A stretch of DNA of 64,000 bases. Origin: an uncultured Candidatus Saccharibacteria bacterium. Lineage in GTDB: Bacteria > Patescibacteriota > Minisyncoccia > 2-02-FULL-40-12 > GWA2-44-9. A model generated the notes under the pieces. That model was not told the origin of the DNA, made no database searches, and saw only the letters and a list, made by a program, of their open reading frames with translations. Within the stretch, counting starts at the first letter, position 1, and each line of letters starts with the position of its first letter. The position numbers and the translations under genes were made by a program. Shown in pieces: positions 1 through 64,000 of the stretch. The stretch spans positions 200,022 through 264,021 of the forward strand of contig CAZENF010000001.1 in the NCBI GenBank assembly GCA_964513645.1. The letters are read 5' to 3'.

Positions 1-860
1 TAATCAGCCTGCCACCAAGAATCTTCTCGTACTCCTAAGAAAGTATTCTTAACCTGTTGGACCCCGTAATAGATGATATTTGGCCATGAATCCTGGACCC
101 GCTGCGCTCTGACATAGAAATGAATATCCGCTCTAGTATCCTGTATCATAATTTTTCCGGTATGCTGCCAGATAAAGAATATCCAGCAAAATATCGGAAC
201 AAGAAAGGCGGCAATAAATTTTAATCCATTTTTACCGGTAAAAACCGAAAATTTTTCTTTCCAGATATAACCCATGAGAGCAAGAAGAAACGGCAGATAT
301 AATACATGGAGACGGATAAGCGTCAGCCAGCCAAACGCCAATCCGAAGAGAACAAGGGTCAGAGACCGGCTTCCTTTCTGTCTGATACATTCAACGATAA
401 GATAAAAATTCAGGCCAAGAAAAAAAGTAAATAAAACTTCAGGCAACAATCGGGCCGAGAGATGTCCAAAATAAGGATCCGCCGCAAAAAAAATAGAGCT
501 TAATATCCCGACGTTGGGTTTGCCATATCTGATGAAGGTCAGATATAACAATAGTGCCGTTAACCAAAGAAAAAACGCTTGAAAAATTTGTACCGCCATT
601 ATATTTTCGGTGCCGAATATTTTATATATAAGAACAATGAACAAAATATATCCTGGCTCCCTCCAAGCACTGAAATTTTTTCCGTCCATAGAATAAATAT
701 TATTCTGGGTAATATTTCTGGCATACATATTGAACTCCGTCTCATCGCCTTCAAGATTCTTGACCCGATGGTCAAGGTACCCGAAATAATAAAAGTTGGC
801 CGCAACGACCAAAAAAAGTAAGAGGGCAAAAAATATCGGTCTGTTCTTTAAGAGTTCCAT
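1..860 (-). CDS. GT-C fold membrane glycosyltransferase, ArnT/PMT-like (GT39/GT83); N-terminal part only. The gene starts at 860 and its 3' end runs off the window start.
   Basis: Reverse-complement translation from ATG 858-860 gives MELLKNRPIFFALLLFLVVAANFYYFGYLDHRVKNLEGDETEFNMYARN...WREPGYILF... with no stop down to position 1. It has multiple hydrophobic spans, and the first loop carries the acidic DE motif typical of ArnT/PMT-family transferases. It is absent from the ORF track only because it has no stop in the window. Confidence 0.6.
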   Translation of the reverse strand, partial: MELLKNRPIFFALLLFLVVAANFYYFGYLDHRVKNLEGDETEFNMYARNITQNNIYSMDGKNFSAWREPGYILFIVLIYKIFGTENIMAVQIFQAFFLWLTALLLYLTFIRYGKPNVGILSSIFFAADPYFGHLSARLLPEVLFTFFLGLNFYLIVECIRQKGSRSLTLVLFGLAFGWLTLIRLHVLYLPFLLALMGYIWKEKFSVFTGKNGLKFIAAFLVPIFCWIFFIWQHTGKIMIQDTRADIHFYVRAQRVQDSWPNIIYYGVQQVKNTFLGVREDSWWQAD

Positions 861-964
861 CGAATTTTCATAATTTTAACAACGTTAATTAAGGGTGTCA
901 AACCAAAATGGTTTTGACGCTCGGATGAATTTTTGATAATAAAATAAGAAAATATCCCATTTTT

Positions 965-1537
965 ATGTCTATCAAAAGTTCGATGCTCGAATCCATACAG
1001 ACCAAGATTCAGATCGCCTCAGACGATAAATTTTTGGCCGAAATTCAGAGAGTCGCCAACTATATGACTGCCTGCTTACGGAGCAACCGGAAGATACTCA
1101 TCGCCGGCAATGGCGGCTCGGCCGCGGACGCCCAGCATTTTGCCGCAGAACTTGCCGGACAATTCAAACATACACGCAAAGGCCTGCCGGTCATCGCCCT
1201 GACCACAAACGCATCCATCACCACCGCCATTGGCAATGATTTCGGTTATGAACATGTTTTTTCAAGGCAGGTTGAAGGTTTGGGCCGACAAGGAGATATG
1301 TTCGTCGGAATTTCGACCAGCGGGAACTCACAGAACCTCCTTCACGCACTCGAGGCGGCAAAAAAAGAAGGAATGATAACTGTCGGCCTGTTGGGAAAAA
1401 ACGGCGGTAAAATGAAGGATTTTTGCGACCTGAAACTTATCGTCCCTTCGGACAACACCCAACACATCCAAGAATCTCACATCGTGATAATTCACGAACT
1501 CTGTTCGATAATTGATAACGCTTTTAAACGCTCATAG
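965..1537 (+). CDS. gmhA: D-sedoheptulose-7-phosphate isomerase (phosphoheptose isomerase, SIS domain)
   Basis: 190 aa; ILIAGNGGSAADAQHFAAEL... and GISTSGNS SIS-domain motifs characteristic of GmhA. Confidence 0.9.
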   Translation: MSIKSSMLESIQTKIQIASDDKFLAEIQRVANYMTACLRSNRKILIAGNGGSAADAQHFAAELAGQFKHTRKGLPVIALTTNASITTAIGNDFGYEHVFSRQVEGLGRQGDMFVGISTSGNSQNLLHALEAAKKEGMITVGLLGKNGGKMKDFCDLKLIVPSDNTQHIQESHIVIIHELCSIIDNAFKRS

Positions 1538-1634
1538 TTCTAAGCTTGCTTGCTTGAGGCAAGAAGCCTGTGAAATTATGGCTTTGTCTAACTCAAACAA
1601 GAAAGCTTTGAATTTGTAAATCCCCAAAAGTCAA

Positions 1635-1660
1635 TTGACACCTTTTGACACTTTTTGATA
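1635..1660 (+). promoter_or_regulatory. Copy 1 of a conserved 26-bp motif TTGACACCTTTTGACACTTTTTGATA; promoter and/or operator upstream of the HTH-ABC operon.
   Basis: Near-identical copies at 32389-32414 and 36226-36251, all on the + strand in intergenic DNA 45-70 bp upstream of a + strand gene. Contains a -35-like TTGACA plus a TTGACAC/TTGRYAC direct repeat. Confidence 0.45.
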
Positions 1661-1705
1661 TCTTTAATTTACAATAGAAAAGTTATTGAAGGATAAGTCT
1701 ATATA

Positions 1706-1951
1706 ATGCCCGAAATAAATCCGAACGAAGTCTATACAACCAAAGAAACTGAAAACATCCTGAAGATCTCAAACAGCACAATGAAGCGGTTGCTTAAGGG
1801 CGGGCTGATAAGAGCCAACAAGGTCGGCGGCCAATACCGTATCGTAGGCAAAGAAATACTCCGCATCGTCTCCCCCACTATCGAGAGAAAAGCCGTCAGA
1901 ACTTATCAAAAACTTAAGAAAAAAGTAAAAACAAAAATTAAGAACTGGTAA
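1706..1951 (+). CDS. Small excisionase/Xis-family (MerR-superfamily) helix-turn-helix DNA-binding protein
   Basis: 81 aa; YTTKETENILKISNSTMKRLLKGGLIRANKVGGQYRI matches the excisionase-family HTH pattern (..ETAE.L.VS..T..R....G.L.A.K.GG.YRI). GAAGGA Shine-Dalgarno 12 nt upstream. Stop TAA 1949-1951 lies 2 nt before the TTG start of the ABC gene. Confidence 0.6.
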   Translation: MPEINPNEVYTTKETENILKISNSTMKRLLKGGLIRANKVGGQYRIVGKEILRIVSPTIERKAVRTYQKLKKKVKTKIKNW

Positions 1952-1953
1952 CC

Positions 1954-3741
1954 TTGTTTAAATTCTTTCCTAAAATTTACAGAGCAATAGCCGTTTTCCG
2001 GGAAGCCTTCGGCGAATACAAATACAAGCTTCTGCTTATGACCAGCCTGGGTTTTATCGGCGGCCTTTTGGGCGGCGTCGGAATTGGCGCGATAATCCCC
2101 CTTTTCTCATTCATCTCTTCGAACGGTGAGGCCAATGACGCCATCTCGCTCGCAATCAAAAAAGGATTTTCTGTCGTTCATCTTCATTACAGCCTGACTT
2201 TGTTACTGGTATTGATGGGTATAATTTTTCTCGCCAAGGCGATATTTCTTTACATCGCCAGTTATATAAATTCAAAAGAGTCGGTTGAGTACGGAACTAA
2301 AATGAGGAAGATTCTGTTCGCGGAAACCATGAGAACGGACTGGTCATACCTCTTAAGCCAAAAGATAGGATACCTAACCTCTGTGCTGAATGACGATGTC
2401 CAGGGAGCATCAAGCATTATAATCGATATCAGCGGGTTCATTCTGACCTTAACCAGTTTGATAATGTACGGCGCGGTTGCCTTGAATATTTCAGCCCAAA
2501 TAACATTCCTGACCTTCGGCATCGGCCTGGTCTCGTTCTTTGCTTTGAAACCGCTTTACTATAAGGTCCGCCGGTCAGCCGATAAAAATTCTGAAACAGG
2601 TAAAATGGTCGCCCACCATGTAAATCAACAAATGATGGGTGCCAAGACGGTAAAATCCCTCCTCGCCGAAGAAAGCGCGATAGAAAAAAGCAATTACTAT
2701 TTCGATCGATGGCATGACCACCATCTGATTCAATATAAATACGGGATCATATTCTCGAATTTCTTAGAACCGCTGACTTTTTTTGTCATTATTCCTTTGT
2801 TCCTGATCTATTATCACCGGCCGGATTTTAACATCGCTTCTTTTGCCGCGATAATTTATCTGACCCAGAAAATGTTCAGCTTCATGCAGACCCTCCAGTC
2901 CCGTCTTAACAGCATCAACCAGAAGATACCAAGTCTGGTCAATGTCCTGAAATATAAGAACCAGGCCCGGAAACATTACGAATCTACCGGCGGTGATAAA
3001 CCTTTTGTTTTCAATTACGAAATAAATTTCGAGAATGTTTCATTCAAATATAATGAGCAGGTCCGGATTCTTGAAGGGCTTAATTTTAATATAAAAAAGG
3101 GTCAGACGATCGGATTGATAGGTCCTTCGGGCGCCGGCAAAACAACCGTTGTTGATATTTTTTTGAGATTCTTAAATCCGATCGGAGGAACTATAAAAGT
3201 CGATGGCACCGAACTTTCGGAAATAAATCTTCATGCCTGGAGAAAGCACATCGGTTATGTTTCTCAAGATATGTTCCTGGTCAATGACACGATAGAAAAT
3301 AATATCAAATTTTACGACGAATCATTCTCCCACGAAGAGGTTATTGAGGCCGCCAAAAAAGCTTATATATATGATTTTATAATCGAGCAGCCGGATAAAT
3401 TTGATTCTCTCGTCGGAGAACGCGGTCTTCAGCTTTCAGCCGGACAAAGACAAAGAATAGTTTTCGCCAGAATCCTTCTCCGGAAGCCGAAGATACTTGT
3501 TCTGGACGAAGCAACCAGCGCCCTCGACAATAAGTCCGAGGCGGCGATACAAAAGGCCGTCAATGAACTCGCCGGCAAAATAACGATATTCATGATCGCC
3601 CACCGCCTCTCAACCGTGACCAACACTGACAAGATACTTGTCTTGGACGACGGCAGAATAATCGAACAGGGCAAACCGGAAGAACTCCTAAAAGACAAAA
3701 ATTCCTACTTCTATAAAATCTCCAATATTAACCAGATATAA
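1954..3741 (+). CDS. ABC exporter, fused permease/ATPase half-transporter (MsbA/PglK-like lipid or lipid-linked-glycan flippase type)
   Basis: 595 aa; N-terminal 6-TM domain. Walker A GPSGAGKTT, ABC signature LSAGQRQRIVFARILL, Walker B ILVLDEATSALD. TTG start. Confidence 0.9.
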   Translation: MFKFFPKIYRAIAVFREAFGEYKYKLLLMTSLGFIGGLLGGVGIGAIIPLFSFISSNGEANDAISLAIKKGFSVVHLHYSLTLLLVLMGIIFLAKAIFLYIASYINSKESVEYGTKMRKILFAETMRTDWSYLLSQKIGYLTSVLNDDVQGASSIIIDISGFILTLTSLIMYGAVALNISAQITFLTFGIGLVSFFALKPLYYKVRRSADKNSETGKMVAHHVNQQMMGAKTVKSLLAEESAIEKSNYYFDRWHDHHLIQYKYGIIFSNFLEPLTFFVIIPLFLIYYHRPDFNIASFAAIIYLTQKMFSFMQTLQSRLNSINQKIPSLVNVLKYKNQARKHYESTGGDKPFVFNYEINFENVSFKYNEQVRILEGLNFNIKKGQTIGLIGPSGAGKTTVVDIFLRFLNPIGGTIKVDGTELSEINLHAWRKHIGYVSQDMFLVNDTIENNIKFYDESFSHEEVIEAAKKAYIYDFIIEQPDKFDSLVGERGLQLSAGQRQRIVFARILLRKPKILVLDEATSALDNKSEAAIQKAVNELAGKITIFMIAHRLSTVTNTDKILVLDDGRIIEQGKPEELLKDKNSYFYKISNINQI

Positions 3742-5708
3742 TGGGTTTTGATATAAATTTTTTGCTTGTCCTGATTTCCGCCCTCGGAATAGGGTTTATT
3801 TTCTCATTCGCCACTAAAGATGCGATATATTACGGGCAAAATACAGACAATGAACTGATGGTCTATGCCGCCGCCCAATCGGATAAATGGAAATGGTTCT
3901 CGGACCTTCACAAATACGCGCGCGGCAAAACCGGAATGAAAGACCTGACCGTAATTTTGATATCATTTTTTCAGAAAATCTTGAGGAATAAAGAAGCCGA
4001 GCATTCATACCTGACCTTGGGCGGATTTTCAAACAGTTTTTCGGCGATATTTATTTACTTAATAGCCAGCGCTTACTGGGGTCCCGGAGTCGGAATGTTC
4101 GTGTCGATCCTGTTCTTGACCTCGGTTTGGAACTGGCAAACGGCTTTATACGGCGGGCATGGCAATGTCGCAATGATGATATTTCTGGCCTCGGTATTTT
4201 TCCTTCAGCAATCGGATTCAGGAATGTTAATGAGTTCCTGGTGGTGGGTTTTCTGCTCGGGAGTGATATTTTGTTTTGCCCAGTTTGCTTCGGCTTCCTC
4301 GATAAAATATTCTCCGCTATATCTTGCCGCCGCCGCATTTCTTGGCAGCCCGGAACTGTTTCATAACGGGTACCGAATTGTAATTGATAAGATCGCTTCG
4401 GGCTCTTTTTTGACATTCAACCTGTCGCTTGTCTTCGGCTTCTTGTTCGTCCGGACAATAATACAATTAACCTACAAAAAAATCGTTTCAGATATGTATT
4501 ATAACCGGTCCGTCTCGTATCTTAATGGCATGATACATTCGAGAGACAAATTTCCGGTTGAACACTATCAGGAACATGCAAAAAGTAAGATCGGGCTCTA
4601 CACCAAGCTTACCTCATGTATACTCGTTTTGATATTTCTTTTGGTAAATTTTGCAGGCCTCGAAAATTCGCTTGCAATAATTACCGGATTTTTTACAGGA
4701 TTTCTCATTCTGACCCTGCCGGATATAAAAAAGAGTTTTAAATACTATTATAACTTCCTGCTCGAAACCCAAATCCGAAAAAAATCGCATTTCAAGGGTT
4801 ATGTGGAATTTTTCGCCAAAAGAGGGATAATTGTATCCCGCTATACTCAAGGCGCCGGTATAAAATGGGTTCCGAAGATGCTTTTCCGGATGATACCTGT
4901 TCATACGTTAATTTTTGGTTCAGCGATGATCGGCTCTCTAATTCTGGTCCTCATATCCTCGAGTCCGGCTCTTCAACTGGCAAATACTCTCGTAATACTT
5001 TTCATATCCCTTTCTCCCATAATCTGGGCCGAATTATCAAGGGCTCCCCAGCTTTCAAGAACCTATTCTCCAGGCCTTGTCGGTATATTAATATTCATAG
5101 GATATTTTTCCGCCAAAACCGAAATTTATCCTTTTTCCTACGCCTTGGGTTATCTGTTAATATCCGCCGCCATTATCTGGAATCTTTGGATATTTCTCTC
5201 GGATGTTTTTCCGGCGCGAATGGGTCCGGCCGAATTGGTAAAAACTTTGGACAGTTTGGGTATAAAAGAATTTTATACCTACAACACAACCTACAATGAC
5301 GCCTTTATCGGGGGTATTCCCGGGATGGCCACGTCCTCATATCTTCCTGAAAAGAATATCCTGCCGCCATATCGGGTCCATTACATAAATTCTGTCCGAG
5401 AAGTTAAGAATGGCTGGATAGTCATACCGGGAACCTCAAGCAAGGCGCTGACAATGAACACCTCCGAAGAAGCATTAAGAGAAGATCACTACGACAAAGA
5501 CCCGGTCCTGAATGAACTCATCGCGACCAGAGAAATAGAAAAAATTGCCGCCGCCAAATTTAAAACTATGGCCAACAGCCGGATATGGCCGATAGAAAGC
5601 GAGGTCACCGGGTTCCGGGACCTGATACTCCACGATATAAAAGACGAGGACCGCTACCGCGGTTATGCCTGGTTATTGCACAGCGGTAAATTAAGATTTA
5701 AAATTTAA
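3741..5708 (+). CDS. Large polytopic membrane protein of unknown function with a C-terminal soluble domain. Candidate glycan polymerase or GT-C-like enzyme.
   Basis: 655 aa; more than 10 hydrophobic segments and a roughly 150-aa hydrophilic C-terminus. Start overlaps the ABC stop (TAATG). No diagnostic motif recognised. Confidence 0.4.
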   Translation: MGFDINFLLVLISALGIGFIFSFATKDAIYYGQNTDNELMVYAAAQSDKWKWFSDLHKYARGKTGMKDLTVILISFFQKILRNKEAEHSYLTLGGFSNSFSAIFIYLIASAYWGPGVGMFVSILFLTSVWNWQTALYGGHGNVAMMIFLASVFFLQQSDSGMLMSSWWWVFCSGVIFCFAQFASASSIKYSPLYLAAAAFLGSPELFHNGYRIVIDKIASGSFLTFNLSLVFGFLFVRTIIQLTYKKIVSDMYYNRSVSYLNGMIHSRDKFPVEHYQEHAKSKIGLYTKLTSCILVLIFLLVNFAGLENSLAIITGFFTGFLILTLPDIKKSFKYYYNFLLETQIRKKSHFKGYVEFFAKRGIIVSRYTQGAGIKWVPKMLFRMIPVHTLIFGSAMIGSLILVLISSSPALQLANTLVILFISLSPIIWAELSRAPQLSRTYSPGLVGILIFIGYFSAKTEIYPFSYALGYLLISAAIIWNLWIFLSDVFPARMGPAELVKTLDSLGIKEFYTYNTTYNDAFIGGIPGMATSSYLPEKNILPPYRVHYINSVREVKNGWIVIPGTSSKALTMNTSEEALREDHYDKDPVLNELIATREIEKIAAAKFKTMANSRIWPIESEVTGFRDLILHDIKDEDRYRGYAWLLHSGKLRFKI

Positions 5709-5714
5709 TTCGAG

Positions 5715-6698
5715 ATGATAATTACCCGTACACCATTTAGAATATCTTTTTTCGGCGGAGGAACCGACTATCCCGGCTGGTACAAAGAGAACGGCGGAAC
5801 GGTTTTGTCGACCACAATAGATAAATACTGCTATATCAGCTGCCGGCCGCTGCCGCCGTTCTTTAAATACAAACACCGGATAGTTTATTCAAAAACGGAA
5901 AACGCCAAAGATACCAATAAGATAATCCATCCTTCGGTCCGGGAGTGCATTCGTTTTATAGACCTGGACCATGGCCTCGAAATACATCACGACGGAGACT
6001 TGCCGGCAAGATCCGGCCTCGGTTCAAGCTCTTCATTTACCGTCGGCATGATACACGCTCTTTACGGCCTCAAAGGAATGATAAAAAGCAAAAGAGACCT
6101 GGCTCTTGATGCGATCCACGTTGAGCAGGATCTGATAGGAGAAAACGTCGGCTCACAAGACCAGATAGCCGCGGCCTACGGAGGATTCAACAAGATAGAC
6201 CTAAGCGGCGCCCATGTGATATCGGTCCAGCCGGTTATAATGAGTCCGGAACGGTTAAACCATCTTCAGGACCATATGATGCTTTTCTTTACAGGATTAT
6301 CACGCAATGCTTCAGAAGTTGCCAAAACCCAGATAAAGAACATTCCTAAAACCAGAAACGAATTGACGGCCATGACCGCGATCGCAAATGAAGGTTTTTC
6401 TATCATTAAAAACCAGAAACCGGTTGAAGAATTCGGAAAACTACTTAAAGAGTCCTGGCAATACAAACGCAAATTATCCAAAAAAATAAGCAATGAAAAA
6501 ATAGACACCATTTATGCGACCGCGATGAAGGCGGGCGCTTTGGGTGGAAAATTATTGGGCGCCGGCGGAGGCGGGTTCATATTATTTTTTGCCCCGCCTG
6601 AAATACAACCCAAAATAAAAGAAAAGCTGAAGAAACTTCTTTGCGTCCCCTTCCGTTTTGAGAATCAGGGTAGTCAGATAATTTACTACAACCGCTAA
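5715..6698 (+). CDS. hddA: GHMP-family sugar kinase, D-glycero-alpha-D-manno-heptose-7-phosphate kinase (HddA/WcbL)-like
   Basis: 327 aa; N-terminal RISFFGGGTDYPGWY and PARSGLGSSSSF GHMP ATP-binding motif, C-terminal GAGGGGF. Confidence 0.75.
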   Translation: MIITRTPFRISFFGGGTDYPGWYKENGGTVLSTTIDKYCYISCRPLPPFFKYKHRIVYSKTENAKDTNKIIHPSVRECIRFIDLDHGLEIHHDGDLPARSGLGSSSSFTVGMIHALYGLKGMIKSKRDLALDAIHVEQDLIGENVGSQDQIAAAYGGFNKIDLSGAHVISVQPVIMSPERLNHLQDHMMLFFTGLSRNASEVAKTQIKNIPKTRNELTAMTAIANEGFSIIKNQKPVEEFGKLLKESWQYKRKLSKKISNEKIDTIYATAMKAGALGGKLLGAGGGGFILFFAPPEIQPKIKEKLKKLLCVPFRFENQGSQIIYYNR

Positions 6699-6775
6699 AA
6701 AGCGGCTGTTTTGACAAATGATAAATAAGATTATATGGTACTTAGAGCTTAATTTGAAAATCAGGTTTACAGCCG

Positions 6776-7378
6776 ATGCACCCGAGATACCAGCTTGGCC
6801 AGACCACTGAAGAACTGGAAGGCAAGATAGAAGTTTATGATACAACCCTGCCGGGAGTAAAAAAGATCAGAAGAAAAATTACCCATGACCACCGCGGACA
6901 TTACGGCGAGCTCTACAGTAAAAAGATCTACTTTGCCAACGGAGTCACGGTTGATTTTACCGAAGGCGAGCAGGACTGTTCCTGTTCCCGGAAAAATACA
7001 CTCCGCGGATTACACGGTGATTCAAGGACCTGGAAATTAATAACCTGCCTTTTTGGCAGATTTCATCTGGTAGTTCTGAACTACAACCCTGCTTCTGCCC
7101 TCTTCGGACGTTGGGAAGGATTCGATATGTCGGCCGAGGAAGGCTGGCAAATCCTCATCCCACCACGTCACTGCAACGGTCACCTTATCCTTTCGGATAT
7201 CGCACTTTTTCATTATAATCAGTCCGAATATTATTCGGGGCCCGAACTCCAGAACGTAATAAAATGGGACGATCCGAGATTTAACATTGACTGGCCGATC
7301 GAGAACAAATCAAAACTTCTACTTTCCCCCCGCGACAGCCAAGGCGCTTCCTATTCAGACCTTTCCGCCAAAAAATAA
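6776..7378 (+). CDS. RmlC-like cupin: nucleotide-sugar 3,5-epimerase (dTDP-4-dehydrorhamnose 3,5-epimerase family)
   Basis: 200 aa; RGLHGD...KLITCLFGRFHLVVLN...FGRWEGFDMSAEEGWQILIPPRHCNGHLILSD...HYNQSEYYSGPE follows the RmlC pattern (RGLH, KLV.V, FG.W, IP.G.AHGF, Y). Confidence 0.65.
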   Translation: MHPRYQLGQTTEELEGKIEVYDTTLPGVKKIRRKITHDHRGHYGELYSKKIYFANGVTVDFTEGEQDCSCSRKNTLRGLHGDSRTWKLITCLFGRFHLVVLNYNPASALFGRWEGFDMSAEEGWQILIPPRHCNGHLILSDIALFHYNQSEYYSGPELQNVIKWDDPRFNIDWPIENKSKLLLSPRDSQGASYSDLSAKK

Positions 7379-7401
7379 AATCCCCGAACGGGGATTTTTT
7401 A
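7377..7401. terminator. Bidirectional rho-independent terminator between convergent genes
   Basis: AAAATCCCCGAACGGGGATTTTTT: 7-bp GC-rich stem with a 2-nt loop, flanked by A-tract and T-tract. Confidence 0.65.
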
Positions 7402-7408
7402 TTAAGCC

Positions 7409-7906
7409 CTAACCGCTCGTTTTTATCTTATGGATTATTTTGGTGGTTGAAATAGAATCGAAACCCGGCGGACAAACCCGCTTTGAAATAATGAATTTTA
7501 CATCATATTTTTCGGCAATTTTTTTACGATAAGGGATATCGAAGGCATCTTCATTGATAACATAAACATCCGGCTTCAATCTTTTAAAATTAGGTTCGAG
7601 ATGGGACAAAAGATTTTCATAGTTCGGCAGTTGACTCAAAAAAGTATAATCAACAACCTTAAGCGAATCTATCATTTTAAGTCTGGTGTCATTATTGAGA
7701 ATCGGGCGGGTTTTTCCTTTATATTTCCGGATATCTTTCTCCGCTCCGACACCCACAACTAAAACATCCCCCCGGCTTTTAGAATCTTCCAAGAACAGTA
7801 CATGTCCGGCATGGGTCAGGTCAAATGTCCCGTCGCAATATACTATCTTTTTGTCGGAATTCTGTTTTCTAAGCTGCGAAAATTTTGTTGGTGTTATAAT
7901 AGCCAT
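7409..7906 (-). CDS. Stand-alone cytidylyltransferase-like nucleotidyltransferase (RfaE domain II / TagD-like)
   Basis: 165 aa; KKIVYCDGTFDLTHAGHVLFLE carries the (H/T)xGH nucleotidyltransferase motif. Paralog of 22147..22626. Confidence 0.75.
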   Translation of the reverse strand: MAIITPTKFSQLRKQNSDKKIVYCDGTFDLTHAGHVLFLEDSKSRGDVLVVGVGAEKDIRKYKGKTRPILNNDTRLKMIDSLKVVDYTFLSQLPNYENLLSHLEPNFKRLKPDVYVINEDAFDIPYRKKIAEKYDVKFIISKRVCPPGFDSISTTKIIHKIKTSG

Positions 7907-7996
7907 TTTTCATATCATAACATTTTTTTTATTCTTGACAATAAGCGATAAATAAGCGATGATTTGCCATCAATGTTCTTTAAAATAAGGAGTAAA

Positions 7997-8572
7997 GTGG
8001 CTATCCAGATCCCCAAGAAGATCGGTAAGGAAAAGGTTGTCGGCCAGGTTTACGGCAAATCTCTTATCAGCCAGAACTATATCATGCCCCAGACCGGTCG
8101 AATAGAAGAATATGGAAAATTCAGAGGCAAACACCTTTCAGCTTTTATTCTTCCTGTCACCGAAGACAATATGATTGTTGCTATCAGACAATACCGGATG
8201 GGACCGGATGAAATAGTCCTTGAACTACCCGGCGGAAATATCAAACCGGACGAACCACCTGATATGGGAGCACGAAGAGAACTTCAGGAAGAAACCGGCT
8301 ATTTGGCCGGCACCATGGTATCTTTGTCGGGATGCAAGAAGGTATGCCTCGACCCGGCAAGTTCAGATATATATTTTTATCCTTTTCTGGCCTTGAACTG
8401 CAAGTACACCGACAGAAGGAATCTTGATGTGAACGAAGACATCGAGATAGTCCTAAAGTCATGGCTGGAATGGTTGGATGCCGTTTACAAGATCAGCTCT
8501 AACAGTTCCTACTCCATGCTGACAACCCTGCTCGCACTGCCCCACGTCCAGAAATTGGAAGCGTTCCGATGA
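7997..8572 (+). CDS. NUDIX hydrolase
   Basis: Nudix box GARRELQEETGY. The ORF is open from 7964, but AAGGAG (7987-7992) followed by an in-frame GTG at 7997 is the more likely start. Confidence 0.75.
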   Translation: MAIQIPKKIGKEKVVGQVYGKSLISQNYIMPQTGRIEEYGKFRGKHLSAFILPVTEDNMIVAIRQYRMGPDEIVLELPGGNIKPDEPPDMGARRELQEETGYLAGTMVSLSGCKKVCLDPASSDIYFYPFLALNCKYTDRRNLDVNEDIEIVLKSWLEWLDAVYKISSNSSYSMLTTLLALPHVQKLEAFR

Positions 8573-9534
8573 TAACCACGGAAATTTCACTTGAACTTTA
8601 CGGACGGATGTATCGGATCCGTAAATCCGAAGAAAAGATCATCGAAGAATATTTTAACGATGCCATGAAAACTCCAATGCATATGTCGATGGGTTCCGAA
8701 GCGATCGCAGCCGGTGTCTGCACCGCCTTAGACGACGCTGCCCAGATCTGGGGAACTTATCGGAGTCACGCGACATATCTTGCTCGGACCAAAGACGTGA
8801 ACGGTTTTTTCACGGAACTTTACGGCAAGGTTACTGGACCGGGAGGAGGCAAAGCAGGTTCGATGCATTTAGCCGACCCGGAACAAGGTTTGGTTATGGC
8901 TTCGGCTGTGGTTGCGACAAACATCTCACCGGCCTTAGGCGCCGCTTTTGCCAACAAAATTCTCAAAAATCATGATATCGCTGTTACCTTTTTTGGTGAC
9001 GGCGCCGTTGATGAAGGTGTTTTCTGGGAAAGCATCAATCTCGCTTCTGTCTTGAGTTTGCCAGTCCTGTTCGTCTACGAAGACAACGGTCTGGCTATTC
9101 ATACCTCGGCCAAAAGCCGGCATGGTTATGACAATATCGGAAATCTGATAAAACAATATGCCAACTGGCATTATCTCGAATACGGTGGAACAGACGTTGA
9201 AGAAATATTTCAATTGACCGCAAATGCTTATTTCGGCCAATTGATGCGCGGACCGGTTTTCTTGTCACTTAAATACTACCGCTATCTTGAACATGTCGGT
9301 GTCAATGAAGATTTTAAGGCCGGTTATCGAAGCCGCGAAGAATTTGAAAAGTGGCAAAAAATTGACCCTCTGACCGTTCAAAAGAACCGATTGACCGACC
9401 TTGGTCTTGCCAAAGAGGTTTCACGATTGGAGACAGAGATATTGAATCAGATAGAAGAGGCCGTTACCTATGCAAAAAGCAGCCCTTATCCCGAACCCGG
9501 AGCTTTGTACGAAGGAGTGTACGATGACGAATAA
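8569..9534 (+). CDS. TPP-dependent 2-oxoacid dehydrogenase E1 component, alpha subunit (PDH/acetoin-DH E1-alpha-like)
   Basis: 321 aa; TPP-binding GDGAVDEGVFWESINLA...LPVLFVYEDNGLAI. ATGA overlap with the upstream stop. Confidence 0.8.
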   Translation: MITTEISLELYGRMYRIRKSEEKIIEEYFNDAMKTPMHMSMGSEAIAAGVCTALDDAAQIWGTYRSHATYLARTKDVNGFFTELYGKVTGPGGGKAGSMHLADPEQGLVMASAVVATNISPALGAAFANKILKNHDIAVTFFGDGAVDEGVFWESINLASVLSLPVLFVYEDNGLAIHTSAKSRHGYDNIGNLIKQYANWHYLEYGGTDVEEIFQLTANAYFGQLMRGPVFLSLKYYRYLEHVGVNEDFKAGYRSREEFEKWQKIDPLTVQKNRLTDLGLAKEVSRLETEILNQIEEAVTYAKSSPYPEPGALYEGVYDDE

Positions 9535-10573
9535 CAGAGTTATCTCCTATGAAAAAGCCCTGAACGAAGCCATCAGTCAAGAAATGGCGGCTGATGAAAG
9601 AGTTTTTGTATACGGCCTCGATGTTGACGACCACAAACGGATATTCGGAACAACCGTAGGTTTGGTGCAAAAATTCGGTCCCGAAAGATGTTTCAGCACT
9701 CCCTTGTCTGAAGAGTCTCTGATGGGATTAGGCATCGGTGCCGCAGCTTCGGGCTTAAGACCGATAAACCTACACATCCGGATAGAGTTTTTGCTTTTGG
9801 CCCTGAATCAACTTATAAATATCGGCTCATCCCTCCGTTACGGAAGTAACGGAAAACTTTCAACTCCGATGGTTATAATCGGTATTATCGGCCGAGGCTG
9901 GGGACAAGGTTTCCAGCATTCAAAAAGCCTTCAGTCATTTTTTGCCCATATTCCGGGATTAAAAGTGATAATGCCCACTACCCCTTACGATATAAAAGGC
10001 ATGATGACATCGGCGATACAGGACAACAACATCGTCGTTTGTCTCCTTCACCGCTGGCTTTACTGGATAGAAGGCCATGTTCCGGAAACACAGTACAAAG
10101 TTCCGATAGGCATGAGCCGTATTCTGCGCGAAGGTTCCGACATAACCATTGTCGCTACATCCTGGATGAACATCGAAGCACATGATGCGGCCAATGTCCT
10201 GGCCAAAAGAAATGTCAGCGTCGAGATTATCGACGCACGGACAATTTCGCCTCTTGATTACAGCATGATAGTTCATTCGGTCAACCAGACCGGCCGGTGC
10301 ATCATCGCAGACTATGACTGGCTCAACTGCGGCTTCAGCGCCGAGGTTACAGCCAGAGTTTCAGAGCAATGCTTCGGTAAGCTCAAACTTCCGGTCGCCC
10401 GGATAGGATTTGCCGAGACACCCTGCCCGACGACCAGACCCCTTGAGAACATGTTCTATCCTGACGCCAAATCGATAATCAGAAAAGCCGAAAGAATGCT
10501 CGGTCTTTCTCCTGCCGATCTGTCCGAAGAGAAATTCCACACCTGGGAAAACAAATTCAAAGGACCTTTTTAA
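9524..10573 (+). CDS. TPP-dependent 2-oxoacid dehydrogenase E1 component, beta subunit (transketolase-like pyrimidine-binding and C-terminal domains)
   Basis: MTNNRVISYEKALNEAISQEMAADERVFVYG...TPLSEESLMGLGIGAAASGLRPI... The ORF is open from 9470, but the ATG at 9524 overlaps the alpha stop (ATGACGAATAA) and fits the canonical E1-beta N-terminus. Confidence 0.8.
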   Translation: MTNNRVISYEKALNEAISQEMAADERVFVYGLDVDDHKRIFGTTVGLVQKFGPERCFSTPLSEESLMGLGIGAAASGLRPINLHIRIEFLLLALNQLINIGSSLRYGSNGKLSTPMVIIGIIGRGWGQGFQHSKSLQSFFAHIPGLKVIMPTTPYDIKGMMTSAIQDNNIVVCLLHRWLYWIEGHVPETQYKVPIGMSRILREGSDITIVATSWMNIEAHDAANVLAKRNVSVEIIDARTISPLDYSMIVHSVNQTGRCIIADYDWLNCGFSAEVTARVSEQCFGKLKLPVARIGFAETPCPTTRPLENMFYPDAKSIIRKAERMLGLSPADLSEEKFHTWENKFKGPF

Positions 10574-10600
10574 ACCGCTTTTCAAAAGCGGTTTTTATTT
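10573..10600 (+). terminator. Rho-independent terminator after the E1 alpha/beta pair
   Basis: AACCGCTTTTCAAAAGCGGTT palindrome followed by TTTATTT. Confidence 0.6.
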
Positions 10601-10672
10601 AGCTTGACCTTGACTAAACTCAAAAATATTTATATAAATTAGCCAAATGTTCGTTAAAAACAAGGAGGTAAT

Positions 10673-12379
10673 TTGATAATTTTAGGGATGCTGACCTATT
10701 CTCACGATACGTCCGCCGCCATCTTAAAAGACGGCCGCGTATTGTTTGCCGCCGAAGAAGAAAGGTTCAACGGCGAAAAACATACCACAAAATTTCCGCA
10801 TAATGCGATCAAGGCATGCCTTGATTTCGCAAAGATCACGCTCGATGATGTGGACGTCATCTGCGTTCCCAACATCCCGATAATGAGCGTCCGTCTGCGC
10901 TTCATCCGGAACTGGTACCGCCATTTTCCCAAAGTAACGCCGAGGATGTTAGCTGAATCAAAATGGATAGACAGATTCATTTATATTGAACAGGATATCA
11001 GAGAAAATCTGAATTTCCAAAAAAAAATATTTTTCTGTCATCACCACCTCGCCCACATGGCAAGTGCTTATTACCTTTCCGGATTTTCGTCGAGCGCGCT
11101 TTTGAGCATCGACGGAGTTGGAGACATTGAAAGTCTGACAACCGGAGTTGCCGAAAACAACAAACTGAAGCTTTTCAAGAAAGACAGCGTCGAATGGCCT
11201 CACTCGATGGGTGTTCTATACACTTGTATCACGGATTATCTTGGCTTTAAGCGCCATTGCGATGAAGGCAAGGTCATGGGTCTTGCCCCTTATGGCAACA
11301 TCGAAACTTTTAGAAAGATATTCGAGAAAGTTGTTTTACTCGGTCCGCGCGGCAGATTTGCCCTCGACTATAAGTATTTCGATTATCCGTACATTCAAGG
11401 TTCAACAATGTCGGATGTTTTCAAAGAACTGTGCGGTCCGTCGAGACAAAAAGACGAACCGATCACCCAAAGGCACATGGATATCGCCGCGGCGGCGCAA
11501 TACATGACCGAGAAGGTCATGGTTAATTCAGCCCGGTATCTTCAAGAAAAAACCGGACAAACAAATCTTTCGATGGCCGGCGGCGTAGCGCTTAACTGTG
11601 TCGCTAACGGAAAAATCCTCACCGAAACACCTTTTAAGAATATCTTCATCCAGCCCGCGGCAAATGATTCGGGAGCTTCTCTCGGGGCCGCCCTTTATTA
11701 TCATTATCTGAAAAACAAGAACGCGGAACGTTACCGCCTGAACAATGCTTATCTGGGAAACGGATATGATAACACGGAAGTATTCAAAGCATTAATTTAT
11801 GCTAAAAATAAAGTTAATTTTGTAACCGGACCAAAAGATAAAATGAACCATTATATAGCACGGTTCCTGGCTAGCGGAAAAATAGTCGCCTGGTTCAACG
11901 GACGATTCGAATACGGCCCGAGAGCCCTCGGCAATCGCTCTATCATTACGGCACCGTTCCCGGCAGAAATGAAGGATATTCTAAACTCGCGAGTTAAACA
12001 CCGTGAATCATTCCGGCCTTTTGCTCCGGTTGTTCTCGAAGAAGACTGCGGTGAATATTTCGACAACATTCATATTTCACCCTATATGCTTCTGACCTAT
12101 GGTGTCAGACCTGAAAAAAAACACCAGGTTCCCGCAATCACCCACGTTGACGGAACGGCCAGAGTCCAGACAGTAAATGAAGAACAAAATCCTGACCTTT
12201 ATAACCTTATCAAAGAGTTCAAAACCCAAACCGGAATAGGTATCATTCTGAACACCTCATTCAATGTCATGGGTCAGCCGATAATCAATACCCCCGAAGA
12301 AGCCATTGAATGCTTCCTGGGTACGGATATCGACTATTTGGTCCTGAACGGAGAATTCCTTGTCTCGAAAGCTGCTTAG
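10673..12379 (+). CDS. NodU/CmcH-family O-carbamoyltransferase
   Basis: 568 aa; N-terminal ILGMLTYSHDTSAAILKDGRVLFAAEEERFN (Kae1/YgjD-like fold) and a C-terminal carbamoyltransferase domain. AAGGAGG Shine-Dalgarno before the TTG start. Confidence 0.85.
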   Translation: MIILGMLTYSHDTSAAILKDGRVLFAAEEERFNGEKHTTKFPHNAIKACLDFAKITLDDVDVICVPNIPIMSVRLRFIRNWYRHFPKVTPRMLAESKWIDRFIYIEQDIRENLNFQKKIFFCHHHLAHMASAYYLSGFSSSALLSIDGVGDIESLTTGVAENNKLKLFKKDSVEWPHSMGVLYTCITDYLGFKRHCDEGKVMGLAPYGNIETFRKIFEKVVLLGPRGRFALDYKYFDYPYIQGSTMSDVFKELCGPSRQKDEPITQRHMDIAAAAQYMTEKVMVNSARYLQEKTGQTNLSMAGGVALNCVANGKILTETPFKNIFIQPAANDSGASLGAALYYHYLKNKNAERYRLNNAYLGNGYDNTEVFKALIYAKNKVNFVTGPKDKMNHYIARFLASGKIVAWFNGRFEYGPRALGNRSIITAPFPAEMKDILNSRVKHRESFRPFAPVVLEEDCGEYFDNIHISPYMLLTYGVRPEKKHQVPAITHVDGTARVQTVNEEQNPDLYNLIKEFKTQTGIGIILNTSFNVMGQPIINTPEEAIECFLGTDIDYLVLNGEFLVSKAA

Positions 12380-12398
12380 ATATAAGCAGCTTTTTTTA
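12369..12398 (+). terminator. Rho-independent terminator
   Basis: AAGCTGCTTA-GATA-TAAGCAGCTT: 10-bp stem followed by TTTTTTT. The stop codon lies within the stem. Confidence 0.65.
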
Positions 12399-12484
12399 TT
12401 AAATGGTCAAGATTGACCGAACTAAAAAAATATTATAAATAAAAGTCAAAATCGTACCTTTACAATCCTGACAGGGAGTCTTAA

Positions 12485-13660
12485 GTGAACCATCCTTTCA
12501 AGTATCCCCTTGCTTCTGACACAATAGATGACGCTAACCTTGAAGAACTAATTTCCTGGTTCAAAACAAAACCCCAGCTGACCATGGGTGAAGTGACGAA
12601 AAAATACGAGAAAGTATGGTCTGAATGGGTTGGCAGAAGATCCGTTTTTGTTAATTCCGGTTCATCCGCTAATTTAGCGATGTATTCGGTCTTGGATTGC
12701 TCAAGCCAGCTGATGAACAAGAAAGTCATCGTTCCAAGCAATGGCTGGGCTACGACCATTGATCCCGCGATCCAGCTTGGATTTCAACCTTTGATGTGCG
12801 AAGCTGATCCTGACACATTCGGTCTCGACCTCGACCATCTCGAAGAATTGCTTGAAGAACACCGGCCGGCTACGGTTATGCTCGTTCATGCGCTTGGCGT
12901 TCCCCATAAAATGGATGAACTAATGGCGCTTAAAGAAAAATATGAATTCATCCTTCTGGAAGACGCCTGTGCTTCGGTCGGTTCAGCTTACAAAGGCAAG
13001 CGGGTGGGAACTTTCGGAGATATGTCGAGCTTTTCGACCTATTTCGGCCACCAATCCTCAAGCGTCGAAGGCGGCTTTATTTTTACCGACAACAAAGAGT
13101 TCTATAACATCCTCCGAATGATAAGAAGCCACGGCTGGGCTAAAGACCTCGATGAAGAAACCTACAACAACCATTTCAGCAAATACAACATCGACCCCGC
13201 TCATCGGCCTTTTGCATTTTTTTACCCGGGATATAACATCCGACCGACAGATATTCAGGCAAAGATAGGTCTTGGGCAATTTGAAAAATTCGAATGGGTG
13301 AGAAAGAACCGCATCCGGAATCATGAACTCTATAAAACCCTGCTCCGAAATGATTTCGGCGTTCAAAAGTATTCATCCGATGAAGTTGAGGTTTGCAGCA
13401 TCAGTTTTGCGATCTTGGCCAAAGATCCCGAAGAACGGGATAAGGTTGTGCATGCCCTGAATAACAACAGTATCGAGACCAGACTTTATTCGGCGGCCAA
13501 TCTTGGCCTGCACCCTTTCTGGTATGACAATTTCGGAAAATTCCTGGCACCAAACGCAACTCGGTTATACAGCTGCGGCTTGTTCCTGCCGAACCATCCT
13601 GATCTTGAAAGGTCAGACATAGAATTCATTTCAAAAGTTGCACTGGGGGCAAAAAAATGA
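12485..13660 (+). CDS. DegT/DnrJ/EryC1 family enzyme with His replacing the PLP-lysine: PMP-dependent sugar 3-dehydratase-like (ColD/E1 (RfbH/DdhC) type)
   Basis: 391 aa. SFSTYFGHQSSSVEGG aligns gap-free with FAFYPNKQMTTGEGG (45620 ORF) and [16 protein letters not shown] (56839 ORF), placing H where both paralogs have the Schiff-base K. N-terminus LASDTIDDANLEEL..TMGEVTKKYEKVWSEW.G...V.VNSGSSANL resembles RfbH/ColD. AGGGAG Shine-Dalgarno before the GTG start. Confidence 0.65.
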   Translation: MNHPFKYPLASDTIDDANLEELISWFKTKPQLTMGEVTKKYEKVWSEWVGRRSVFVNSGSSANLAMYSVLDCSSQLMNKKVIVPSNGWATTIDPAIQLGFQPLMCEADPDTFGLDLDHLEELLEEHRPATVMLVHALGVPHKMDELMALKEKYEFILLEDACASVGSAYKGKRVGTFGDMSSFSTYFGHQSSSVEGGFIFTDNKEFYNILRMIRSHGWAKDLDEETYNNHFSKYNIDPAHRPFAFFYPGYNIRPTDIQAKIGLGQFEKFEWVRKNRIRNHELYKTLLRNDFGVQKYSSDEVEVCSISFAILAKDPEERDKVVHALNNNSIETRLYSAANLGLHPFWYDNFGKFLAPNATRLYSCGLFLPNHPDLERSDIEFISKVALGAKK

Positions 13661-14607
13661 GAAAGATCAAGGTCCTGATCACCGGAGGCGCGGGGTATAT
13701 AGGTTCAGTATTGGTTCCTAAATTGTTAGAAACCGGCATTTACAAAATAGCGGTCATCGACAACTTCATGTACCAAGAACCTTCCCTGGTCAATGTTTCC
13801 GACAATCCCGATCTGACCATTCTAAATTCCGATATCAGGGATTATAAACTGGTTAATTTTATAGCCCCAAAATCGGACTATATTTTACCATTGGCCTGCC
13901 TGACCGGTGCACCCATTTGCGACCGTTATCCCAATCAGGCCAGAGAAGTAATAGTGGACGCATTAAAAAATATGATAAGTTCGCTAAAACCCAACCAGAG
14001 ACTGATCTATCCTACAACCAACAGCGGCTACGGGATCGGTAGCGACGATATCTATTGCGATGAGAATAGTCCGCTTAACCCGATATCACATTACGGCCGT
14101 TTGAAAGTCGAAGCCGAAAAAATGATATTGGAAAGAAAAGGAATCGCTCTTAGACTGGCCACCGTTTTCGGTGTCAGCCCGAGAATGAGATTAGACCTCC
14201 TTGTGAACGACATGACCTTCGAGGCGGTTAAGAAGGGTCATATAAAACTTTATGAACCGCATTTCAAAAGAAACTTCATCCACGTCAGAGATATTGCCGA
14301 CGCTTTTGTTTTTTGTCTGAACAATTTTGAAAAAATGCAAGGACAAGTATACAACGTCGGCCTCAGCGAAGCGAATATAAGCAAAATGGACCTGTGCCTG
14401 ATGATAAAAGAGCGGGTACCGAAACTCGAAATAACAACCGATGATTCAAAGAAGGATCCGGACCAGCGCAACTATATTGTCAATAACGAAAAGATCGAAG
14501 CTCTCGGTTTTAAAGCGAAGGTTTCCCTTAAAACCGGAATTCAGGAACTGATAAAATATTACGAGATGCTCGATTATTCCCAAAGACAAAGATTTTCGAA
14601 CATTTAA
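13657..14607 (+). CDS. NAD-dependent epimerase/dehydratase (extended SDR)
   Basis: 316 aa; VLITGGAGYIGS Rossmann motif. Paralog of 34051..34980 (shared VIDNxM, SPRxRLDLxxND, TFIHVxD). Confidence 0.8.
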   Translation: MRKIKVLITGGAGYIGSVLVPKLLETGIYKIAVIDNFMYQEPSLVNVSDNPDLTILNSDIRDYKLVNFIAPKSDYILPLACLTGAPICDRYPNQAREVIVDALKNMISSLKPNQRLIYPTTNSGYGIGSDDIYCDENSPLNPISHYGRLKVEAEKMILERKGIALRLATVFGVSPRMRLDLLVNDMTFEAVKKGHIKLYEPHFKRNFIHVRDIADAFVFCLNNFEKMQGQVYNVGLSEANISKMDLCLMIKERVPKLEITTDDSKKDPDQRNYIVNNEKIEALGFKAKVSLKTGIQELIKYYEMLDYSQRQRFSNI

Positions 14608-14609
14608 TC

Positions 14610-14636
14610 AAGCCGCCTTAAGGCGGCTTTTTGTTT
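14610..14636 (+). terminator. Rho-independent terminator
   Basis: AGCCGCC-TTAA-GGCGGCT followed by TTTTGTTTG. Confidence 0.6.
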
Positions 14637-14690
14637 GCAAAATCGAGCCGATATATTTATACTAACTTCAGTTTTTTCAAAGATATCCCA

Positions 14691-15032
14691 ATGAAAAACA
14701 GAGTTGATAACGACGTCGGCACGAGAATAATCAACAGACTGATAAGAATGACAAAAGCTAACAAACTGATCTGGGTAAAATTCAATAGAGATTTCCACTC
14801 TCATTACAAAGACATCATGAGATTCAGAGTTATTTTGAACGATTCTGAAGTACAGCTTGAAATAATGACGGGTTATCATTTCGGCAAAACTCTCTCTAAT
14901 CCTAAAAACTTGACGCTATTGAAAAAGATCCGGACCCAACAGGCCGAACTCACGGAAGAAGAAAGGCAGAAAGCTCTTGCTAAATCGATTAGCAGGAGCT
15001 ATTTGGAGGATATCCTTGATGTCCTCTCTTAG
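14691..15032 (+). CDS. Hypothetical protein (about 113 aa)
   Basis: The ORF is open from 14631, but that start lies inside the upstream terminator T-tract. The in-frame ATG at 14691 (MKNRVDN...) is more plausible. No recognisable domain. Confidence 0.35.
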   Translation: MKNRVDNDVGTRIINRLIRMTKANKLIWVKFNRDFHSHYKDIMRFRVILNDSEVQLEIMTGYHFGKTLSNPKNLTLLKKIRTQQAELTEEERQKALAKSISRSYLEDILDVLS

Positions 15033-15037
15033 ATTCA

Positions 15038-15072
15038 AAGCCTGCCGGTACCCTAAACGGCAGGCTTTTAAA
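15038..15072 (+). terminator. Rho-independent terminator
   Basis: AAGCCTGCCG...CGGCAGGCTT: 10-bp stem with a 10-nt loop, followed by TTTAAAATTTTT. Confidence 0.6.
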
Positions 15073-15146
15073 ATTTTTGGAATATTGACGATTTGTTTAA
15101 AAGTATATAAAGTATTTTCAGTTCATATACAAAAAGTTGCAAATTA

Positions 15147-17222
15147 GTGAGCAAAAAAATCACTGTCGGCCTGTGCCAGATAAATGCCAGCTTCTCGGGG
15201 GTAAGCTACCTGCCCTACTCGGTAGGACTCCTTGAAGCCCACGCCCGTAAAAACCTTCCTGAAATTGATAAATACGAGTTCATGCCTCCGATCTTCGCGA
15301 GAGAATCGGTAGATTCGGCGGTTAAAAAACTTCTGCCGTGTGACGTGGTTTATATCAGTCTTTACGTCTGGAACAACAATCTGGCCCTGATGATTGCCAA
15401 AGAATTAAAAAAGCTCAAGCCCGAGGTTGTCATTGTGGTAGGCGGACCCCATGTCCCCGATAAATACAAATCTCACACCCAGAACAAACAAATAACCCCG
15501 GTTTTTATCGGAATAAAAAATTCAAAATCAACTCGAACCCCGCCTGAACTTTTAAGAACAGAGACCTATCTGCGCGAAAATCCTTATATCGATATTGCCG
15601 TCCACGGTGAAGGCGAAAGAGTTTCAACAATTCTTTTGCAGAACCTTCACGGTGACTGGAGTAAAATACCGTCCATCAGCTACCTGGATAAAGAGGGTTA
15701 TATTGTACAGACCGAAAAAATTTCGCGTCTCAAAGAGCTCGATGAGATACCTTCTCCTTATCTTGAAGGCACCTTCGACTCCCTTATCAAGTCCAACCCT
15801 GACACTAAATGGATAACCGTCTGGGAAACAAACCGCGGCTGTCCTTTCTCCTGCACATTCTGCGACTGGGGTTCCGCGATCGCCTCAAAGGTGTATAAAT
15901 GGGAACTTGAGCGGGCCTACCGCGAAATGGATTGGTTCGCCGCCCATCAGATAGAATTTATTTTTCTGGCTGATGCAAATTTCGGCATCCTGAACCGCGA
16001 CATTGATATCGCAAAATACTGCGCCAGGACCAGAGAATTAACTGGCTATCCGAAAGCGATCACGGTCTCGAACACCAAGAACGCGACCGACCGTTCATAT
16101 CAGGTCCAGAAAATATTTGCCGAAGCCGGCCTTGCCGCCGGAGCTTCGCTCTCAATGCAGTCTCTTGACCCTGGGACTTTGAAAGATATCAAAAGGGACA
16201 ACATCAGTCTCGACTCTTACAACGAGATCCAACAAAGAATGAAACAGGACGGCGTCGCCTCTTTCACAGACATTGTCATCGGTCTGCCCGGTGAAACATA
16301 CGAAACTTTCGCCAATGGTGTCGATCAACTTATCCGGAACGGTCTCCATGACCGGATCCTATTCTATGACCTGACCATTCTGCCCAACGCCGAAATGGCC
16401 GACCCGGGATACCGAAAAAAGTTCGGAATGGAAACCGTTAACGCCAAGACGATAAACATCCACGGCTCACGCAAAGAAATTCAGAATGACGTTCCTGAAT
16501 TCCAGGAAGTCGTCGTCGCAACGGCCGCAATGCCTCGCCCTGACTGGGCAAGGGTCAAAGCTTTCAGCTGGACGGCTGCTTTCCTTCATTTCGACAAGAT
16601 ACTTCAGATACCGCTGGTCCTGATGCATGAGCTGGCCGGCATAAAATACCGTGAGCTTATCGAATTACTTTCCGAAGCAAAATTCGGAAACCCCCGAAAA
16701 TTCCCGACCCTGAATAAGATACATGGCTTTTTCATTGAAAAAGCACGTTCTATCCAGGCAGGCGGCGAGGAGTTCTGCCATTCCAAGGAACACCTCGACA
16801 TGTGGTGGCCGTCAGACGAGAAAATACTCATCGAGCTGGCAACCAATGACGAACTTCCGGGTTTTTACGAAGAAGCATATTTTGCTCTGAAAAATATTCT
16901 GAAAATATCAGGCAAGACCGAATTCGACAATGCTCTTAGAGAATCAGTGATACTTAACGAAGCCCTGCTTAAACTCCCGTTCCTGAACGGCACAGTTAAA
17001 GTAAAGCTTGAACATAACATCTGGGAATTTTACAAGGCCGCGGTCAGGTCGGAACCGATACCGCTTGTAAAACAAAGATCGGTTATCAGTATCAACCGTG
17101 ACATTGAAAAATGGAATTCATGGAACGACTGGTGCCGATTCGTTGTATGGTACGGCAGCAAACAGAGCGCATATCTGTACGGAAATAAATCGGTCCGGGT
17201 ACAAATTGCCGGACATTTCTAA
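15147..17222 (+). CDS. Cobalamin-binding (class B) radical SAM enzyme with a roughly 300-aa C-terminal extension
   Basis: 691 aa; radical SAM CxxxCxxC as ETNRGCPFSCTFCDWG, preceded by a B12-binding-type N-terminal Rossmann region (VVIVVGGPHV). Paralog of 24610..26760. Confidence 0.8.
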   Translation: MSKKITVGLCQINASFSGVSYLPYSVGLLEAHARKNLPEIDKYEFMPPIFARESVDSAVKKLLPCDVVYISLYVWNNNLALMIAKELKKLKPEVVIVVGGPHVPDKYKSHTQNKQITPVFIGIKNSKSTRTPPELLRTETYLRENPYIDIAVHGEGERVSTILLQNLHGDWSKIPSISYLDKEGYIVQTEKISRLKELDEIPSPYLEGTFDSLIKSNPDTKWITVWETNRGCPFSCTFCDWGSAIASKVYKWELERAYREMDWFAAHQIEFIFLADANFGILNRDIDIAKYCARTRELTGYPKAITVSNTKNATDRSYQVQKIFAEAGLAAGASLSMQSLDPGTLKDIKRDNISLDSYNEIQQRMKQDGVASFTDIVIGLPGETYETFANGVDQLIRNGLHDRILFYDLTILPNAEMADPGYRKKFGMETVNAKTINIHGSRKEIQNDVPEFQEVVVATAAMPRPDWARVKAFSWTAAFLHFDKILQIPLVLMHELAGIKYRELIELLSEAKFGNPRKFPTLNKIHGFFIEKARSIQAGGEEFCHSKEHLDMWWPSDEKILIELATNDELPGFYEEAYFALKNILKISGKTEFDNALRESVILNEALLKLPFLNGTVKVKLEHNIWEFYKAAVRSEPIPLVKQRSVISINRDIEKWNSWNDWCRFVVWYGSKQSAYLYGNKSVRVQIAGHF

Positions 17223-17247
17223 AACGCCCAAAAGGGCGTTTTTATTT
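17222..17247 (+). terminator. Rho-independent terminator
   Basis: AACGCCC-AAAA-GGGCGTT followed by TTTTATTT. Confidence 0.65.
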
Positions 17248-17306
17248 GACTTTTTTTAAAAAAAATCTATTATTATTGACGGAACTTTCACAACAAAAGG
17301 CGGGTA

Positions 17307-17879
17307 ATGAACCAAGTCGTTCCGATTGAACCATACTATGACGGCTGGTCGAGTTTTTTTAGGCAAGTATTTAAGCTTAACTTACCTTCTCAAGAAAACA
17401 TCAAAATCCCTCAAACCGATAAAGAATTTAATTGGTCGGTTATTATTCCTCAAGGCCTTACGATTGAAAAAATTATTTCGAGTTACGAAGATGTCTGCCC
17501 TGTTTGGCGATGGACAAATGATAATATCGATACAAATACCAGATCGGTCAGAACAGCCGATAATGGTCCATACCTCGTCCGGTTGCGAGCTGGAATTGAG
17601 CCGGAAGATAATTACAAAAACACTACTGCCAAATATATCGAGAAGTCCAATATTAAAGGTATGACACTGATGGAGCGTCTGCTCTTGGGCCGGTTTGACA
17701 ATTGGGTAAGTAAGGAGCATTTGGATCTGGTGAATCTAACACGCTGTGACGGAACCAGAGATTTTCGAGGTTATGTTCCGGCTGTGTATTTTGATACACG
17801 CGACGGTAAGCTTTATGTTTTCAGGCATGATGATGAGGAGTGCGAAGAAAGACTCAGAACAAGGGAGGTGCGAGCATGA
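17307..17879 (+). CDS. Hypothetical soluble protein (190 aa), no recognisable domain
   Basis: ORF with an AAAGGCGGG Shine-Dalgarno-like element upstream. Its stop overlaps the next start (ATGA at 17876-17879). Confidence 0.5.
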   Translation: MNQVVPIEPYYDGWSSFFRQVFKLNLPSQENIKIPQTDKEFNWSVIIPQGLTIEKIISSYEDVCPVWRWTNDNIDTNTRSVRTADNGPYLVRLRAGIEPEDNYKNTTAKYIEKSNIKGMTLMERLLLGRFDNWVSKEHLDLVNLTRCDGTRDFRGYVPAVYFDTRDGKLYVFRHDDEECEERLRTREVRA

Positions 17880-18814
17880 ATCATGATCTAAATAAGCGTA
17901 TCGAAAGATTTGACGAGTTAGCTTCAAGGACCGAGTGCGAAAGACTGGCACCGCTGATCCTGAAGTTAAAAATAAAACCGGAACTTTACGCCACGTTAAG
18001 ACATGCAGTCGCAGTATATATGTCGGGCTGTCTTCTCGATGATAAAATATCAGTCACTGAACCGGATATCATGTCCCGGTTCCACGAAAAATTAAAGGAA
18101 TTGAAAAACAAGAACAAGAACGGCTGTCTTCTGCCCAGACGCGAACTAATACTGGAATATAATGCGGTCTATCGCGCTTATGCCGACATAATGAGAAGTT
18201 TTAATTTCAGAGGCCTGTTAGGAGCCTTCTCCGGAATGCTCACGATCCGCCACAAAGACGGCTGGGACCAGAGCGCTTGGGCCGATGAGAACAATAACGC
18301 AAAAACTTATTCGACCGAGAATCCTCATTCTGATGCCTGGTTGGGTGAATCAGCCCACAGCACCAATACCATCACTCCGATATTCGGCGACCTGCCAAAT
18401 AACAACTGTGCCTATTATTCGCCTCCTGATAATTTTTCAGACAGATGGCTAAGGATCATAAAATTCCTTGATGGTGCGGAATATTTCAGCCACTACGATC
18501 CACAACTCGCCGCTGAAAGCTCGGAAGCCGGCTTTACTTATATCTCGGATATCTCAGTAATCCACAAATCGCATCTTAAACGAGACGCCGGTTCGCGCGT
18601 ATCCATCGATCATCTTTCTTATTTTGATCTTGGCGGCAGTGAACTCTATCATCCAACACATCCCCGTTTAAGCTATAATGATTTTTGCAGTATCGGCCGC
18701 GAAAAACTGATAACTTTCAAACCCTCCATCTATGACCCAATAACGATAGAAAATGCCGATCCCCATAAATCCTGGGGAGTCATGGATATTTCAAAAGAAA
18801 CTGTATTAAAATAA
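17876..18814 (+). CDS. Hypothetical protein (about 312 aa) with His-rich segments, unknown function
   Basis: The ORF is open from 17840, but the ATG at 17876 is translationally coupled to the upstream gene. Contains HKSH...H and HPTHP motifs but no confident family assignment. Confidence 0.5.
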   Translation: MNHDLNKRIERFDELASRTECERLAPLILKLKIKPELYATLRHAVAVYMSGCLLDDKISVTEPDIMSRFHEKLKELKNKNKNGCLLPRRELILEYNAVYRAYADIMRSFNFRGLLGAFSGMLTIRHKDGWDQSAWADENNNAKTYSTENPHSDAWLGESAHSTNTITPIFGDLPNNNCAYYSPPDNFSDRWLRIIKFLDGAEYFSHYDPQLAAESSEAGFTYISDISVIHKSHLKRDAGSRVSIDHLSYFDLGGSELYHPTHPRLSYNDFCSIGREKLITFKPSIYDPITIENADPHKSWGVMDISKETVLK

Positions 18815-18838
18815 AACCGCCATTTAGGCGGTTTTTAA
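18813..18838. terminator. Bidirectional terminator shared by convergent genes
   Basis: AAACCGCC-ATTTA-GGCGGTTT followed by TTTT. The minus-strand gene stop codon (18824-18826) sits in the loop. Confidence 0.65.
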
Positions 18839-19471
18839 TTTGCTCCAGACAAAATAGAACTGGGGATAAAGTGTATCCGGAGGCCGGAAGACTTCAATGA
18901 TCTTAAGGCCTCCTTCGCTGATCATATTTTCAAAATCTTCCGGCCTGGTAAAACCCAGCCGGCTGACATTTCCGTTCTCCTGAATAATTACCGAGCCGCC
19001 GGGTTTAAGAAAATTACCCACGCGTTCGTATAATTTTTTATGAACCCTAAGGTTCAGGTCAAATGTCCGGATATCAGAAAGACGGATATCTTCTGAATCT
19101 GTCAGAAAATGAGGAGGGTTTGAGACCACAAGGTCCCATTTTTCAGTTTCAGGTATTGAGTCCAGGCAATCAGATTCAAATACCCTAACCTTGTCTTCAA
19201 GATGATTATCTCTGACCGTTTTACGGCACAATTCAACCGATGCCGAGTTTATATCGGCAAGAGTCAACTTAGCACAGAGCCCGCTTGAGAGAAGTGAAAA
19301 ACCTATAAAACCCGGGCCGGCGCAATATTCAAAGACATGCTCAACTTTTCCAAGCTTTTTTGAAATAACACCAAGATAATCCTGGCCGTATTGGCGGCCT
19401 CCGCCTTCAAGCCGAGTTGTATAACTAACCCCTATATTTCCATAAAAAACCAACCTTAATACGTCGTCCAT
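18824..19471 (-). CDS. Class I SAM-dependent methyltransferase, methyltransferase small domain with NPPH amino-methyltransferase motif
   Basis: 215 aa; EYCAGPGFIGFSL (motif I) and VVSNPPHF (motif IV, typical of N-directed MTases such as RsmC/HemK-like). Confidence 0.7.
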   Translation of the reverse strand: MDDVLRLVFYGNIGVSYTTRLEGGGRQYGQDYLGVISKKLGKVEHVFEYCAGPGFIGFSLLSSGLCAKLTLADINSASVELCRKTVRDNHLEDKVRVFESDCLDSIPETEKWDLVVSNPPHFLTDSEDIRLSDIRTFDLNLRVHKKLYERVGNFLKPGGSVIIQENGNVSRLGFTRPEDFENMISEGGLKIIEVFRPPDTLYPQFYFVWSKLKTA

Positions 19472-19600
19472 GATCCGTCATTTAAAAGATGCTGACCCAT
19501 ATTACAGCGCCTTAGGAACTAAATCAAATCATGTTTGACGAACCAATTTTTTGATAGTATAATCTGTCCAGTTATTTTTACAAAAAGGATATATCAATTC

Positions 19601-20407
19601 ATGACCGAACTTCTTAAACTTGAAGAACGAGCAAGGCGAGTAAGAAAAGATATATTAGATATGGCTTATAATGCGAGTGATTCACATATCGGCTGCGCAA
19701 TGTCCGTGGTTGAAATACTTGTCGGCCTCTATTTTAAAGTTATGAATATAAACCCTAATGATCCACGCTGGCAAGAACGTGACCGCTTCGTCTTAAGCAA
19801 AGGCCATGTCGCATCGGCATTATATTCGGTTTTGTCCGAACGGGAATTTTTCCCCAAGAACTTTTTGTCTGAATTCGCCAGGAATGGAAGCTTTTTATCA
19901 AGCCATGTTGACGGTTCCGCTCTTCCCGGAGTTGAGACCTCGGGCGGTTCCGGAGGTCATGGTCTGTCGCTTGGCGCAGGGATGGCCCTTGCTGCCAAGA
20001 TGGATAATTCAAAACGCCGGATATTTGTTCTGTGCGGAGACGGAGAACTTCAGGAAGGTTCGGTCTGGGAAGCGGCGATGTTCGCAGCTTCAAGGAAATT
20101 GAACAACTTAACCCTTGTCATAGATCGAAACCATTATCAAACCTGGGATGATGTTGACAATGTTGTTTCTCCTGAACCTTTGGATAAAAAATTCGACGCT
20201 TTTGGATGGGAAACCGAAAGAGTTGAAGGTCACAGATTTGTCGCCCTGTGTCATGTGCTTAGCAGATATACCGATAGACCGCACGCTGTTATCGCTGAAA
20301 CGGTCAAAGGTAAAGGAATATCATTCATGGAAAACAAAGGAGAATGGCACAATGGCGTCCTCACCAAAGAACAATATGAAGCCGCGGTAAAGGAGGTATC
20401 CTACTAA
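19601..20407 (+). CDS. Transketolase, N-terminal (TPP-binding) subunit of a split transketolase
   Basis: GHVASALYSVL...GSGGHGLSLGAGMALA...VLCGDGELQEGSVWEA. The ORF is open from 19535, but ATG 19601 preceded by AAGGA is the likely start. Confidence 0.8.
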   Translation: MTELLKLEERARRVRKDILDMAYNASDSHIGCAMSVVEILVGLYFKVMNINPNDPRWQERDRFVLSKGHVASALYSVLSEREFFPKNFLSEFARNGSFLSSHVDGSALPGVETSGGSGGHGLSLGAGMALAAKMDNSKRRIFVLCGDGELQEGSVWEAAMFAASRKLNNLTLVIDRNHYQTWDDVDNVVSPEPLDKKFDAFGWETERVEGHRFVALCHVLSRYTDRPHAVIAETVKGKGISFMENKGEWHNGVLTKEQYEAAVKEVSY

Positions 20408-21315
20408 TGCGAAACGCGGTTATCGAAGCTCTATATCAGGAGGCCGTAAAAGATCCCCGGATCTGTTTTTTTACCGGCGATTTCCAGCATGTCAGAGAAA
20501 GAGATTTCATCGCCATGGGACAAAGATACCAGAACGCCGGAATGGCCGAACAGAATATAATCGGTCTCGCTGCAGGTGCAGCATTAAGCGGAAAAAAAGT
20601 TTTCGTTTATTCCATAATCCCCTTCATAACTCTCCGTTGTCTTGAACAGATAAAAATGGATGTTTGCGTCCACAATGTAGACGTAACTATCATCGGCGGC
20701 GGAGCGGGTTTTACTTACGGTACCTGCGGTCCCAGCCATCTTGCAATCGAAGATATTGCAGTAATGCGTGCCTTGCCCAACATGAAAATAGTCTGCCCTT
20801 CCGGCCCGCGGGAAGCGGTCCAGCTTTTGAGTCAGGTCATCAAAGCCAGTGGCCCGACATATTTACGCCTGAACAAAAGAGGAGAAAAGGATCTACACGA
20901 TCATCTCCCGATAATGGGACATGGGGTGGTTATCCGTCCCGGTTCTGACATAACAATAATCGCAACCGGCACCATTGTGGCAGAGGCGCTTGAAGCCGCA
21001 ACAATACTTTCCGCTTCAGGTATTTCAACCGAAGTGGTCAATATGCACACGATAAAACCGATTGACAAAAACCTTATCCTTAAGAGGGTATACACAAAGA
21101 GACTGATCTGTACCCTTGAGGAACACAGCGTCATCGGCGGCTTGGGCAGCGCCGTATCTGAAATTATCGCCGGAAAAAATATCAGAGCGGGTTTTATGTC
21201 ATTTGGCGTAAAGGATAAGTGGCCAGATTTTGTTGGAGACCAGAAATATCTCCGAAAAGGAACAGGTCTCAACGGCGAATCAATCGCATCAGCCATCAAA
21301 GAAAGTTACGTGTAA
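20407..21315 (+). CDS. Transketolase, C-terminal (pyrimidine-binding and C-terminal domain) subunit
   Basis: 302 aa; FFTGDFQHV...GMAEQNIIGLAAGAALSGKKVFVYSIIPF. Start overlaps the upstream stop (TAATG). Confidence 0.8.
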   Translation: MRNAVIEALYQEAVKDPRICFFTGDFQHVRERDFIAMGQRYQNAGMAEQNIIGLAAGAALSGKKVFVYSIIPFITLRCLEQIKMDVCVHNVDVTIIGGGAGFTYGTCGPSHLAIEDIAVMRALPNMKIVCPSGPREAVQLLSQVIKASGPTYLRLNKRGEKDLHDHLPIMGHGVVIRPGSDITIIATGTIVAEALEAATILSASGISTEVVNMHTIKPIDKNLILKRVYTKRLICTLEEHSVIGGLGSAVSEIIAGKNIRAGFMSFGVKDKWPDFVGDQKYLRKGTGLNGESIASAIKESYV

Positions 21316-22155
21316 ATGAACATTCCTCTTCTTTTCCAGAACTCTGCTCCGGAAGAAAGAGAATATTTTACAAAGCTCGCACATTCTCATCAAAAAGAAC
21401 TCAAGCTTCATGAGAGCTACGGACTTTGGGAAAAAGAACCTTCGGGAAAAACCTGGACCAATGTTACGGAACATTGCCTGATAGAAGCCGCCCGTTCAAA
21501 AGTATTATCGAGCTGGCTCAATTTGCCTCAAGACATACGTGATTCAATGGAATCAGCCGCAGTTGTGCATGATTTTTACAAAAAAAGAGAAATAGAACTG
21601 GTGCATGAAGATATAAAAGCCGGAAGAACCGGAAAAGACGGCACCCTCAAAGCCTCCGACGAATCTGAAAAAATCATGAGTAGCTTGGGATTTGACGATT
21701 TCGTCGTCTCACTGGTTGAATGCGTCGGGGCGACCCAGATGAATCTTCATCGGATGAAAAGAATGCTTGACCTTAAATTCAGGAGTGATGAAGACCTGGC
21801 CCATCTGGCCATTCACTACATTGATGATTACACCATTCATAGTTGCTGGGCAAAACCGGCGGAAATAAAAGAAGGAAAGAAAAAAAATGATGCCGACAGA
21901 AGGAACGAAAAAAATATTCAGAATCCTGACTATAAAAAAATGGGGGCTGAAAGTACAAAGCTCAACCAAAATTCACCGTATTTCAAAGGTATGAGCATGT
22001 ATGAATCAGCTGTGTATGTCGACCATCTTATAGAAAATGAATTTGCCGGGATAATCAGAAATCACGGAATAACTATCGGTGACCCGATAGATCTTCCGTG
22101 GCTTGTAGACAATTACTTAAGAAATAAAATAAATAAAAAACGCGACCTACATTAG
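21316..22155 (+). CDS. HD-domain phosphohydrolase-like protein
   Basis: 279 aa; H (TEHCL) ... HD (AAVVHDFYK) at HD-domain spacing. Confidence 0.45.
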   Translation: MNIPLLFQNSAPEEREYFTKLAHSHQKELKLHESYGLWEKEPSGKTWTNVTEHCLIEAARSKVLSSWLNLPQDIRDSMESAAVVHDFYKKREIELVHEDIKAGRTGKDGTLKASDESEKIMSSLGFDDFVVSLVECVGATQMNLHRMKRMLDLKFRSDEDLAHLAIHYIDDYTIHSCWAKPAEIKEGKKKNDADRRNEKNIQNPDYKKMGAESTKLNQNSPYFKGMSMYESAVYVDHLIENEFAGIIRNHGITIGDPIDLPWLVDNYLRNKINKKRDLH

Positions 22156-22626
22156 GCCGCGTATTTTTTTTATGATCGCACTCGTTGATATCGGAAATTC
22201 TCGATGGAAAATTTCTAAAGGCACATCCCACCTCTTTGAAAGGCCCCGCCGTTTTTCTATGTCACCATCATCATTAACAGCCCAAACATCCGGTTTAAAA
22301 TATAAGAATATCTCTTCGATTGGAAGGAGCCAGTGCTCACCTTTTTTAGAAGGATTTGAAAAGAACGAATAATCTACCGCTCTCATGGCATCAACCACCC
22401 TTAAGCGCAGATCCTGACCCAGGATAGGGAGCTGAGGGTTTTTATTATTTCTGATATCCTCATCTGTGCCTACGGCAACAACAAGGATATCGCCTAAACT
22501 TTTACAATTCTCAAGAAAAATGACATGGCCGGCATGAAATAAGTCAAAAGTCCCGGAACAAAAAACTATTTTTTTATCCGGACGCTTTTCCCTGAGTTTT
22601 GAAAGATCGTCATAACAAATGACCAT
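22147..22626 (-). CDS. Stand-alone cytidylyltransferase-like nucleotidyltransferase (second paralog)
   Basis: 159 aa; KKIVFCSGTFDLFHAGHVIFLE, collinear with 7409..7906. Confidence 0.75.
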   Translation of the reverse strand: MVICYDDLSKLREKRPDKKIVFCSGTFDLFHAGHVIFLENCKSLGDILVVAVGTDEDIRNNKNPQLPILGQDLRLRVVDAMRAVDYSFFSNPSKKGEHWLLPIEEIFLYFKPDVWAVNDDGDIEKRRGLSKRWDVPLEIFHREFPISTSAIIKKIRGLM

Positions 22627-22691
22627 GTTGCAAAGCCTCTTTGGTGAACTAGGATATTAATAGCATAAATTTTAGAAAAATCAACCTTAAA

Positions 22692-22719
22692 TTGACATAC
22701 CTGTCAAAAAATATATAAT
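22692..22719 (+). promoter_or_regulatory. Sigma70-type promoter TTGACA-N16-TATAAT, with the palindrome TTGACATACCTGTCAA overlapping the -35
   Basis: TTGACA 22692-22697, TATAAT 22714-22719, about 30 bp upstream of the 22750 SDR gene. The inverted repeat TTGACA/TGTCAA spans 22692-22707. Confidence 0.5.
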
Positions 22720-22749
22720 AATTCAAGCTTTTTTGAAAACGAGGTATAC

Positions 22750-23550
22750 ATGAACTTAGGCCTTAAAGGCAAGACAGCCCTTGTTACCGGCTCAAGCCAA
22801 GGCATCGGCAAAGCCTGCGCCCTAGCACTGGCCCGTGAAGGATGCAATGTTATTTTGTGTGCCAGAGACATGGATAAATTAAAAAGAACTCAGAAACAAA
22901 TTTCCAATTTGTACCCAACCGTCAACGTAAGCTACGACCATGTTGATGTAACTGACCGTGAAAGGATAAAATATTTCATCAGCCATATCGGAGCTCTTGA
23001 TATCCTGGTCAACAATGCCGGCGGCTCTTCGGATAAAGAAGTTAAACTTTTTGACATCCCCGAAGAGGAATGGATACATATGTTCAAGCTTAATACCTTG
23101 AGCGCGCTTTGGTTCACCGAATTCTGTGTTCCCCTTCTTGAAAGATCGTCCCAGCCGAGAGTAATCAATATCGGCACCAAGGCATCGCATGAACCTGGTT
23201 ATACCAATGCACCTTACGCCACGGCTAAATCAGGTCTTGATTACCTGAACAAGAGAATGTCTAACGAACTTGCCCCTAAAGGTATCCCAGTTAATCTTAT
23301 CGGGCCACATATGCTTACCTCTGAAACCTGGGAAAGAAAACTTGAACAGAAAGCCAAAGATAACAATGTTTCGGTCGATGAAGCGCGGGCGATGACCCTC
23401 AAAGAAATACTCAAGCAAATACCGATGGGCCGGCAAGGCACGACAGAAGATGTCGCCAACCTTGTCGTGTTCCTTGCCTCCGCCCAGGCAAACTTCATTA
23501 CCGGTGGTTATTTCCCTCTCGACGGGGGAAATTCCCGGTATCGTTACTAA
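22750..23550 (+). CDS. Short-chain dehydrogenase/reductase (classical SDR)
   Basis: 266 aa; TGSSQGIGKA, NNAG, and catalytic YATAKSGL (YxxxK). Confidence 0.85.
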   Translation: MNLGLKGKTALVTGSSQGIGKACALALAREGCNVILCARDMDKLKRTQKQISNLYPTVNVSYDHVDVTDRERIKYFISHIGALDILVNNAGGSSDKEVKLFDIPEEEWIHMFKLNTLSALWFTEFCVPLLERSSQPRVINIGTKASHEPGYTNAPYATAKSGLDYLNKRMSNELAPKGIPVNLIGPHMLTSETWERKLEQKAKDNNVSVDEARAMTLKEILKQIPMGRQGTTEDVANLVVFLASAQANFITGGYFPLDGGNSRYRY

Positions 23551-23559
23551 GGAGAACCG

Positions 23560-24516
23560 ATGAGATACAGGCGGCTTGGAAAAACCCTCGTTGTTTCAGA
23601 AATAGGATTCGGCGGCTGGGGCATCGGCGGCGTGACTACCGGTGCTACATCGTACGGAGCGACCGACGACAGAGAATCTGTCAGGACGCTTCAAAAAGCT
23701 TTCGATAACGGCATAAGCTATTACGATACAGCGGGTGTTTATGGCCACAGCGAAGAACTGATAGGCCGGACATTCAAAGATTGCCGAGGACAAGTTGTCA
23801 TCGGCACCAAGGTCGGATTTCATGACCATCTCGAACCACAAGATTTTACCAAAGAAAACATCAGCGCTTCGCTTGAAAAAAGTCTGAAAAATATGGGGAC
23901 CGACTATGTTGATCTTTATCAGCTTCATAACCCTGACAACCCGGATATCACAAAGACCCTGAACGATGATGTTGTCAGTACTTTGTTAAGATTAAAAGAG
24001 AAAGGTCTGACCAGGGCTTTAGGTGTCTCGGTTAAATCACCCCAAAGCGGATTGGTTGCTCTGGGATACGGAATTTTTGATTCTGTCCAAACAAATTTGA
24101 GCATGCTCGACCAAAGAGCATCCGAGGCCGGCCTCCTCCAAAAAGCCCATGAAAAGGATGTCGGCATTATCGGCCGGACGCCTTTAAACTTCGGCTTCCT
24201 GACCGAAAACGGAAAAACCATGAGTCTCGACTTCGGACCCAGAGACCACCGGTCTTTGTGGAAAAGACCTCAACTCGAAGCCTGGCAAAAAGGCGCAAAA
24301 ATATTCTCTGAAGTAATACCGGAAGAACCCTTGGCAATTCTGGCTTTGCGCTTTTGTCTCGGTTTTCCGGAAGCTTCAACGATTATTCCAGGACTGATAA
24401 CGGTAAATGATGTTTTACAAAATGTTGTCGCCTCAACCAGAGAAAAATTGGGTTCAGACAAATTCGAAAAGATCCGACAGATATATCTCGAAAACAAAGG
24501 ATTTTTCGCCAAATGA
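23560..24516 (+). CDS. Aldo/keto reductase
   Basis: 318 aa; YRRLGKT...SEIGFGGWGIGG, YYDTAGVYGHSEELIG, DLYQLHNPD. Confidence 0.85.
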   Translation: MRYRRLGKTLVVSEIGFGGWGIGGVTTGATSYGATDDRESVRTLQKAFDNGISYYDTAGVYGHSEELIGRTFKDCRGQVVIGTKVGFHDHLEPQDFTKENISASLEKSLKNMGTDYVDLYQLHNPDNPDITKTLNDDVVSTLLRLKEKGLTRALGVSVKSPQSGLVALGYGIFDSVQTNLSMLDQRASEAGLLQKAHEKDVGIIGRTPLNFGFLTENGKTMSLDFGPRDHRSLWKRPQLEAWQKGAKIFSEVIPEEPLAILALRFCLGFPEASTIIPGLITVNDVLQNVVASTREKLGSDKFEKIRQIYLENKGFFAK

Positions 24517-24517
24517 G

Positions 24518-24545
24518 AAAAGCCCCTTTCAGGGGCTTTTAATTT
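24518..24545 (+). terminator. Rho-independent terminator
   Basis: AGCCCCT-TTC-AGGGGCT followed by TTTTAATTT. Confidence 0.65.
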
Positions 24546-24609
24546 GGGATAATTTGCCAAATATTATTTTTATGTTAGAGTCCAGCCAGAACTTTTAAAA
24601 ACGGTTGCC

Positions 24610-26760
24610 ATGCCTGACCCTTTCATTCCTTTAAGAATGATCAATCAATACGGCCCTCCAAGGGTCATACCCAAGCCAAGGGAAAAAATAAAGATAGCCC
24701 AGATCCAGCTGAATACAAGCTTTTCGAACCAATACTATTTCCCGCTTGCGGCCGGAATGATCCAGGCCTATGCGAAAAAACATTTTACCTATCCTGAAGA
24801 CCTCGAATTTACCGAAATCATATTCAAATTCCCTCAAAGCAGAAAAGAGATCGATGAAATATCCGAAAGACTTAGTGATTGCCACATCGTGGGCGTCGGA
24901 AGCTATACCTGGGGTGCGGAACATTCATTAGCTTTCGGCCGGGCTTACAAAAAAAGGAATCCCGGCGGGATACTTGTTTTCGGCGGACCCCAAGTCCCCG
25001 ACAGCAAAAAACAATTTCGCCACAACCGGACCAAAGAACTTACTGAAGAAGAAAAGGGTCGGCGGAGAATAAATTTTACTCCCGACTACCATCAAGCTCA
25101 TCCTGAAATCGATATTTGCGTCCATGGCGAAGGCGAAAGAGTATTTACCAAAATTCTTGAACAATTTGCTGTAGACGGATGCTACGATAAAATCTCCGTC
25201 CCCTCGGCAAGTTATATCGACAGAAATGGTGAATTCCATTACAACGATAAGCTTGAGAGGATGAACGATAAAGAATTATCGGACACACCTTCTCCTTTTA
25301 CGACTGGGGTTTTCGACAAACTTATCGAACAAAACCGTGATTTGGTTTTCATAACAATGTACGAAACCAATCGCGGCTGTCCATTTTCCTGCACATATTG
25401 TGACTGGGGCGGAGCAACAGAAGACAAGGTCAGCAAATTTCCAATGCCTCAAGTTTACAATGATATTATGTGGTGTTCGGAACAAAAGGTACCGTACTGG
25501 TTCATCTGTGATGCCAATTGGGGCATCCTCGAAAGAGATGAGCAAATTTCAGAATTTTTTGCCGAAGCAAAATCAAGATTCGGTTATCCTGAAGCGGTTT
25601 CGACCCAAAATTCAAAAAACCCTAAAGCTCATACTATCCGAGCATTAAAAGCCCTCGAAAGAGCCGGGCTCAACAAAGCTACGGTCATGTCCCAGCAGTC
25701 TCTTAACCCGGCAACACTTAAAGCGGTGCGCAGAGACAACATGAAACTTGAACAGTATTACCAGATACAGAAAGAACTGGCCGCTCAAGGTATTTTTACC
25801 ATGACCGACCTTATCCCCGGCATGCCCGAAGAAACCTATGAAACCTTCTTCGATGCCATCGCGACTCTTATCACGAACGGACAACACAATCGGATCCAAT
25901 TCAACATTCTTTCAATCCTCTGCAACACCGAAATGGCCGATTGGGAATATCAGCAACGTTACGGTTTCAAAACCGTAAAAACCAAAATTATAAATGCCCA
26001 TGGAAGCAGGAACGAGCGTGATACCGGGATAGACGAGCTCCAGGAATTTGTTATCGGAACGAACACAATGCCGCCCGAAGACTGGGTCAAAACCTATACT
26101 CTTTGCTGGACTGTGAATTTGTTCTATTTCAGCAAACTCTTCCAAATCCCCATTATCATCCTTCACGAAGTCTATGGCTTCAGCTACAAAGAGATCCTGG
26201 AACTTTTCAGCGCCAAAATACTTAAGAAGTACGGAGATTTTCCGGTCCTATCAGAGATTGAGCAATTCTTTTCCCAGAGAGGTCGGATGATACAAAACGG
26301 CCAGGATGGCGAATTTATTTATTCAGAAGATTGGCTGAAAATTTACTGGATGCCTGACGAGCATATTCTGATAAAAATATGCCGGGAAAATAAACTGAAC
26401 GAGCTTTATAAAGAAGCTTTTGAACTTATGAAAAATCTGGCTGTAACAAAGCCGGAAATACCTTTGGAGATTCTGAAAGAATCGACGGAGCTTAACCGTC
26501 AGCTTTTCAAGATACCGTTTCAGTCAGAAGATCTGACCGTTAAACTTTCCTGGAACATCTGGGAAATCTACCGATCGGTTCTGCTCGGAAAGACAGCGGA
26601 ACTGAAACACCAGTCTAAAGCATTAATTATCGACCGGACCTCCCAAACTTGGTCGACCTGGCAGGATTGGTATCAAAAAATGGTCTGGTATTGTAATCGG
26701 CGCGGAGCATATCTGTACGGTAGCAAGAATCCGCACCCTGAAATCGAAGGACATCATTGA
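24610..26760 (+). CDS. Cobalamin-binding (class B) radical SAM enzyme with C-terminal extension (paralog of 15147)
   Basis: 716 aa; YETNRGCPFSCTYCDWGG and HGEGERV. The C-terminal ...WYCNRRGAYLYGSKN... is collinear with ...WYGSKQSAYLYGNKS... in the 15147 ORF. Confidence 0.8.
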   Translation: MPDPFIPLRMINQYGPPRVIPKPREKIKIAQIQLNTSFSNQYYFPLAAGMIQAYAKKHFTYPEDLEFTEIIFKFPQSRKEIDEISERLSDCHIVGVGSYTWGAEHSLAFGRAYKKRNPGGILVFGGPQVPDSKKQFRHNRTKELTEEEKGRRRINFTPDYHQAHPEIDICVHGEGERVFTKILEQFAVDGCYDKISVPSASYIDRNGEFHYNDKLERMNDKELSDTPSPFTTGVFDKLIEQNRDLVFITMYETNRGCPFSCTYCDWGGATEDKVSKFPMPQVYNDIMWCSEQKVPYWFICDANWGILERDEQISEFFAEAKSRFGYPEAVSTQNSKNPKAHTIRALKALERAGLNKATVMSQQSLNPATLKAVRRDNMKLEQYYQIQKELAAQGIFTMTDLIPGMPEETYETFFDAIATLITNGQHNRIQFNILSILCNTEMADWEYQQRYGFKTVKTKIINAHGSRNERDTGIDELQEFVIGTNTMPPEDWVKTYTLCWTVNLFYFSKLFQIPIIILHEVYGFSYKEILELFSAKILKKYGDFPVLSEIEQFFSQRGRMIQNGQDGEFIYSEDWLKIYWMPDEHILIKICRENKLNELYKEAFELMKNLAVTKPEIPLEILKESTELNRQLFKIPFQSEDLTVKLSWNIWEIYRSVLLGKTAELKHQSKALIIDRTSQTWSTWQDWYQKMVWYCNRRGAYLYGSKNPHPEIEGHH

Positions 26761-26767
26761 TAGTTTC

Positions 26768-26792
26768 AGCCCCGGCACACCGGGGCTTTTAT
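26768..26792 (+). terminator. Rho-independent terminator
   Basis: AGCCCCGG-CACA-CCGGGGCT followed by TTTT. Confidence 0.65.
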
Positions 26793-26820
26793 ATTAAAAT
26801 ATTTATACTAAACTATTGAT

Positions 26821-27429
26821 ATGGCCAAATTTAATCCCCTAAAATTACCATATCGTGGATACCGCTACCTGCGCCGCCGGGTGATAAGAGCGATGAGTCC
26901 GACTCCATTGCATGAAGAAAAGGCAATGATCCTAAAAAAAATCGCCAAACGGTATGGCCTCCGAACTCTGATCGAGACCGGAACATATTTAGGAGAAATG
27001 TTGGAATCGACTAAAGATTATTTCGATAATATTGTTTCGATAGAATTCGACCGGAAGCTCTTCGAAGAGGCCCAAAAAAAATTTGCCCGATATCCTAAGA
27101 TTAGGATAGTTCACGGAGACAGCGGAGAAAAACTTCCAGAGATCGTAGCAAATATCAAAGAGCCCGCTCTATTCTGGCTTGATGCTCATTATTCAGGGAA
27201 CGGCACAGGAAAAAGTCTCCTGGAAACTCCGATAATTAAAGAGTTGGATACGATATTTTTAAACAAAAGCGGTAAAAATGTGATATTGATAGACGATGCC
27301 AGATGTTTTGACGGTACCCATGATTATCCCACTATCCAAGAAATAAACGAGAAAATAAACGGCTACGGCGGATATTCGTTGAGCGTAAAAAGAGATATCA
27401 TAAGGATCGAGCCATTAAAAATAAAATAA
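26821..27429 (+). CDS. Class I SAM-dependent methyltransferase (TylF/MycF-like, candidate sugar O-methyltransferase)
   Basis: 202 aa; LIETGTYLGEMLE glycine-rich SAM motif and an acidic IVSIEFD motif II. Confidence 0.5.
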   Translation: MAKFNPLKLPYRGYRYLRRRVIRAMSPTPLHEEKAMILKKIAKRYGLRTLIETGTYLGEMLESTKDYFDNIVSIEFDRKLFEEAQKKFARYPKIRIVHGDSGEKLPEIVANIKEPALFWLDAHYSGNGTGKSLLETPIIKELDTIFLNKSGKNVILIDDARCFDGTHDYPTIQEINEKINGYGGYSLSVKRDIIRIEPLKIK

Positions 27430-27438
27430 TTTTTTTTC

Positions 27439-28290
27439 GTGATAATTGTTAATCTAATAGGCGGTTTAGGCAACCAATTGTTTCAATATTCCCTGGGTCG
27501 CCGTCTGGCTCTCAAAAATAAAACCGGACTCCGTCTGGATATTTTTGATTTTAAAAATTATGAAAACCGGTCTTTCTTGCTCGATAATTTTAATATTCGA
27601 GAGTCTTTGGCCACAAAACTGGAAATTATGAGATTGAAGTTCATGAGTTCTTTCGGTTCCAAGCCCTACTATGAAAAATCTGCTATTTATGAAAAGAGTC
27701 TGTCCTTTGACCCAAACATCCTGCATGCCCCCGCAAATTGTTATTTAAAAGGTTATTGGCAAAGTGAAAGATATTTTAAAGATATTGATGATGTTATTAG
27801 ATCAGAAATTACTCTTAAAAATCCGCCGAGTCCGGAATATCTGAAGATTTCCCAAGATATTCATAATTCCAATTCGGTTTCTCTCCATATTCGCCGTTCG
27901 GATTATTTATCCGGGAAAAATAAGAATATCTTTGCCGAGTGTTCGCCTGATTACTATAACAAGGCAATAGATGAGATATCTAAAAAAGTTGGCAATATAA
28001 AATTGTATTTATTTTCCGATGACATAGACTGGGTTAAAAATAATTTACAATTATCCTATCCGTCAGAATTTGTTTCAGACAAAAAGCTTCCGGTCTACGA
28101 AGAACTAATGCTGATGAGCTCATGTAAGCACAATGTTATCGCCAACAGTTCTTTCAGCTGGTGGGGTGCCTGGTTAAATAACAATTCTCAAAAAATAGTT
28201 ATCGCCCCTGAAAAATGGTTCCTCGGTCCCGAAATTAATCCGAGGTTCCAATCAAGCGATATTGTTCCCTCTTCTTGGCTAAAAATGTGA
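27439..28290 (+). CDS. Alpha-1,2-fucosyltransferase-like glycosyltransferase, family GT11
   Basis: 283 aa; N-terminal GGLGNQLFQYSLG and HIRRSDY, both GT11 hallmarks. Confidence 0.85.
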   Translation: MIIVNLIGGLGNQLFQYSLGRRLALKNKTGLRLDIFDFKNYENRSFLLDNFNIRESLATKLEIMRLKFMSSFGSKPYYEKSAIYEKSLSFDPNILHAPANCYLKGYWQSERYFKDIDDVIRSEITLKNPPSPEYLKISQDIHNSNSVSLHIRRSDYLSGKNKNIFAECSPDYYNKAIDEISKKVGNIKLYLFSDDIDWVKNNLQLSYPSEFVSDKKLPVYEELMLMSSCKHNVIANSSFSWWGAWLNNNSQKIVIAPEKWFLGPEINPRFQSSDIVPSSWLKM

Positions 28291-28366
28291 TATAACATAT
28301 ATTTTTAGCATTATTGCTATCTTCAGAATAAAAATATATAATGCTGTGATAACTTAATAAAAAAAT

Positions 28367-29176
28367 ATGAAAACTAAAAAAACGATCAACTCACTTAAAA
28401 ATAACTATCAAAAAGATGGTCATGTGCTATTGAAGAATTTCTTAGATCCAAACGACGTTAAAGGTTTTAAAGATATCCTGATCGATCTTATAAATTACCA
28501 TCTCCGCAAAGAGGGAATAAAATCCAACGACCCGGTCAATGATGGCTTGATAAAATTGGACCGCAAGAACCACAAAGCGATCGTCGCGATCTATGAAACC
28601 TTAAGAAATTCGGATGCGCTTTGTCGAATAGTTTATAACCAAAAATTATTGTCAGCGGTAAAGGAAATCCTCGGTCTGTCACCGGACCAGGCGGTTTATC
28701 TGGCTGGCCATTCCTGCCGGATCGACCCGCCCCGGGATGAAAGATTTACATATAAATGGCACCAGCAGTCTTATTATTCTATCCGTGAAGCGGCGGAGGT
28801 TCAGTTATGGACCCCGATGATTGCCAGAAATACCAAAGAAAAAGGCACCTTAAGCATCTTGCTCAAATCTCACAAAAAAGAACTGTCGCATCATCTCGAA
28901 AGAAATCCGGGCGGCCATGAACAAATGTTCATACCTGATGAAACTGTTAAAGGAATGTTCGTCGAGAAATTTGTAGAAATAGATCCAGGCGATGTTATTT
29001 TATTCCACCCTTATATGATCCACCGGAGCAATCATAACTCAAGCAAACAGGTCCGATATTCCATGATCGCATCCTACGCCAACCCTTTTGATAAAAGATT
29101 TAAGCTCGGACTATCAAAGGAGGATATCGAAGATATCGCCACTCATAACAAAAAAAGGGCCATCGTAAAGAAATAG
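28367..29176 (+). CDS. PhyH-family Fe(II)/2-oxoglutarate-dependent oxygenase-like protein
   Basis: 269 aa; DGHVLLKNFL N-terminus, WHQQSY and HPYMIHRSNHN His motifs in PhyH-like arrangement. Confidence 0.55.
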   Translation: MKTKKTINSLKNNYQKDGHVLLKNFLDPNDVKGFKDILIDLINYHLRKEGIKSNDPVNDGLIKLDRKNHKAIVAIYETLRNSDALCRIVYNQKLLSAVKEILGLSPDQAVYLAGHSCRIDPPRDERFTYKWHQQSYYSIREAAEVQLWTPMIARNTKEKGTLSILLKSHKKELSHHLERNPGGHEQMFIPDETVKGMFVEKFVEIDPGDVILFHPYMIHRSNHNSSKQVRYSMIASYANPFDKRFKLGLSKEDIEDIATHNKKRAIVKK

Positions 29177-29291
29177 ACTGCAAAATAAAAACCGTTACGA
29201 AAAGGACTGTTTTTTGTTATATATCCTTGATTGACAATGTAGATTTTTAATGATATTGTCTCGCACAAGCACTTTACCAATTGAGGATCTG

Positions 29292-30266
29292 ATGATAAAA
29301 AAAGTTCTGATAACCGGAATTAACGGTTCCGGCGCAAGTTACTTGGCCGAATACATAGTTAATCGCCATCCTGAAATTGACCTTTACGGGACGTTTCGCT
29401 CTTTAACTAATCTTAAAAATATTGAAACTATTTATGACCGAATCTTTCCTTTGCTATGTTCATTGACTGATACCGCTTTTCTTGAAAAAAAATTAAGAAC
29501 AATAAATCCTGATCTGATATTCCACATCGCCTCTTATGCCGATGTAAGAGCATCCTGGGATAGAATTCCTTTTGTTTTACAAAACAACATCGGTCTTACC
29601 GTAAATTTACTTGAAGCCGTCCGTCACGTCGGAATAAAACCAAAGATACAGATCTGCAGCACTCCGGAAGTCTACGGCCAGGTTGATCCGAAAAATATTC
29701 CGATCGACGAAAGCTGTCCGATAAATCCTTCGAATCCTTATGCGGTATCGAAATATGCTCAAGAGTCCCTGGCCTATTCCTACTACAAAGGCTTCGGGAT
29801 ACCCGTTGTTATCACCCGAATGTCGACCTATATCAATCCGCGCCGGCAAGATCTTTTTGCCACTTCTTTCGCAATGCAGGTAGCTCGGATCGAAGCCGGA
29901 CTCCAAAAAACATTACTTCACGGCAACCTTGAATCAACAAGAACGATCTTAGATGCCCGAGATTGTGCAAGAGCATACTGGTATGCACTTGAAAAATGTG
30001 ATGTCGGTCAAGTTTATAATATCGGCGGAAAAGTTATAGTCACTGTCGGTGATTTTCTTGAAATTCTCAAGAAAAAAGCCCGTTGTCCCATTCCCTCAGA
30101 GGTTGATCCTAAACTTCTGCGCCCGAATGACGCAACTCTACAGATCATCAACAGCCAGAAGTTCATTTCACAGACCGGCTGGCAGCCTAATTATAGTTTC
30201 GAAGAAAGTGTCGACCTTCTTCTGGACCATTGTCGTAAGGTCGTACAAAAGGAGTATAAGCTGTGA
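29292..30266 (+). CDS. GDP-sugar 4,6-dehydratase (Gmd/DmhA family)
   Basis: VLITGINGSGASYLAEYIV resembles ITGxTGQDGSYLAEFLL of Gmd. Catalytic triad region ICSTPEVYG and NPYAVSKYA. The ORF is open from 29250, but GAGGA plus ATG 29292 is the likely start. Confidence 0.7.
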   Translation: MIKKVLITGINGSGASYLAEYIVNRHPEIDLYGTFRSLTNLKNIETIYDRIFPLLCSLTDTAFLEKKLRTINPDLIFHIASYADVRASWDRIPFVLQNNIGLTVNLLEAVRHVGIKPKIQICSTPEVYGQVDPKNIPIDESCPINPSNPYAVSKYAQESLAYSYYKGFGIPVVITRMSTYINPRRQDLFATSFAMQVARIEAGLQKTLLHGNLESTRTILDARDCARAYWYALEKCDVGQVYNIGGKVIVTVGDFLEILKKKARCPIPSEVDPKLLRPNDATLQIINSQKFISQTGWQPNYSFEESVDLLLDHCRKVVQKEYKL

Positions 30267-31222
30267 AGAAGAAAAAAGTTCTGGTTTTGGGAGCAAGCGG
30301 ATTTATCGGACACAATCTGTTCAGAGATTTTTCCTCAAGAGACGATCTTGATGTTTACGGAACTTATTTTACCAACGACCGGACCGGAATTGATACCACC
30401 AATCCCCGCCTTTTTCATGTCGACCTGACGAACAAGGATTGGGTCGAAACCATCGTCAACGGTTACGACGTCCTGATACAGGCAGCCGCAACAACTTCAG
30501 GTTCAAAGATCATAAAAGAACATCCGGAACTCCACGTTACCGACAACGGCCTGATGAATCATCTTATCTTCAGGGCCGCTCATCACAACAATATTCCTCA
30601 TGTCATATATTTCAGCTGCACGATAATGTACAGCTTCGGTCACACCGCCCTGAAAGAAACCGACCTTGACCTAAACCGGGAGCTTGGCGATTACTTCGGA
30701 GCCGGCTGGACCAAAGTATATAACGAAAAACTTTGTGAATTTTATTCAAGACTTGGACGGACCCATTACACCGTTGTCAGACATTCAAATATTTACGGTC
30801 CTTATGACAAATTCGATCTCGAAAAATCTCATGTTTTCGGAGCCGCGATGAACAAAACCCTTAACCCGAAGAACGACAAGGTTGTTATCTGGGGTGACGG
30901 CAAAGAAAAAAGAGATCTCTTGTACGTAGACGATCTCGTCGAATTCGTCGGATTGGCAATGGATAAACAGAAAACTGTTTTTGAAATATTCAATGTCGGA
31001 TCCGGTGAAACAATATCCGTTAAAGAATTGTATGAAAAAATGGTTGCACATTCAGGAAGAAAAATAGAGCTTACTCACGACTTGTCTAAACCGACCTTCA
31101 AAGACAGTTCAATCACGATTGATATCGGCAAAGCCAAAGCCTTTGGCTGGACGCCCGGAACAAGCTTAGACGAAGGTATCCGAAAAACCATGGCCTGGTA
31201 TCTCGAAAACTTAAATAAATAG
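30263..31222 (+). CDS. NAD(P)-dependent epimerase/reductase (extended SDR; nucleotide-sugar 4-reductase/epimerase candidate)
   Basis: 319 aa; VLVLGASGFIGHNL Rossmann motif and YGPYDKF. Confidence 0.7.
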   Translation: MKKKKVLVLGASGFIGHNLFRDFSSRDDLDVYGTYFTNDRTGIDTTNPRLFHVDLTNKDWVETIVNGYDVLIQAAATTSGSKIIKEHPELHVTDNGLMNHLIFRAAHHNNIPHVIYFSCTIMYSFGHTALKETDLDLNRELGDYFGAGWTKVYNEKLCEFYSRLGRTHYTVVRHSNIYGPYDKFDLEKSHVFGAAMNKTLNPKNDKVVIWGDGKEKRDLLYVDDLVEFVGLAMDKQKTVFEIFNVGSGETISVKELYEKMVAHSGRKIELTHDLSKPTFKDSSITIDIGKAKAFGWTPGTSLDEGIRKTMAWYLENLNK

Positions 31223-31246
31223 CTTCAACTACTGAAGCTATTTTTA
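31220..31246 (+). terminator. Rho-independent terminator
   Basis: TAGCTTCA-ACTAC-TGAAGCTA followed by TTTTTATTTG. Confidence 0.65.
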
Positions 31247-31254
31247 TTTGAAAA

Positions 31255-32379
31255 ATGTGTTATCCTGTTTTTATGAACGACGCCCTCAGGGTGGCAATTT
31301 ATTTCAGGACCCGGAACCGCTCGGATTTTGTCATCCGCCAGCTGGAATATTACGCCGCGCAAAATTCGCCTCATCCGGTATATATTGCCGATGCCAGCGA
31401 CAAAGATGACGCACTCAAAACCCAAAAAGCCATTGAAAGATTAAAAGGCCGGCTTAAGGTGATATATAAATGGTATCCCTGGTCCGAAACAATGAACCAG
31501 AGCGATATCCATTGCGCTATCATATCCCTGATAAAAGAAAAATACGGCGCAAGTATCGGCGATGATGATTATTTTATACCCGATTCTCTGACAAAATGCG
31601 CGGAATTTCTTGAAAAAAATCCCGACTATGCAAGCGCAAGCGGCTACGCCGTCAGCTGTTATATTCAGGACAACGGAACATACGGGAAAATAGATTATAT
31701 TGCCGACTACCCGAGAAAACAGGTCGAATTTCCGACCGCTTCGGAAAGACTGGTGAAATTTTTTGAAGAATATTACACTTCAGGATTTTATGTTCACCGC
31801 ATGGAACCGATGCGCCGGTACTGGACCTTGGCCAAAGATATTCCGGATTTTTCTTTGTCGACGGAGATAGTTCACAGCGCGCTTTTAGTTTCCAAAGGCA
31901 AAGCTAAAATAGTTGATTGTTTAAGTCTTATCCGTCAGATCCATAACCGCCATGTAAAAGTCAGCAACACCTACGACTGGATAATGAGCGACAAATGGTA
32001 TCCTTCCCATAAAATGGCCGAGGAGATCCTGTCAAAAGAAATAATGGATATAGACAAGGTAAGCGAAGCTGAAGCTAAAAAATCTTTCCGAAAAGGGTTT
32101 TGGACCTATATTAACGACTGTTTAATACAGGATTTTAATTATGAATTCCCTTCCCCGGACGAAAAAGAAAAACTTCATAAAATTTATATGCGGAAAATAA
32201 GATCATTCGCCGGCAGAATGTTCCCGGCCGCAAAAAGAATTTACCGGACAAAAATAAAACCCCGCCGAACCGGCCAAAAATACCTTCATTCTCTGGTCAT
32301 CGATCCCGGCTCTGAATATTATAAAGACTTCCGGCCGATCACGGATTCTTTCTCCGGAAAATACATAGACATCCGATAA
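31255..32379 (+). CDS. Putative GT-A fold (GT2-like) glycosyltransferase, hypothetical
   Basis: 374 aa; RVAIYFRTRNRSDF...IADASD...GDDDYFIP (DxD-like). Weak family assignment. Confidence 0.4.
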   Translation: MCYPVFMNDALRVAIYFRTRNRSDFVIRQLEYYAAQNSPHPVYIADASDKDDALKTQKAIERLKGRLKVIYKWYPWSETMNQSDIHCAIISLIKEKYGASIGDDDYFIPDSLTKCAEFLEKNPDYASASGYAVSCYIQDNGTYGKIDYIADYPRKQVEFPTASERLVKFFEEYYTSGFYVHRMEPMRRYWTLAKDIPDFSLSTEIVHSALLVSKGKAKIVDCLSLIRQIHNRHVKVSNTYDWIMSDKWYPSHKMAEEILSKEIMDIDKVSEAEAKKSFRKGFWTYINDCLIQDFNYEFPSPDEKEKLHKIYMRKIRSFAGRMFPAAKRIYRTKIKPRRTGQKYLHSLVIDPGSEYYKDFRPITDSFSGKYIDIR

Positions 32380-32388
32380 TAACACCAC

Positions 32389-32414
32389 TTGACACCTTTT
32401 GGCACTTTTTAATA
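32389..32414 (+). promoter_or_regulatory. Copy 2 of the conserved 26-bp motif: TTGACACCTTTTGGCACTTTTTAATA
   Basis: Ends only 10 nt upstream of the ATG at 32425. 23 of 26 positions match copy 1. Confidence 0.45.
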
Positions 32415-32424
32415 CCATTTAGTC

Positions 32425-33132
32425 ATGGCTAAGATAAAATATCTCATCACCGGAGGAAGTGGAAGACTGGGCACACAGATAAGAAACAGAATCTCGTCTG
32501 TTTATCCGACCACAAAACAACTGGATATTTTGAAACCGGTCCAAATAGAAAAATATTTGTCCGACAAAACTGTCGGGGCGGTCCTCCACCTTGCGGCCGT
32601 ATGCGATATGGCCAAAACAGAGAAAGACCACGACCTGACATACCGGGTCAACGTTATCGGAACAAGAAATATCGCCCAGGCAGCCAAAAAATATAATAAA
32701 AAAATTATATACATATCTTCAGATTATATATTTCCGGGCACCAAAGGAAACTATAAAGAGACCGACACTCCCCAGCCGGCAAACTGGTATGGTTACACCA
32801 AGTATGCGGGAGAACTTGAGATTCGGAACTTAACCGACAACTACCTGATAATAAGAACGAGTTTTCGGCCGTTAATTTGGTCCTTCCCTACTGCCTACAC
32901 GAATGTTTATACCAGCGCAGATTATATAGATGTTATTGCGGATGAGATAAAAACAGCTTTAAACCTCGGGCTGTCCGGAATTGTTAATATCGGTACCCCG
33001 GTAAAAACATTTTATGACCTCGCAAAACAACGAAATTCGAAAGTATTGCCTGAAGAATGTAAAAATGATAATTTTCCCAAAAGAAGAGACCTATCCATCG
33101 CAAAATGGTTAAAAATAAAAAAACAATCTTAG
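32425..33132 (+). CDS. dTDP-4-dehydrorhamnose reductase (RmlD)-like NAD(P)H-dependent sugar-nucleotide reductase, compact form
   Basis: 235 aa; ITGGSGRLG and WYGYTKYAGE (RmlD-type YGxxKxxGE). Confidence 0.65.
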   Translation: MAKIKYLITGGSGRLGTQIRNRISSVYPTTKQLDILKPVQIEKYLSDKTVGAVLHLAAVCDMAKTEKDHDLTYRVNVIGTRNIAQAAKKYNKKIIYISSDYIFPGTKGNYKETDTPQPANWYGYTKYAGELEIRNLTDNYLIIRTSFRPLIWSFPTAYTNVYTSADYIDVIADEIKTALNLGLSGIVNIGTPVKTFYDLAKQRNSKVLPEECKNDNFPKRRDLSIAKWLKIKKQS

Positions 33133-34046
33133 TCTTAGGTGGAACGGGTTTTATAGGAAAAAACCTTATCCGAACTCTTTCCGCCCGAAAAGACCGTCGG
33201 ATAATTTCCGCATCAAAAAGCACCGGACTCGACTTGCTTGACCTTAAACAAGTTAGAAAGTATTTCGGAAAAGTCAAACCCGATGTAATAATTAATTGCG
33301 CCGCCCACACTGGCAGTCTTCACTATGTCACCGCTAAATCAGCCGATGTTTTAAATGATAACGTAGCGATGACGTTGAATATTTACAATGCCGTCCGGAG
33401 CGAATGTCCTGATGCAAAAATAATAAATCCCCTTTCAAATTGCTCCTATCCCGGAGATGCGAACATACACTTTGAGCCTGACTGGTTCAACGGACATGTA
33501 CATGACTCCGTATATTCCTACGGAAATGCCAAGCGTTTTATTTATATAATATCCCGTTGTTATCAGAAGCAATACGGAATTAAAACGGTAAATTTTCTTC
33601 TGCCAAATACTTTCGGGCCGGGAGACCATGCCGATGCCAATAAAGTCCACGCTCTGAACGGAATGATCATCCGGATGATAAAGGCAGATAAAGAAAAAGC
33701 TCCGGCTTTTGAAATCTGGGGCACCGGAAAACCAATAAGAGAATGGGCTTATGTTGACGACGTGATAAACATTCTCAAGGCCGGAATAGATACACAACAC
33801 GACTTGATTTATCCGGTCAATATGGGCCAAAATAGAGGATATTCGATAAAGCAATCAGCAAAACTTATCGCCCAAGCTCTCGGTTATAAAGGTAAATTAG
33901 TATTCAACACCAAATATCAGGACGGTGCCCCGATAAAGATCCTGGACAATAAAAAATTTAAAAAAATGTTCCCTAAATTCAGATTCACGGATCACAAAAA
34001 AGGAATTAAAAACACAGTCGAGTATTATAAATCAATCTTAACTTAA
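33105..34046 (+). CDS. GDP-L-fucose synthase (GMER/Fcl)-like epimerase-reductase
   Basis: 313 aa; ILVLGGTGFIGKNL, DLLDL, PDVIINCAAHTG, and LSNCSYPGD which resembles the LGSSCIYP motif of Fcl. Confidence 0.65.
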   Translation: MVKNKKTILVLGGTGFIGKNLIRTLSARKDRRIISASKSTGLDLLDLKQVRKYFGKVKPDVIINCAAHTGSLHYVTAKSADVLNDNVAMTLNIYNAVRSECPDAKIINPLSNCSYPGDANIHFEPDWFNGHVHDSVYSYGNAKRFIYIISRCYQKQYGIKTVNFLLPNTFGPGDHADANKVHALNGMIIRMIKADKEKAPAFEIWGTGKPIREWAYVDDVINILKAGIDTQHDLIYPVNMGQNRGYSIKQSAKLIAQALGYKGKLVFNTKYQDGAPIKILDNKKFKKMFPKFRFTDHKKGIKNTVEYYKSILT

Positions 34047-34050
34047 TAAA

Positions 34051-34980
34051 ATGAAAAAAATATTAGTCACCGGTGGTGCGGGATATGTCGGAACTTCGCT
34101 TATTCCCCAACTATTGGCTGAAGGCCACAAGGTCAGGGTCATTGATAACCTTATGTTCGGCGGAGATCAGCTGATAAACTTCATGAGGAATAAAAATTTT
34201 GAATTCATGAAAGGAGATATCCGGAATAAGATGCAATTAAAAGAAGCGTTGAAAGGCCGGGATGCAATTGTTCACTTGGCGGCAATTGTCGGTTTTCCGG
34301 CCTGCCGCATGAATCCAAAACTGGCCAAAGAGGTTAATTATGAAGGCACTAAAAATATCGCCGACCTTGCTTCCAAGAACCAACTGATAACTTTTGCTTC
34401 GACCGGAAGCTGCTACGGAGCGGTGATGGATATCTGCACCGAAAAAACACCCTTAAACCCATTAAGTCTATATGGTCAGACCAAAGTTTTGGCGGAAAAT
34501 TATCTTCTTAAAAAACATGACCCTGTGATCTTAAGGTTCGCCACAGCTTTTGGCCTTTCTCCGAGGCTCAGACTTGACCTGATGATAAACGATTTTACTT
34601 ACAAGGCCTTGACCCAGCAATACCTGGTGGTTTACGAAAAGAATTTCATGAGAACCTTTATTCATGTTCACGATATGGGACGGGCATTTTTAATGTCGAT
34701 AAACAAAGCCGCAAAAATGGCCGGCGAGGTTTATAATGTCGGTTCCGCCTCCCTTAATTTCAGCAAGGAAGATATCTGTAATAAGATAAAAAAACACGTT
34801 GACTGCTTTGTTCATTATGCCGATGTGGGCGAAGATCAGGATAAAAGGGATTACGAGGTAAGTTACAAAAAAATCAAAAAATTAGGATTTGATACTACTA
34901 TCACCGTGGACGAAGGTATACGTGAAATGATACCCGCTTTTCACATAATCAACGCCAAACTTCCCTACGGAAACGTCTAA
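34051..34980 (+). CDS. NAD-dependent epimerase/dehydratase (extended SDR), paralog of 13657
   Basis: 309 aa; ILVTGGAGYVGT, VIDNLMFGG, SPRLRLDLMINDF. Confidence 0.8.
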   Translation: MKKILVTGGAGYVGTSLIPQLLAEGHKVRVIDNLMFGGDQLINFMRNKNFEFMKGDIRNKMQLKEALKGRDAIVHLAAIVGFPACRMNPKLAKEVNYEGTKNIADLASKNQLITFASTGSCYGAVMDICTEKTPLNPLSLYGQTKVLAENYLLKKHDPVILRFATAFGLSPRLRLDLMINDFTYKALTQQYLVVYEKNFMRTFIHVHDMGRAFLMSINKAAKMAGEVYNVGSASLNFSKEDICNKIKKHVDCFVHYADVGEDQDKRDYEVSYKKIKKLGFDTTITVDEGIREMIPAFHIINAKLPYGNV

Positions 34981-35017
34981 TTCGTCATCTAAAAAACATG
35001 ATTTTGCCCTCTCTATA

Positions 35018-35045
35018 TTGACAAAGTCATAAATTTTGGTATTAT
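35018..35045 (+). promoter_or_regulatory. Sigma70-type promoter TTGACA-N16-TATTAT
   Basis: TTGACA 35018-35023, TATTAT 35040-35045. Followed by AAGGAGG (35069-35075) and the ATG at 35084. Confidence 0.5.
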
Positions 35046-35083
35046 ATTAGCCACTCTGTACATTCACAAGGAGGTTACCAGAG

Positions 35084-36178
35084 ATGGTGATCTTGGCGGC
35101 AGTGAAGTATGTTGGCGGCGCCAACGCCGTACTGCCGGTTATTACTGAAGCGATCAGAGATAAACAAGGACACGTTGTATTTGCCGACCCCTCCGGACCA
35201 GTCGCCTCTTCTTTTGCTTTGAGATATCCTCAATATCTGGACATTGTCGAACTTAAAGAAGACCCCATACACCTCTTACAGCGGGTCAAGCCGGATGTTG
35301 TTCTTATCTCTACCATTTGTTTTCATGAAGCAAATAAGAATTTAGAACTGATCCGGGAGGCGGCCCATCAAGGCAGCAAAATCGTTGTCGTTCAGGATTT
35401 CTGGGGAAACCACGTACTCATCAAAGAGGACATGCTACCAGATATAATTTGTGTCCAAGATCAATTTGGCAAAAAACTTGTTCTGGACACCTGGAAAAAT
35501 TATCCGGCAGAAAAAGTATTGCCTACCGGGCAACCGGCTTTTGATTACTTGGCCAAAGTGAATTGCCAAGAGGCCAAAGCGGAGCTAAGGCAGAAATTCG
35601 AACTGAGGGAAAATTGGCCGATAATCCATTTTTCCGGCGGGGTTGACGGAATGCCTGAAGCTGTGGCCATGACAATTGAAGCTCTGAACAATACTGACCG
35701 CCCTGTTTATTTTTTTATGCGCCATCATCCGGTACTTCTATCACCCAATTCCAATAAGCATCAAAAGAAAATATACGAAGCATACAAAGATCTGTCCAAA
35801 CAGTTAAAAAATGGTTTGGCAGTCGAATCCCAGTCTCAAGTCACCAGCAATCTTGTTAACACCGCTTCTGATATTGTTGTCAGCCAATATGGAACAATGC
35901 TGATCGAGGCTTGTTATTTGGGAAAACCTTCAATCGCTATCTGGACAAATACCACCGCCGATGATTTTAGAAAATCGACCAATTTGAACGATTTTCCCCC
36001 ATATTCTCTCGGCGCGGCTTCACAGGTAACAAATCCTGAACAGCTAACCTCTGTTCTTGATTCCGCCTTCAGACAAGATAACCGTTTCGACGCAATCAAA
36101 CAAAACCAATTCTATAATTTCAAGTCTGACGGTCAGAGCGCTAAAAGAATTTACGGAGTGATTAAGGAGTTGATCTGA
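35084..36178 (+). CDS. GT-B fold glycosyltransferase-like protein (hypothetical; LpxB/MurG/PseG-like topology)
   Basis: 364 aa; C-terminal YGTMLIEACYLGKPSIA resembles the GT-B donor-binding helix (G..xxE). No family-specific motif. Confidence 0.35.
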   Translation: MVILAAVKYVGGANAVLPVITEAIRDKQGHVVFADPSGPVASSFALRYPQYLDIVELKEDPIHLLQRVKPDVVLISTICFHEANKNLELIREAAHQGSKIVVVQDFWGNHVLIKEDMLPDIICVQDQFGKKLVLDTWKNYPAEKVLPTGQPAFDYLAKVNCQEAKAELRQKFELRENWPIIHFSGGVDGMPEAVAMTIEALNNTDRPVYFFMRHHPVLLSPNSNKHQKKIYEAYKDLSKQLKNGLAVESQSQVTSNLVNTASDIVVSQYGTMLIEACYLGKPSIAIWTNTTADDFRKSTNLNDFPPYSLGAASQVTNPEQLTSVLDSAFRQDNRFDAIKQNQFYNFKSDGQSAKRIYGVIKELI

Positions 36179-36181
36179 ACT

Positions 36182-36207
36182 AACCGCCTTCGCCGGCGGT
36201 TTTTTAT
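36182..36207 (+). terminator. Rho-independent terminator
   Basis: AACCGCC-TTCGCC-GGCGGTT followed by TTTTTATTTG. Confidence 0.65.
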
Positions 36208-36225
36208 TTGTCAACATGATACCAT

Positions 36226-36251
36226 TTGACACCTTTTGATACTTTTTGATA
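36226..36251 (+). promoter_or_regulatory. Copy 3 of the conserved 26-bp motif: TTGACACCTTTTGATACTTTTTGATA
   Basis: About 47 bp upstream of the GT2 gene at 36298, immediately after the terminator. Confidence 0.45.
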
Positions 36252-36297
36252 AAGTGGATTAAAGCTTTTAAAAATGATATCCTAAGCTTGTTAAAAT

Positions 36298-37164
36298 ATG
36301 AACGAAAATTACCGTAAGGTCGAGCACAAGAGAACCTTGGCTGATCATCTTATCAGCGGTTTTAATGTTGCCCGCTATTCCCTGACCGAACCGGTAAGAT
36401 TAAAACTCGCCCGGAAAAAATATTCCCACTTTTACACGGATAAGAACTCTAAACCACTGATCTCGATAGTTCTGCCGACTTACCGCCGCTGGAAATTGCT
36501 GACAGAGCGGTGTATCCCCCCGATACTTTCTCAAACCTATACAAATTTTGAACTTATCATAATCGGCGACAGTAAGCTCGACGGACACACACCCGGAGAT
36601 ACCGCCCAGCTTCTGAAACAGATGAGGGATCCAAGAATTAAGTTCGTGGATATCCCGGAATATACAAAATACCCCAAGGAAACCAAGTCACGCTGGTTCG
36701 TCGGAGGTGTCCCCGCCCGAAATGAAGGTTTTAAAAAAGTCCACGGAACGTGGATAGCAGAATTGGATGATGATGATGTATTTCTCCCCGATCACCTTGA
36801 ATCGCTTTTGAAATTTGCCCAGAAAGGTGACCATGAATTCGTTTCAGCCTCTTATATCACCTATCGCAACGGCCAGGAAACTTTAGTCGACGTCAAAGAT
36901 ATGAAAGCTCCTCGCATCGGCGGGGTGGAAACCTGGCTTTACCGCTCTTATCTTAGTTTATTCAAAGCAAACATAAATGCCTGGCGGAAAGGAAATAACC
37001 GTCCCCAGGATCTCGACCGTCAGGACCGGATGATAAGGGCCGGTGTTCGTTTCGGATTTTTGGACCAGGTCGTCTCAAAAGTATTACCTCTGCCAGGCAA
37101 TAATACTATCGGGGTTGATGCATTGAATAGCGCCCGTTACGCCAAAGATGGCGCTAAACCTTAA
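36298..37164 (+). CDS. Glycosyltransferase family 2
   Basis: 288 aa; LISIVLPTYRRW, FELIIIGDS, and ELDDDD (DxD). Confidence 0.8.
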   Translation: MNENYRKVEHKRTLADHLISGFNVARYSLTEPVRLKLARKKYSHFYTDKNSKPLISIVLPTYRRWKLLTERCIPPILSQTYTNFELIIIGDSKLDGHTPGDTAQLLKQMRDPRIKFVDIPEYTKYPKETKSRWFVGGVPARNEGFKKVHGTWIAELDDDDVFLPDHLESLLKFAQKGDHEFVSASYITYRNGQETLVDVKDMKAPRIGGVETWLYRSYLSLFKANINAWRKGNNRPQDLDRQDRMIRAGVRFGFLDQVVSKVLPLPGNNTIGVDALNSARYAKDGAKP

Positions 37165-37199
37165 TCGCCGTAACTTATTTACGTTACGGCAAAAGACTG

Positions 37200-38765
37200 A
37201 TGAAAAAGCGTATAATCGCCCGTCTTGACATAAAAGGACCTAACGTCATCAAGGGCGTACAATTTGAATGTCTTAGAGTAATGGGAAAACCAGCCGATTT
37301 GGCTCAAAAATATTACGAACAAGGAGCGGATGAAATAATCTATTTGGACACTGTTGCCAGTCTCTACCGGCGAAATAATATTTTAAATATCGTCAAAGAA
37401 GCATCCCAGAATATTTTTATCCCTTTCATTGCGGGTGGAGGTGTAAGAACCTTGGAGGATATCCGTTCTCTTCTGGCCGCTGGTGCCGAAAAAGTTGCGA
37501 TCAATACCGCCGCCACTAAAAATCCAGAACTCATCCGACAAGCCGCAAAAAGATTTGGCTCTCAATGTATTGTGCTTTCCATCGAAGCTAAACTTATCTC
37601 GCCCGGCAAATGGGAAGCTTATACGGACAATGGCAGACAACGAACCGGACTTGATGTTGTTAACTGGGCCAAACACGGTGAAAAACTCGGGGCCGGAGAA
37701 ATCTTGCTTACTTCAGTGGATATGGACGGGACAGAAAGAGGTTTAGACCTTGAACTTATCCGGGCTGTAACCGAATCTGTTTCTATCCCAGTTATTGCGT
37801 CAGGCGGCATCGGTTCAGTTGAAGATATTTCTGAATGTCTGAAAGGGACAAAAACTGATGCAGTAGCCACAGCAAGTATTCTTCATTACAACAAATCAGA
37901 TATTCCGGCGATAAAAAAAGAACTGATTAAAAACAGAATCGAGGTCAGGCCTGTGACGGATCTAAAGGACCGAAAAAACCAGAATACCAAATACGACAGC
38001 AAAAATTACAACAAACACACTCTGAAACATTTAAGAGGAGTCATCGGCTCTTCAGTCGACCGAATAGATCAGAAACAAAATATCCGGACACTCGAAAAGG
38101 ATTATCCTAAAGGGACGGCTGACATCGGCATAATTGATTACAAAATAAACAATGTAATGAGCGTGGTGAGGGCTTTCCAGAAAATAGGTCAAAAAATTTC
38201 TATTATCGAAAAACCTTCCGAACTTCGCCAAGTAAAAGCACTGGTCCTGCCCGGAGTGGGATCATTCGGAGACGGCATGAAAGCATTGAACGGATCAAAA
38301 TTCGTTGAACCTTTGAGACAGCTCGCTAAACAAGGCGTGCCTGTCTTGGGCATATGTCTCGGAATGCAGATGCTTTTTTCGGAAAGCCAGGAATTCGGCA
38401 AACATAAGGGCCTGGGTCTCGTTCCCGGAAAAGTAATCCCCTTCAAGCCCGTCGGCCAGGTCAGGTTGAACGATTATAAACTTCCTCATATCGGCTGGAA
38501 TAAAACTACCGCCACATCTCGAAAGACATCTGCTCTTATGTCGGGCATCAATGATTCCGACGTATATTTTGTACATTCCTTTTACCCCAAGCCGGAAAAT
38601 AAAGACATTGTTATTGGTACAACAGAATACGGAGACCAGAAATTCTGCGCTGTATTCCAAAAAGACAACATCATGGGCGCACAATTTCACCCTGAAAAAA
38701 GCGGAGAAGTGGGGTTGACCCTTTTAAGAAATTTCTGTAAAATAATTTCTGTTAAAAATAATTAG
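37200..38765 (+). CDS. Fused imidazole-glycerol-phosphate-synthase-like protein: HisF-type cyclase domain (N-terminal) plus HisH-type class I glutamine amidotransferase domain (C-terminal); WbuZ/WbuY-like
   Basis: 521 aa. N-terminal IIARLDIKG...GADEIIYLD...IAGGGVRT...SIPVIASGGIG follows the HisF pattern. C-terminal VLPGVGSFGDG...GICLGMQMLF...VHSFY...QFHPEKS gives the GATase Cys-His-Glu triad. A roughly 60-aa linker joins the two. Confidence 0.85.
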   Translation: MKKRIIARLDIKGPNVIKGVQFECLRVMGKPADLAQKYYEQGADEIIYLDTVASLYRRNNILNIVKEASQNIFIPFIAGGGVRTLEDIRSLLAAGAEKVAINTAATKNPELIRQAAKRFGSQCIVLSIEAKLISPGKWEAYTDNGRQRTGLDVVNWAKHGEKLGAGEILLTSVDMDGTERGLDLELIRAVTESVSIPVIASGGIGSVEDISECLKGTKTDAVATASILHYNKSDIPAIKKELIKNRIEVRPVTDLKDRKNQNTKYDSKNYNKHTLKHLRGVIGSSVDRIDQKQNIRTLEKDYPKGTADIGIIDYKINNVMSVVRAFQKIGQKISIIEKPSELRQVKALVLPGVGSFGDGMKALNGSKFVEPLRQLAKQGVPVLGICLGMQMLFSESQEFGKHKGLGLVPGKVIPFKPVGQVRLNDYKLPHIGWNKTTATSRKTSALMSGINDSDVYFVHSFYPKPENKDIVIGTTEYGDQKFCAVFQKDNIMGAQFHPEKSGEVGLTLLRNFCKIISVKNN

Positions 38766-38775
38766 CCCGTCCTCA

Positions 38776-40053
38776 ATGGATATAAAATTAAAATTTCCAT
38801 CTCTCAAAATAGACGAGAAAAAGTACAAAAATTACCCGTTTAAAACGGTTGACCGTCAGTTGGCGATATTGCCGAAAAAAGTTCAGTTCTGTGCAAAATG
38901 CATCATGTCAAATCAAAGGCCAAGAACCGATTTTGATTATGAAGGAGTTTGCAACGCCTGCCGGTATGCCGAACAAAAATTCGGCGGCAAGATCGACTGG
39001 GGAAAAAGAGAAAAAGAACTTGTCAGACTTCTGGATAAATACCGCTCTAAGGACGGCAGCTGGGATGTCGTTGTTCCGGGCAGCGCAGGCAAGGACAGCA
39101 GTTTGGTCACGGACCAGCTCAAAAAATACGGCATGCACCCGTTAGCTGTAACCTGGGCGCCATTCATATATACCGATATCGGCTGGCAGAATTACTTCAA
39201 TATGATCCAGGCCGGATTCGACGGTATTCTGGCTTGGCCCAACGGAATTTTGCACCGCAAACTGGCTAGGGTTGCTTTTGAATTAAAAGGCGACCCGTGG
39301 GAACCTTTCACCTTCGGTCAGAAGGCCTATGCTTTCCAGATCGCGGCCAAATTCAAGATCCCTCTGATGTTCTACGGTGAGAACGGAGAGGTGGAATACG
39401 GAGGTTCCTTCAAGAACGCAAACAAACCTTATGAGTCGCCGGATGACTGGGATGAACTGTACTTTAAAGGCGCGGGCATAGATGTCCTCTTACAGGAAGG
39501 ATATAAGATGGGGATTTTCACCAAAGAAGAACTGGCCAACAATCAGTTCGAGCTTTACAAACCGCCTCCGAAAAAAGATATCAAAGACCTCGGACTTCAG
39601 ATGCATTGGTGGTCATATTACAAACTTTGGGTCCCGCAGGAGAATTTTTACTATGCGGCAAAAAATACAGGATTTGAAGCAAGTCCGACCCGCACCGAAG
39701 GCACTTATACCAAATCTTTCAGTATTGATGACCGTCTCGACCCGTTTCACTGGTATCTGGCTTACGTTAAATTTGGTTACGGCCGGGCAACCCGTGAAGC
39801 ATGCAGTGATATAAGATGCGGCCACATAACCCGAGAAGAGGGCGTAGCTTTGGCCCAACGGTACGACCACGAATTCCCAAAAACATATTTCCACGAATTT
39901 TTGGCTTATCTCGATATAAGTGAAAAACATTTCTGGGAGATTCTTGAGAAATACCGTTCTCCGCGTGTGTGGACCAAAGAAAACAATAAATGGAAGCGTA
40001 AAATAATAGTTTCCAATAAAAGCGTTTATGGCGAAAAACCCAAACACGAATAA
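38776..40053 (+). CDS. N-acetyl sugar amidotransferase (WbpG/PseA/LfnA family, PP-loop ATP pyrophosphatase)
   Basis: 425 aa; N-terminal zinc-ribbon CAKC...CNAC and PP-loop VVPGSAGKDSS (SGGKDS-type). Confidence 0.85.
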   Translation: MDIKLKFPSLKIDEKKYKNYPFKTVDRQLAILPKKVQFCAKCIMSNQRPRTDFDYEGVCNACRYAEQKFGGKIDWGKREKELVRLLDKYRSKDGSWDVVVPGSAGKDSSLVTDQLKKYGMHPLAVTWAPFIYTDIGWQNYFNMIQAGFDGILAWPNGILHRKLARVAFELKGDPWEPFTFGQKAYAFQIAAKFKIPLMFYGENGEVEYGGSFKNANKPYESPDDWDELYFKGAGIDVLLQEGYKMGIFTKEELANNQFELYKPPPKKDIKDLGLQMHWWSYYKLWVPQENFYYAAKNTGFEASPTRTEGTYTKSFSIDDRLDPFHWYLAYVKFGYGRATREACSDIRCGHITREEGVALAQRYDHEFPKTYFHEFLAYLDISEKHFWEILEKYRSPRVWTKENNKWKRKIIVSNKSVYGEKPKHE

Positions 40054-40762
40054 AAACTTGGCGATAATTCCGGCCCGTTCAGGTTCAAAAGGCATACCCG
40101 GAAAAAATATTAAACAATTCTGCGGCAAGCCCCTTATCGCTCACACGATAGACCAGGCAAAGAAAAGCAGAATTTTTGACCGGATATTGGTTGATACCGA
40201 CAGTGCCAAGATATCCTCGATCGCCCGTAAATATGGAGCCGAAACCCCTTTCTTAAGACCGGCCGAACTGGCCGGAGACAAAGCCCAGGTCACAGATGCA
40301 GTTCTGCTTTTGCTTGAACGCCTTAAGAGTTCAGAAAATTACGCTCCTGATGTAATTACTCTCCTTCAGACCACTTCTCCTCTCCGCGAAGTATCCGATA
40401 TTTTGAACTGCGCAAAACTTATCGCCGATCCGAAGGTCCGGTCGCTCTGCACGATCTGCGAGACACATCACCGTCTTTATCATTTATCTTCTGAAGGAAA
40501 GCTCATCCTGGTTAATAGGCCAAATCATGACAATCAAAACCGTCAGGCCTGGCCTGAATGCTATATCCTGAACGGCTGCATGGTTTACATGGTCCGCACC
40601 GGGCATTTTATAGAAACACGTAAATTCGTCGACGAAAATACCTATGGTGTTACTTGCGATAAATGGCGTTCGGTAGATCTCGATAATCCGGCAGACTGGG
40701 TATTGGCCGAAACACTTTATAAGAATAAAAGCAAAATCAATGCCAAACTTAAAAAAATATAA
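40028..40762 (+). CDS. Acylneuraminate (CMP-nonulosonic acid) cytidylyltransferase, NeuA/LegF/PseF family
   Basis: LAIIPARSGSKGIPGKN, the canonical CMP-NeuAc synthetase N-terminus. The ATG at 40028 overlaps the upstream gene by 26 nt. A TTG at 40058 is an alternative start. Confidence 0.85.
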   Translation: MAKNPNTNKNLAIIPARSGSKGIPGKNIKQFCGKPLIAHTIDQAKKSRIFDRILVDTDSAKISSIARKYGAETPFLRPAELAGDKAQVTDAVLLLLERLKSSENYAPDVITLLQTTSPLREVSDILNCAKLIADPKVRSLCTICETHHRLYHLSSEGKLILVNRPNHDNQNRQAWPECYILNGCMVYMVRTGHFIETRKFVDENTYGVTCDKWRSVDLDNPADWVLAETLYKNKSKINAKLKKI

Positions 40763-41774
40763 ATTTTTCCAGATCGGACTCGGTTCAATGGGCAAGAGAA
40801 GGATCCGCAACCTCATTTATCACGGTATTCTACCGGAACAGATAATAGGTTTTGATGTGCGGCCCGACCGGATAGCCGAAGCGGTAAAATTGCATAAAAT
40901 AATTCCAGTGAAAAGTTTCAAAGAAGGAATAAATAAATTCCGTCCGGATGTATTTATCATTTCAACCCCGCCCAATACTCACTGGGGATATTTCCTGACG
41001 GCCGCCCGCCTGAAGAAACACTTTTTTGTCGAGCATCCGACAACTGATAAAGGGTACGCGGAACTTTCCCGGCTTATGGATGGAACTTTTGTGGGTGTAC
41101 CGTCATCAACTTTGCAATTCAACTCGGCAGTAAGAGAGGCGAAAAAACAGCTCGAAAATAACGCCATCGGAAAAATATTGTCCTTTCAATATCATTTGGG
41201 CCAATATCTTCCAGACTGGCATCCTTGGGAGGATTTTAGGAACGTATACTTTTCTAAAAAGATAACCGGCGCCTGCCGGGAAATGTTCGCCTTCGAACTG
41301 GTCTGGCTGACCTATGCTCTTAATCTTCCCGAGATACATAAAATATCCGGCGTAAACAAGAAACTGTCGGACCTCAAAATGGCGGCGGATGATTTTTACT
41401 CTTATATCGCCGAATTCAAGAACGGAGTTATGGGTACAGTGGTTATCGACCTTCTTTCCAGAACGCCATTCAGAACTTTGCGGATTATCGGCACAGAAGG
41501 TGTACTTGATTGGGAATGGCAAAAATACGAAATGAGAATATTCAACATCAAAGACAAGAAAACCAAAATAATCAATTTTAAACCCGGTCACCGGGAAAAA
41601 CACTATATCGCCACCGAAGATATGTACGAAGAAGAGATAGGAAATTTTTTAGATGCGATAATGGGTAAGAAAAAATATAAATTTAGCTTTAAAGATAATC
41701 AAAAACACCTGAAAGCTCTGCTTGCACTCGAAAAAAGTTCTAAGACAGGAAAAAACATAGTTATAAAATATTAA
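40740..41774 (+). CDS. NAD(P)-binding Rossmann oxidoreductase (Gfo/Idh/MocA-like)
   Basis: 344 aa; FFQIGLGSMGKRRIRNL N-terminal dinucleotide-binding motif. Confidence 0.5.
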   Translation: MPNLKKYKFFQIGLGSMGKRRIRNLIYHGILPEQIIGFDVRPDRIAEAVKLHKIIPVKSFKEGINKFRPDVFIISTPPNTHWGYFLTAARLKKHFFVEHPTTDKGYAELSRLMDGTFVGVPSSTLQFNSAVREAKKQLENNAIGKILSFQYHLGQYLPDWHPWEDFRNVYFSKKITGACREMFAFELVWLTYALNLPEIHKISGVNKKLSDLKMAADDFYSYIAEFKNGVMGTVVIDLLSRTPFRTLRIIGTEGVLDWEWQKYEMRIFNIKDKKTKIINFKPGHREKHYIATEDMYEEEIGNFLDAIMGKKKYKFSFKDNQKHLKALLALEKSSKTGKNIVIKY

Positions 41775-42836
41775 ATGCCCAAAAACCTTAAAATTGGCAA
41801 CCATATTATCGGACCTCGCGAGCCGGTTTTTATCATTGCCGAGGCCGGAGTAAACCATAACGGACGCCTTGACCTTGCCCTGAAGCTGATAGACGCCGCC
41901 GCCGATGCGGGAGCAGATGCGGTCAAATTCCAGACATTTAAAGCGGAGCAGGTCACGATTGGCAGTGGTGAAATGGCCGATTATCAAAAAAGAAATATAG
42001 GCAAAACAATGTCCCAAATAGAGATGGTCCGCGGATTGGAAATTAAAGACGCTTGGTACCGTGCCCTCTTACGACATTGTAACAAGAAAAATATAATTTT
42101 TATGTCCGCTCCTCATGGCCACACCGTAAGCGCGGATCTTCTCAAAAAACTAAGACTTAAAGTTTACAAGATAGCTTCCGGCGACCTGATCAACCGTCCC
42201 CTTTTGGAACATGTTGCGCACTTTGATAAGCCGATGATAATTTCAAGCGGCATGGCTGATATGGCCGAAGTTAAAGAAGCTGTCGCCTGGGTTAAAAAGG
42301 CAGATAACGACAAAGTGGTGGTCCTTCATTGCACAACAAACTATCCATGCCCGGCTGAAGAAGTTAACTTGGCCGCAATGCAGACAATAATGAAACAACT
42401 TCCTGGGATTCCCGTCGGTTATTCCGACCACACCCGAGACAATCAGGCGAGTCTGATGGCGGTAACCCTCGGAGCGTGTGTCATAGAAAAACATCTGACT
42501 CTGGATAAAAATTTACCAGGACCTGATCATAAAGGCTCGCTCGAACCCGAAGAATTTAAAGCATTTGTGAAAGCGCTCCGAAACGTTTCAGTAATTTTAG
42601 GCAGTCCCGACAAAAAACCCAATAAAAGCGAACTTGAAACAATGAGAATAGTCCGCAAAAGCATTGTAACCACTGCCGCTATCAGAAAGGGTGAAAAATT
42701 AACGGAAAAAAATCTTGGCATCAAGCGTCCGGGAAACGGTATTCATCCGAAATACTACCACTCTCTGCTTGGCAAGAAGGCCAATAGAGATATTGCAAAC
42801 GACGTTCTGTTGGTTAAACAAGATATAAATGAGTAA
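41775..42836 (+). CDS. N-acetylneuraminate-synthase-family enzyme (NeuB/LegI/PseI; nonulosonic acid synthase) with C-terminal SAF domain
   Basis: 353 aa; FIIAEAGVNHNG...AGADAVKFQTF, TIM-barrel aldolase motifs of NeuB. Confidence 0.9.
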   Translation: MPKNLKIGNHIIGPREPVFIIAEAGVNHNGRLDLALKLIDAAADAGADAVKFQTFKAEQVTIGSGEMADYQKRNIGKTMSQIEMVRGLEIKDAWYRALLRHCNKKNIIFMSAPHGHTVSADLLKKLRLKVYKIASGDLINRPLLEHVAHFDKPMIISSGMADMAEVKEAVAWVKKADNDKVVVLHCTTNYPCPAEEVNLAAMQTIMKQLPGIPVGYSDHTRDNQASLMAVTLGACVIEKHLTLDKNLPGPDHKGSLEPEEFKAFVKALRNVSVILGSPDKKPNKSELETMRIVRKSIVTTAAIRKGEKLTEKNLGIKRPGNGIHPKYYHSLLGKKANRDIANDVLLVKQDINE

Positions 42837-43947
42837 CTTGAGGAAAAAATTGCTTTTCGTAACCGGTACCCGCGCCGAATATGGCTTGGCCAGAGCTACG
42901 CTTTTAGAATTGGCAAAGCTTAACTCCATAGATTTGAGGACTTTGGCCACCGGTATGCACACTTTAAAAAAATATGGCCTGACCCTGAATGAGATCAAAA
43001 AAGACATTAAAATTAACTGTATTGTGCCGATAAAAGAATCGGACGACATGATAACGGCTTTGACAAAAGAGATCAATGGTATTCAAGGATACGTTCAAAA
43101 AGAAAAAATTGACACAATAATCATTATCGGAGACCGGGACGAAGCATTTGCCGCGGCAACGGTCGGAGTACATTTGGGTATTCCTGTGATTCATGTGTCC
43201 GGCGGAGATGTTTCAGGGCCTTCCGTCGACCATTACTTACGCAATGCCATTACCGTTTTTTCTAAGCTCCACCTTGTTCAAACCGAACAGGCCGCCAAAA
43301 ACGTGATACGCCTGGGAGCAGATCCGAAAACAGTTCATGTCGTCGGTTCGATGGGTCTCCACGGATTAAACGGAAAAAATTTAAAAAACCGGAACGAGAT
43401 AGCCAGAGGAATCGGGCTTGATGCAAAAATGCCTTGGTATCTTATCGCCTATCATCCGACCATTTTCAGCAAAACAGGATTTCAAGAACAGATAGAACCG
43501 GTTCTTTCAGCCCTTAAAGACTTGGGTGAAAAAAGTGAAAAGATAATAATATATCCGAATTCTGATATGGGTTCGGATGTCTTCATAAAAAACGTTGAGA
43601 AACTCAGGAAAAATTCGCGCTATCACATCTTCAGAAACCTTGGCCGGGAATCATTTTTAGCCGCCCTTTATCACAGCGAAGCAATGATAGGCAACTCGAG
43701 CGCCGGGCTTTTTGAAGCCGGTTTCCTCAAAAAACCCTTCATAAATATCGGTGAAAGACAGGCCGGACGCGAGCAGGGACCAAATGTTATGAATGTCGGA
43801 TATAAAGCCGGGTCAATTACAAAAGCCGTCAAAAATTCTTCGTCTGCCAAATTCAAAACCAAGCTTGCTAATTCCCTTTCCCTCTATCAAGGTGGCGATG
43901 TGGCCGGCAAGATAGCCGATATAATTGAAAAATTCCTTCATGAATAA
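42829..43947 (+). CDS. UDP/GDP-N-acetylglucosamine 2-epimerase (hydrolysing), NeuC/LegG-like
   Basis: 372 aa; LLFVTGTRAEYGLARA, GDRDEAFAAA and HVSGGDVSG, typical of hydrolysing 2-epimerases. Confidence 0.85.
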   Translation: MSNLRKKLLFVTGTRAEYGLARATLLELAKLNSIDLRTLATGMHTLKKYGLTLNEIKKDIKINCIVPIKESDDMITALTKEINGIQGYVQKEKIDTIIIIGDRDEAFAAATVGVHLGIPVIHVSGGDVSGPSVDHYLRNAITVFSKLHLVQTEQAAKNVIRLGADPKTVHVVGSMGLHGLNGKNLKNRNEIARGIGLDAKMPWYLIAYHPTIFSKTGFQEQIEPVLSALKDLGEKSEKIIIYPNSDMGSDVFIKNVEKLRKNSRYHIFRNLGRESFLAALYHSEAMIGNSSAGLFEAGFLKKPFINIGERQAGREQGPNVMNVGYKAGSITKAVKNSSSAKFKTKLANSLSLYQGGDVAGKIADIIEKFLHE

Positions 43948-45616
43948 ATTTCCAAAAATAAAATTTGAAGACAATCAGATACATTCGACTTACAGCGACG
44001 GCCAAAGAACATTGGAAGAAATATTTGAATACAACCATTATCATGACAAGCTTGATATAACTCTGACCGATCATGTCGACAAGAATACGGATTGGTTCGA
44101 TAAGTATGTGGAAAATATAAAAAAGCTCAGAAAAAAATACCCTTCATTCTCGGCCAAGATAGGATGTGAAGTTAAGATCTTGGACGACGGGACACTGAAT
44201 ACAACAGCCGATATACTCAAAAAGGCCGAAGTCGTTATCGGCAGCGTTCATAATTTCAAAAACATTAAAACCCTAAGTGCAGATGAGTTGGTCAAGGAAG
44301 AATACCGATTAACAAAGGTCTTGGCGGAAAACAAAAAAATAGACATCCTCGGACACCCGTTCAGTATGGCCAAGAGGTTCTTTAATGCCGAACCACCTTT
44401 AAAGTATATGAGGGATATCTACGAAATCTGCGTTAAGAGCGGGATAAAGTTCGAATATAACAAGAAAAATTCACCAGAAAATGTCAAAAAGTTCATACTG
44501 GAGAAAATAGCCGAAGGAAAGATAGATACTTTTTCTTTCGGGAGCGATATGCATGCCGCTCTTTCTGAAATCGGCAATTCTGCTTTTGATATTTCTCCGG
44601 CCGTTAATGTTCTGGTTACCGGCGCGGGAGCCGGAGTCGGCCAGAGTATTATAAAATCTTTGAAATTATCCAATCTGAAGATACGGATAATCAGCGCCGA
44701 CAATAGCCATTTGGCCGCCGGGTTATACAGAAGTGACGCCGCCTATCTTATCCCCAAATACGACGAGAAGGATTATATTCCACGGATAATAGAAATCTGT
44801 AAAAAAGAAAGGGTAAATGTGGTCCTCATCGGAACGGATGTAGAACTTGGAATAATTGCTAAAAATAAAAAATATATCGAATCGGGAACAGGAGCATATG
44901 CCGCAGTAAGTCACCCGGAAACAGTGGCGATCGCGGATGATAAATGGAAAACCGCCGAGTTTCTGAAAAAGAACGGTTTCCCATACCCTCGCTCCTGGTC
45001 AGGCCCAAATGAAAAAGCGTTAGAAAAACTTAAATACCCGGTAATAGTAAAGCCCAGAATCGGCGCACGTTCTATCGGATTCAAGATAATAAATACAAGA
45101 AAAGAACTTAAGGCCGAACTGTCAGCTTCTCCAAATCTTATCGTACAGGAACTCCTTTCGGGTGAAAACAAAGAATACACCTGCGGAACCCTATTCTTAG
45201 GTGGTAAAAATTACGGGGTTGTTCCTGCACAGCGTTGGCTCCGGAACGGCGATACTTACAAAGCTTATTTCAGACACGACAAAAAACTGGAAAAATTCAT
45301 TTCTTCTGTCGGCAAAAAATTAAAAATAGACGGTCCGTGCAATTTCCAATTAAGAAAGACCCTCCGCGGGCCGGTGATATTCGAAATAAATGCCCGTTTT
45401 TCCGGCACTTCCGGCGCGGCAAGTTTTCTTGGATTTAACGGCGCAAATGCTCTTATCCAGCATAAGATCTTTGGCCGCAGGATAACCGGTCTTGATTTTA
45501 AAGAGGCGCGGATGTTCCGGTATTGGAACGAGGTTTTCGCTGAAAATTCGAATACGGAATCCTTGGCTAAAAACCGACGGCACGATGAAATTAATTCCGA
45601 GATAAATATTTTCTAA
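43925..45616 (+). CDS. Two-domain fusion: N-terminal PHP-type (histidinol-phosphatase-like) metal-dependent phosphoesterase plus C-terminal ATP-grasp ligase
   Basis: 563 aa. PHP motifs IHSTYSDG, ITLTDHVD, GCEV and IGSVHNF. ATP-grasp part YPVIVKPRIGARSIGF, LIVQELLSG and FEINARFSG. Confidence 0.65.
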   Translation: MKNSFMNKFPKIKFEDNQIHSTYSDGQRTLEEIFEYNHYHDKLDITLTDHVDKNTDWFDKYVENIKKLRKKYPSFSAKIGCEVKILDDGTLNTTADILKKAEVVIGSVHNFKNIKTLSADELVKEEYRLTKVLAENKKIDILGHPFSMAKRFFNAEPPLKYMRDIYEICVKSGIKFEYNKKNSPENVKKFILEKIAEGKIDTFSFGSDMHAALSEIGNSAFDISPAVNVLVTGAGAGVGQSIIKSLKLSNLKIRIISADNSHLAAGLYRSDAAYLIPKYDEKDYIPRIIEICKKERVNVVLIGTDVELGIIAKNKKYIESGTGAYAAVSHPETVAIADDKWKTAEFLKKNGFPYPRSWSGPNEKALEKLKYPVIVKPRIGARSIGFKIINTRKELKAELSASPNLIVQELLSGENKEYTCGTLFLGGKNYGVVPAQRWLRNGDTYKAYFRHDKKLEKFISSVGKKLKIDGPCNFQLRKTLRGPVIFEINARFSGTSGAASFLGFNGANALIQHKIFGRRITGLDFKEARMFRYWNEVFAENSNTESLAKNRRHDEINSEINIF

Positions 45617-45619
45617 CCC

Positions 45620-46747
45620 ATGCCCAAGAAACATTACCCTGTCGCGAGACCATATATAACCAAGGACGAAGAACTCTCGGTTCTCGAGGTTTTGCGTTCG
45701 GGCAATTTAAGCTTAGGGCCGAAATACAGAGAATTCGAACAAAAATTCGCAAAAAAAATAGGCAGAAAATATGCCTGTACTGTTTCAAGCGGCACCGCCG
45801 GACTCCATTTGGCGATGCTCACCGCAAGAATAAAACCCGGAGATGAAGTCATAACCTCCCCGTTCTCGTTCGTTGCATCAGCCAATTCTATCCTCTATGT
45901 CGGAGCAAAGCCGGTATTTGTGGATATAGACCCGAAAACCTACAACATTAATCCTTCGAAGATCGAAACTGTCGTCACCAAAAAAACAAAAGCGATATTG
46001 GTTGTCCATATTTTCGGCCAGACATCGGATATGGAACAGATCCATAAAATAGCCAAAAAATATAATTTAAAAATAATCGAAGATGCTTGTGAATCCTTCG
46101 GCGCAACATACAAAGGAAAAAATGCCGGTACTTTCGGTGAATCGGCCGTTTTCGCATTTTACCCGAACAAACAAATGACCACAGGCGAGGGCGGAATGAT
46201 CGTTACGGATGATAAAAAAATCCATGACACTTGTTCGAGCTTAAAAAACCAAGGACGCTCGGATGATCTTCAATGGCTCGACCACAACCGTCTCGGCTAC
46301 AATTACCGGATGGATGAATTAAGTGCGGCTCTTGGCATAACCCAACTTTCCAAGATAGACTATTTACTCAATGAACGGGTTAAGATAGCCGCTCTCTACA
46401 CAAAATATCTTTCTCCCCATTCCAACCTTATCCAAGTACCTTTAACCGATAAGAACAATAAACATAGCTGGTTTGTCTACGTGGTTACGATAAAGGACAA
46501 AAATATCAAAAGAGATGAACTGGTCCTGGCGCTTGCAAAAGAAGGAATAAACACAAAACCCTATCTTCCCTCCATCCATTTATTTAGTTTTTACAAAGAT
46601 AAGTTCGGATTCAAGAAAGGCGACTTTCCCGTATCGGAAAAAGTCAGTAATTCGTCCTTAGCTTTACCACTTTATATAGGGTTGAAAGAAGCGGACATTA
46701 AATATATAGTAGGGGGGCTAATAAATGCTCTAAATAGACATGCTTAA
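45620..46747 (+). CDS. DegT/DnrJ/EryC1 family PLP-dependent sugar aminotransferase (PseC/LegC/PglE-like)
   Basis: 375 aa; ...VSSGTAGLHLA... and FAFYPNKQMTTGEGG with the catalytic Lys present. Confidence 0.85.
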   Translation: MPKKHYPVARPYITKDEELSVLEVLRSGNLSLGPKYREFEQKFAKKIGRKYACTVSSGTAGLHLAMLTARIKPGDEVITSPFSFVASANSILYVGAKPVFVDIDPKTYNINPSKIETVVTKKTKAILVVHIFGQTSDMEQIHKIAKKYNLKIIEDACESFGATYKGKNAGTFGESAVFAFYPNKQMTTGEGGMIVTDDKKIHDTCSSLKNQGRSDDLQWLDHNRLGYNYRMDELSAALGITQLSKIDYLLNERVKIAALYTKYLSPHSNLIQVPLTDKNNKHSWFVYVVTIKDKNIKRDELVLALAKEGINTKPYLPSIHLFSFYKDKFGFKKGDFPVSEKVSNSSLALPLYIGLKEADIKYIVGGLINALNRHA

Positions 46748-47756
46748 CGATAAATTCAAAGAACAATTCTCTGATAAAGTTATCCTTGTTACCGGCGGAA
46801 CCGGCTCTATTGGCTCTGCCCTGATCAAGGAACTTTTGCCATATAACCCGAATCAGATAAGGGTTTTTTCACGCGACCAGAACAAACAGTACGATCTTAT
46901 GGAGGACCTCGGCGAACAGCCGAATGTCCGCTTTCTGGTCGGAGATATCAGGGACGAAAAACGCTTAAATCTGGCCATGGGCGGGGTTGATATCGTCTTC
47001 CATGCTGCAGCTCTAAAACACGTCCCCTCGTGTGAATATAACCCTTTTGAGGCGGTAAAGACCAATATCATCGGCTCCCAGAACGTGATCGAAGCCGCTC
47101 TGGCTCACGATGTCGAAAAAGTTATCGGGATATCGACAGATAAGGTCGTCCATCCGACCAGCGTTATGGGCACCTCCAAACTGATGATGGAAAAATTATT
47201 TTCAAGCGCATACCATTACATGGGTCAAAAGAGGACCAAATTCGCCTGCGTCCGTTTCGGAAATGTTGCCTGGTCAACCGCCTCGGTTCTGCCGATATGG
47301 AAAAAACAGATAGACAAACATGGCGAGATCCGCATTACCGACAAAAAAATGAGCCGCTTCCTGATGTCCAAAGAACAGGCCGCCCGATTAGTATTAAAAG
47401 CGGCCGAGATCACTAACGGCGATGAAATTTTCGTCCTGAAAATGTCAGCCATCAAACTCCCTCAGCTTGCCAAGATCTTCATAGAAAAATATGCTCCCGA
47501 TAAAAAAGTAAAGATAAAAATTATCGGCAACCGTGGCGGCGAAAAGATACATGAAGACCTTTTTTCAAGTTCGGACACAGAACAACGGCTGTACGAGAAC
47601 CAGGAAATGTTCATTTTGGTCCCAAGTATGAATCAATATGATGAGGGCGGCACGAACAAGCGGGAATATCCGGGATTCAAAAAAATAAAGAAAGAAAAAT
47701 TAAAACTCTCTTCTCACAATAATTTGAGCGTCTCGGAGGTCAAAAAAATAATATAG
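46740..47756 (+). CDS. UDP/GDP-N-acetylglucosamine 4,6-dehydratase (PseB/LegB/FlaA1/CapD-like)
   Basis: 338 aa; ILVTGGTGSIGSAL, FSRDQNKQ, GDIRD and HAAALKHVP. Confidence 0.85.
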   Translation: MLNDKFKEQFSDKVILVTGGTGSIGSALIKELLPYNPNQIRVFSRDQNKQYDLMEDLGEQPNVRFLVGDIRDEKRLNLAMGGVDIVFHAAALKHVPSCEYNPFEAVKTNIIGSQNVIEAALAHDVEKVIGISTDKVVHPTSVMGTSKLMMEKLFSSAYHYMGQKRTKFACVRFGNVAWSTASVLPIWKKQIDKHGEIRITDKKMSRFLMSKEQAARLVLKAAEITNGDEIFVLKMSAIKLPQLAKIFIEKYAPDKKVKIKIIGNRGGEKIHEDLFSSSDTEQRLYENQEMFILVPSMNQYDEGGTNKREYPGFKKIKKEKLKLSSHNNLSVSEVKKII

Positions 47757-48728
47757 ATGAAAAATATTTTAATAATCGGCGCCGGACAGATCGGAAGCCG
47801 TCACCTTCAGGCCCTGAAAAAAGTTAATTTTCACCTTAATATTCTGGTCATTGACCCTTCTTCGGCCTCTCTTGAACAGGCAAAGGAAAGATACGATGCG
47901 TTTGACGGAGGAAAATTTGAACACAAAATTGAATATCAGACATCCGTTCCTTCTGGCAGACATATCTTTGATATTGCCATCGTTGCATCAAGTTCTGATG
48001 TCCGGAGAAAAATCACCGAAATACTTCTTAAAAAACATGGGGTAAAATACCTGATACTTGAAAAGATACTTTTCCAAAAAAGATCCGACTACGAACAGAT
48101 CAGTAAATTATTGAAAAATACAAAAACCAGATGCTGGGTCAATTGCCCGATGCGAATGATGCCTTTCTATGGTGGGATTAAAAAACACAAGCCCGAAAAG
48201 ATAATTTCTTATTCTGTCTCCGGCGGAAATTACGGCCTGGTAACCAGCACGATCCACCACCTCGACCACATTGTTTACCTGACCGGCGATGAAAGTTTTC
48301 AAATATCTTCAGAATTGCTGGACAAGGACCCGGTACCGAGCAAGCGTAAAGGATTCTTAGAAATAACTGGAACGTTAACCGCAAAATTTTCAAAGGGAAC
48401 AATAGCCGTGTTCAGTTCTTATAAAACTCCGGGCTTACCCTTGATAATTAAAATAGACACGGAGCACTTCCGGTATATTATCAAAGAGTCTGAAGGTGAG
48501 GTCTTGATATTTTCTTCGGATAAAAATGAATGGAAAAACGAAAAAATAGACATCCCCTACCAAAGCCAGATGACAACCGGGCTTGTTGAAGAACTTCTTA
48601 AGACCGGCACCTGCCGCCTGGTCAGTTACGATGTTTCCGCCGAAACTCATGTTCAATTTTTAGAACCGTTAAGACGCTTCTTAAACATTGCGGCAAAGAA
48701 AAAATATAATTATTACCCTTTCACATAA
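47757..48728 (+). CDS. NAD(P)-binding oxidoreductase (Gfo/Idh/MocA-like)
   Basis: 323 aa; ILIIGAGQIGSRH Rossmann motif. Confidence 0.5.
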   Translation: MKNILIIGAGQIGSRHLQALKKVNFHLNILVIDPSSASLEQAKERYDAFDGGKFEHKIEYQTSVPSGRHIFDIAIVASSSDVRRKITEILLKKHGVKYLILEKILFQKRSDYEQISKLLKNTKTRCWVNCPMRMMPFYGGIKKHKPEKIISYSVSGGNYGLVTSTIHHLDHIVYLTGDESFQISSELLDKDPVPSKRKGFLEITGTLTAKFSKGTIAVFSSYKTPGLPLIIKIDTEHFRYIIKESEGEVLIFSSDKNEWKNEKIDIPYQSQMTTGLVEELLKTGTCRLVSYDVSAETHVQFLEPLRRFLNIAAKKKYNYYPFT

Positions 48729-49693
48729 TGAGCCAGAAATTTGAAAAAAATGAGATTTTATTGGTGGGGGCAGGTTATATGGCAACAGAGTACGCCAAGG
48801 TTTTGAAGGCCATGAGAATTAAATTTACTGTCATTGGAAATTCACAGGTTTCGGCTGAAAAGTTTGCTCTTGAAGCAGGAATTCAGCCGATAACCGGCGG
48901 CATAGAGAAATGGGTCAGAAATCAAAGTAAAATACCCTCATCAGCCATAATCGCCACAAACGTTGAGACCCTCGGCAAAATAACAAGATTACTCCTTAAA
49001 AAAGGTGTAAAAAATATTCTGCTTGAAAAGCCGGGCGGCTTAGAAATTAATAACATCAAAAAGACCGCCGGTCTTGCCCGTTCAAAAAACGCCGGTGTTT
49101 ATATTGCCTACAATCGAAGATTCTATGCTTCGACCGCAAAAGCCGGGGAAATAATAAAACAGGACGGCGGATTGTTATCGGTGGTGTTCGAATTTACGGA
49201 ATGGAGCAATCTGATAGAAAGGTCAGACAAATCTCCTTTAAAAATTAAAAAGCACTGGCTGACGGCAAATTCAAGCCATGTCATAGATCTTGCTTTTTAT
49301 GTCGCGGGCTGGCCCAAACTTATATCCTCCTATAAACTCGGGCGCCTTGCCTGGCATCCGTCAGGAGCAATTTTTGGCGGAGCGGGCATAACTGAGAAAA
49401 AGGCCGTTTTTTCTTATCACGCCAATTGGCAGTCGGCCGGCCGCTGGGGCATAGAATTTATGACCATTAAAAACCGCTTGATACTAAGGCCGCTTGAAAA
49501 ACTTTTTATTCAAAAAAGGGATTCGCTTGAGCTGAATCAGGTGGAGATCGATGACGAGCTTGATAAAAAATTCAAACCCGGACTGTACAAGCAGGTTGAA
49601 TCTTTTCTCGGCCCTAAAAACAACCTGGTTACCGTAAACGATCAACTTGAACATTACAAGATATTCGAATCTATCAATAAAGGTCTGAATTAA
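48728..49693 (+). CDS. Gfo/Idh/MocA family oxidoreductase
   Basis: 321 aa; LLVGAGYMATEYA and the EKP motif ILLEKPGGLE. Confidence 0.65.
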   Translation: MSQKFEKNEILLVGAGYMATEYAKVLKAMRIKFTVIGNSQVSAEKFALEAGIQPITGGIEKWVRNQSKIPSSAIIATNVETLGKITRLLLKKGVKNILLEKPGGLEINNIKKTAGLARSKNAGVYIAYNRRFYASTAKAGEIIKQDGGLLSVVFEFTEWSNLIERSDKSPLKIKKHWLTANSSHVIDLAFYVAGWPKLISSYKLGRLAWHPSGAIFGGAGITEKKAVFSYHANWQSAGRWGIEFMTIKNRLILRPLEKLFIQKRDSLELNQVEIDDELDKKFKPGLYKQVESFLGPKNNLVTVNDQLEHYKIFESINKGLN

Positions 49694-50577
49694 TGCTTAC
49701 CGAAAAAATAAAATACATACCCGGTTATATATACAGGAATCTGGCTCTGCCAAGGATTTTAACTTTTAAAAACAGAGAGGTCCTGTCACAAAACCTCGCT
49801 TTGAAAAATAAGATACAAGGCAGATGTTTTATACTTGGTAGCGGGCCATCTATTAACGAGATTGATATCAAACGTTTTGCCGATGAACAAACCTTTATGG
49901 TCAATACATTCTCCAAGCATGCCGATTTTAGCTCGCTCAAACATACGAATTATATAATCATTGATTCCGGACTTCCTTCGAAACCTTCATACGAGATGGT
50001 AACCGACGTATCGCGGAAGGCGGTCAAAAATACAAATATATTTTTTAACGTCAATGACAAAGAAGAGCTGGAAAAAAGCGGATTGTTTAAGAACCAAAAT
50101 ATCTATTATATATCCGCCCAAGGAATAATGAGTCGGTATTTTGATTTTAATATTAATATCGACCGGACGATCCCCGCCCCCAAGAACAGCGTCCTGCTCT
50201 GCATTATTATCGCGGTTTATATGGGTTTTAAAGAGATATATCTTTTGGGCTGCGAACACAATTTTTTGTCTTATGATTTCTGGACCCAGGACCACAAAGA
50301 ACAGGACAATCATTACGATTTCGGCCATTTTCAAAAAGAGAATTCGGAAGAAACCGAACCCAAAGGTTTTAAAATAGTGGATACCAAAAAAGTTAAATGG
50401 CAAAACAATATTTCGTACGAGAACAGCATCGCCCACGTCCTTCAATTGTTCAAAAGTTACAGATTTTTGTACGCCAAGATAAAAAAAGTTCATCCTGAAG
50501 TAAAAATATATAACGCAACGCCCAAAAGTTTTTTGGATGTTTTTCCGAGAATAAAATATGAAGATATCAAATTCTAA
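49693..50577 (+). CDS. GT42-family (CstII-like) nonulosonic-acid (sialic-acid-type) transferase
   Basis: 294 aa. FILGSGPSINEIDIKRF, FMVNTF, CIIIAVYMGFKEIYLLGCEHNF and HYDFGHF are collinear with CstII AGNGPSLKEIDYSRL, FRCNQF, AVAIALGYKEIYLSGIDFY and HYIGHS. Confidence 0.55.
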   Translation: MLTEKIKYIPGYIYRNLALPRILTFKNREVLSQNLALKNKIQGRCFILGSGPSINEIDIKRFADEQTFMVNTFSKHADFSSLKHTNYIIIDSGLPSKPSYEMVTDVSRKAVKNTNIFFNVNDKEELEKSGLFKNQNIYYISAQGIMSRYFDFNINIDRTIPAPKNSVLLCIIIAVYMGFKEIYLLGCEHNFLSYDFWTQDHKEQDNHYDFGHFQKENSEETEPKGFKIVDTKKVKWQNNISYENSIAHVLQLFKSYRFLYAKIKKVHPEVKIYNATPKSFLDVFPRIKYEDIKF

Positions 50578-51795
50578 ATGAACATCCTTCAGATAAACAC
50601 CGTGGACAACCGGGGCGGAGCGGCAAAGATCGCTTATCTTCTAAAACAGGGCTTGGCCAAAAAAGGACACGAGACACATATGCTCGTTGGGAGAAAGTAT
50701 TCAAGTGACAATAATGTGAATCTCATAACGGATATGATGTCATTTCCGGGAAAAGTCCGCCGTAAACTCGCCTATTGGCTGGCCAACGATATAGATATTT
50801 TTTATTCCGAAAAATTATTAAAAACCGCTGAATTCAAAAACGCCAACATCGTCCATCTCCACAACCTTCACAGTAATTACTTCAATCTCGGAATTCTAAA
50901 GAAAATATCCGCTCTTAAGCCCGTTGTCTGGACCTTACATGATATGTGGCCTCTGACCAGTCACTGCGCACATGCGTTTGACGGCAAGATCCAGTCGAAC
51001 GGATTTTTTGCCTGTCCAAGCACGGATATTTATCCGCCCATCGCCTGGCACAATGAAAAATATCTCGAAAAAAGAAAATCAGAGATTTATAAAAATTCTG
51101 AATTCCAGATAGTCACGCCTTCTAAATGGCTTCAAGTAAAAGTTAAAGAAAGTATCCTTAAGGACAAACCTCTCTCGGTCATATATAACGGCGTTAATAC
51201 TTCGAGTTTTAAACCATATGACCGCCGAATATGCCGCAAAGAACTCGGCTTGCCTGAAAATAAAAAAATAATCCTCGTTGTCGCAAAAAAGGGCCGGTCA
51301 AACCCGTGGAAAGGCGGAAATTACGCCCAAAACATTATTAAAAATTTTGCTAACAGGCCGGATGTATTTTTTGTTGATTTAGGGGGCAATTCTGAACAAG
51401 ATAGCACGCACTTAAAAACAGTAGGCTATGTTTCAGATATGATAGTTTTAGCTAAATATTATTCTGCCGCGGATATACTTCTTTACCCATCCATAGCCGA
51501 CAACTGCCCTCTGGTAGTTCTCGAAGCAATGGCCTGCGGATTGCCGGTGTGTGCGTTCCAGACCGGTGGAATACCCGAACTGGTCGGCCATAAGATACAT
51601 GGTTATCTTGCGGAGTATAAAAACGAAAAAGAACTCAAAAACGGCCTTGAATATCTGCTTAATTTGCCGTTCAATGAAATTGAAAAAATGAAGGCAAATT
51701 CCGTCGGCAAGGTCAGAGACAGTTTTACAACCTCGAAAATGGTCGACCAATATTTGTCACTTTATGAAAAAGTTATCGAGGATTTCAATTCATAA
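50578..51795 (+). CDS. Glycosyltransferase family 4 (GT-B)
   Basis: 405 aa; C-terminal YPSIADNCPLVVLEAMACGLPVCAFQTGGIPELV (E-x7-E motif). Confidence 0.85.
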   Translation: MNILQINTVDNRGGAAKIAYLLKQGLAKKGHETHMLVGRKYSSDNNVNLITDMMSFPGKVRRKLAYWLANDIDIFYSEKLLKTAEFKNANIVHLHNLHSNYFNLGILKKISALKPVVWTLHDMWPLTSHCAHAFDGKIQSNGFFACPSTDIYPPIAWHNEKYLEKRKSEIYKNSEFQIVTPSKWLQVKVKESILKDKPLSVIYNGVNTSSFKPYDRRICRKELGLPENKKIILVVAKKGRSNPWKGGNYAQNIIKNFANRPDVFFVDLGGNSEQDSTHLKTVGYVSDMIVLAKYYSAADILLYPSIADNCPLVVLEAMACGLPVCAFQTGGIPELVGHKIHGYLAEYKNEKELKNGLEYLLNLPFNEIEKMKANSVGKVRDSFTTSKMVDQYLSLYEKVIEDFNS

Positions 51796-51797
51796 AA

Positions 51798-52736
51798 ATG
51801 CCCACACCCAAAGTTTCAGTAATAATGCCGGCTTATAATTCGGAGAGATATATCACAGAGTCTGTTTTAAGTGTTCTCGGACAGACCTTAAGAGACCTCG
51901 AACTCATTATCGTAAATGACGCCTCCACAGATAAAACGGCCGAAATCATTGATGAGTATGCCCGATTAGACTCCCGTGTAAAAGCTATCCATAACAAGAC
52001 CAATCTTCAGCCAGCAATATCCCGGAACAAAGCACTTGCAGAAGCCAAAGGTGAATATATAGCGGTTTTAGACTCAGACGATATTTGCCTGCCTGACCGC
52101 CTGAAGGTTCAGTCAATATTTCTTGATAAGAATCCTGAAATATCTCTGGTCGGCTGCGGAGCACAGATTATAAACTCAAAAGGCGAAGTAACCGGCCGTA
52201 AGCAACCGACCAGCACTATGTATAAATTAAAATTCGAACTTTTAACAAAAAATCCAATAATTCATTCGAGCGTTATGTACAGAAAATCTGCGATGAATGA
52301 GGTCGGCGGCTATGACAAAAATTATCTTCATTCCGAGGATTATAAGCTGTATTCGGTTCTGATAAAAAAACAAGGAGTAACGAATCTGCAAGATATTTTG
52401 ATAAAATACCGCCACGTCCCGACGGCTATTTCCATCGCCGCCCCCACCAGAAAAATCCAGTTAGAACACGCCTTCAAGATAAGTTATGAGAATATTCAAA
52501 ATTACCTTGCTTTGTCCGAAAATTCAGCCCGTATTTTTGTTGACACACTCTACCGAAGAGAATTAAGACCCGGCTCAATCCTTAGAACAATCAAGACATA
52601 TAAGGAATTGCTGGCCGCTTACATTTCTAAAGAAAAGCTAAACAAAGAACAGGCGACAGAATTAAAAAATTTTTACAGAACGGAAATAAAAAAGACAGTC
52701 AAAAGCTACTTTAAACAAAAATTTAATCTCACCTAA
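51798..52736 (+). CDS. Glycosyltransferase family 2
   Basis: 312 aa; VSVIMPAYNSERYI, IIVNDASTD, and VLDSDD (DxD). Confidence 0.85.
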   Translation: MPTPKVSVIMPAYNSERYITESVLSVLGQTLRDLELIIVNDASTDKTAEIIDEYARLDSRVKAIHNKTNLQPAISRNKALAEAKGEYIAVLDSDDICLPDRLKVQSIFLDKNPEISLVGCGAQIINSKGEVTGRKQPTSTMYKLKFELLTKNPIIHSSVMYRKSAMNEVGGYDKNYLHSEDYKLYSVLIKKQGVTNLQDILIKYRHVPTAISIAAPTRKIQLEHAFKISYENIQNYLALSENSARIFVDTLYRRELRPGSILRTIKTYKELLAAYISKEKLNKEQATELKNFYRTEIKKTVKSYFKQKFNLT

Positions 52737-53782
52737 TCATTCAGGGATCTTAAGTTTATCAATAATTCTCCGGCAAGTATTTTAGGCGTTAATTTTTCTT
52801 TAAAAAGCTCGTAACCGTTTCCGGCTATTTTTTCGAGTTCGTCCGGATTGTTTTTGGCCCATAATATTTTTTCTGCCAAAGAATCTGAATTTCCCGGTTC
52901 AAAGGTTATACAATTCTTTCCGTCTTCTAAAAGCTCAAGCACCCCTCTATTCGCCGCGGTCAAATAGGGTAGCTTCATTGCCGACGATTCAAAGGCCTTG
53001 TGGGGAATAGTTCTCTTAAGTCTTTCGTGCGACGAAAGTTGTCCTAAATTTAAATGAAAACTTTGCATTGTCTGATTAAGTTCAAAAGACGGCATAAATT
53101 CGTTTATAACTTTCAGATTCGAGGGACGCAGCTTGTCCACCAATCTCTGTATTTTTGACATCTCCTGGCCACCCGTTATCATGACAAAATTTACTCCTTT
53201 ATTTTCCAATTTTTTAGCCGCTCTGACAACATACTCCCCGCCTGATTCAGGCACAAGCATACCTCTAAAAACCGTCGTAAAATCGCCCAGTTTAACTATT
53301 TTTGAATTATAGATGAAATCATCTTCATTTACTCCGGTCAGCGCTTTGATACATTTTGACCTGGGAACAAAGAACATCTGATTACAATATTCTATCTGAC
53401 TATTGGTCTCGAGCATAACTTTATCTGCTAAATTAAAAGACATACTGTCTAAAATTCTGTAATAAAAAGCTTTAAGCGAATATTTCGAAGCAAGTGACCT
53501 TGCAACTATCAGTCTTTCATAAACCGAACAGAGAGCGTTATAGATAACCTTATTTTTTGAAAATAATTTAGAAAAAATCACCAACCACGGACTGTCATAG
53601 CCTATCATCATGAGGTCAACATCTTTAACACTCCGGCAATAGTTTTTTACCTGCCCAAATCCGGCCCAACCTTTGGGTATTTGATGCGCTTCAACAGTAA
53701 CCCCGTTCTCTCGAAGGCCTTTGATATAAACATTATTGACCGAGTGGGGTAATTTTGAATTGCTTAGATATAGTATCTTCAT
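52733..53782 (-). CDS. GT-B fold glycosyltransferase (GT4-like), paralog of 62483..63538
   Basis: 349 aa; shared motifs I(K/D)GLRENGV near the N-terminus and LTPK..(A)GELL..L at the C-terminus with the 62483 ORF. FESSAMKLPYLTAANRGVLELLEDGKN E-rich donor-binding region. Confidence 0.65.
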   Translation of the reverse strand: MKILYLSNSKLPHSVNNVYIKGLRENGVTVEAHQIPKGWAGFGQVKNYCRSVKDVDLMMIGYDSPWLVIFSKLFSKNKVIYNALCSVYERLIVARSLASKYSLKAFYYRILDSMSFNLADKVMLETNSQIEYCNQMFFVPRSKCIKALTGVNEDDFIYNSKIVKLGDFTTVFRGMLVPESGGEYVVRAAKKLENKGVNFVMITGGQEMSKIQRLVDKLRPSNLKVINEFMPSFELNQTMQSFHLNLGQLSSHERLKRTIPHKAFESSAMKLPYLTAANRGVLELLEDGKNCITFEPGNSDSLAEKILWAKNNPDELEKIAGNGYELFKEKLTPKILAGELLINLRSLND

Positions 53783-54726
53783 TTAATTTTGCTTTTTACC
53801 AGACCTATCCCGTGGGCATATAATTCCTGCCTTCTGCCACTGGTATAGTGCTTGGCAACTGTCTTATCATCTACTCTCCCTTTTACCCGGTAAGCGTCAA
53901 GCTGTAAAAGCCTGAAATTAAGTTGGCCCAAGAGACTGACCCAACCGGATGCTTCAACGAAATAAAAACCAGTTTCTGCAGTGCAATTATTATAGTATTC
54001 GCCCATCTTTTCAAGAGTTATGGCCCCATTATCAAAAATATTCAAACTGCCCTGGATATACTCCGCTCCGTTATTTAGAATCCCATACTTCGCAAGATAA
54101 TCTTTCTTAACTATCGACATATCGTAAGCTTTCTCGGATTGTCCCCACAACAAAGCTTCTTTTTTATTTTTATCTCGGATAAGACTGACTATTTCTTTCG
54201 GCTCTCTAAAAAATAAAATATCGCTGTCCATGACCATTATTTTTGCCGCACCTTGATCAAGCAAAACCGAATCTATTAATTTCATATTCAAAGGATAGCC
54301 ATTCTTCCGATATTCATATATCTTTCCCCGCCCGGATAATTTTTCAAGAACCGTTCTGTTGGCATAAGCCCGTCGGATAACTTTTAGATTTGAGAATTTT
54401 TTTTCTAATTTTCCGGCGGTTTCAGCTTTTATAGAACCGTCGTCATGGATGACTATCGCTTTGGGCATCAATTTTGAAAAATAAAGGAATGAATATAAAC
54501 ACCAGGTCAGCATCCAGACATCGTTTTCCTGGCAAAGAAAATGAAGTTCAAAGTCATCTTTGCTTTCAAATTTATAGCCGGGAAATTTATCGAATAATCC
54601 TGCCCCGCCGAACCTGTTTCTAAAATAATCCACGTAACATTTAACATCTCCGGCACAAACCGGAGTGTATTTCGGATTGAACAACTTATAAAGGAAGAAC
54701 AGTTCGGTTTTAACTTTTTTATACAT
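53779..54726 (-). CDS. Hypothetical GT-A fold (nucleotide-diphospho-sugar transferase-like) protein
   Basis: 315 aa; AIVIHDDGS ... IMVMDSDILF (DxD-like) spacing typical of GT-A enzymes. Weak assignment. Confidence 0.4.
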   Translation of the reverse strand: MYKKVKTELFFLYKLFNPKYTPVCAGDVKCYVDYFRNRFGGAGLFDKFPGYKFESKDDFELHFLCQENDVWMLTWCLYSFLYFSKLMPKAIVIHDDGSIKAETAGKLEKKFSNLKVIRRAYANRTVLEKLSGRGKIYEYRKNGYPLNMKLIDSVLLDQGAAKIMVMDSDILFFREPKEIVSLIRDKNKKEALLWGQSEKAYDMSIVKKDYLAKYGILNNGAEYIQGSLNIFDNGAITLEKMGEYYNNCTAETGFYFVEASGWVSLLGQLNFRLLQLDAYRVKGRVDDKTVAKHYTSGRRQELYAHGIGLVKSKIK

Positions 54727-54729
54727 CGA

Positions 54730-55422
54730 CTAAAATCTTGTTTTAAATATTGTCCAAAGGATAAGGAATCCGTGATGCCATTTTATCTTCTTGCCGGTGG
54801 AATAGTTACGGGGATGATAATGGATAGGCACGTCAACTGTTTTATATCCCGCCTTGAGTATCTTGCACACTAGCTCGTTGTCATAATCAAAATCATTAGT
54901 TTCAATATTTATTTTCCGGATAACGTCGGCTGAAAAAGCCTTATAACAACCCTCGTAATCCTTAGAATTATTCCAATAAAGCCAGTTGGTCGACCAGGTT
55001 ATGAGCTTGTTACCAAACCAAGCCAACCAATAATGACTCTTCCTCTTTCTTTCATCCATTTCAGGATTAATCCGAGCACCCAAAACAACCTTGATTTTAC
55101 CTTCAAGTATCGGTTGTATCATCGCCGGATAATCGTTCGGGTCATATTCGAGATCCGCATCTTGAATGATAAAGATATCGCCGGTAGCATTTCTAAAACC
55201 CGTCTTCACCGCTCCGCCTTTGCCTAAATTATGTTCGTGAAAAAAATATCTGATATCCGGCATTTTCCTGATAATATCGCGCGTACCGTCATTCGAACCG
55301 TCATCCACGATAATTATTTCTTTTTCTATCCCCGGAATACTGACTGATCTTATCCGTCTTACTATTTCTTCGATAGTATTTTTTTCATTAAAGGCAGGGA
55401 TGATAATGGATAATTTTTTCAT
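54730..55422 (-). CDS. GT2 polyprenyl-phosphate glycosyltransferase (ArnC/DPM1/GtrB-like)
   Basis: 230 aa; LSIIIPAFNE, IIIVDDGSNDGT, IQDADLEYDP. Confidence 0.8.
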   Translation of the reverse strand: MKKLSIIIPAFNEKNTIEEIVRRIRSVSIPGIEKEIIIVDDGSNDGTRDIIRKMPDIRYFFHEHNLGKGGAVKTGFRNATGDIFIIQDADLEYDPNDYPAMIQPILEGKIKVVLGARINPEMDERKRKSHYWLAWFGNKLITWSTNWLYWNNSKDYEGCYKAFSADVIRKINIETNDFDYDNELVCKILKAGYKTVDVPIHYHPRNYSTGKKIKWHHGFLILWTIFKTRF

Positions 55423-55423
55423 A

Positions 55424-56776
55424 TTAAAGTGTGTGTATCTTTCCGAATATTCTGTCTAAATTCCTAAAGACGTCGAACGCCGTATTCATCAATAAAAGTC
55501 CGGCGACCAACAAGGCTGGCTTCAATAATATCCGGCGTTTCAAAATATCTTCGACTGCGAGTCCGGCAAACAAGGCAAAGAAAGGATAGGAAAGAAAACG
55601 ATATCTGGTCTCGACCACTATCCCGATTATCGAAATAGGCATCATGACAAGCAACCCCAGCAAAAAATATCCTCTTATCTTATCTTCCTGTTCAAGTTTC
55701 GTTGTCTGCAGAATTCCCCAAAAACCAAGAATAAAAAGAATAATAGAATACGCAGACGATAAAATTAATGTCAGAGCTTTGCTTAAACCATGGAGGTGGA
55801 ACCAGAAACCGGTCGGTCTGGCAAAACTGAAATATATCGAGACCCTTTTAAGCGTGATCTTTGCAAATTCTATTGGGTAGCTCTTGATAAAATGAAGGGC
55901 TTGACTTGTCGCTTTGTCGTTCGCCCCAACATATCCGAACTTATTAACATAATCTTCAAAAGATACCGAAAGATTGTCGCCTTGCTCACCGCTCGCGCCC
56001 AGGTGGTTTCCGGTCAGAAGATTATATCCTCCGGCCGCATTGGTCGGAATGAATTTGCCGAATACCTCGTAGTTTCTCACTGTCCAAGGAATGAACAGAA
56101 CTGCAACAGAAATCACAAAAATAATTAATTTTTTATACTCCTTTATCCAAATAAAATATCCGGCCATCGGAACGAACAAGAATAGCGCCGGCGTCCGGAC
56201 CAAACCCGCCGCACCCAAAAACAAGCCTAACAAAAAAGTTTTCCAGAATGATTTTGCTACATCATTGTAATATTTGAAGAACAGATAGACCGATAGGATT
56301 AACAAAAAAACTCCGAGGAGTTCCGTCATAAGCATTGATTGCAGAGTTATGAGGTCGGGCGAAAAACCTATCAAAATTGCTGCTACAATACCCAGATGGT
56401 AATTTGACCTACCTTTAAATACTTCCTGCCCGGTCAGATACATCAACCAAAAAGAAAAAGCCATTAAGATCGCTTGGGCCAGCCAAACGATCGATAAACG
56501 ATGTCCGAACAAATAAAATATTCCGGCCAGGAAAAATTCATATCCCGGCCCGACCCGGATTATAGATTGGTCGTTTGAGAGCAGTCCATTTAGATTTTCG
56601 CGATAACCATTGCCTTGGGCAATGTTCCAGGCAATATTATCATAAGCCCTGGCATCGACTAACGGCTTAACCTGGAAATAAAAAGAATAGGCTAAGGATA
56701 CCATTAAGACCGCCGAACAGAGCATTATAAGGGCCTTTTTTTGCTTATACGAGAGGCCTGATGGGGCATTAAACAT
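55424..56776 (-). CDS. GT-C fold membrane glycosyltransferase, ArnT/PMT-like (GT39/GT83)
   Basis: 450 aa polytopic. First loop DARAYDNIAWNIAQGNGY, with acidic and aromatic residues as in ArnT/PMT. Directly downstream of the ArnC-like GT2 in the same operon. Confidence 0.7.
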   Translation of the reverse strand: MFNAPSGLSYKQKKALIMLCSAVLMVSLAYSFYFQVKPLVDARAYDNIAWNIAQGNGYRENLNGLLSNDQSIIRVGPGYEFFLAGIFYLFGHRLSIVWLAQAILMAFSFWLMYLTGQEVFKGRSNYHLGIVAAILIGFSPDLITLQSMLMTELLGVFLLILSVYLFFKYYNDVAKSFWKTFLLGLFLGAAGLVRTPALFLFVPMAGYFIWIKEYKKLIIFVISVAVLFIPWTVRNYEVFGKFIPTNAAGGYNLLTGNHLGASGEQGDNLSVSFEDYVNKFGYVGANDKATSQALHFIKSYPIEFAKITLKRVSIYFSFARPTGFWFHLHGLSKALTLILSSAYSIILFILGFWGILQTTKLEQEDKIRGYFLLGLLVMMPISIIGIVVETRYRFLSYPFFALFAGLAVEDILKRRILLKPALLVAGLLLMNTAFDVFRNLDRIFGKIHTL

Positions 56777-56838
56777 CCTAAAATTATAACTTCTTGAGTG
56801 ATTGCGGTCAATTTAAAAACCCCTGATAAATTGGGGTT

Positions 56839-57945
56839 TTAAGAATATGAATTACAGGCCTCAATCACTTGTGATACTTCCATTCCAGTCATCGCCGGAT
56901 TCAGCGGCAAACTGACTATTGTTCTGTGTATCTCTTCGCTGACTGGATAACTTTTTGAGTTGAGCCAGAAAAGGGCCTGTTGCTTATGAGGTGGCAAGGG
57001 GTAATGTACTGCTGTTGCTACTCCATGCCCATGTTTAGAGAGATGTTCGGCAAACCGGTCACGGTCTTTGGTCCGGACAGTGAATAAATGCCAGACGTGG
57101 GACCTTCTTTCCTTTGGACAGGGCATTATCAAATTCGGATTACCGATCGACTCGAGATAACGCATGGCGATATGGCAGCGTATCTCATTTTCAAAATCAA
57201 GATATTTTAATTTATATGAAAGTATCGCCGCCTGAAGTTCATCTAAACGGCTGTTTGTTCCCTGAAACCGGTTATAGTATTTGACCTGACTTCCGTAATT
57301 ACGGAGAGCTGTTATCACTTCAGCAAGTTCCGAGTTATTGGTGGTTACCGCTCCCCCGTCACCCAAAGCACCGAGATTTTTAGTGGGATAAAAACTAAAT
57401 CCCGCAGCGTCACCCAAACTGCCGACCCTTTTTGCCCCATACATTGCTCCATGAGCTTGGGCACAATCTTCGATTATTTTAAGCTCGAATTCTTTGGCAA
57501 TTTCTTCTAATTTATCGGACCAGGCCGTCTGGCCATAAAGATGGACCGGCATTACGGCTACAGTCTTAGCGGTGATTCTTTTTTCTATCAGATCAAAATT
57601 AAGATTATAAGTCTTGATATCCGGCTCTACTAAAACCGGAGTCAGACCGTTTTCCAGGATCGCTAAAATAGTTGCGATATATGTGTTGGCCGGAACAATT
57701 ATCTCATCGCCCTTTCTGAACAATCCGATCTCGCGGTAAGCCCGGATAATTAGCGTTAAGGCGTCAAGACCGTTCCCGACCCCAATACAATACTTCACTC
57801 CGCAATAATCTGCGAATTCCTTCTCAAACAAAGCAACTTTCGGGCCTAATATATACTGACCTCCATCAATTACCGAAGCAGTAATCTCAAGTAATTCTTT
57901 ACGATGTTTGGCGTTTATTTTCTGCAAATCCATAAACGACATCAT
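56839..57945 (-). CDS. DegT/DnrJ/EryC1 family PLP-dependent sugar aminotransferase (ArnB/WecE-like)
   Basis: 368 aa; [19 protein letters not shown] with the catalytic Lys. Confidence 0.85.
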
Positions 57946-58077
57946 GGCCCTTCTGCACCTCTGTGTTAAGGTTCTGATCCAAATTATTATACATTTAAAT
58001 CCAAAACTCGCAATATTGATGATTTTTAATAAATACGTAGGATAAAAGACAGTTCTTTGACCATTTTGAGGATGGCG

Positions 58078-59565
58078 ATGGAGACATGCCTGATCACTCC
58101 GCCATCCATTTTTCTTTTGGATGAGCGGGTATTTCCGACGATTGGCATTTTAAAAGTTGCCGCCGTACTTGAAAGATCCGGGGTTGATGTTAACCATATT
58201 GACTTGGCTGGGATCGAAAACTACAAACAAGTTATTTCTGACTATTGCCGAAATTTTCAAACTCAAATTTTCGGATTAACCGCTACCACTCCCCAGCTGC
58301 CAGCAACAGTAAAGATCCTAAAGAAGATCAGAGATACCAAACCATCAGCTAAGGTCATCCTTGGCGGTCCACACATTACTCTCGTAAATGCGGCTTATAA
58401 GCGTGAGAAAAAACTTAATTTTGAAGGCCGGGCCACCACTGCTTTTGAGCAGCTCTCAAATGATTTTGACGTTTTAGTCGCTGGTGACGGTGAAGAGGCA
58501 ATCTTTGAAGCCTTAAGAGATACGGCGCCCAAACTTATCGACGCCGATGTTCCTAAATCCGTTCTTTTCCTGACCAACAAAAAACTTACCGAAAACCCAT
58601 TTCCAGCCCGGCACATGATTGATCTGGACACCTACCATTACTATATTGACGGGGTTAGGGCGACAAGCATGATCGCCCAGCTCGGCTGCCCGTTTGAGTG
58701 CGGCTTCTGCGGTGGGAGAGCATCGCCATTTTTGAGGAAAGTCCGTACCCGGACCAGTGAAAACATCGTCGCCGAGATGCTTCATATTTATCAAACCTAT
58801 GGCATCCGCGGATTTATGATGTATGACGACGAACTGAACGTCAACAAGCAGGTCGTCAGTCTGATGAACATGATCGCCGACCTTCAAAAAAACCTCGGTA
58901 CAGAGTTCCGTCTCCGTGGTTTTATCAAAGCCGAACTTTTCACCGAAGAACAGGCCGAAGCAATGTACCGGGCGGGGTTCCGCTGGATACTCGTCGGATT
59001 TGAATCCGGCTCTCCGCGCATCCTTGAGAACATAAACAAAAAGGCAACCCAGGAAGACAACACGCGTTGTCTCGCCATAGCCCACAAACACGGCTTAAAA
59101 GTAAAAGCCCTGATGTCCATCGGCCACCCCGGAGAATCAAAAGATACTATCTTTGAAACCCGCGACTGGCTTCTGCGCGTTAAGCCGGATGACTTCGACG
59201 TTACCATCATCACCACTTATCCCGGAACACCGTACTATGATTACGCCATTCCCCATCCTGATAAGCCCGGAATTTGGGTTTATACCTACGAAAAGACCGG
59301 CGATAAACTTTACGGCATCGAGGTCGATTACCGGACCACCGCCGACTACTACAAAGGCGACCCTGAAGGCGGATATAAATCTTTCGTTTATACCGACCAT
59401 CTTTCTCCGGAAGAACTTGTTGAATTACGCAACAATGTCGAGCGTGATGTCAGACAAAAACTGAACATCCCGTTCAATCCTTCTGCTCCGGCAATGCGAT
59501 ACGAGCATTCAATGGGCCAAACCGGATTACCGCCAAATATCCTTCGAACAGGCAGAAAACAATAA
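58078..59565 (+). CDS. Cobalamin-binding (class B) radical SAM enzyme (third, divergent copy)
   Basis: [14 protein letters not shown] radical SAM motif and an N-terminal B12-binding-type region (VILGGPHIT). The ORF is open from TTG 58057, but GAGG plus ATG 58078 is the likely start. Confidence 0.75.
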
Positions 59566-59596
59566 TCCCCCGCTTTTAATCGGGGGATTTCTATTT
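59564..59596. terminator. Bidirectional rho-independent terminator between convergent genes
   Basis: ATCCCCCG-CTTTTAAT-CGGGGGAT followed by TTCTATTTT. The minus-strand gene stop codon lies at 59591-59593. Confidence 0.65.
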
Positions 59597-60697
59597 TACA
59601 AAATTAAATATTTTTTCCGCCCTTTTCTGCCAAGTATATTCTTTAACATCTTCGAGAGATTTTTGAGCCAATCTCTGACTACGATCGTTATCATATATCA
59701 AAAAGCTTATCTCTTTAGCAAGAACTTTGGGGTCATCGGCTTCAATAAGAACCGAGTTGTCTTTGTTTAAAACTTCTTCAAAAGACGGGACTTTGGCGGC
59801 AAGTATCGGCCGGCCTGAAGCCATATATTCGAACATTTTAAGAGGCGAACCGAACCTGTCTTCAGACTTAGGCAAGATAAGAACATCCGCTGATTTTAAA
59901 TACATCGGAATTTCCGCATGAGGCTTACGGCCGACTATCAATATGTTCTTTCTATCACCGTATTTTTTTCTAAAAATATTTATGTCCTTATCTGTTCCTC
60001 CGACAAAAACAAATAGGCATTCCGGAACAAGCTTAGCAGCTTCAGCCAATAGATCTGCCCCCTTCCAACCAAAAAGATGTCCGGTATAGAGAACAATCTT
60101 CTTGTCAGAGGGCAAACCCATATTCCTTCTCGCTTCTTCCTGGGATATTTTCAGGTCAAACCCACCGACATCAACCCCGTCATGAGCAACCAAAATATTT
60201 TCGTCCGAAAAGCCTAAATTTTTAAATTCATCTTTAAGGCCTTGTGAGATAGTGATTACTTTTACTCCTTTCTTTAAAAAATGACGGTAAAAGAATTTCT
60301 TCCTTTTGGAAAATTTATGGGCTTCAAAAACAATGTTCTTTTTTGCGGAGCTCAACAAAAGAACCGGCAGCTCGTCTCTGGACACGGCCAGATCAAAATC
60401 ATTTCTCTTGGCATATATCAGAAGAGAAAGGGCTGAAAAAAATTCCTTTATTAGTACCGCGAGGTTATCGAATTTCCCGGGCAGATAAAAATCAAAAGCA
60501 AAAACCTCTTTTGTCTTAAAATTCCTCTTGACCGAATAAAATTCAAAAAAATCATCCTTAACATGATTATCCCTGAAGGGATAAGCCAAAGTCACATCAT
60601 TGCCCGCCAAAGCAAAAGCTTCGCACATTTTAGCGATTTGGATACCATACGCCTTTTCGGTCGGCAGTCTTAAGTTGGCAAGATATAAAAGTTTCAT
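59591..60697 (-). CDS. Glycosyltransferase family 4 (GT-B)
   Basis: 368 aa; LPKSEDRFGSPLKMFEYMASGRPILAAKVPSFEEVL. Confidence 0.8.
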   Translation of the reverse strand: MKLLYLANLRLPTEKAYGIQIAKMCEAFALAGNDVTLAYPFRDNHVKDDFFEFYSVKRNFKTKEVFAFDFYLPGKFDNLAVLIKEFFSALSLLIYAKRNDFDLAVSRDELPVLLLSSAKKNIVFEAHKFSKRKKFFYRHFLKKGVKVITISQGLKDEFKNLGFSDENILVAHDGVDVGGFDLKISQEEARRNMGLPSDKKIVLYTGHLFGWKGADLLAEAAKLVPECLFVFVGGTDKDINIFRKKYGDRKNILIVGRKPHAEIPMYLKSADVLILPKSEDRFGSPLKMFEYMASGRPILAAKVPSFEEVLNKDNSVLIEADDPKVLAKEISFLIYDNDRSQRLAQKSLEDVKEYTWQKRAEKIFNFVK

Positions 60698-60700
60698 AAT

Positions 60701-61456
60701 TTAGACCCTTGCAGAAGCAACTATTTTGAACACCTTCCTCAACACACTTTTCATGGTAAACCTAACAACTCTTTTTCTAAATCCCCTTTTGGGTAATTTT
60801 TCTATTATTGCCGACAATCCTAACTGAAGATTCAGGAGTCCGATTAGGACATATTCTCGTAAGGTAATTCTTTTTTTGTGATTTAAGTCTTTTCTCGCGA
60901 ACATTATTGAATCAACTACTCCGTAATCGCTGTAAGCCTTTTCTTTTATCATCTCGCGGATTATAACCTTCGCCGGACCGTCACACGGGTTAAGTGTGTC
61001 ATGAAAGACAACATATGCGCCGTCTTTCAAAAATTTCGCAAACTTAAAATCCTCATGGACATTGGGGTAATCATGCGCCGCATCAATGAACAGCAAATCA
61101 AGCGGTCTCTGCCAGCCCTTTATCGCATCCGTAGATTTAAGAAATATCGGTTCAACAAGGTCCTCAATTCCACTCTCTCTGATATTCCTTAAAAACACCG
61201 GCTTGGTATCCATAATGCCCGCATCCGGGTCGCCAACACCATGGTCAACCGCAACCACCTTTGCCCGTCTCCCGCTGTCCTTAATTCCGTTTGCCGTCCA
61301 GACAGTCGATTTGCCCTTAAAACTGCCTATCTCAAGAGCTAAGGCCCCGTTTTTGAGCTTACTGCCTAATTTATAAAGCAAAAGACCCTCATCAATACTG
61401 AGGTAGCCCTCGATCTTATCTATTTTCTCTATCTTATCTTTGGTTAGCATGCTCAT
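60701..61456 (-). CDS. Class I SAM-dependent O-methyltransferase (family 3, YrrM/CCoAOMT-like)
   Basis: 251 aa; ALEIGSFKGKSTVW, VVAVDHG and LDLLFIDAAHDYPNVHEDF...GAYVVFHDT follow the family-3 OMT pattern. Confidence 0.6.
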   Translation of the reverse strand: MSMLTKDKIEKIDKIEGYLSIDEGLLLYKLGSKLKNGALALEIGSFKGKSTVWTANGIKDSGRRAKVVAVDHGVGDPDAGIMDTKPVFLRNIRESGIEDLVEPIFLKSTDAIKGWQRPLDLLFIDAAHDYPNVHEDFKFAKFLKDGAYVVFHDTLNPCDGPAKVIIREMIKEKAYSDYGVVDSIMFARKDLNHKKRITLREYVLIGLLNLQLGLSAIIEKLPKRGFRKRVVRFTMKSVLRKVFKIVASARV

Positions 61457-62486
61457 TAATTTTAATACTGTTTTTCATTATATCAAGCATATTCTTCACC
61501 CTGTCTTCGATAGTATGCTTCCTGAAGACCAACATCTGACCGGCCTTGGCAATATCTGAAAGTTTATCTTCATTCTCAAGATAATAAGAAACCTTGGCCG
61601 AGAGTTCGCCGACATTCCGGTAAAAAACCGCTTCTTCATTTTCTTTAAAAATATCCGCGACGGCATTATTATAATCACTGACCAGAAGCGCCCCGTTACC
61701 CGGCGCTTCAAAATCCCTCAAGTTCGTACCACTCGCTTTTTCAGTCGGATTGTGTGAATTTATCACTATTTTGCTTTGTCGGTAAATCTGGTCGAGTTCC
61801 GGGCCAAAAACGCTGCCACGATAGAATTTCTTTAATTCTGTCTCTTCCCATACTTTCGGTCCCCAGATGTTCAAATTAAAATTGCTGATAGAGTTCAAAA
61901 CCCTTTCGCGTAATTCATTCGGCGTTCCGATAAAAGAGACTTCATATATCCTGTTCGGGTTTTTCCGGCTATTAAACTCAGTCTCGCTCACCCGTGTGCC
62001 GTGCGGCAAATAATAGGCGCTCTTTATCCCTTTGTCCCTAAGAACCGAAACCGTATATTCATCCATCACAAAAAAATAATCATATATCGGTGATAATATA
62101 AAAACCGACTGATGCCAAAGCCCCTCCATATACCAATTAGCGGTTGTAATGCCCATCTTACGAAGCTGAAGAACTGTTCCGGTATCAACTTCTTTTGCCT
62201 TAACTGCCAAAAAAACATCCGGCCGGAAACTTCTGGCCGCCTGAATGACTTTTTTCTGGGAAGCCGAACTGCTTGTCCGTAAAACAAAATGATTCCAAAG
62301 GTAAGGCGAGGTTTTCAGGAACAATCTCCGGCCAAGACGGAATAACAATCGGCTACCGAAAAGTTTATACTGGACATCGCAAACCATCACATCATGTCCC
62401 AATTTCTCCAAAGCCGCGCCGACCGGAAACTGCTCCTCATCATGAGGATTGGTCGAGGTCAATAATATCTTTAGGGGACGGTTCAT
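61434..62486 (-). CDS. CgeB-family (GT-B, glycosyltransferase-1-like) protein
   Basis: 350 aa; SFIGTPNELRERV...NIWGP.W...FGPE...IYRQSKIVINSH...NLRDFEAPGNGALLVSD pattern of CgeB/DUF3880 proteins. Confidence 0.5.
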   Translation of the reverse strand: MNRPLKILLTSTNPHDEEQFPVGAALEKLGHDVMVCDVQYKLFGSRLLFRLGRRLFLKTSPYLWNHFVLRTSSSASQKKVIQAARSFRPDVFLAVKAKEVDTGTVLQLRKMGITTANWYMEGLWHQSVFILSPIYDYFFVMDEYTVSVLRDKGIKSAYYLPHGTRVSETEFNSRKNPNRIYEVSFIGTPNELRERVLNSISNFNLNIWGPKVWEETELKKFYRGSVFGPELDQIYRQSKIVINSHNPTEKASGTNLRDFEAPGNGALLVSDYNNAVADIFKENEEAVFYRNVGELSAKVSYYLENEDKLSDIAKAGQMLVFRKHTIEDRVKNMLDIMKNSIKINEHANQR

Positions 62487-63538
62487 GGTTGAGAAATTAA
62501 ATTTAACAGTTCTCTTCCGATCGCTTTTGGCGTAAGTTTCCTCTGATACAGTTCGAAGCCGCCTTCGGCGATATTTCGGGAGAGTATCGGGTCGTTTTTC
62601 AGTTCTAATATTTTATCAGCCAGATCCTCGCTATCCGCTAAATTACAGAACAGAACATTTTTTCTGTCACTTAAAAATTCAAGCAAAGCCGGACTAACTC
62701 CAGTAATAACCGGCTTTTTCATTGCCATCGCTTCCACTATTTTAAAGATATACGTCCTCTTGGCTTTTTCGGTATTGCCGAAAGCGCCGAGACAAACATC
62801 GGCTTCAGCAATTAGTTCGGCTAATTTTTCATAAGGCATATAATCAAAAAAATTAACATTTCTGACATTCAGTTTTTTAGCCAATTCAAGCGATTCGCCG
62901 TAAGTATTTAATTTGCCGACAATGTTAAATTTTATGCCTTTGTTCTCAAGTAATTTTGCCGCTTCGATTATATAAGGAATGCCCTGGGTCGGAATATATG
63001 TCCCGTGGAAATGAACGATGAAATCCCCGCCGGTTTTATTCTGCGATCTCGGATGCATTACTTCACTTGAACAGCCAACTAAAAGTCCGTTGAACTTATC
63101 CCGGGAAATATGAAAAGTTTTGGCCATATAGTCGCAATGTGCTTCGGCATCCATTAAAACCATGTCCGACAGAACACAGGAAAGCCAGTCTATCAGCCAA
63201 TATTTAACCGCCTTAATGCTGTAGCGGGAATGTTTTTGGCGGTCAAAAATATTTGAATCGTAGGTAGAGATAAAAGCATCGAAAATTAATTTTTTCCTTG
63301 GAAATCTGGTTAACATCCAAGCTAAGGGCACGACCGTATGGCCGTTAAAACCGACTATCATCACGTCGTATTTGCCCTTGAATTCTTTGTGTTTTCTGAA
63401 GAGCTGCCAGTATTTTTTAAATCCTTCCGTCCGAACATTGCATTCGAGAACTCCGACTCCGTTCTCACGCAGCCCGTCAATATTCACCCGATTCCGGGTA
63501 TAATTAGGCGGATAAATTCCAAAATAACAAATTTTCAT
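62483..63538 (-). CDS. GT-B fold glycosyltransferase (GT4-like), paralog of 52733..53782
   Basis: 351 aa; IDGLRENGVGV, C-terminal LTPKAIGRELLNL. Confidence 0.65.
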   Translation of the reverse strand: MKICYFGIYPPNYTRNRVNIDGLRENGVGVLECNVRTEGFKKYWQLFRKHKEFKGKYDVMIVGFNGHTVVPLAWMLTRFPRKKLIFDAFISTYDSNIFDRQKHSRYSIKAVKYWLIDWLSCVLSDMVLMDAEAHCDYMAKTFHISRDKFNGLLVGCSSEVMHPRSQNKTGGDFIVHFHGTYIPTQGIPYIIEAAKLLENKGIKFNIVGKLNTYGESLELAKKLNVRNVNFFDYMPYEKLAELIAEADVCLGAFGNTEKAKRTYIFKIVEAMAMKKPVITGVSPALLEFLSDRKNVLFCNLADSEDLADKILELKNDPILSRNIAEGGFELYQRKLTPKAIGRELLNLISQP

Positions 63539-64000
63539 TATTTTAAATTTTCAAAAAAATTATAATATTTTTTCGATATAACTTTTTCACCGTAATTAGC
63601 CGCAACAAATTCCCTGCCATTCCGGCCCATCAATATCCTTTTTTCTTCATCTTTTGCTAATATCATCATCGCTTCCTTAAGCGCCGTCATATTATCCGGT
63701 TTAATCAGAATTCCTGTTTTACCATCCACAACCAGTTCCGAAATAGAACCTGAACGGGTTGTAATTATCGGCAATTCCATGGAAGAAGCTTCCATTAAGG
63801 AATAACCAAATTGCTCCTCCCAACCTTCATTTGGAATGCTCGGGTAAAGAAAAACATCTGAAGCATTGAACAGTTCTCTTAACCCGTTCCGATCGAGCCA
63901 AGGCACTTTTGTAATAAGACTTTGCGCGCCAGACAGGGCTATCAGTTCATCTATTTGTGACTCATATTCACCCGTCCCGGCAAGCAGCAATCTGACATTC
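63538..64000 (-). CDS. Glycosyltransferase family 4, C-terminal part. The gene continues beyond the window end.
   Basis: LYPSIPNEGWEEQFGYSLMEASSMELPIITTRSGSISELVVDGKTG is a GT4 donor-binding region. No stop codon in frame up to position 64000. Confidence 0.7.
   Translation of the reverse strand, partial: NVRLLLAGTGEYESQIDELIALSGAQSLITKVPWLDRNGLRELFNASDVFLYPSIPNEGWEEQFGYSLMEASSMELPIITTRSGSISELVVDGKTGILIKPDNMTALKEAMMILAKDEEKRILMGRNGREFVAANYGEKVISKKYYNFFENLK

What the first reader, a model, noticed from the sequence alone, without database searches (positions are those of the whole stretch)
43925..45616. PHP phosphoesterase fused to an ATP-grasp ligase inside the nonulosonic-acid operon
A 563-aa protein combines a histidinol-phosphatase-type PHP domain with an ATP-grasp carboxylate-amine ligase domain. 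PHP motifs are IHSTYSDG, TDH, GCE and GSVH. The first motif is atypical, with Q-I-H instead of H-x-H. The ATP-grasp domain has the motifs VIVKP, QELL and EINARFSG. The gene is wedged between the NeuC-like 2-epimerase and the PseC/LegC-like aminotransferase. No hexapeptide N-acetyltransferase (PseH/LegH-type) is encoded in the operon. The ATP-grasp domain may therefore N-acylate the 4-amino sugar or the nonulosonate with an amino acid or other carboxylate (N-alanyl, N-glycyl or hydroxybutyryl-type decorations are known on Pse/Leg). The PHP domain may remove a phosphate from an intermediate. I do not recognise this fusion from characterised pathways.
Basis: partly seen in the sequence, partly recalled or inferred. 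Interest (0 to 1): 0.6.

Follow-up and report, generated by a model that had tools for sequence, protein, structure and literature searches.

The report
Phosphatase-fused ligase that acylates an amino sugar
A real, conserved two-domain enzyme (a PHP phosphatase joined to an ATP-grasp ligase) takes the place of the usual N-acetyltransferase in a sialic-acid-like sugar pathway of an uncultured bacterium. It most likely attaches a phosphorylated hydroxy-acid such as phosphoglycerate to the sugar's 4-amino group and then removes the phosphate, a two-step logic that recurs with three unrelated phosphatases, including in the Neisseria pilin glycan system.

Summary
There is one uninterrupted gene at 43925/43940-45616 (558 aa from the ATG). 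It has an N-terminal PHP phosphoesterase and a C-terminal ATP-grasp ligase. AlphaFold confidence is high (pLDDT 93, pTM 0.91), and about 77 full-length homologues exist, mostly in CPR/Patescibacteria plus Nanoarchaeota. No acetyltransferase is encoded anywhere in the 64 kb.

- **Family.** The ATP-grasp belongs to the family that includes Neisseria PglB2, which makes 4-glyceramido-bacillosamine.
- **Replacement of the acetyltransferase.** In 75 comparison loci lacking this ATP-grasp, 46 carry a PglD-type acetyltransferase. In 18 loci that have the ATP-grasp, none does.
- **Phosphatase partner.** The ligase is almost always next to or fused with a phosphatase from one of three unrelated superfamilies: PHP (fused, split, or fused to NeuC), Metallophos, or HAD. 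The HAD cases include PGT-ATP-grasp-HAD triple fusions and the previously "hypothetical" gene after Neisseria pglB2.

Best model: the ligase joins a phospho-acid, probably phosphoglycerate, to the UDP-4-amino sugar. The PHP domain dephosphorylates the product, and NeuC/NeuB/WbuX then convert it to a 5-acetamidino-7-hydroxyacyl nonulosonate. The identity of the acyl group is inferred, not shown.

I rate this a new variant of a known kind, of moderate to high interest.

The parts
43940..45616 (+). PHP-ATP-grasp fusion gene (558 aa from ATG 43940; the mechanical ORF starts at TTG 43925)
   Evidence: AF2 pLDDT 93.3 and pTM 0.91.
43970..44560 (+). PHP phosphoesterase domain (residues ~11-207 of the 558-aa protein). 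Metal ligands in 563-aa numbering: Q18, H20, D25, H50, E82, H109, H144, D208, H210.
44603..45553 (+). ATP-grasp carboxylate-amine ligase domain (PylC-like N-domain plus ATP-grasp_3). K376, E487, N489 and R491 are invariant.
42829..43947 (+). NeuC/LegG-type hydrolysing UDP-HexNAc 2-epimerase, translationally coupled to the fusion gene
   Evidence: TIGR03568 349.5 bits > 235.9. Immediately upstream of the fusion in all six CPR fusion loci (window, L001, L002, L004, L095, L096). In L094 it is fused to the PHP itself.
45620..46747 (+). DegT-family sugar 4-aminotransferase (PseC/LegC-like), which makes the amine that is acylated
   Evidence: PF01041 420 bits. PseC 330.8 and LegC-family 290.4 bits, both below the equivalog cut-offs.
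46740..47756 (+). UDP-GlcNAc 4,6-dehydratase (Polysacc_synt_2, PseB/PglF-like)
   Evidence: PF02719 322.8 bits. PseB 313.9 bits, below the 407.75 cut-off.
41775..42836 (+). NeuB-type nonulosonate synthase
   Evidence: TIGR03569 437.4 bits > 399.65.
40028..40762 (+). CMP-nonulosonate cytidylyltransferase
   Evidence: PF02348 87.7 bits. PseF 154 bits, below the 205.7 cut-off.
37200..40053 (+). HisF-HisH fusion (37200-38765) plus WbuX-type N-acetyl sugar amidotransferase (38776-40053): machinery that converts an acetamido group to an acetamidino group
   Evidence: His_biosynth plus GATase. (TIGR03573 326.6 bits > 203.2).
40740..41774 (+). GFO/IDH/MocA oxidoreductase inside the operon (possible reductase partner, or a Leg-pathway accessory)
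47757..49693 (+). Two further GFO/IDH/MocA-type oxidoreductases directly after the dehydratase (role open)

Best explanation
The gene encodes a bifunctional enzyme that replaces the LegH/PseH/PglD N-acetyltransferase step of a legionaminic/pseudaminic-type nonulosonic acid pathway.

Proposed pathway:
1. The dehydratase (46740) and DegT aminotransferase (45620) make a UDP-2-acetamido-4-amino-2,4,6-trideoxyhexose.
2. The ATP-grasp domain activates a carboxylic acid as an acyl-phosphate and joins it to the 4-amino group.
3. The acid carries a phosphate ester, most likely 3- or 2-phosphoglycerate.
4. The PHP domain, a trinuclear-metal phosphomonoesterase, hydrolyses that phosphate and leaves an N-hydroxyacyl (N-glyceroyl-type) group.
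5. NeuC removes UDP and epimerises C2. NeuB condenses the product with PEP. The cytidylyltransferase activates it. HisFH/WbuX convert the 5-N-acetyl group to acetamidino. The result is a CMP-5-acetamidino-7-(hydroxyacyl)amido nonulosonate.

Shown here: the domain architecture, the conservation of catalytic residues, the absence of an acetyltransferase, homology to PglB2, and the obligatory phosphatase partnership.

Inferred: the substrate (UDP-4-amino sugar), the order ligation-then-dephosphorylation, and above all the identity of the acid.
For: Architecture and intact active sites.

Replacement of the acetyltransferase:
- No acetyltransferase is found in the 64 kb.
- None is found within about 9-10 kb on either side of the fusion in L001-L007, L095 and L096.
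- TIGR03570-type acetyltransferases (validated) occur in 46/75 phosphoglycosyltransferase (PGT) loci without the ATP-grasp and in 0/18 loci with it.

Same enzyme family as a genetically defined N-acyl ligase:
- The cluster of P0352 is N. meningitidis 'protein Pglb2'.
- The window domain aligns to it at 26% identity, E 3e-16, and PglB2 scores 110 bits against my clade HMM.
- PglB2 (ATP-grasp/PGT) makes glyceramido-acetamido-trideoxyhexose (PMC11130364, PMC6959607).

The phosphatase step is integral, shown by non-orthologous displacement and by independent fusions:
- PHP fused to the ligase (CPR, Nanoarchaeota).
- PHP as a separate overlapping gene in Caldithrix L010.
- PHP fused to NeuC with a separate ligase in L094.
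- Metallophos in Pontibacter L011 and in L012.
- HAD in Ignavibacterium, Aminipila and Bryobacterales.
- Nine PGT-ATP-grasp-HAD triple-fusion clusters.
- A HAD gene directly after Neisseria pglB2.

Controls: 0/75 loci without the ligase have these PHP or Metallophos types, and 1/75 has the HAD type.

Chemistry:
- The known Neisseria product is glyceramido, which fits phosphoglycerate plus a phosphatase.
- The Cj1438C/Cj1435 pair shows that ATP-dependent amide ligation of a phosphorylated substrate followed by HAD dephosphorylation exists (PMC11800397).
- PHP fuses either to the ligase or to NeuC, which fits PHP acting between those two steps.
Against: - No member of the window's clade (clade A) has been characterised. 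It is only 26% identical to PglB2, which sits in clade B, so the acyl specificity may differ.
- Pyl uses an unphosphorylated acid, so the family is plastic.
- No dedicated phosphatase was found beside the ligase in 2 of about 17 independent ligase loci. L008/9 has only a HAD-NTP-transferase fusion four genes upstream, and L013 has none on a short contig.
- A reductase (AKR, SDR or GFO) is a frequent third partner in clade A, and an SDR-PHP fusion exists (P0514). A plain phosphoglycerate route does not need a reductase.
- PHP relatives by sequence include the PolX nuclease domain.
- The loci were sampled opportunistically, and the control set is anchored on PGT genes rather than on nonulosonate operons.
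- The order of ligation and dephosphorylation cannot be read from genomes.
Confidence: 0.6

Rival explanations
1. Same end product but the reverse order. The PHP domain first dephosphorylates a common phospho-metabolite (for example 3-phosphoglycerate to D-glycerate) to supply a free hydroxy-acid that the cell otherwise lacks. The ATP-grasp domain then ligates the free acid to the 4-amino sugar.
For: All co-occurrence and fusion data fit this equally well. Free glycerate is not an abundant metabolite, so a dedicated supply step makes sense.
Against: PHP is fused to NeuC in L094 and to a nucleotide-sugar-type SDR in P0514. This suggests PHP handles sugar-linked intermediates. The characterised analogue Cj1438C/Cj1435 dephosphorylates after ligation (PMC11800397).
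Confidence: 0.15
2. The acyl donor is a phosphorylated keto- or enol-acid (phosphoenolpyruvate or 3-phosphohydroxypyruvate). After ligation and PHP dephosphorylation, a neighbouring reductase (GFO, AKR or SDR) reduces the 2-oxo group to give N-lactoyl or N-glyceroyl.
For: A reductase accompanies clade-A ligases in most loci:
- AKR in L001, L004 and L096.
- SDR in L006, L008, L011, L012 and L013.
- adh_short in L002 and L094.
- GFO genes in the window.

An SDR-PHP fusion, P0514, exists. A phosphoglycerate-dehydrogenase-like gene lies near the nanoarchaeal fusion (TIGR01327 231 bits, below its cut-off).
Against: Sugar loci are rich in oxidoreductases anyway. The reductase families differ between loci. 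GFO genes are common accessories of legionaminic acid clusters (from my own knowledge). Neisseria makes glyceramido with only PglB2 plus HAD.
Confidence: 0.12
3. The ligase uses an ordinary unphosphorylated acid (an amino acid, or 2-oxoglutarate as Pyl does). The phosphatase has a separate job, such as hydrolysing UDP or UMP to pull the NeuC or phosphoglycosyltransferase reactions.
For: Pyl uses 2-oxoglutarate (PMC11626204). The HAD partners weakly resemble pyrimidine 5'-nucleotidases, far below cut-offs.
Against: If the phosphatase served NeuC or PGT, it should also occur in acetyltransferase-type loci. It does not: 0/75 for PHP and Metallophos, 1/75 for HAD. It tracks the ligase in loci with a PGT but no NeuC (L010-L012) and in loci with NeuC but no PGT (the window).
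Confidence: 0.1
4. The enzyme acts late, on the finished nonulosonate. For example, it might amidate the C1 carboxylate with a phospho-amine (Cj1438-like) or re-acylate N7 at the CMP-sugar stage.
For: Modification at the CMP-sugar stage is proposed for acetamidino groups in Campylobacter (PMC5378307). Cj1438 ligates phospho-amines to a sugar carboxylate (PMC11800397).
Against: Close homologues (42% identity) work in loci with no nonulosonate genes and are fused to phosphoglycosyltransferases that use UDP-sugars. With no acetyltransferase, the pathway would stall at the free 4-amine before NeuC/NeuB.
Confidence: 0.04
5. The PHP domain is a catalytically dead structural or regulatory module, as suggested by the Q-x-H motif.
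For: The first His of motif I is Gln in the window protein, and the Pfam PHP model misses this sequence.
Against: Eight metal ligands are invariant in 78 homologues, and H/Q alternate at position 18. The PHP domain of T. thermophilus PolX has the same Q-V-H; that this PHP domain is an active 3'-5' exonuclease is from my own knowledge. Unrelated active-type phosphatases replace PHP in other loci.
Confidence: 0.03

Closest known systems
Neisseria meningitidis PglB2 (phosphoglycosyltransferase-ATP-grasp protein that makes glyceramido-acetamido-trideoxyhexose, GATDH)
   Same: The ATP-grasp domain is homologous (26% identity, E 3e-16; same PylC-like_N/ATPgrasp_Ter architecture). It sits with a DegT aminotransferase and a 4,6-dehydratase and replaces the acetyltransferase domain. 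It is paired with a phosphatase gene (a HAD directly downstream). The position acylated, N4 of the hexose, becomes N7 of a nonulosonate.
   Different: It belongs to a different clade. The window enzyme has no phosphoglycosyltransferase domain. Its phosphatase is PHP and is fused N-terminally rather than being a separate HAD. The product is channelled to NeuC/NeuB rather than to undecaprenyl phosphate. The acyl group of the window enzyme is unknown.
[quoted passage not shown] 2014, cited in PMC8987622 and PMC11626204)
   Same: It is the only biochemically proven ATP-grasp that N-acylates a UDP-4-amino-4,6-dideoxy-HexNAc. It lies next to an aminotransferase and a small phosphoglycosyltransferase.
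   Different: The acid is unphosphorylated, and the papers I could read mention no phosphatase partner. I could not obtain the sequence, so the relationship is untested.
Campylobacter jejuni Cj1438 C-domain amidoligase plus Cj1435 HAD phosphatase (PMC11800397)
   Same: The mechanistic logic is the same: ATP-dependent amide formation with a phosphorylated co-substrate, followed by hydrolysis of the phosphate from the amide product by a dedicated phosphatase.
   Different: The polarity is opposite (sugar carboxylate plus phospho-amine). It acts on the growing polysaccharide. Homology of the ligase to the window enzyme was not tested.
PDB 2pn1 (Exiguobacterium 'carbamoylphosphate synthase large subunit', structural genomics, function unknown)
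   Different: It has no PHP domain and no assigned function.
PHP-family phosphoesterases: L. lactis and T. thermophilus histidinol-phosphate phosphatases, YcdX, PolX PHP domain
   Different: Identity is below 25%. The window domain is fused to a ligase and embedded in nucleotide-sugar pathways.
Canonical legionaminic/pseudaminic acid pathways (LegB/C/H/G/I/F; PseB/C/H/G/I/F)
   Same: The dehydratase, aminotransferase, NeuC-type hydrolysing epimerase, NeuB-type synthase and CMP-transferase are all present in one operon.
   Different: The acetyl-CoA-dependent N-acetyltransferase step (LegH/PseH) is missing, and the fusion protein stands in its place.

Membership tests
PHP phosphoesterase superfamily | Metal-ligand residues of the four PHP motifs (H-x-H, D, H, E, H, H, D-x-H) | tested here: met
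   H20, D25, H50, E82, H109, H144, D208 and H210 are invariant in 78 homologues. Position 18 is Q in the window, and H (43) or Q (33) across the family. The same Q-x-H occurs in T. thermophilus PolX.
PHP phosphoesterase superfamily | Significant sequence match to PHP family models | tested here: met
   Pfam PF02811 gives no hit at E<0.01 for the window sequence itself. NCBIfam PHP models hit at 7e-13. A subfamily profile hits PolX PHP at 6e-22, histidinol-phosphate phosphatase at 1.4e-15 and YcdX at 4e-15. Homologues do carry PF02811.
PHP phosphoesterase superfamily | PHP barrel fold | tested here: met
ATP-grasp carboxylate-amine ligases | Family models above curated cut-offs | tested here: met
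   PF21360 60.5 > 27 and PF02655 48.9 > 23.2. NF009402 318 > 218.
ATP-grasp carboxylate-amine ligases | ATP/Mg2+ binding residues and the three-domain fold | tested here: met
PglB2-type UDP-4-amino-sugar N-acyl ligase (Neisseria GATDH) | ATP-grasp domain homologous to that of PglB2 | tested here: met
   26% identity over 199 aa, E 3e-16. PglB2 scores 110 bits against the clade-A HMM. It is a distinct clade in the NJ tree, so this is family-level membership, not orthology.
PglB2-type UDP-4-amino-sugar N-acyl ligase (Neisseria GATDH) | Stands in for the PglD/PglB-type acetyltransferase next to a DegT aminotransferase and a 4,6-dehydratase | tested here: met
   Window gene order. Acetyltransferase present in 0/18 versus 46/75 loci.
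PglB2-type UDP-4-amino-sugar N-acyl ligase (Neisseria GATDH) | Fusion to a phosphoglycosyltransferase (Bac_transf) domain | tested here: not met
   The window protein has no PF02397 hit. Clade-A relatives with that fusion do exist (P0121, P0125).
PglB2-type UDP-4-amino-sugar N-acyl ligase (Neisseria GATDH) | Product carries an N-glyceroyl group | not testable with these tools
   This needs an enzyme assay or glycan mass spectrometry/NMR.
Pyl-type ligase (B. cereus UDP-yelosamine) | Sequence orthology to Pyl and use of 2-oxoglutarate | not tested
   The Pyl sequence and the primary paper (PMC4271244) were not available.
Legionaminic/pseudaminic acid biosynthesis operon | NeuB-type synthase and NeuC-type hydrolysing 2-epimerase | tested here: met
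   TIGR03569 437.4 > 399.65 and TIGR03568 349.5 > 235.9.
Legionaminic/pseudaminic acid biosynthesis operon | 4,6-dehydratase, 4-aminotransferase and CMP-transferase of the Pse or Leg equivalog type | tested here: inconclusive
   All three are present but below equivalog cut-offs: PseB 313.9 < 407.75, PseC 330.8 < 423.5, LegC family 290.4 < 420, PseF 154 < 205.7. The stereochemical series cannot be assigned.
Legionaminic/pseudaminic acid biosynthesis operon | Acetyl-CoA-dependent N-acetyltransferase (LegH/PseH/PglD) | tested here: not met
   No Hexapep, GNAT or TIGR03570 hit in any ORF scanned across the 64 kb, and no hit with the local PglD-type HMM.

The most novel reading that the evidence does not exclude
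A general and so far unrecognised 'ligate a phospho-acid, then dephosphorylate' route installs N-hydroxyacyl (glyceroyl-type) groups on 4-amino-4,6-dideoxy-hexosamines and on N7 of nonulosonic acids. One ATP-grasp family has recruited three unrelated phosphatase folds (PHP, Metallophos, HAD) for this, several times by gene fusion. It would explain the 'hypothetical' gene co-inherited with Neisseria pglB2. It would also predict 5-acetamidino-7-glyceramido nonulosonates on the surfaces of CPR bacteria and Nanoarchaeota.
Probability: 0.45. Interest if true: 0.7.

Novelty: new variant of a known kind. Interest (0 to 1): 0.6.

Why it matters
The N-acyl groups on bacillosamine and on pseudaminic or legionaminic acids shape antigenicity and immune evasion, yet the enzymes that install non-acetyl groups are largely unknown. 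Friedrich et al. (PMC5378307) call the genetic basis of the N-glyceroyl group on Tannerella Pse5Am7Gra 'a major challenge'.

This analysis gives a concrete, testable enzyme pair (ATP-grasp ligase plus phosphatase). It also assigns a likely role to the HAD gene that travels with meningococcal pglB2. Finally, it shows that ultra-small CPR bacteria and Nanoarchaeota invest in decorated sialic-acid-like sugars. The fused enzyme would be a compact tool for chemo-enzymatic synthesis of N7-modified nonulosonates.

Tried and rejected
- **Frameshift or chance ORF:** rejected, on 77 full-length homologues and a high-confidence two-domain model.
- **Dead PHP domain:** rejected on conservation.
- **CpsB-type tyrosine phosphatase or pAp phosphatase role:** no specific hits.
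- **ManNAc-6-P/Neu5Ac-9-P style kinase/phosphatase pair:** rejected from reasoning, because the operon's 4,6-dehydratase makes 6-deoxy sugars (9-deoxy nonulosonates) with no hydroxyl at that position to phosphorylate.
- **Tannerella forsythia Pse5Am7Gra locus as a test case:** uninformative. That locus has a PseH, and the paper mentions no ligase or phosphatase.
- **E. coli genomes searched with the enterobacterial clade-A gene,** to tie it to a known O-antigen: no match.
- **The single genome-contig scan** returned mostly phosphoglycosyltransferase-only loci and no Neisseria. I reused these loci as a control set. PglB2 was eventually reached with a chimeric PGT+ATP-grasp query.
- **Primary papers not held:** Chamot-Rooke 2007, Viburiene 2013, Hwang 2014, Iyer 2009.
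- **Full-text searches** for ATP-grasp with nonulosonic, legionaminic or pseudaminic acid found nothing describing this fusion. The search 'glyceramido' plus 'haloacid' found no paper.

Full report
**1. The observation**

A single ORF runs from 43925 (TTG) to 45616 on the + strand. The ATG at 43940 overlaps the stop codon of the upstream NeuC gene (cATGAATAA). It gives 558 aa, the length of the identical NCBI protein P0001. The downstream DegT gene starts 3 nt after the stop. The gene is therefore translationally embedded in the operon.

The C-terminal half passes curated thresholds for ATP-grasp families: PylC-like_N 60.5 bits, ATP-grasp_3 48.9 bits and NF009402 318 bits. The N-terminal half misses the Pfam PHP model for this sequence. 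It still matches NCBIfam PHP models (7e-13), the PolX PHP domain (PDB 3au2, 5e-8) and, as a subfamily profile, PolX PHP (6e-22), L. lactis histidinol-phosphate phosphatase (1.4e-15) and YcdX.

**2. Not an artefact, and not a dead domain**

77 full-length homologues (35-72% identity) share the architecture. The named ones come from Minisyncoccia, Gribaldobacteria, Peregrinibacteria, 'Patescibacteria group' and a nanoarchaeote.

In an alignment of 78 sequences, H20, D25, H50, E82, H109, H144, D208 and H210 are invariant. Position 18 is H in 43 sequences and Q in 33. The 'atypical' Q-x-H is therefore normal variation. T. thermophilus PolX carries the same QVHSTYSDG. The ATP-grasp residues K340, K376, E487, N489 and R491 are also invariant.

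**3. Surroundings**

The operon reads as follows:
- HisF-HisH fusion (37200)
- WbuX amidotransferase (38776)
- CMP-transferase (40028)
- GFO oxidoreductase (40740)
- NeuB (41775, above the NeuB equivalog cut-off)
- NeuC (42829, above its cut-off)
- the fusion gene
- DegT aminotransferase (45620)
- Polysacc_synt_2 dehydratase (46740)
- two GFO oxidoreductases
- a weak Maf-like gene, then glycosyltransferases

I scanned essentially every ORF of the 64 kb. There is no hexapeptide or GNAT acetyltransferase. The same block, again without an acetyltransferase, surrounds fusion homologues in five other CPR contigs (L001, L002/3, L004/5, L095, L096). NeuC always lies immediately upstream, even where the rest of the order is scrambled. 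In the nanoarchaeote, the fusion directly follows DegT.

**4. The ligase family outside nonulosonate operons**

Stand-alone homologues of the ligase half (42% identity) sit in bacillosamine-type modules:
- Caldithrix L010: small phosphoglycosyltransferase (PGT) / PHP (234 aa, a separate gene overlapping by 4 nt and a specific homologue of the window's N-domain at 32% identity) / ATP-grasp / DegT / PglF-like dehydratase.
- Pontibacter L011 and metagenomic L012: the same layout, but with a Metallophos phosphoesterase and an SDR. In L012 the ligase is fused to the PGT.
- A second clade of the ligase in Ignavibacterium, Aminipila and Bryobacterales: followed by a HAD hydrolase.

A search with a PGT+ligase chimera found dozens of PGT-ATP-grasp fusions. 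It also found nine clusters of PGT-ATP-grasp-HAD triple fusions.

**5. Link to a known system**

One of those clusters (P0352, 570 members) is N. meningitidis 'protein Pglb2'. PglB2 is the ATP-grasp/phosphoglycosyltransferase responsible for glyceramido-acetamido-trideoxyhexose in place of di-N-acetylbacillosamine (PMC11130364, PMC6959607, PMC10425976).

On a meningococcal-type contig, the gene overlapping the end of pglB2 is a 226-aa HAD hydrolase. It belongs to the same HAD subfamily as the other ligase-linked HADs (83 bits to their HMM; best NCBIfam TIGR02253 in all of them). The literature I could read calls this co-inserted gene 'ORF8' or a conserved hypothetical of unknown function (PMC11130364, PMC3338715).

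The window's ligase domain aligns to PglB2 at 26% identity (E 3e-16). In a neighbour-joining tree, the PHP-, split-PHP- and Metallophos-linked ligases form clade A. The HAD-linked ligases, including PglB2, form clade B.

B. cereus Pyl provides biochemical proof that an ATP-grasp can N-acylate a UDP-4-amino sugar (Hwang 2014, cited in PMC8987622 and PMC11626204). A C. difficile ATP-grasp is needed for a peptidylamido sugar (PMC5207246).

**6. Census**

- A PglD/NeuD-type acetyltransferase (seeds validated as TIGR03570) is present in 46 of 75 loci without the ligase. It is present in 0 of 18 loci with it (Fisher p 1e-6, or 1e-5 after collapsing duplicates).
- PHP or Metallophos homologues occur in 0 of 75 control loci, and the HAD subfamily in 1 of 75.
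- About 15 of 17 independent ligase loci have a fused or adjacent phosphatase. The exceptions are L008/9 and the short contig L013.

A search of 1.84 billion representatives with the PHP domain alone found three things. There are about seven fusion clusters at 50% identity. There are about a hundred stand-alone 230-250-aa PHP proteins. There are also a NeuC-PHP fusion (P0446) and an SDR-PHP fusion (P0514). In L094, the NeuC-PHP fusion follows NeuB and is followed by a separate clade-A ligase. PHP therefore sits between NeuC and the ligase and fuses with either.

**7. Mechanism**

Three unrelated phosphatase folds are recruited to one ligase family, several times by fusion, and never to acetyltransferase-type loci. 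This argues that phosphate ester hydrolysis is part of the acylation step itself rather than of the sugar-nucleotide or lipid-carrier chemistry.

The simplest reading is that the carboxylic acid is a phosphorylated central metabolite. In Neisseria the product is glyceramido, which points to 3- or 2-phosphoglycerate. The C. jejuni Cj1438C/Cj1435 pair shows that 'ATP-dependent amide ligation of a phosphorylated substrate, then HAD dephosphorylation' is real biochemistry (PMC11800397).

For the window, I therefore propose this sequence:
1. UDP-GlcNAc
2. 4-keto-6-deoxy sugar, made by the dehydratase (46740)
3. 4-amino sugar, made by DegT (45620)
4. 4-N-(phosphoacyl) sugar, made by the ATP-grasp domain
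5. 4-N-hydroxyacyl sugar, made by the PHP domain
6. Free 2-epimerised hexose, made by NeuC
7. Nonulosonate, made by NeuB
8. CMP-sugar, with 5-acetamidino formation by HisFH/WbuX

Architecture, residue conservation, replacement of the acetyltransferase, family membership and phosphatase coupling are shown here. The substrate, the order of the two steps and the acyl identity are inferred.

**8. Open points**

Clade A has no characterised member. It usually has a reductase nearby (AKR, SDR or GFO), and the SDR is sometimes fused to PHP. The acyl group may therefore be built from a keto- or enol-phospho-acid (PEP to lactoyl, or phosphohydroxypyruvate to glyceroyl) rather than from phosphoglycerate directly. 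A phosphoglycerate-dehydrogenase-like gene lies near the nanoarchaeal fusion (below its cut-off). Dephosphorylation before ligation would give the same product and cannot be excluded. The stereochemical series of the nonulosonate (Leg, Pse or another) cannot be assigned, because the dehydratase, aminotransferase and CMP-transferase fall below all equivalog cut-offs.

**9. Novelty**

ATP-grasp replacement of the bacillosamine acetyltransferase is known (PglB2, Pyl). In the open-access full text available to me, I found no description of any of the following:
- the PHP fusion
- its use in a nonulosonate pathway
- the systematic phosphatase partnership, including the HAD gene after pglB2

I rate it a new variant of a known kind, with interest 0.6. 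It is not a new enzyme class. It does offer a specific, testable answer to how non-acetyl N-acyl groups reach these sugars.

Noticed in passing
L093:3347-4027 (contig carrying N. meningitidis-type pglB2): The gene overlapping the 3' end of pglB2 is a HAD-family hydrolase with the motif FDLDDT. It belongs to the same subfamily (best NCBIfam TIGR02253) as the HADs next to this ligase in other phyla. Papers describe this gene as 'ORF8' or a conserved hypothetical.
   Followed up: yes
P0296, P0314, P0321, P0343, P0348, P0351, P0356-P0358: These are triple-fusion proteins of about 745-763 aa: phosphoglycosyltransferase (1-200), ATP-grasp (215-540), HAD phosphatase (550-746).
   Followed up: partly
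L094:3718-5577 (P0446); P0514: P0446 is a NeuC-PHP fusion, preceded by NeuB and followed by a separate clade-A ATP-grasp. P0514 is an extended-SDR-PHP fusion whose SDR is of the same subfamily as the SDRs next to the ligase.
   Followed up: partly
window 15147-17222, 24610-26760, 58057-59565: Three large B12-binding radical SAM genes are scattered through the glycan island. Similar genes lie near the fusion in L002 and L004. Their role is unknown; C-methylation of sugars or acyl groups is one possibility.
   Followed up: no
window 37200-38765: HisF and HisH (the ammonia-supplying partners of WbuX) are fused into one 521-aa protein with HisF first. They are also fused in L002/L003 but are separate genes in L001, L095 and L096.
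   Followed up: no
window 8569-10573 and 19535-21315: Two split transketolase/E1-like pairs lie in the same sugar island. Also present are a carbamoyltransferase (10673-12379), a PhyH dioxygenase (28367-29176), a GHMP kinase (5715-6698), a SIS-domain protein (965-1537) and two small cytidylyltransferase-like genes on the minus strand (7409-7906, 22147-22626). These suggest further unusual sugar pathways.
   Followed up: no
L002/L003:1-2378; L001:1-4287; L096:1-2097: In related CPR contigs the nonulosonate operon is directly preceded by one of two gene sets. One is sulfate-activation genes plus a sulfotransferase. The other is PEP mutase, a TPP decarboxylase, an Fe-ADH and a sulfatase-family gene, which looks like a phosphonate decoration pathway.
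   Followed up: no
window 49693-50577: This 294-aa protein has only a sub-threshold MptE-like/Maf hit (25.9 bits against a 34.6 cut-off). It may be the nonulosonate transferase.
   Followed up: no
L006:4421-5356 (Nanoarchaeota contig): A D-2-hydroxyacid dehydrogenase lies about 4.6 kb upstream of the nanoarchaeal PHP-ATP-grasp gene. Its best match is phosphoglycerate dehydrogenase (TIGR01327, 231 bits, below the 454 cut-off).
   Followed up: partly
L008/L009:8001-9044: This clade-A ATP-grasp has an SDR, DegT and dehydratase nearby but no dedicated phosphatase next to it. The only candidate is a HAD-nucleotidyltransferase fusion four genes upstream, so this locus is an exception to the phosphatase rule.
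   Followed up: partly
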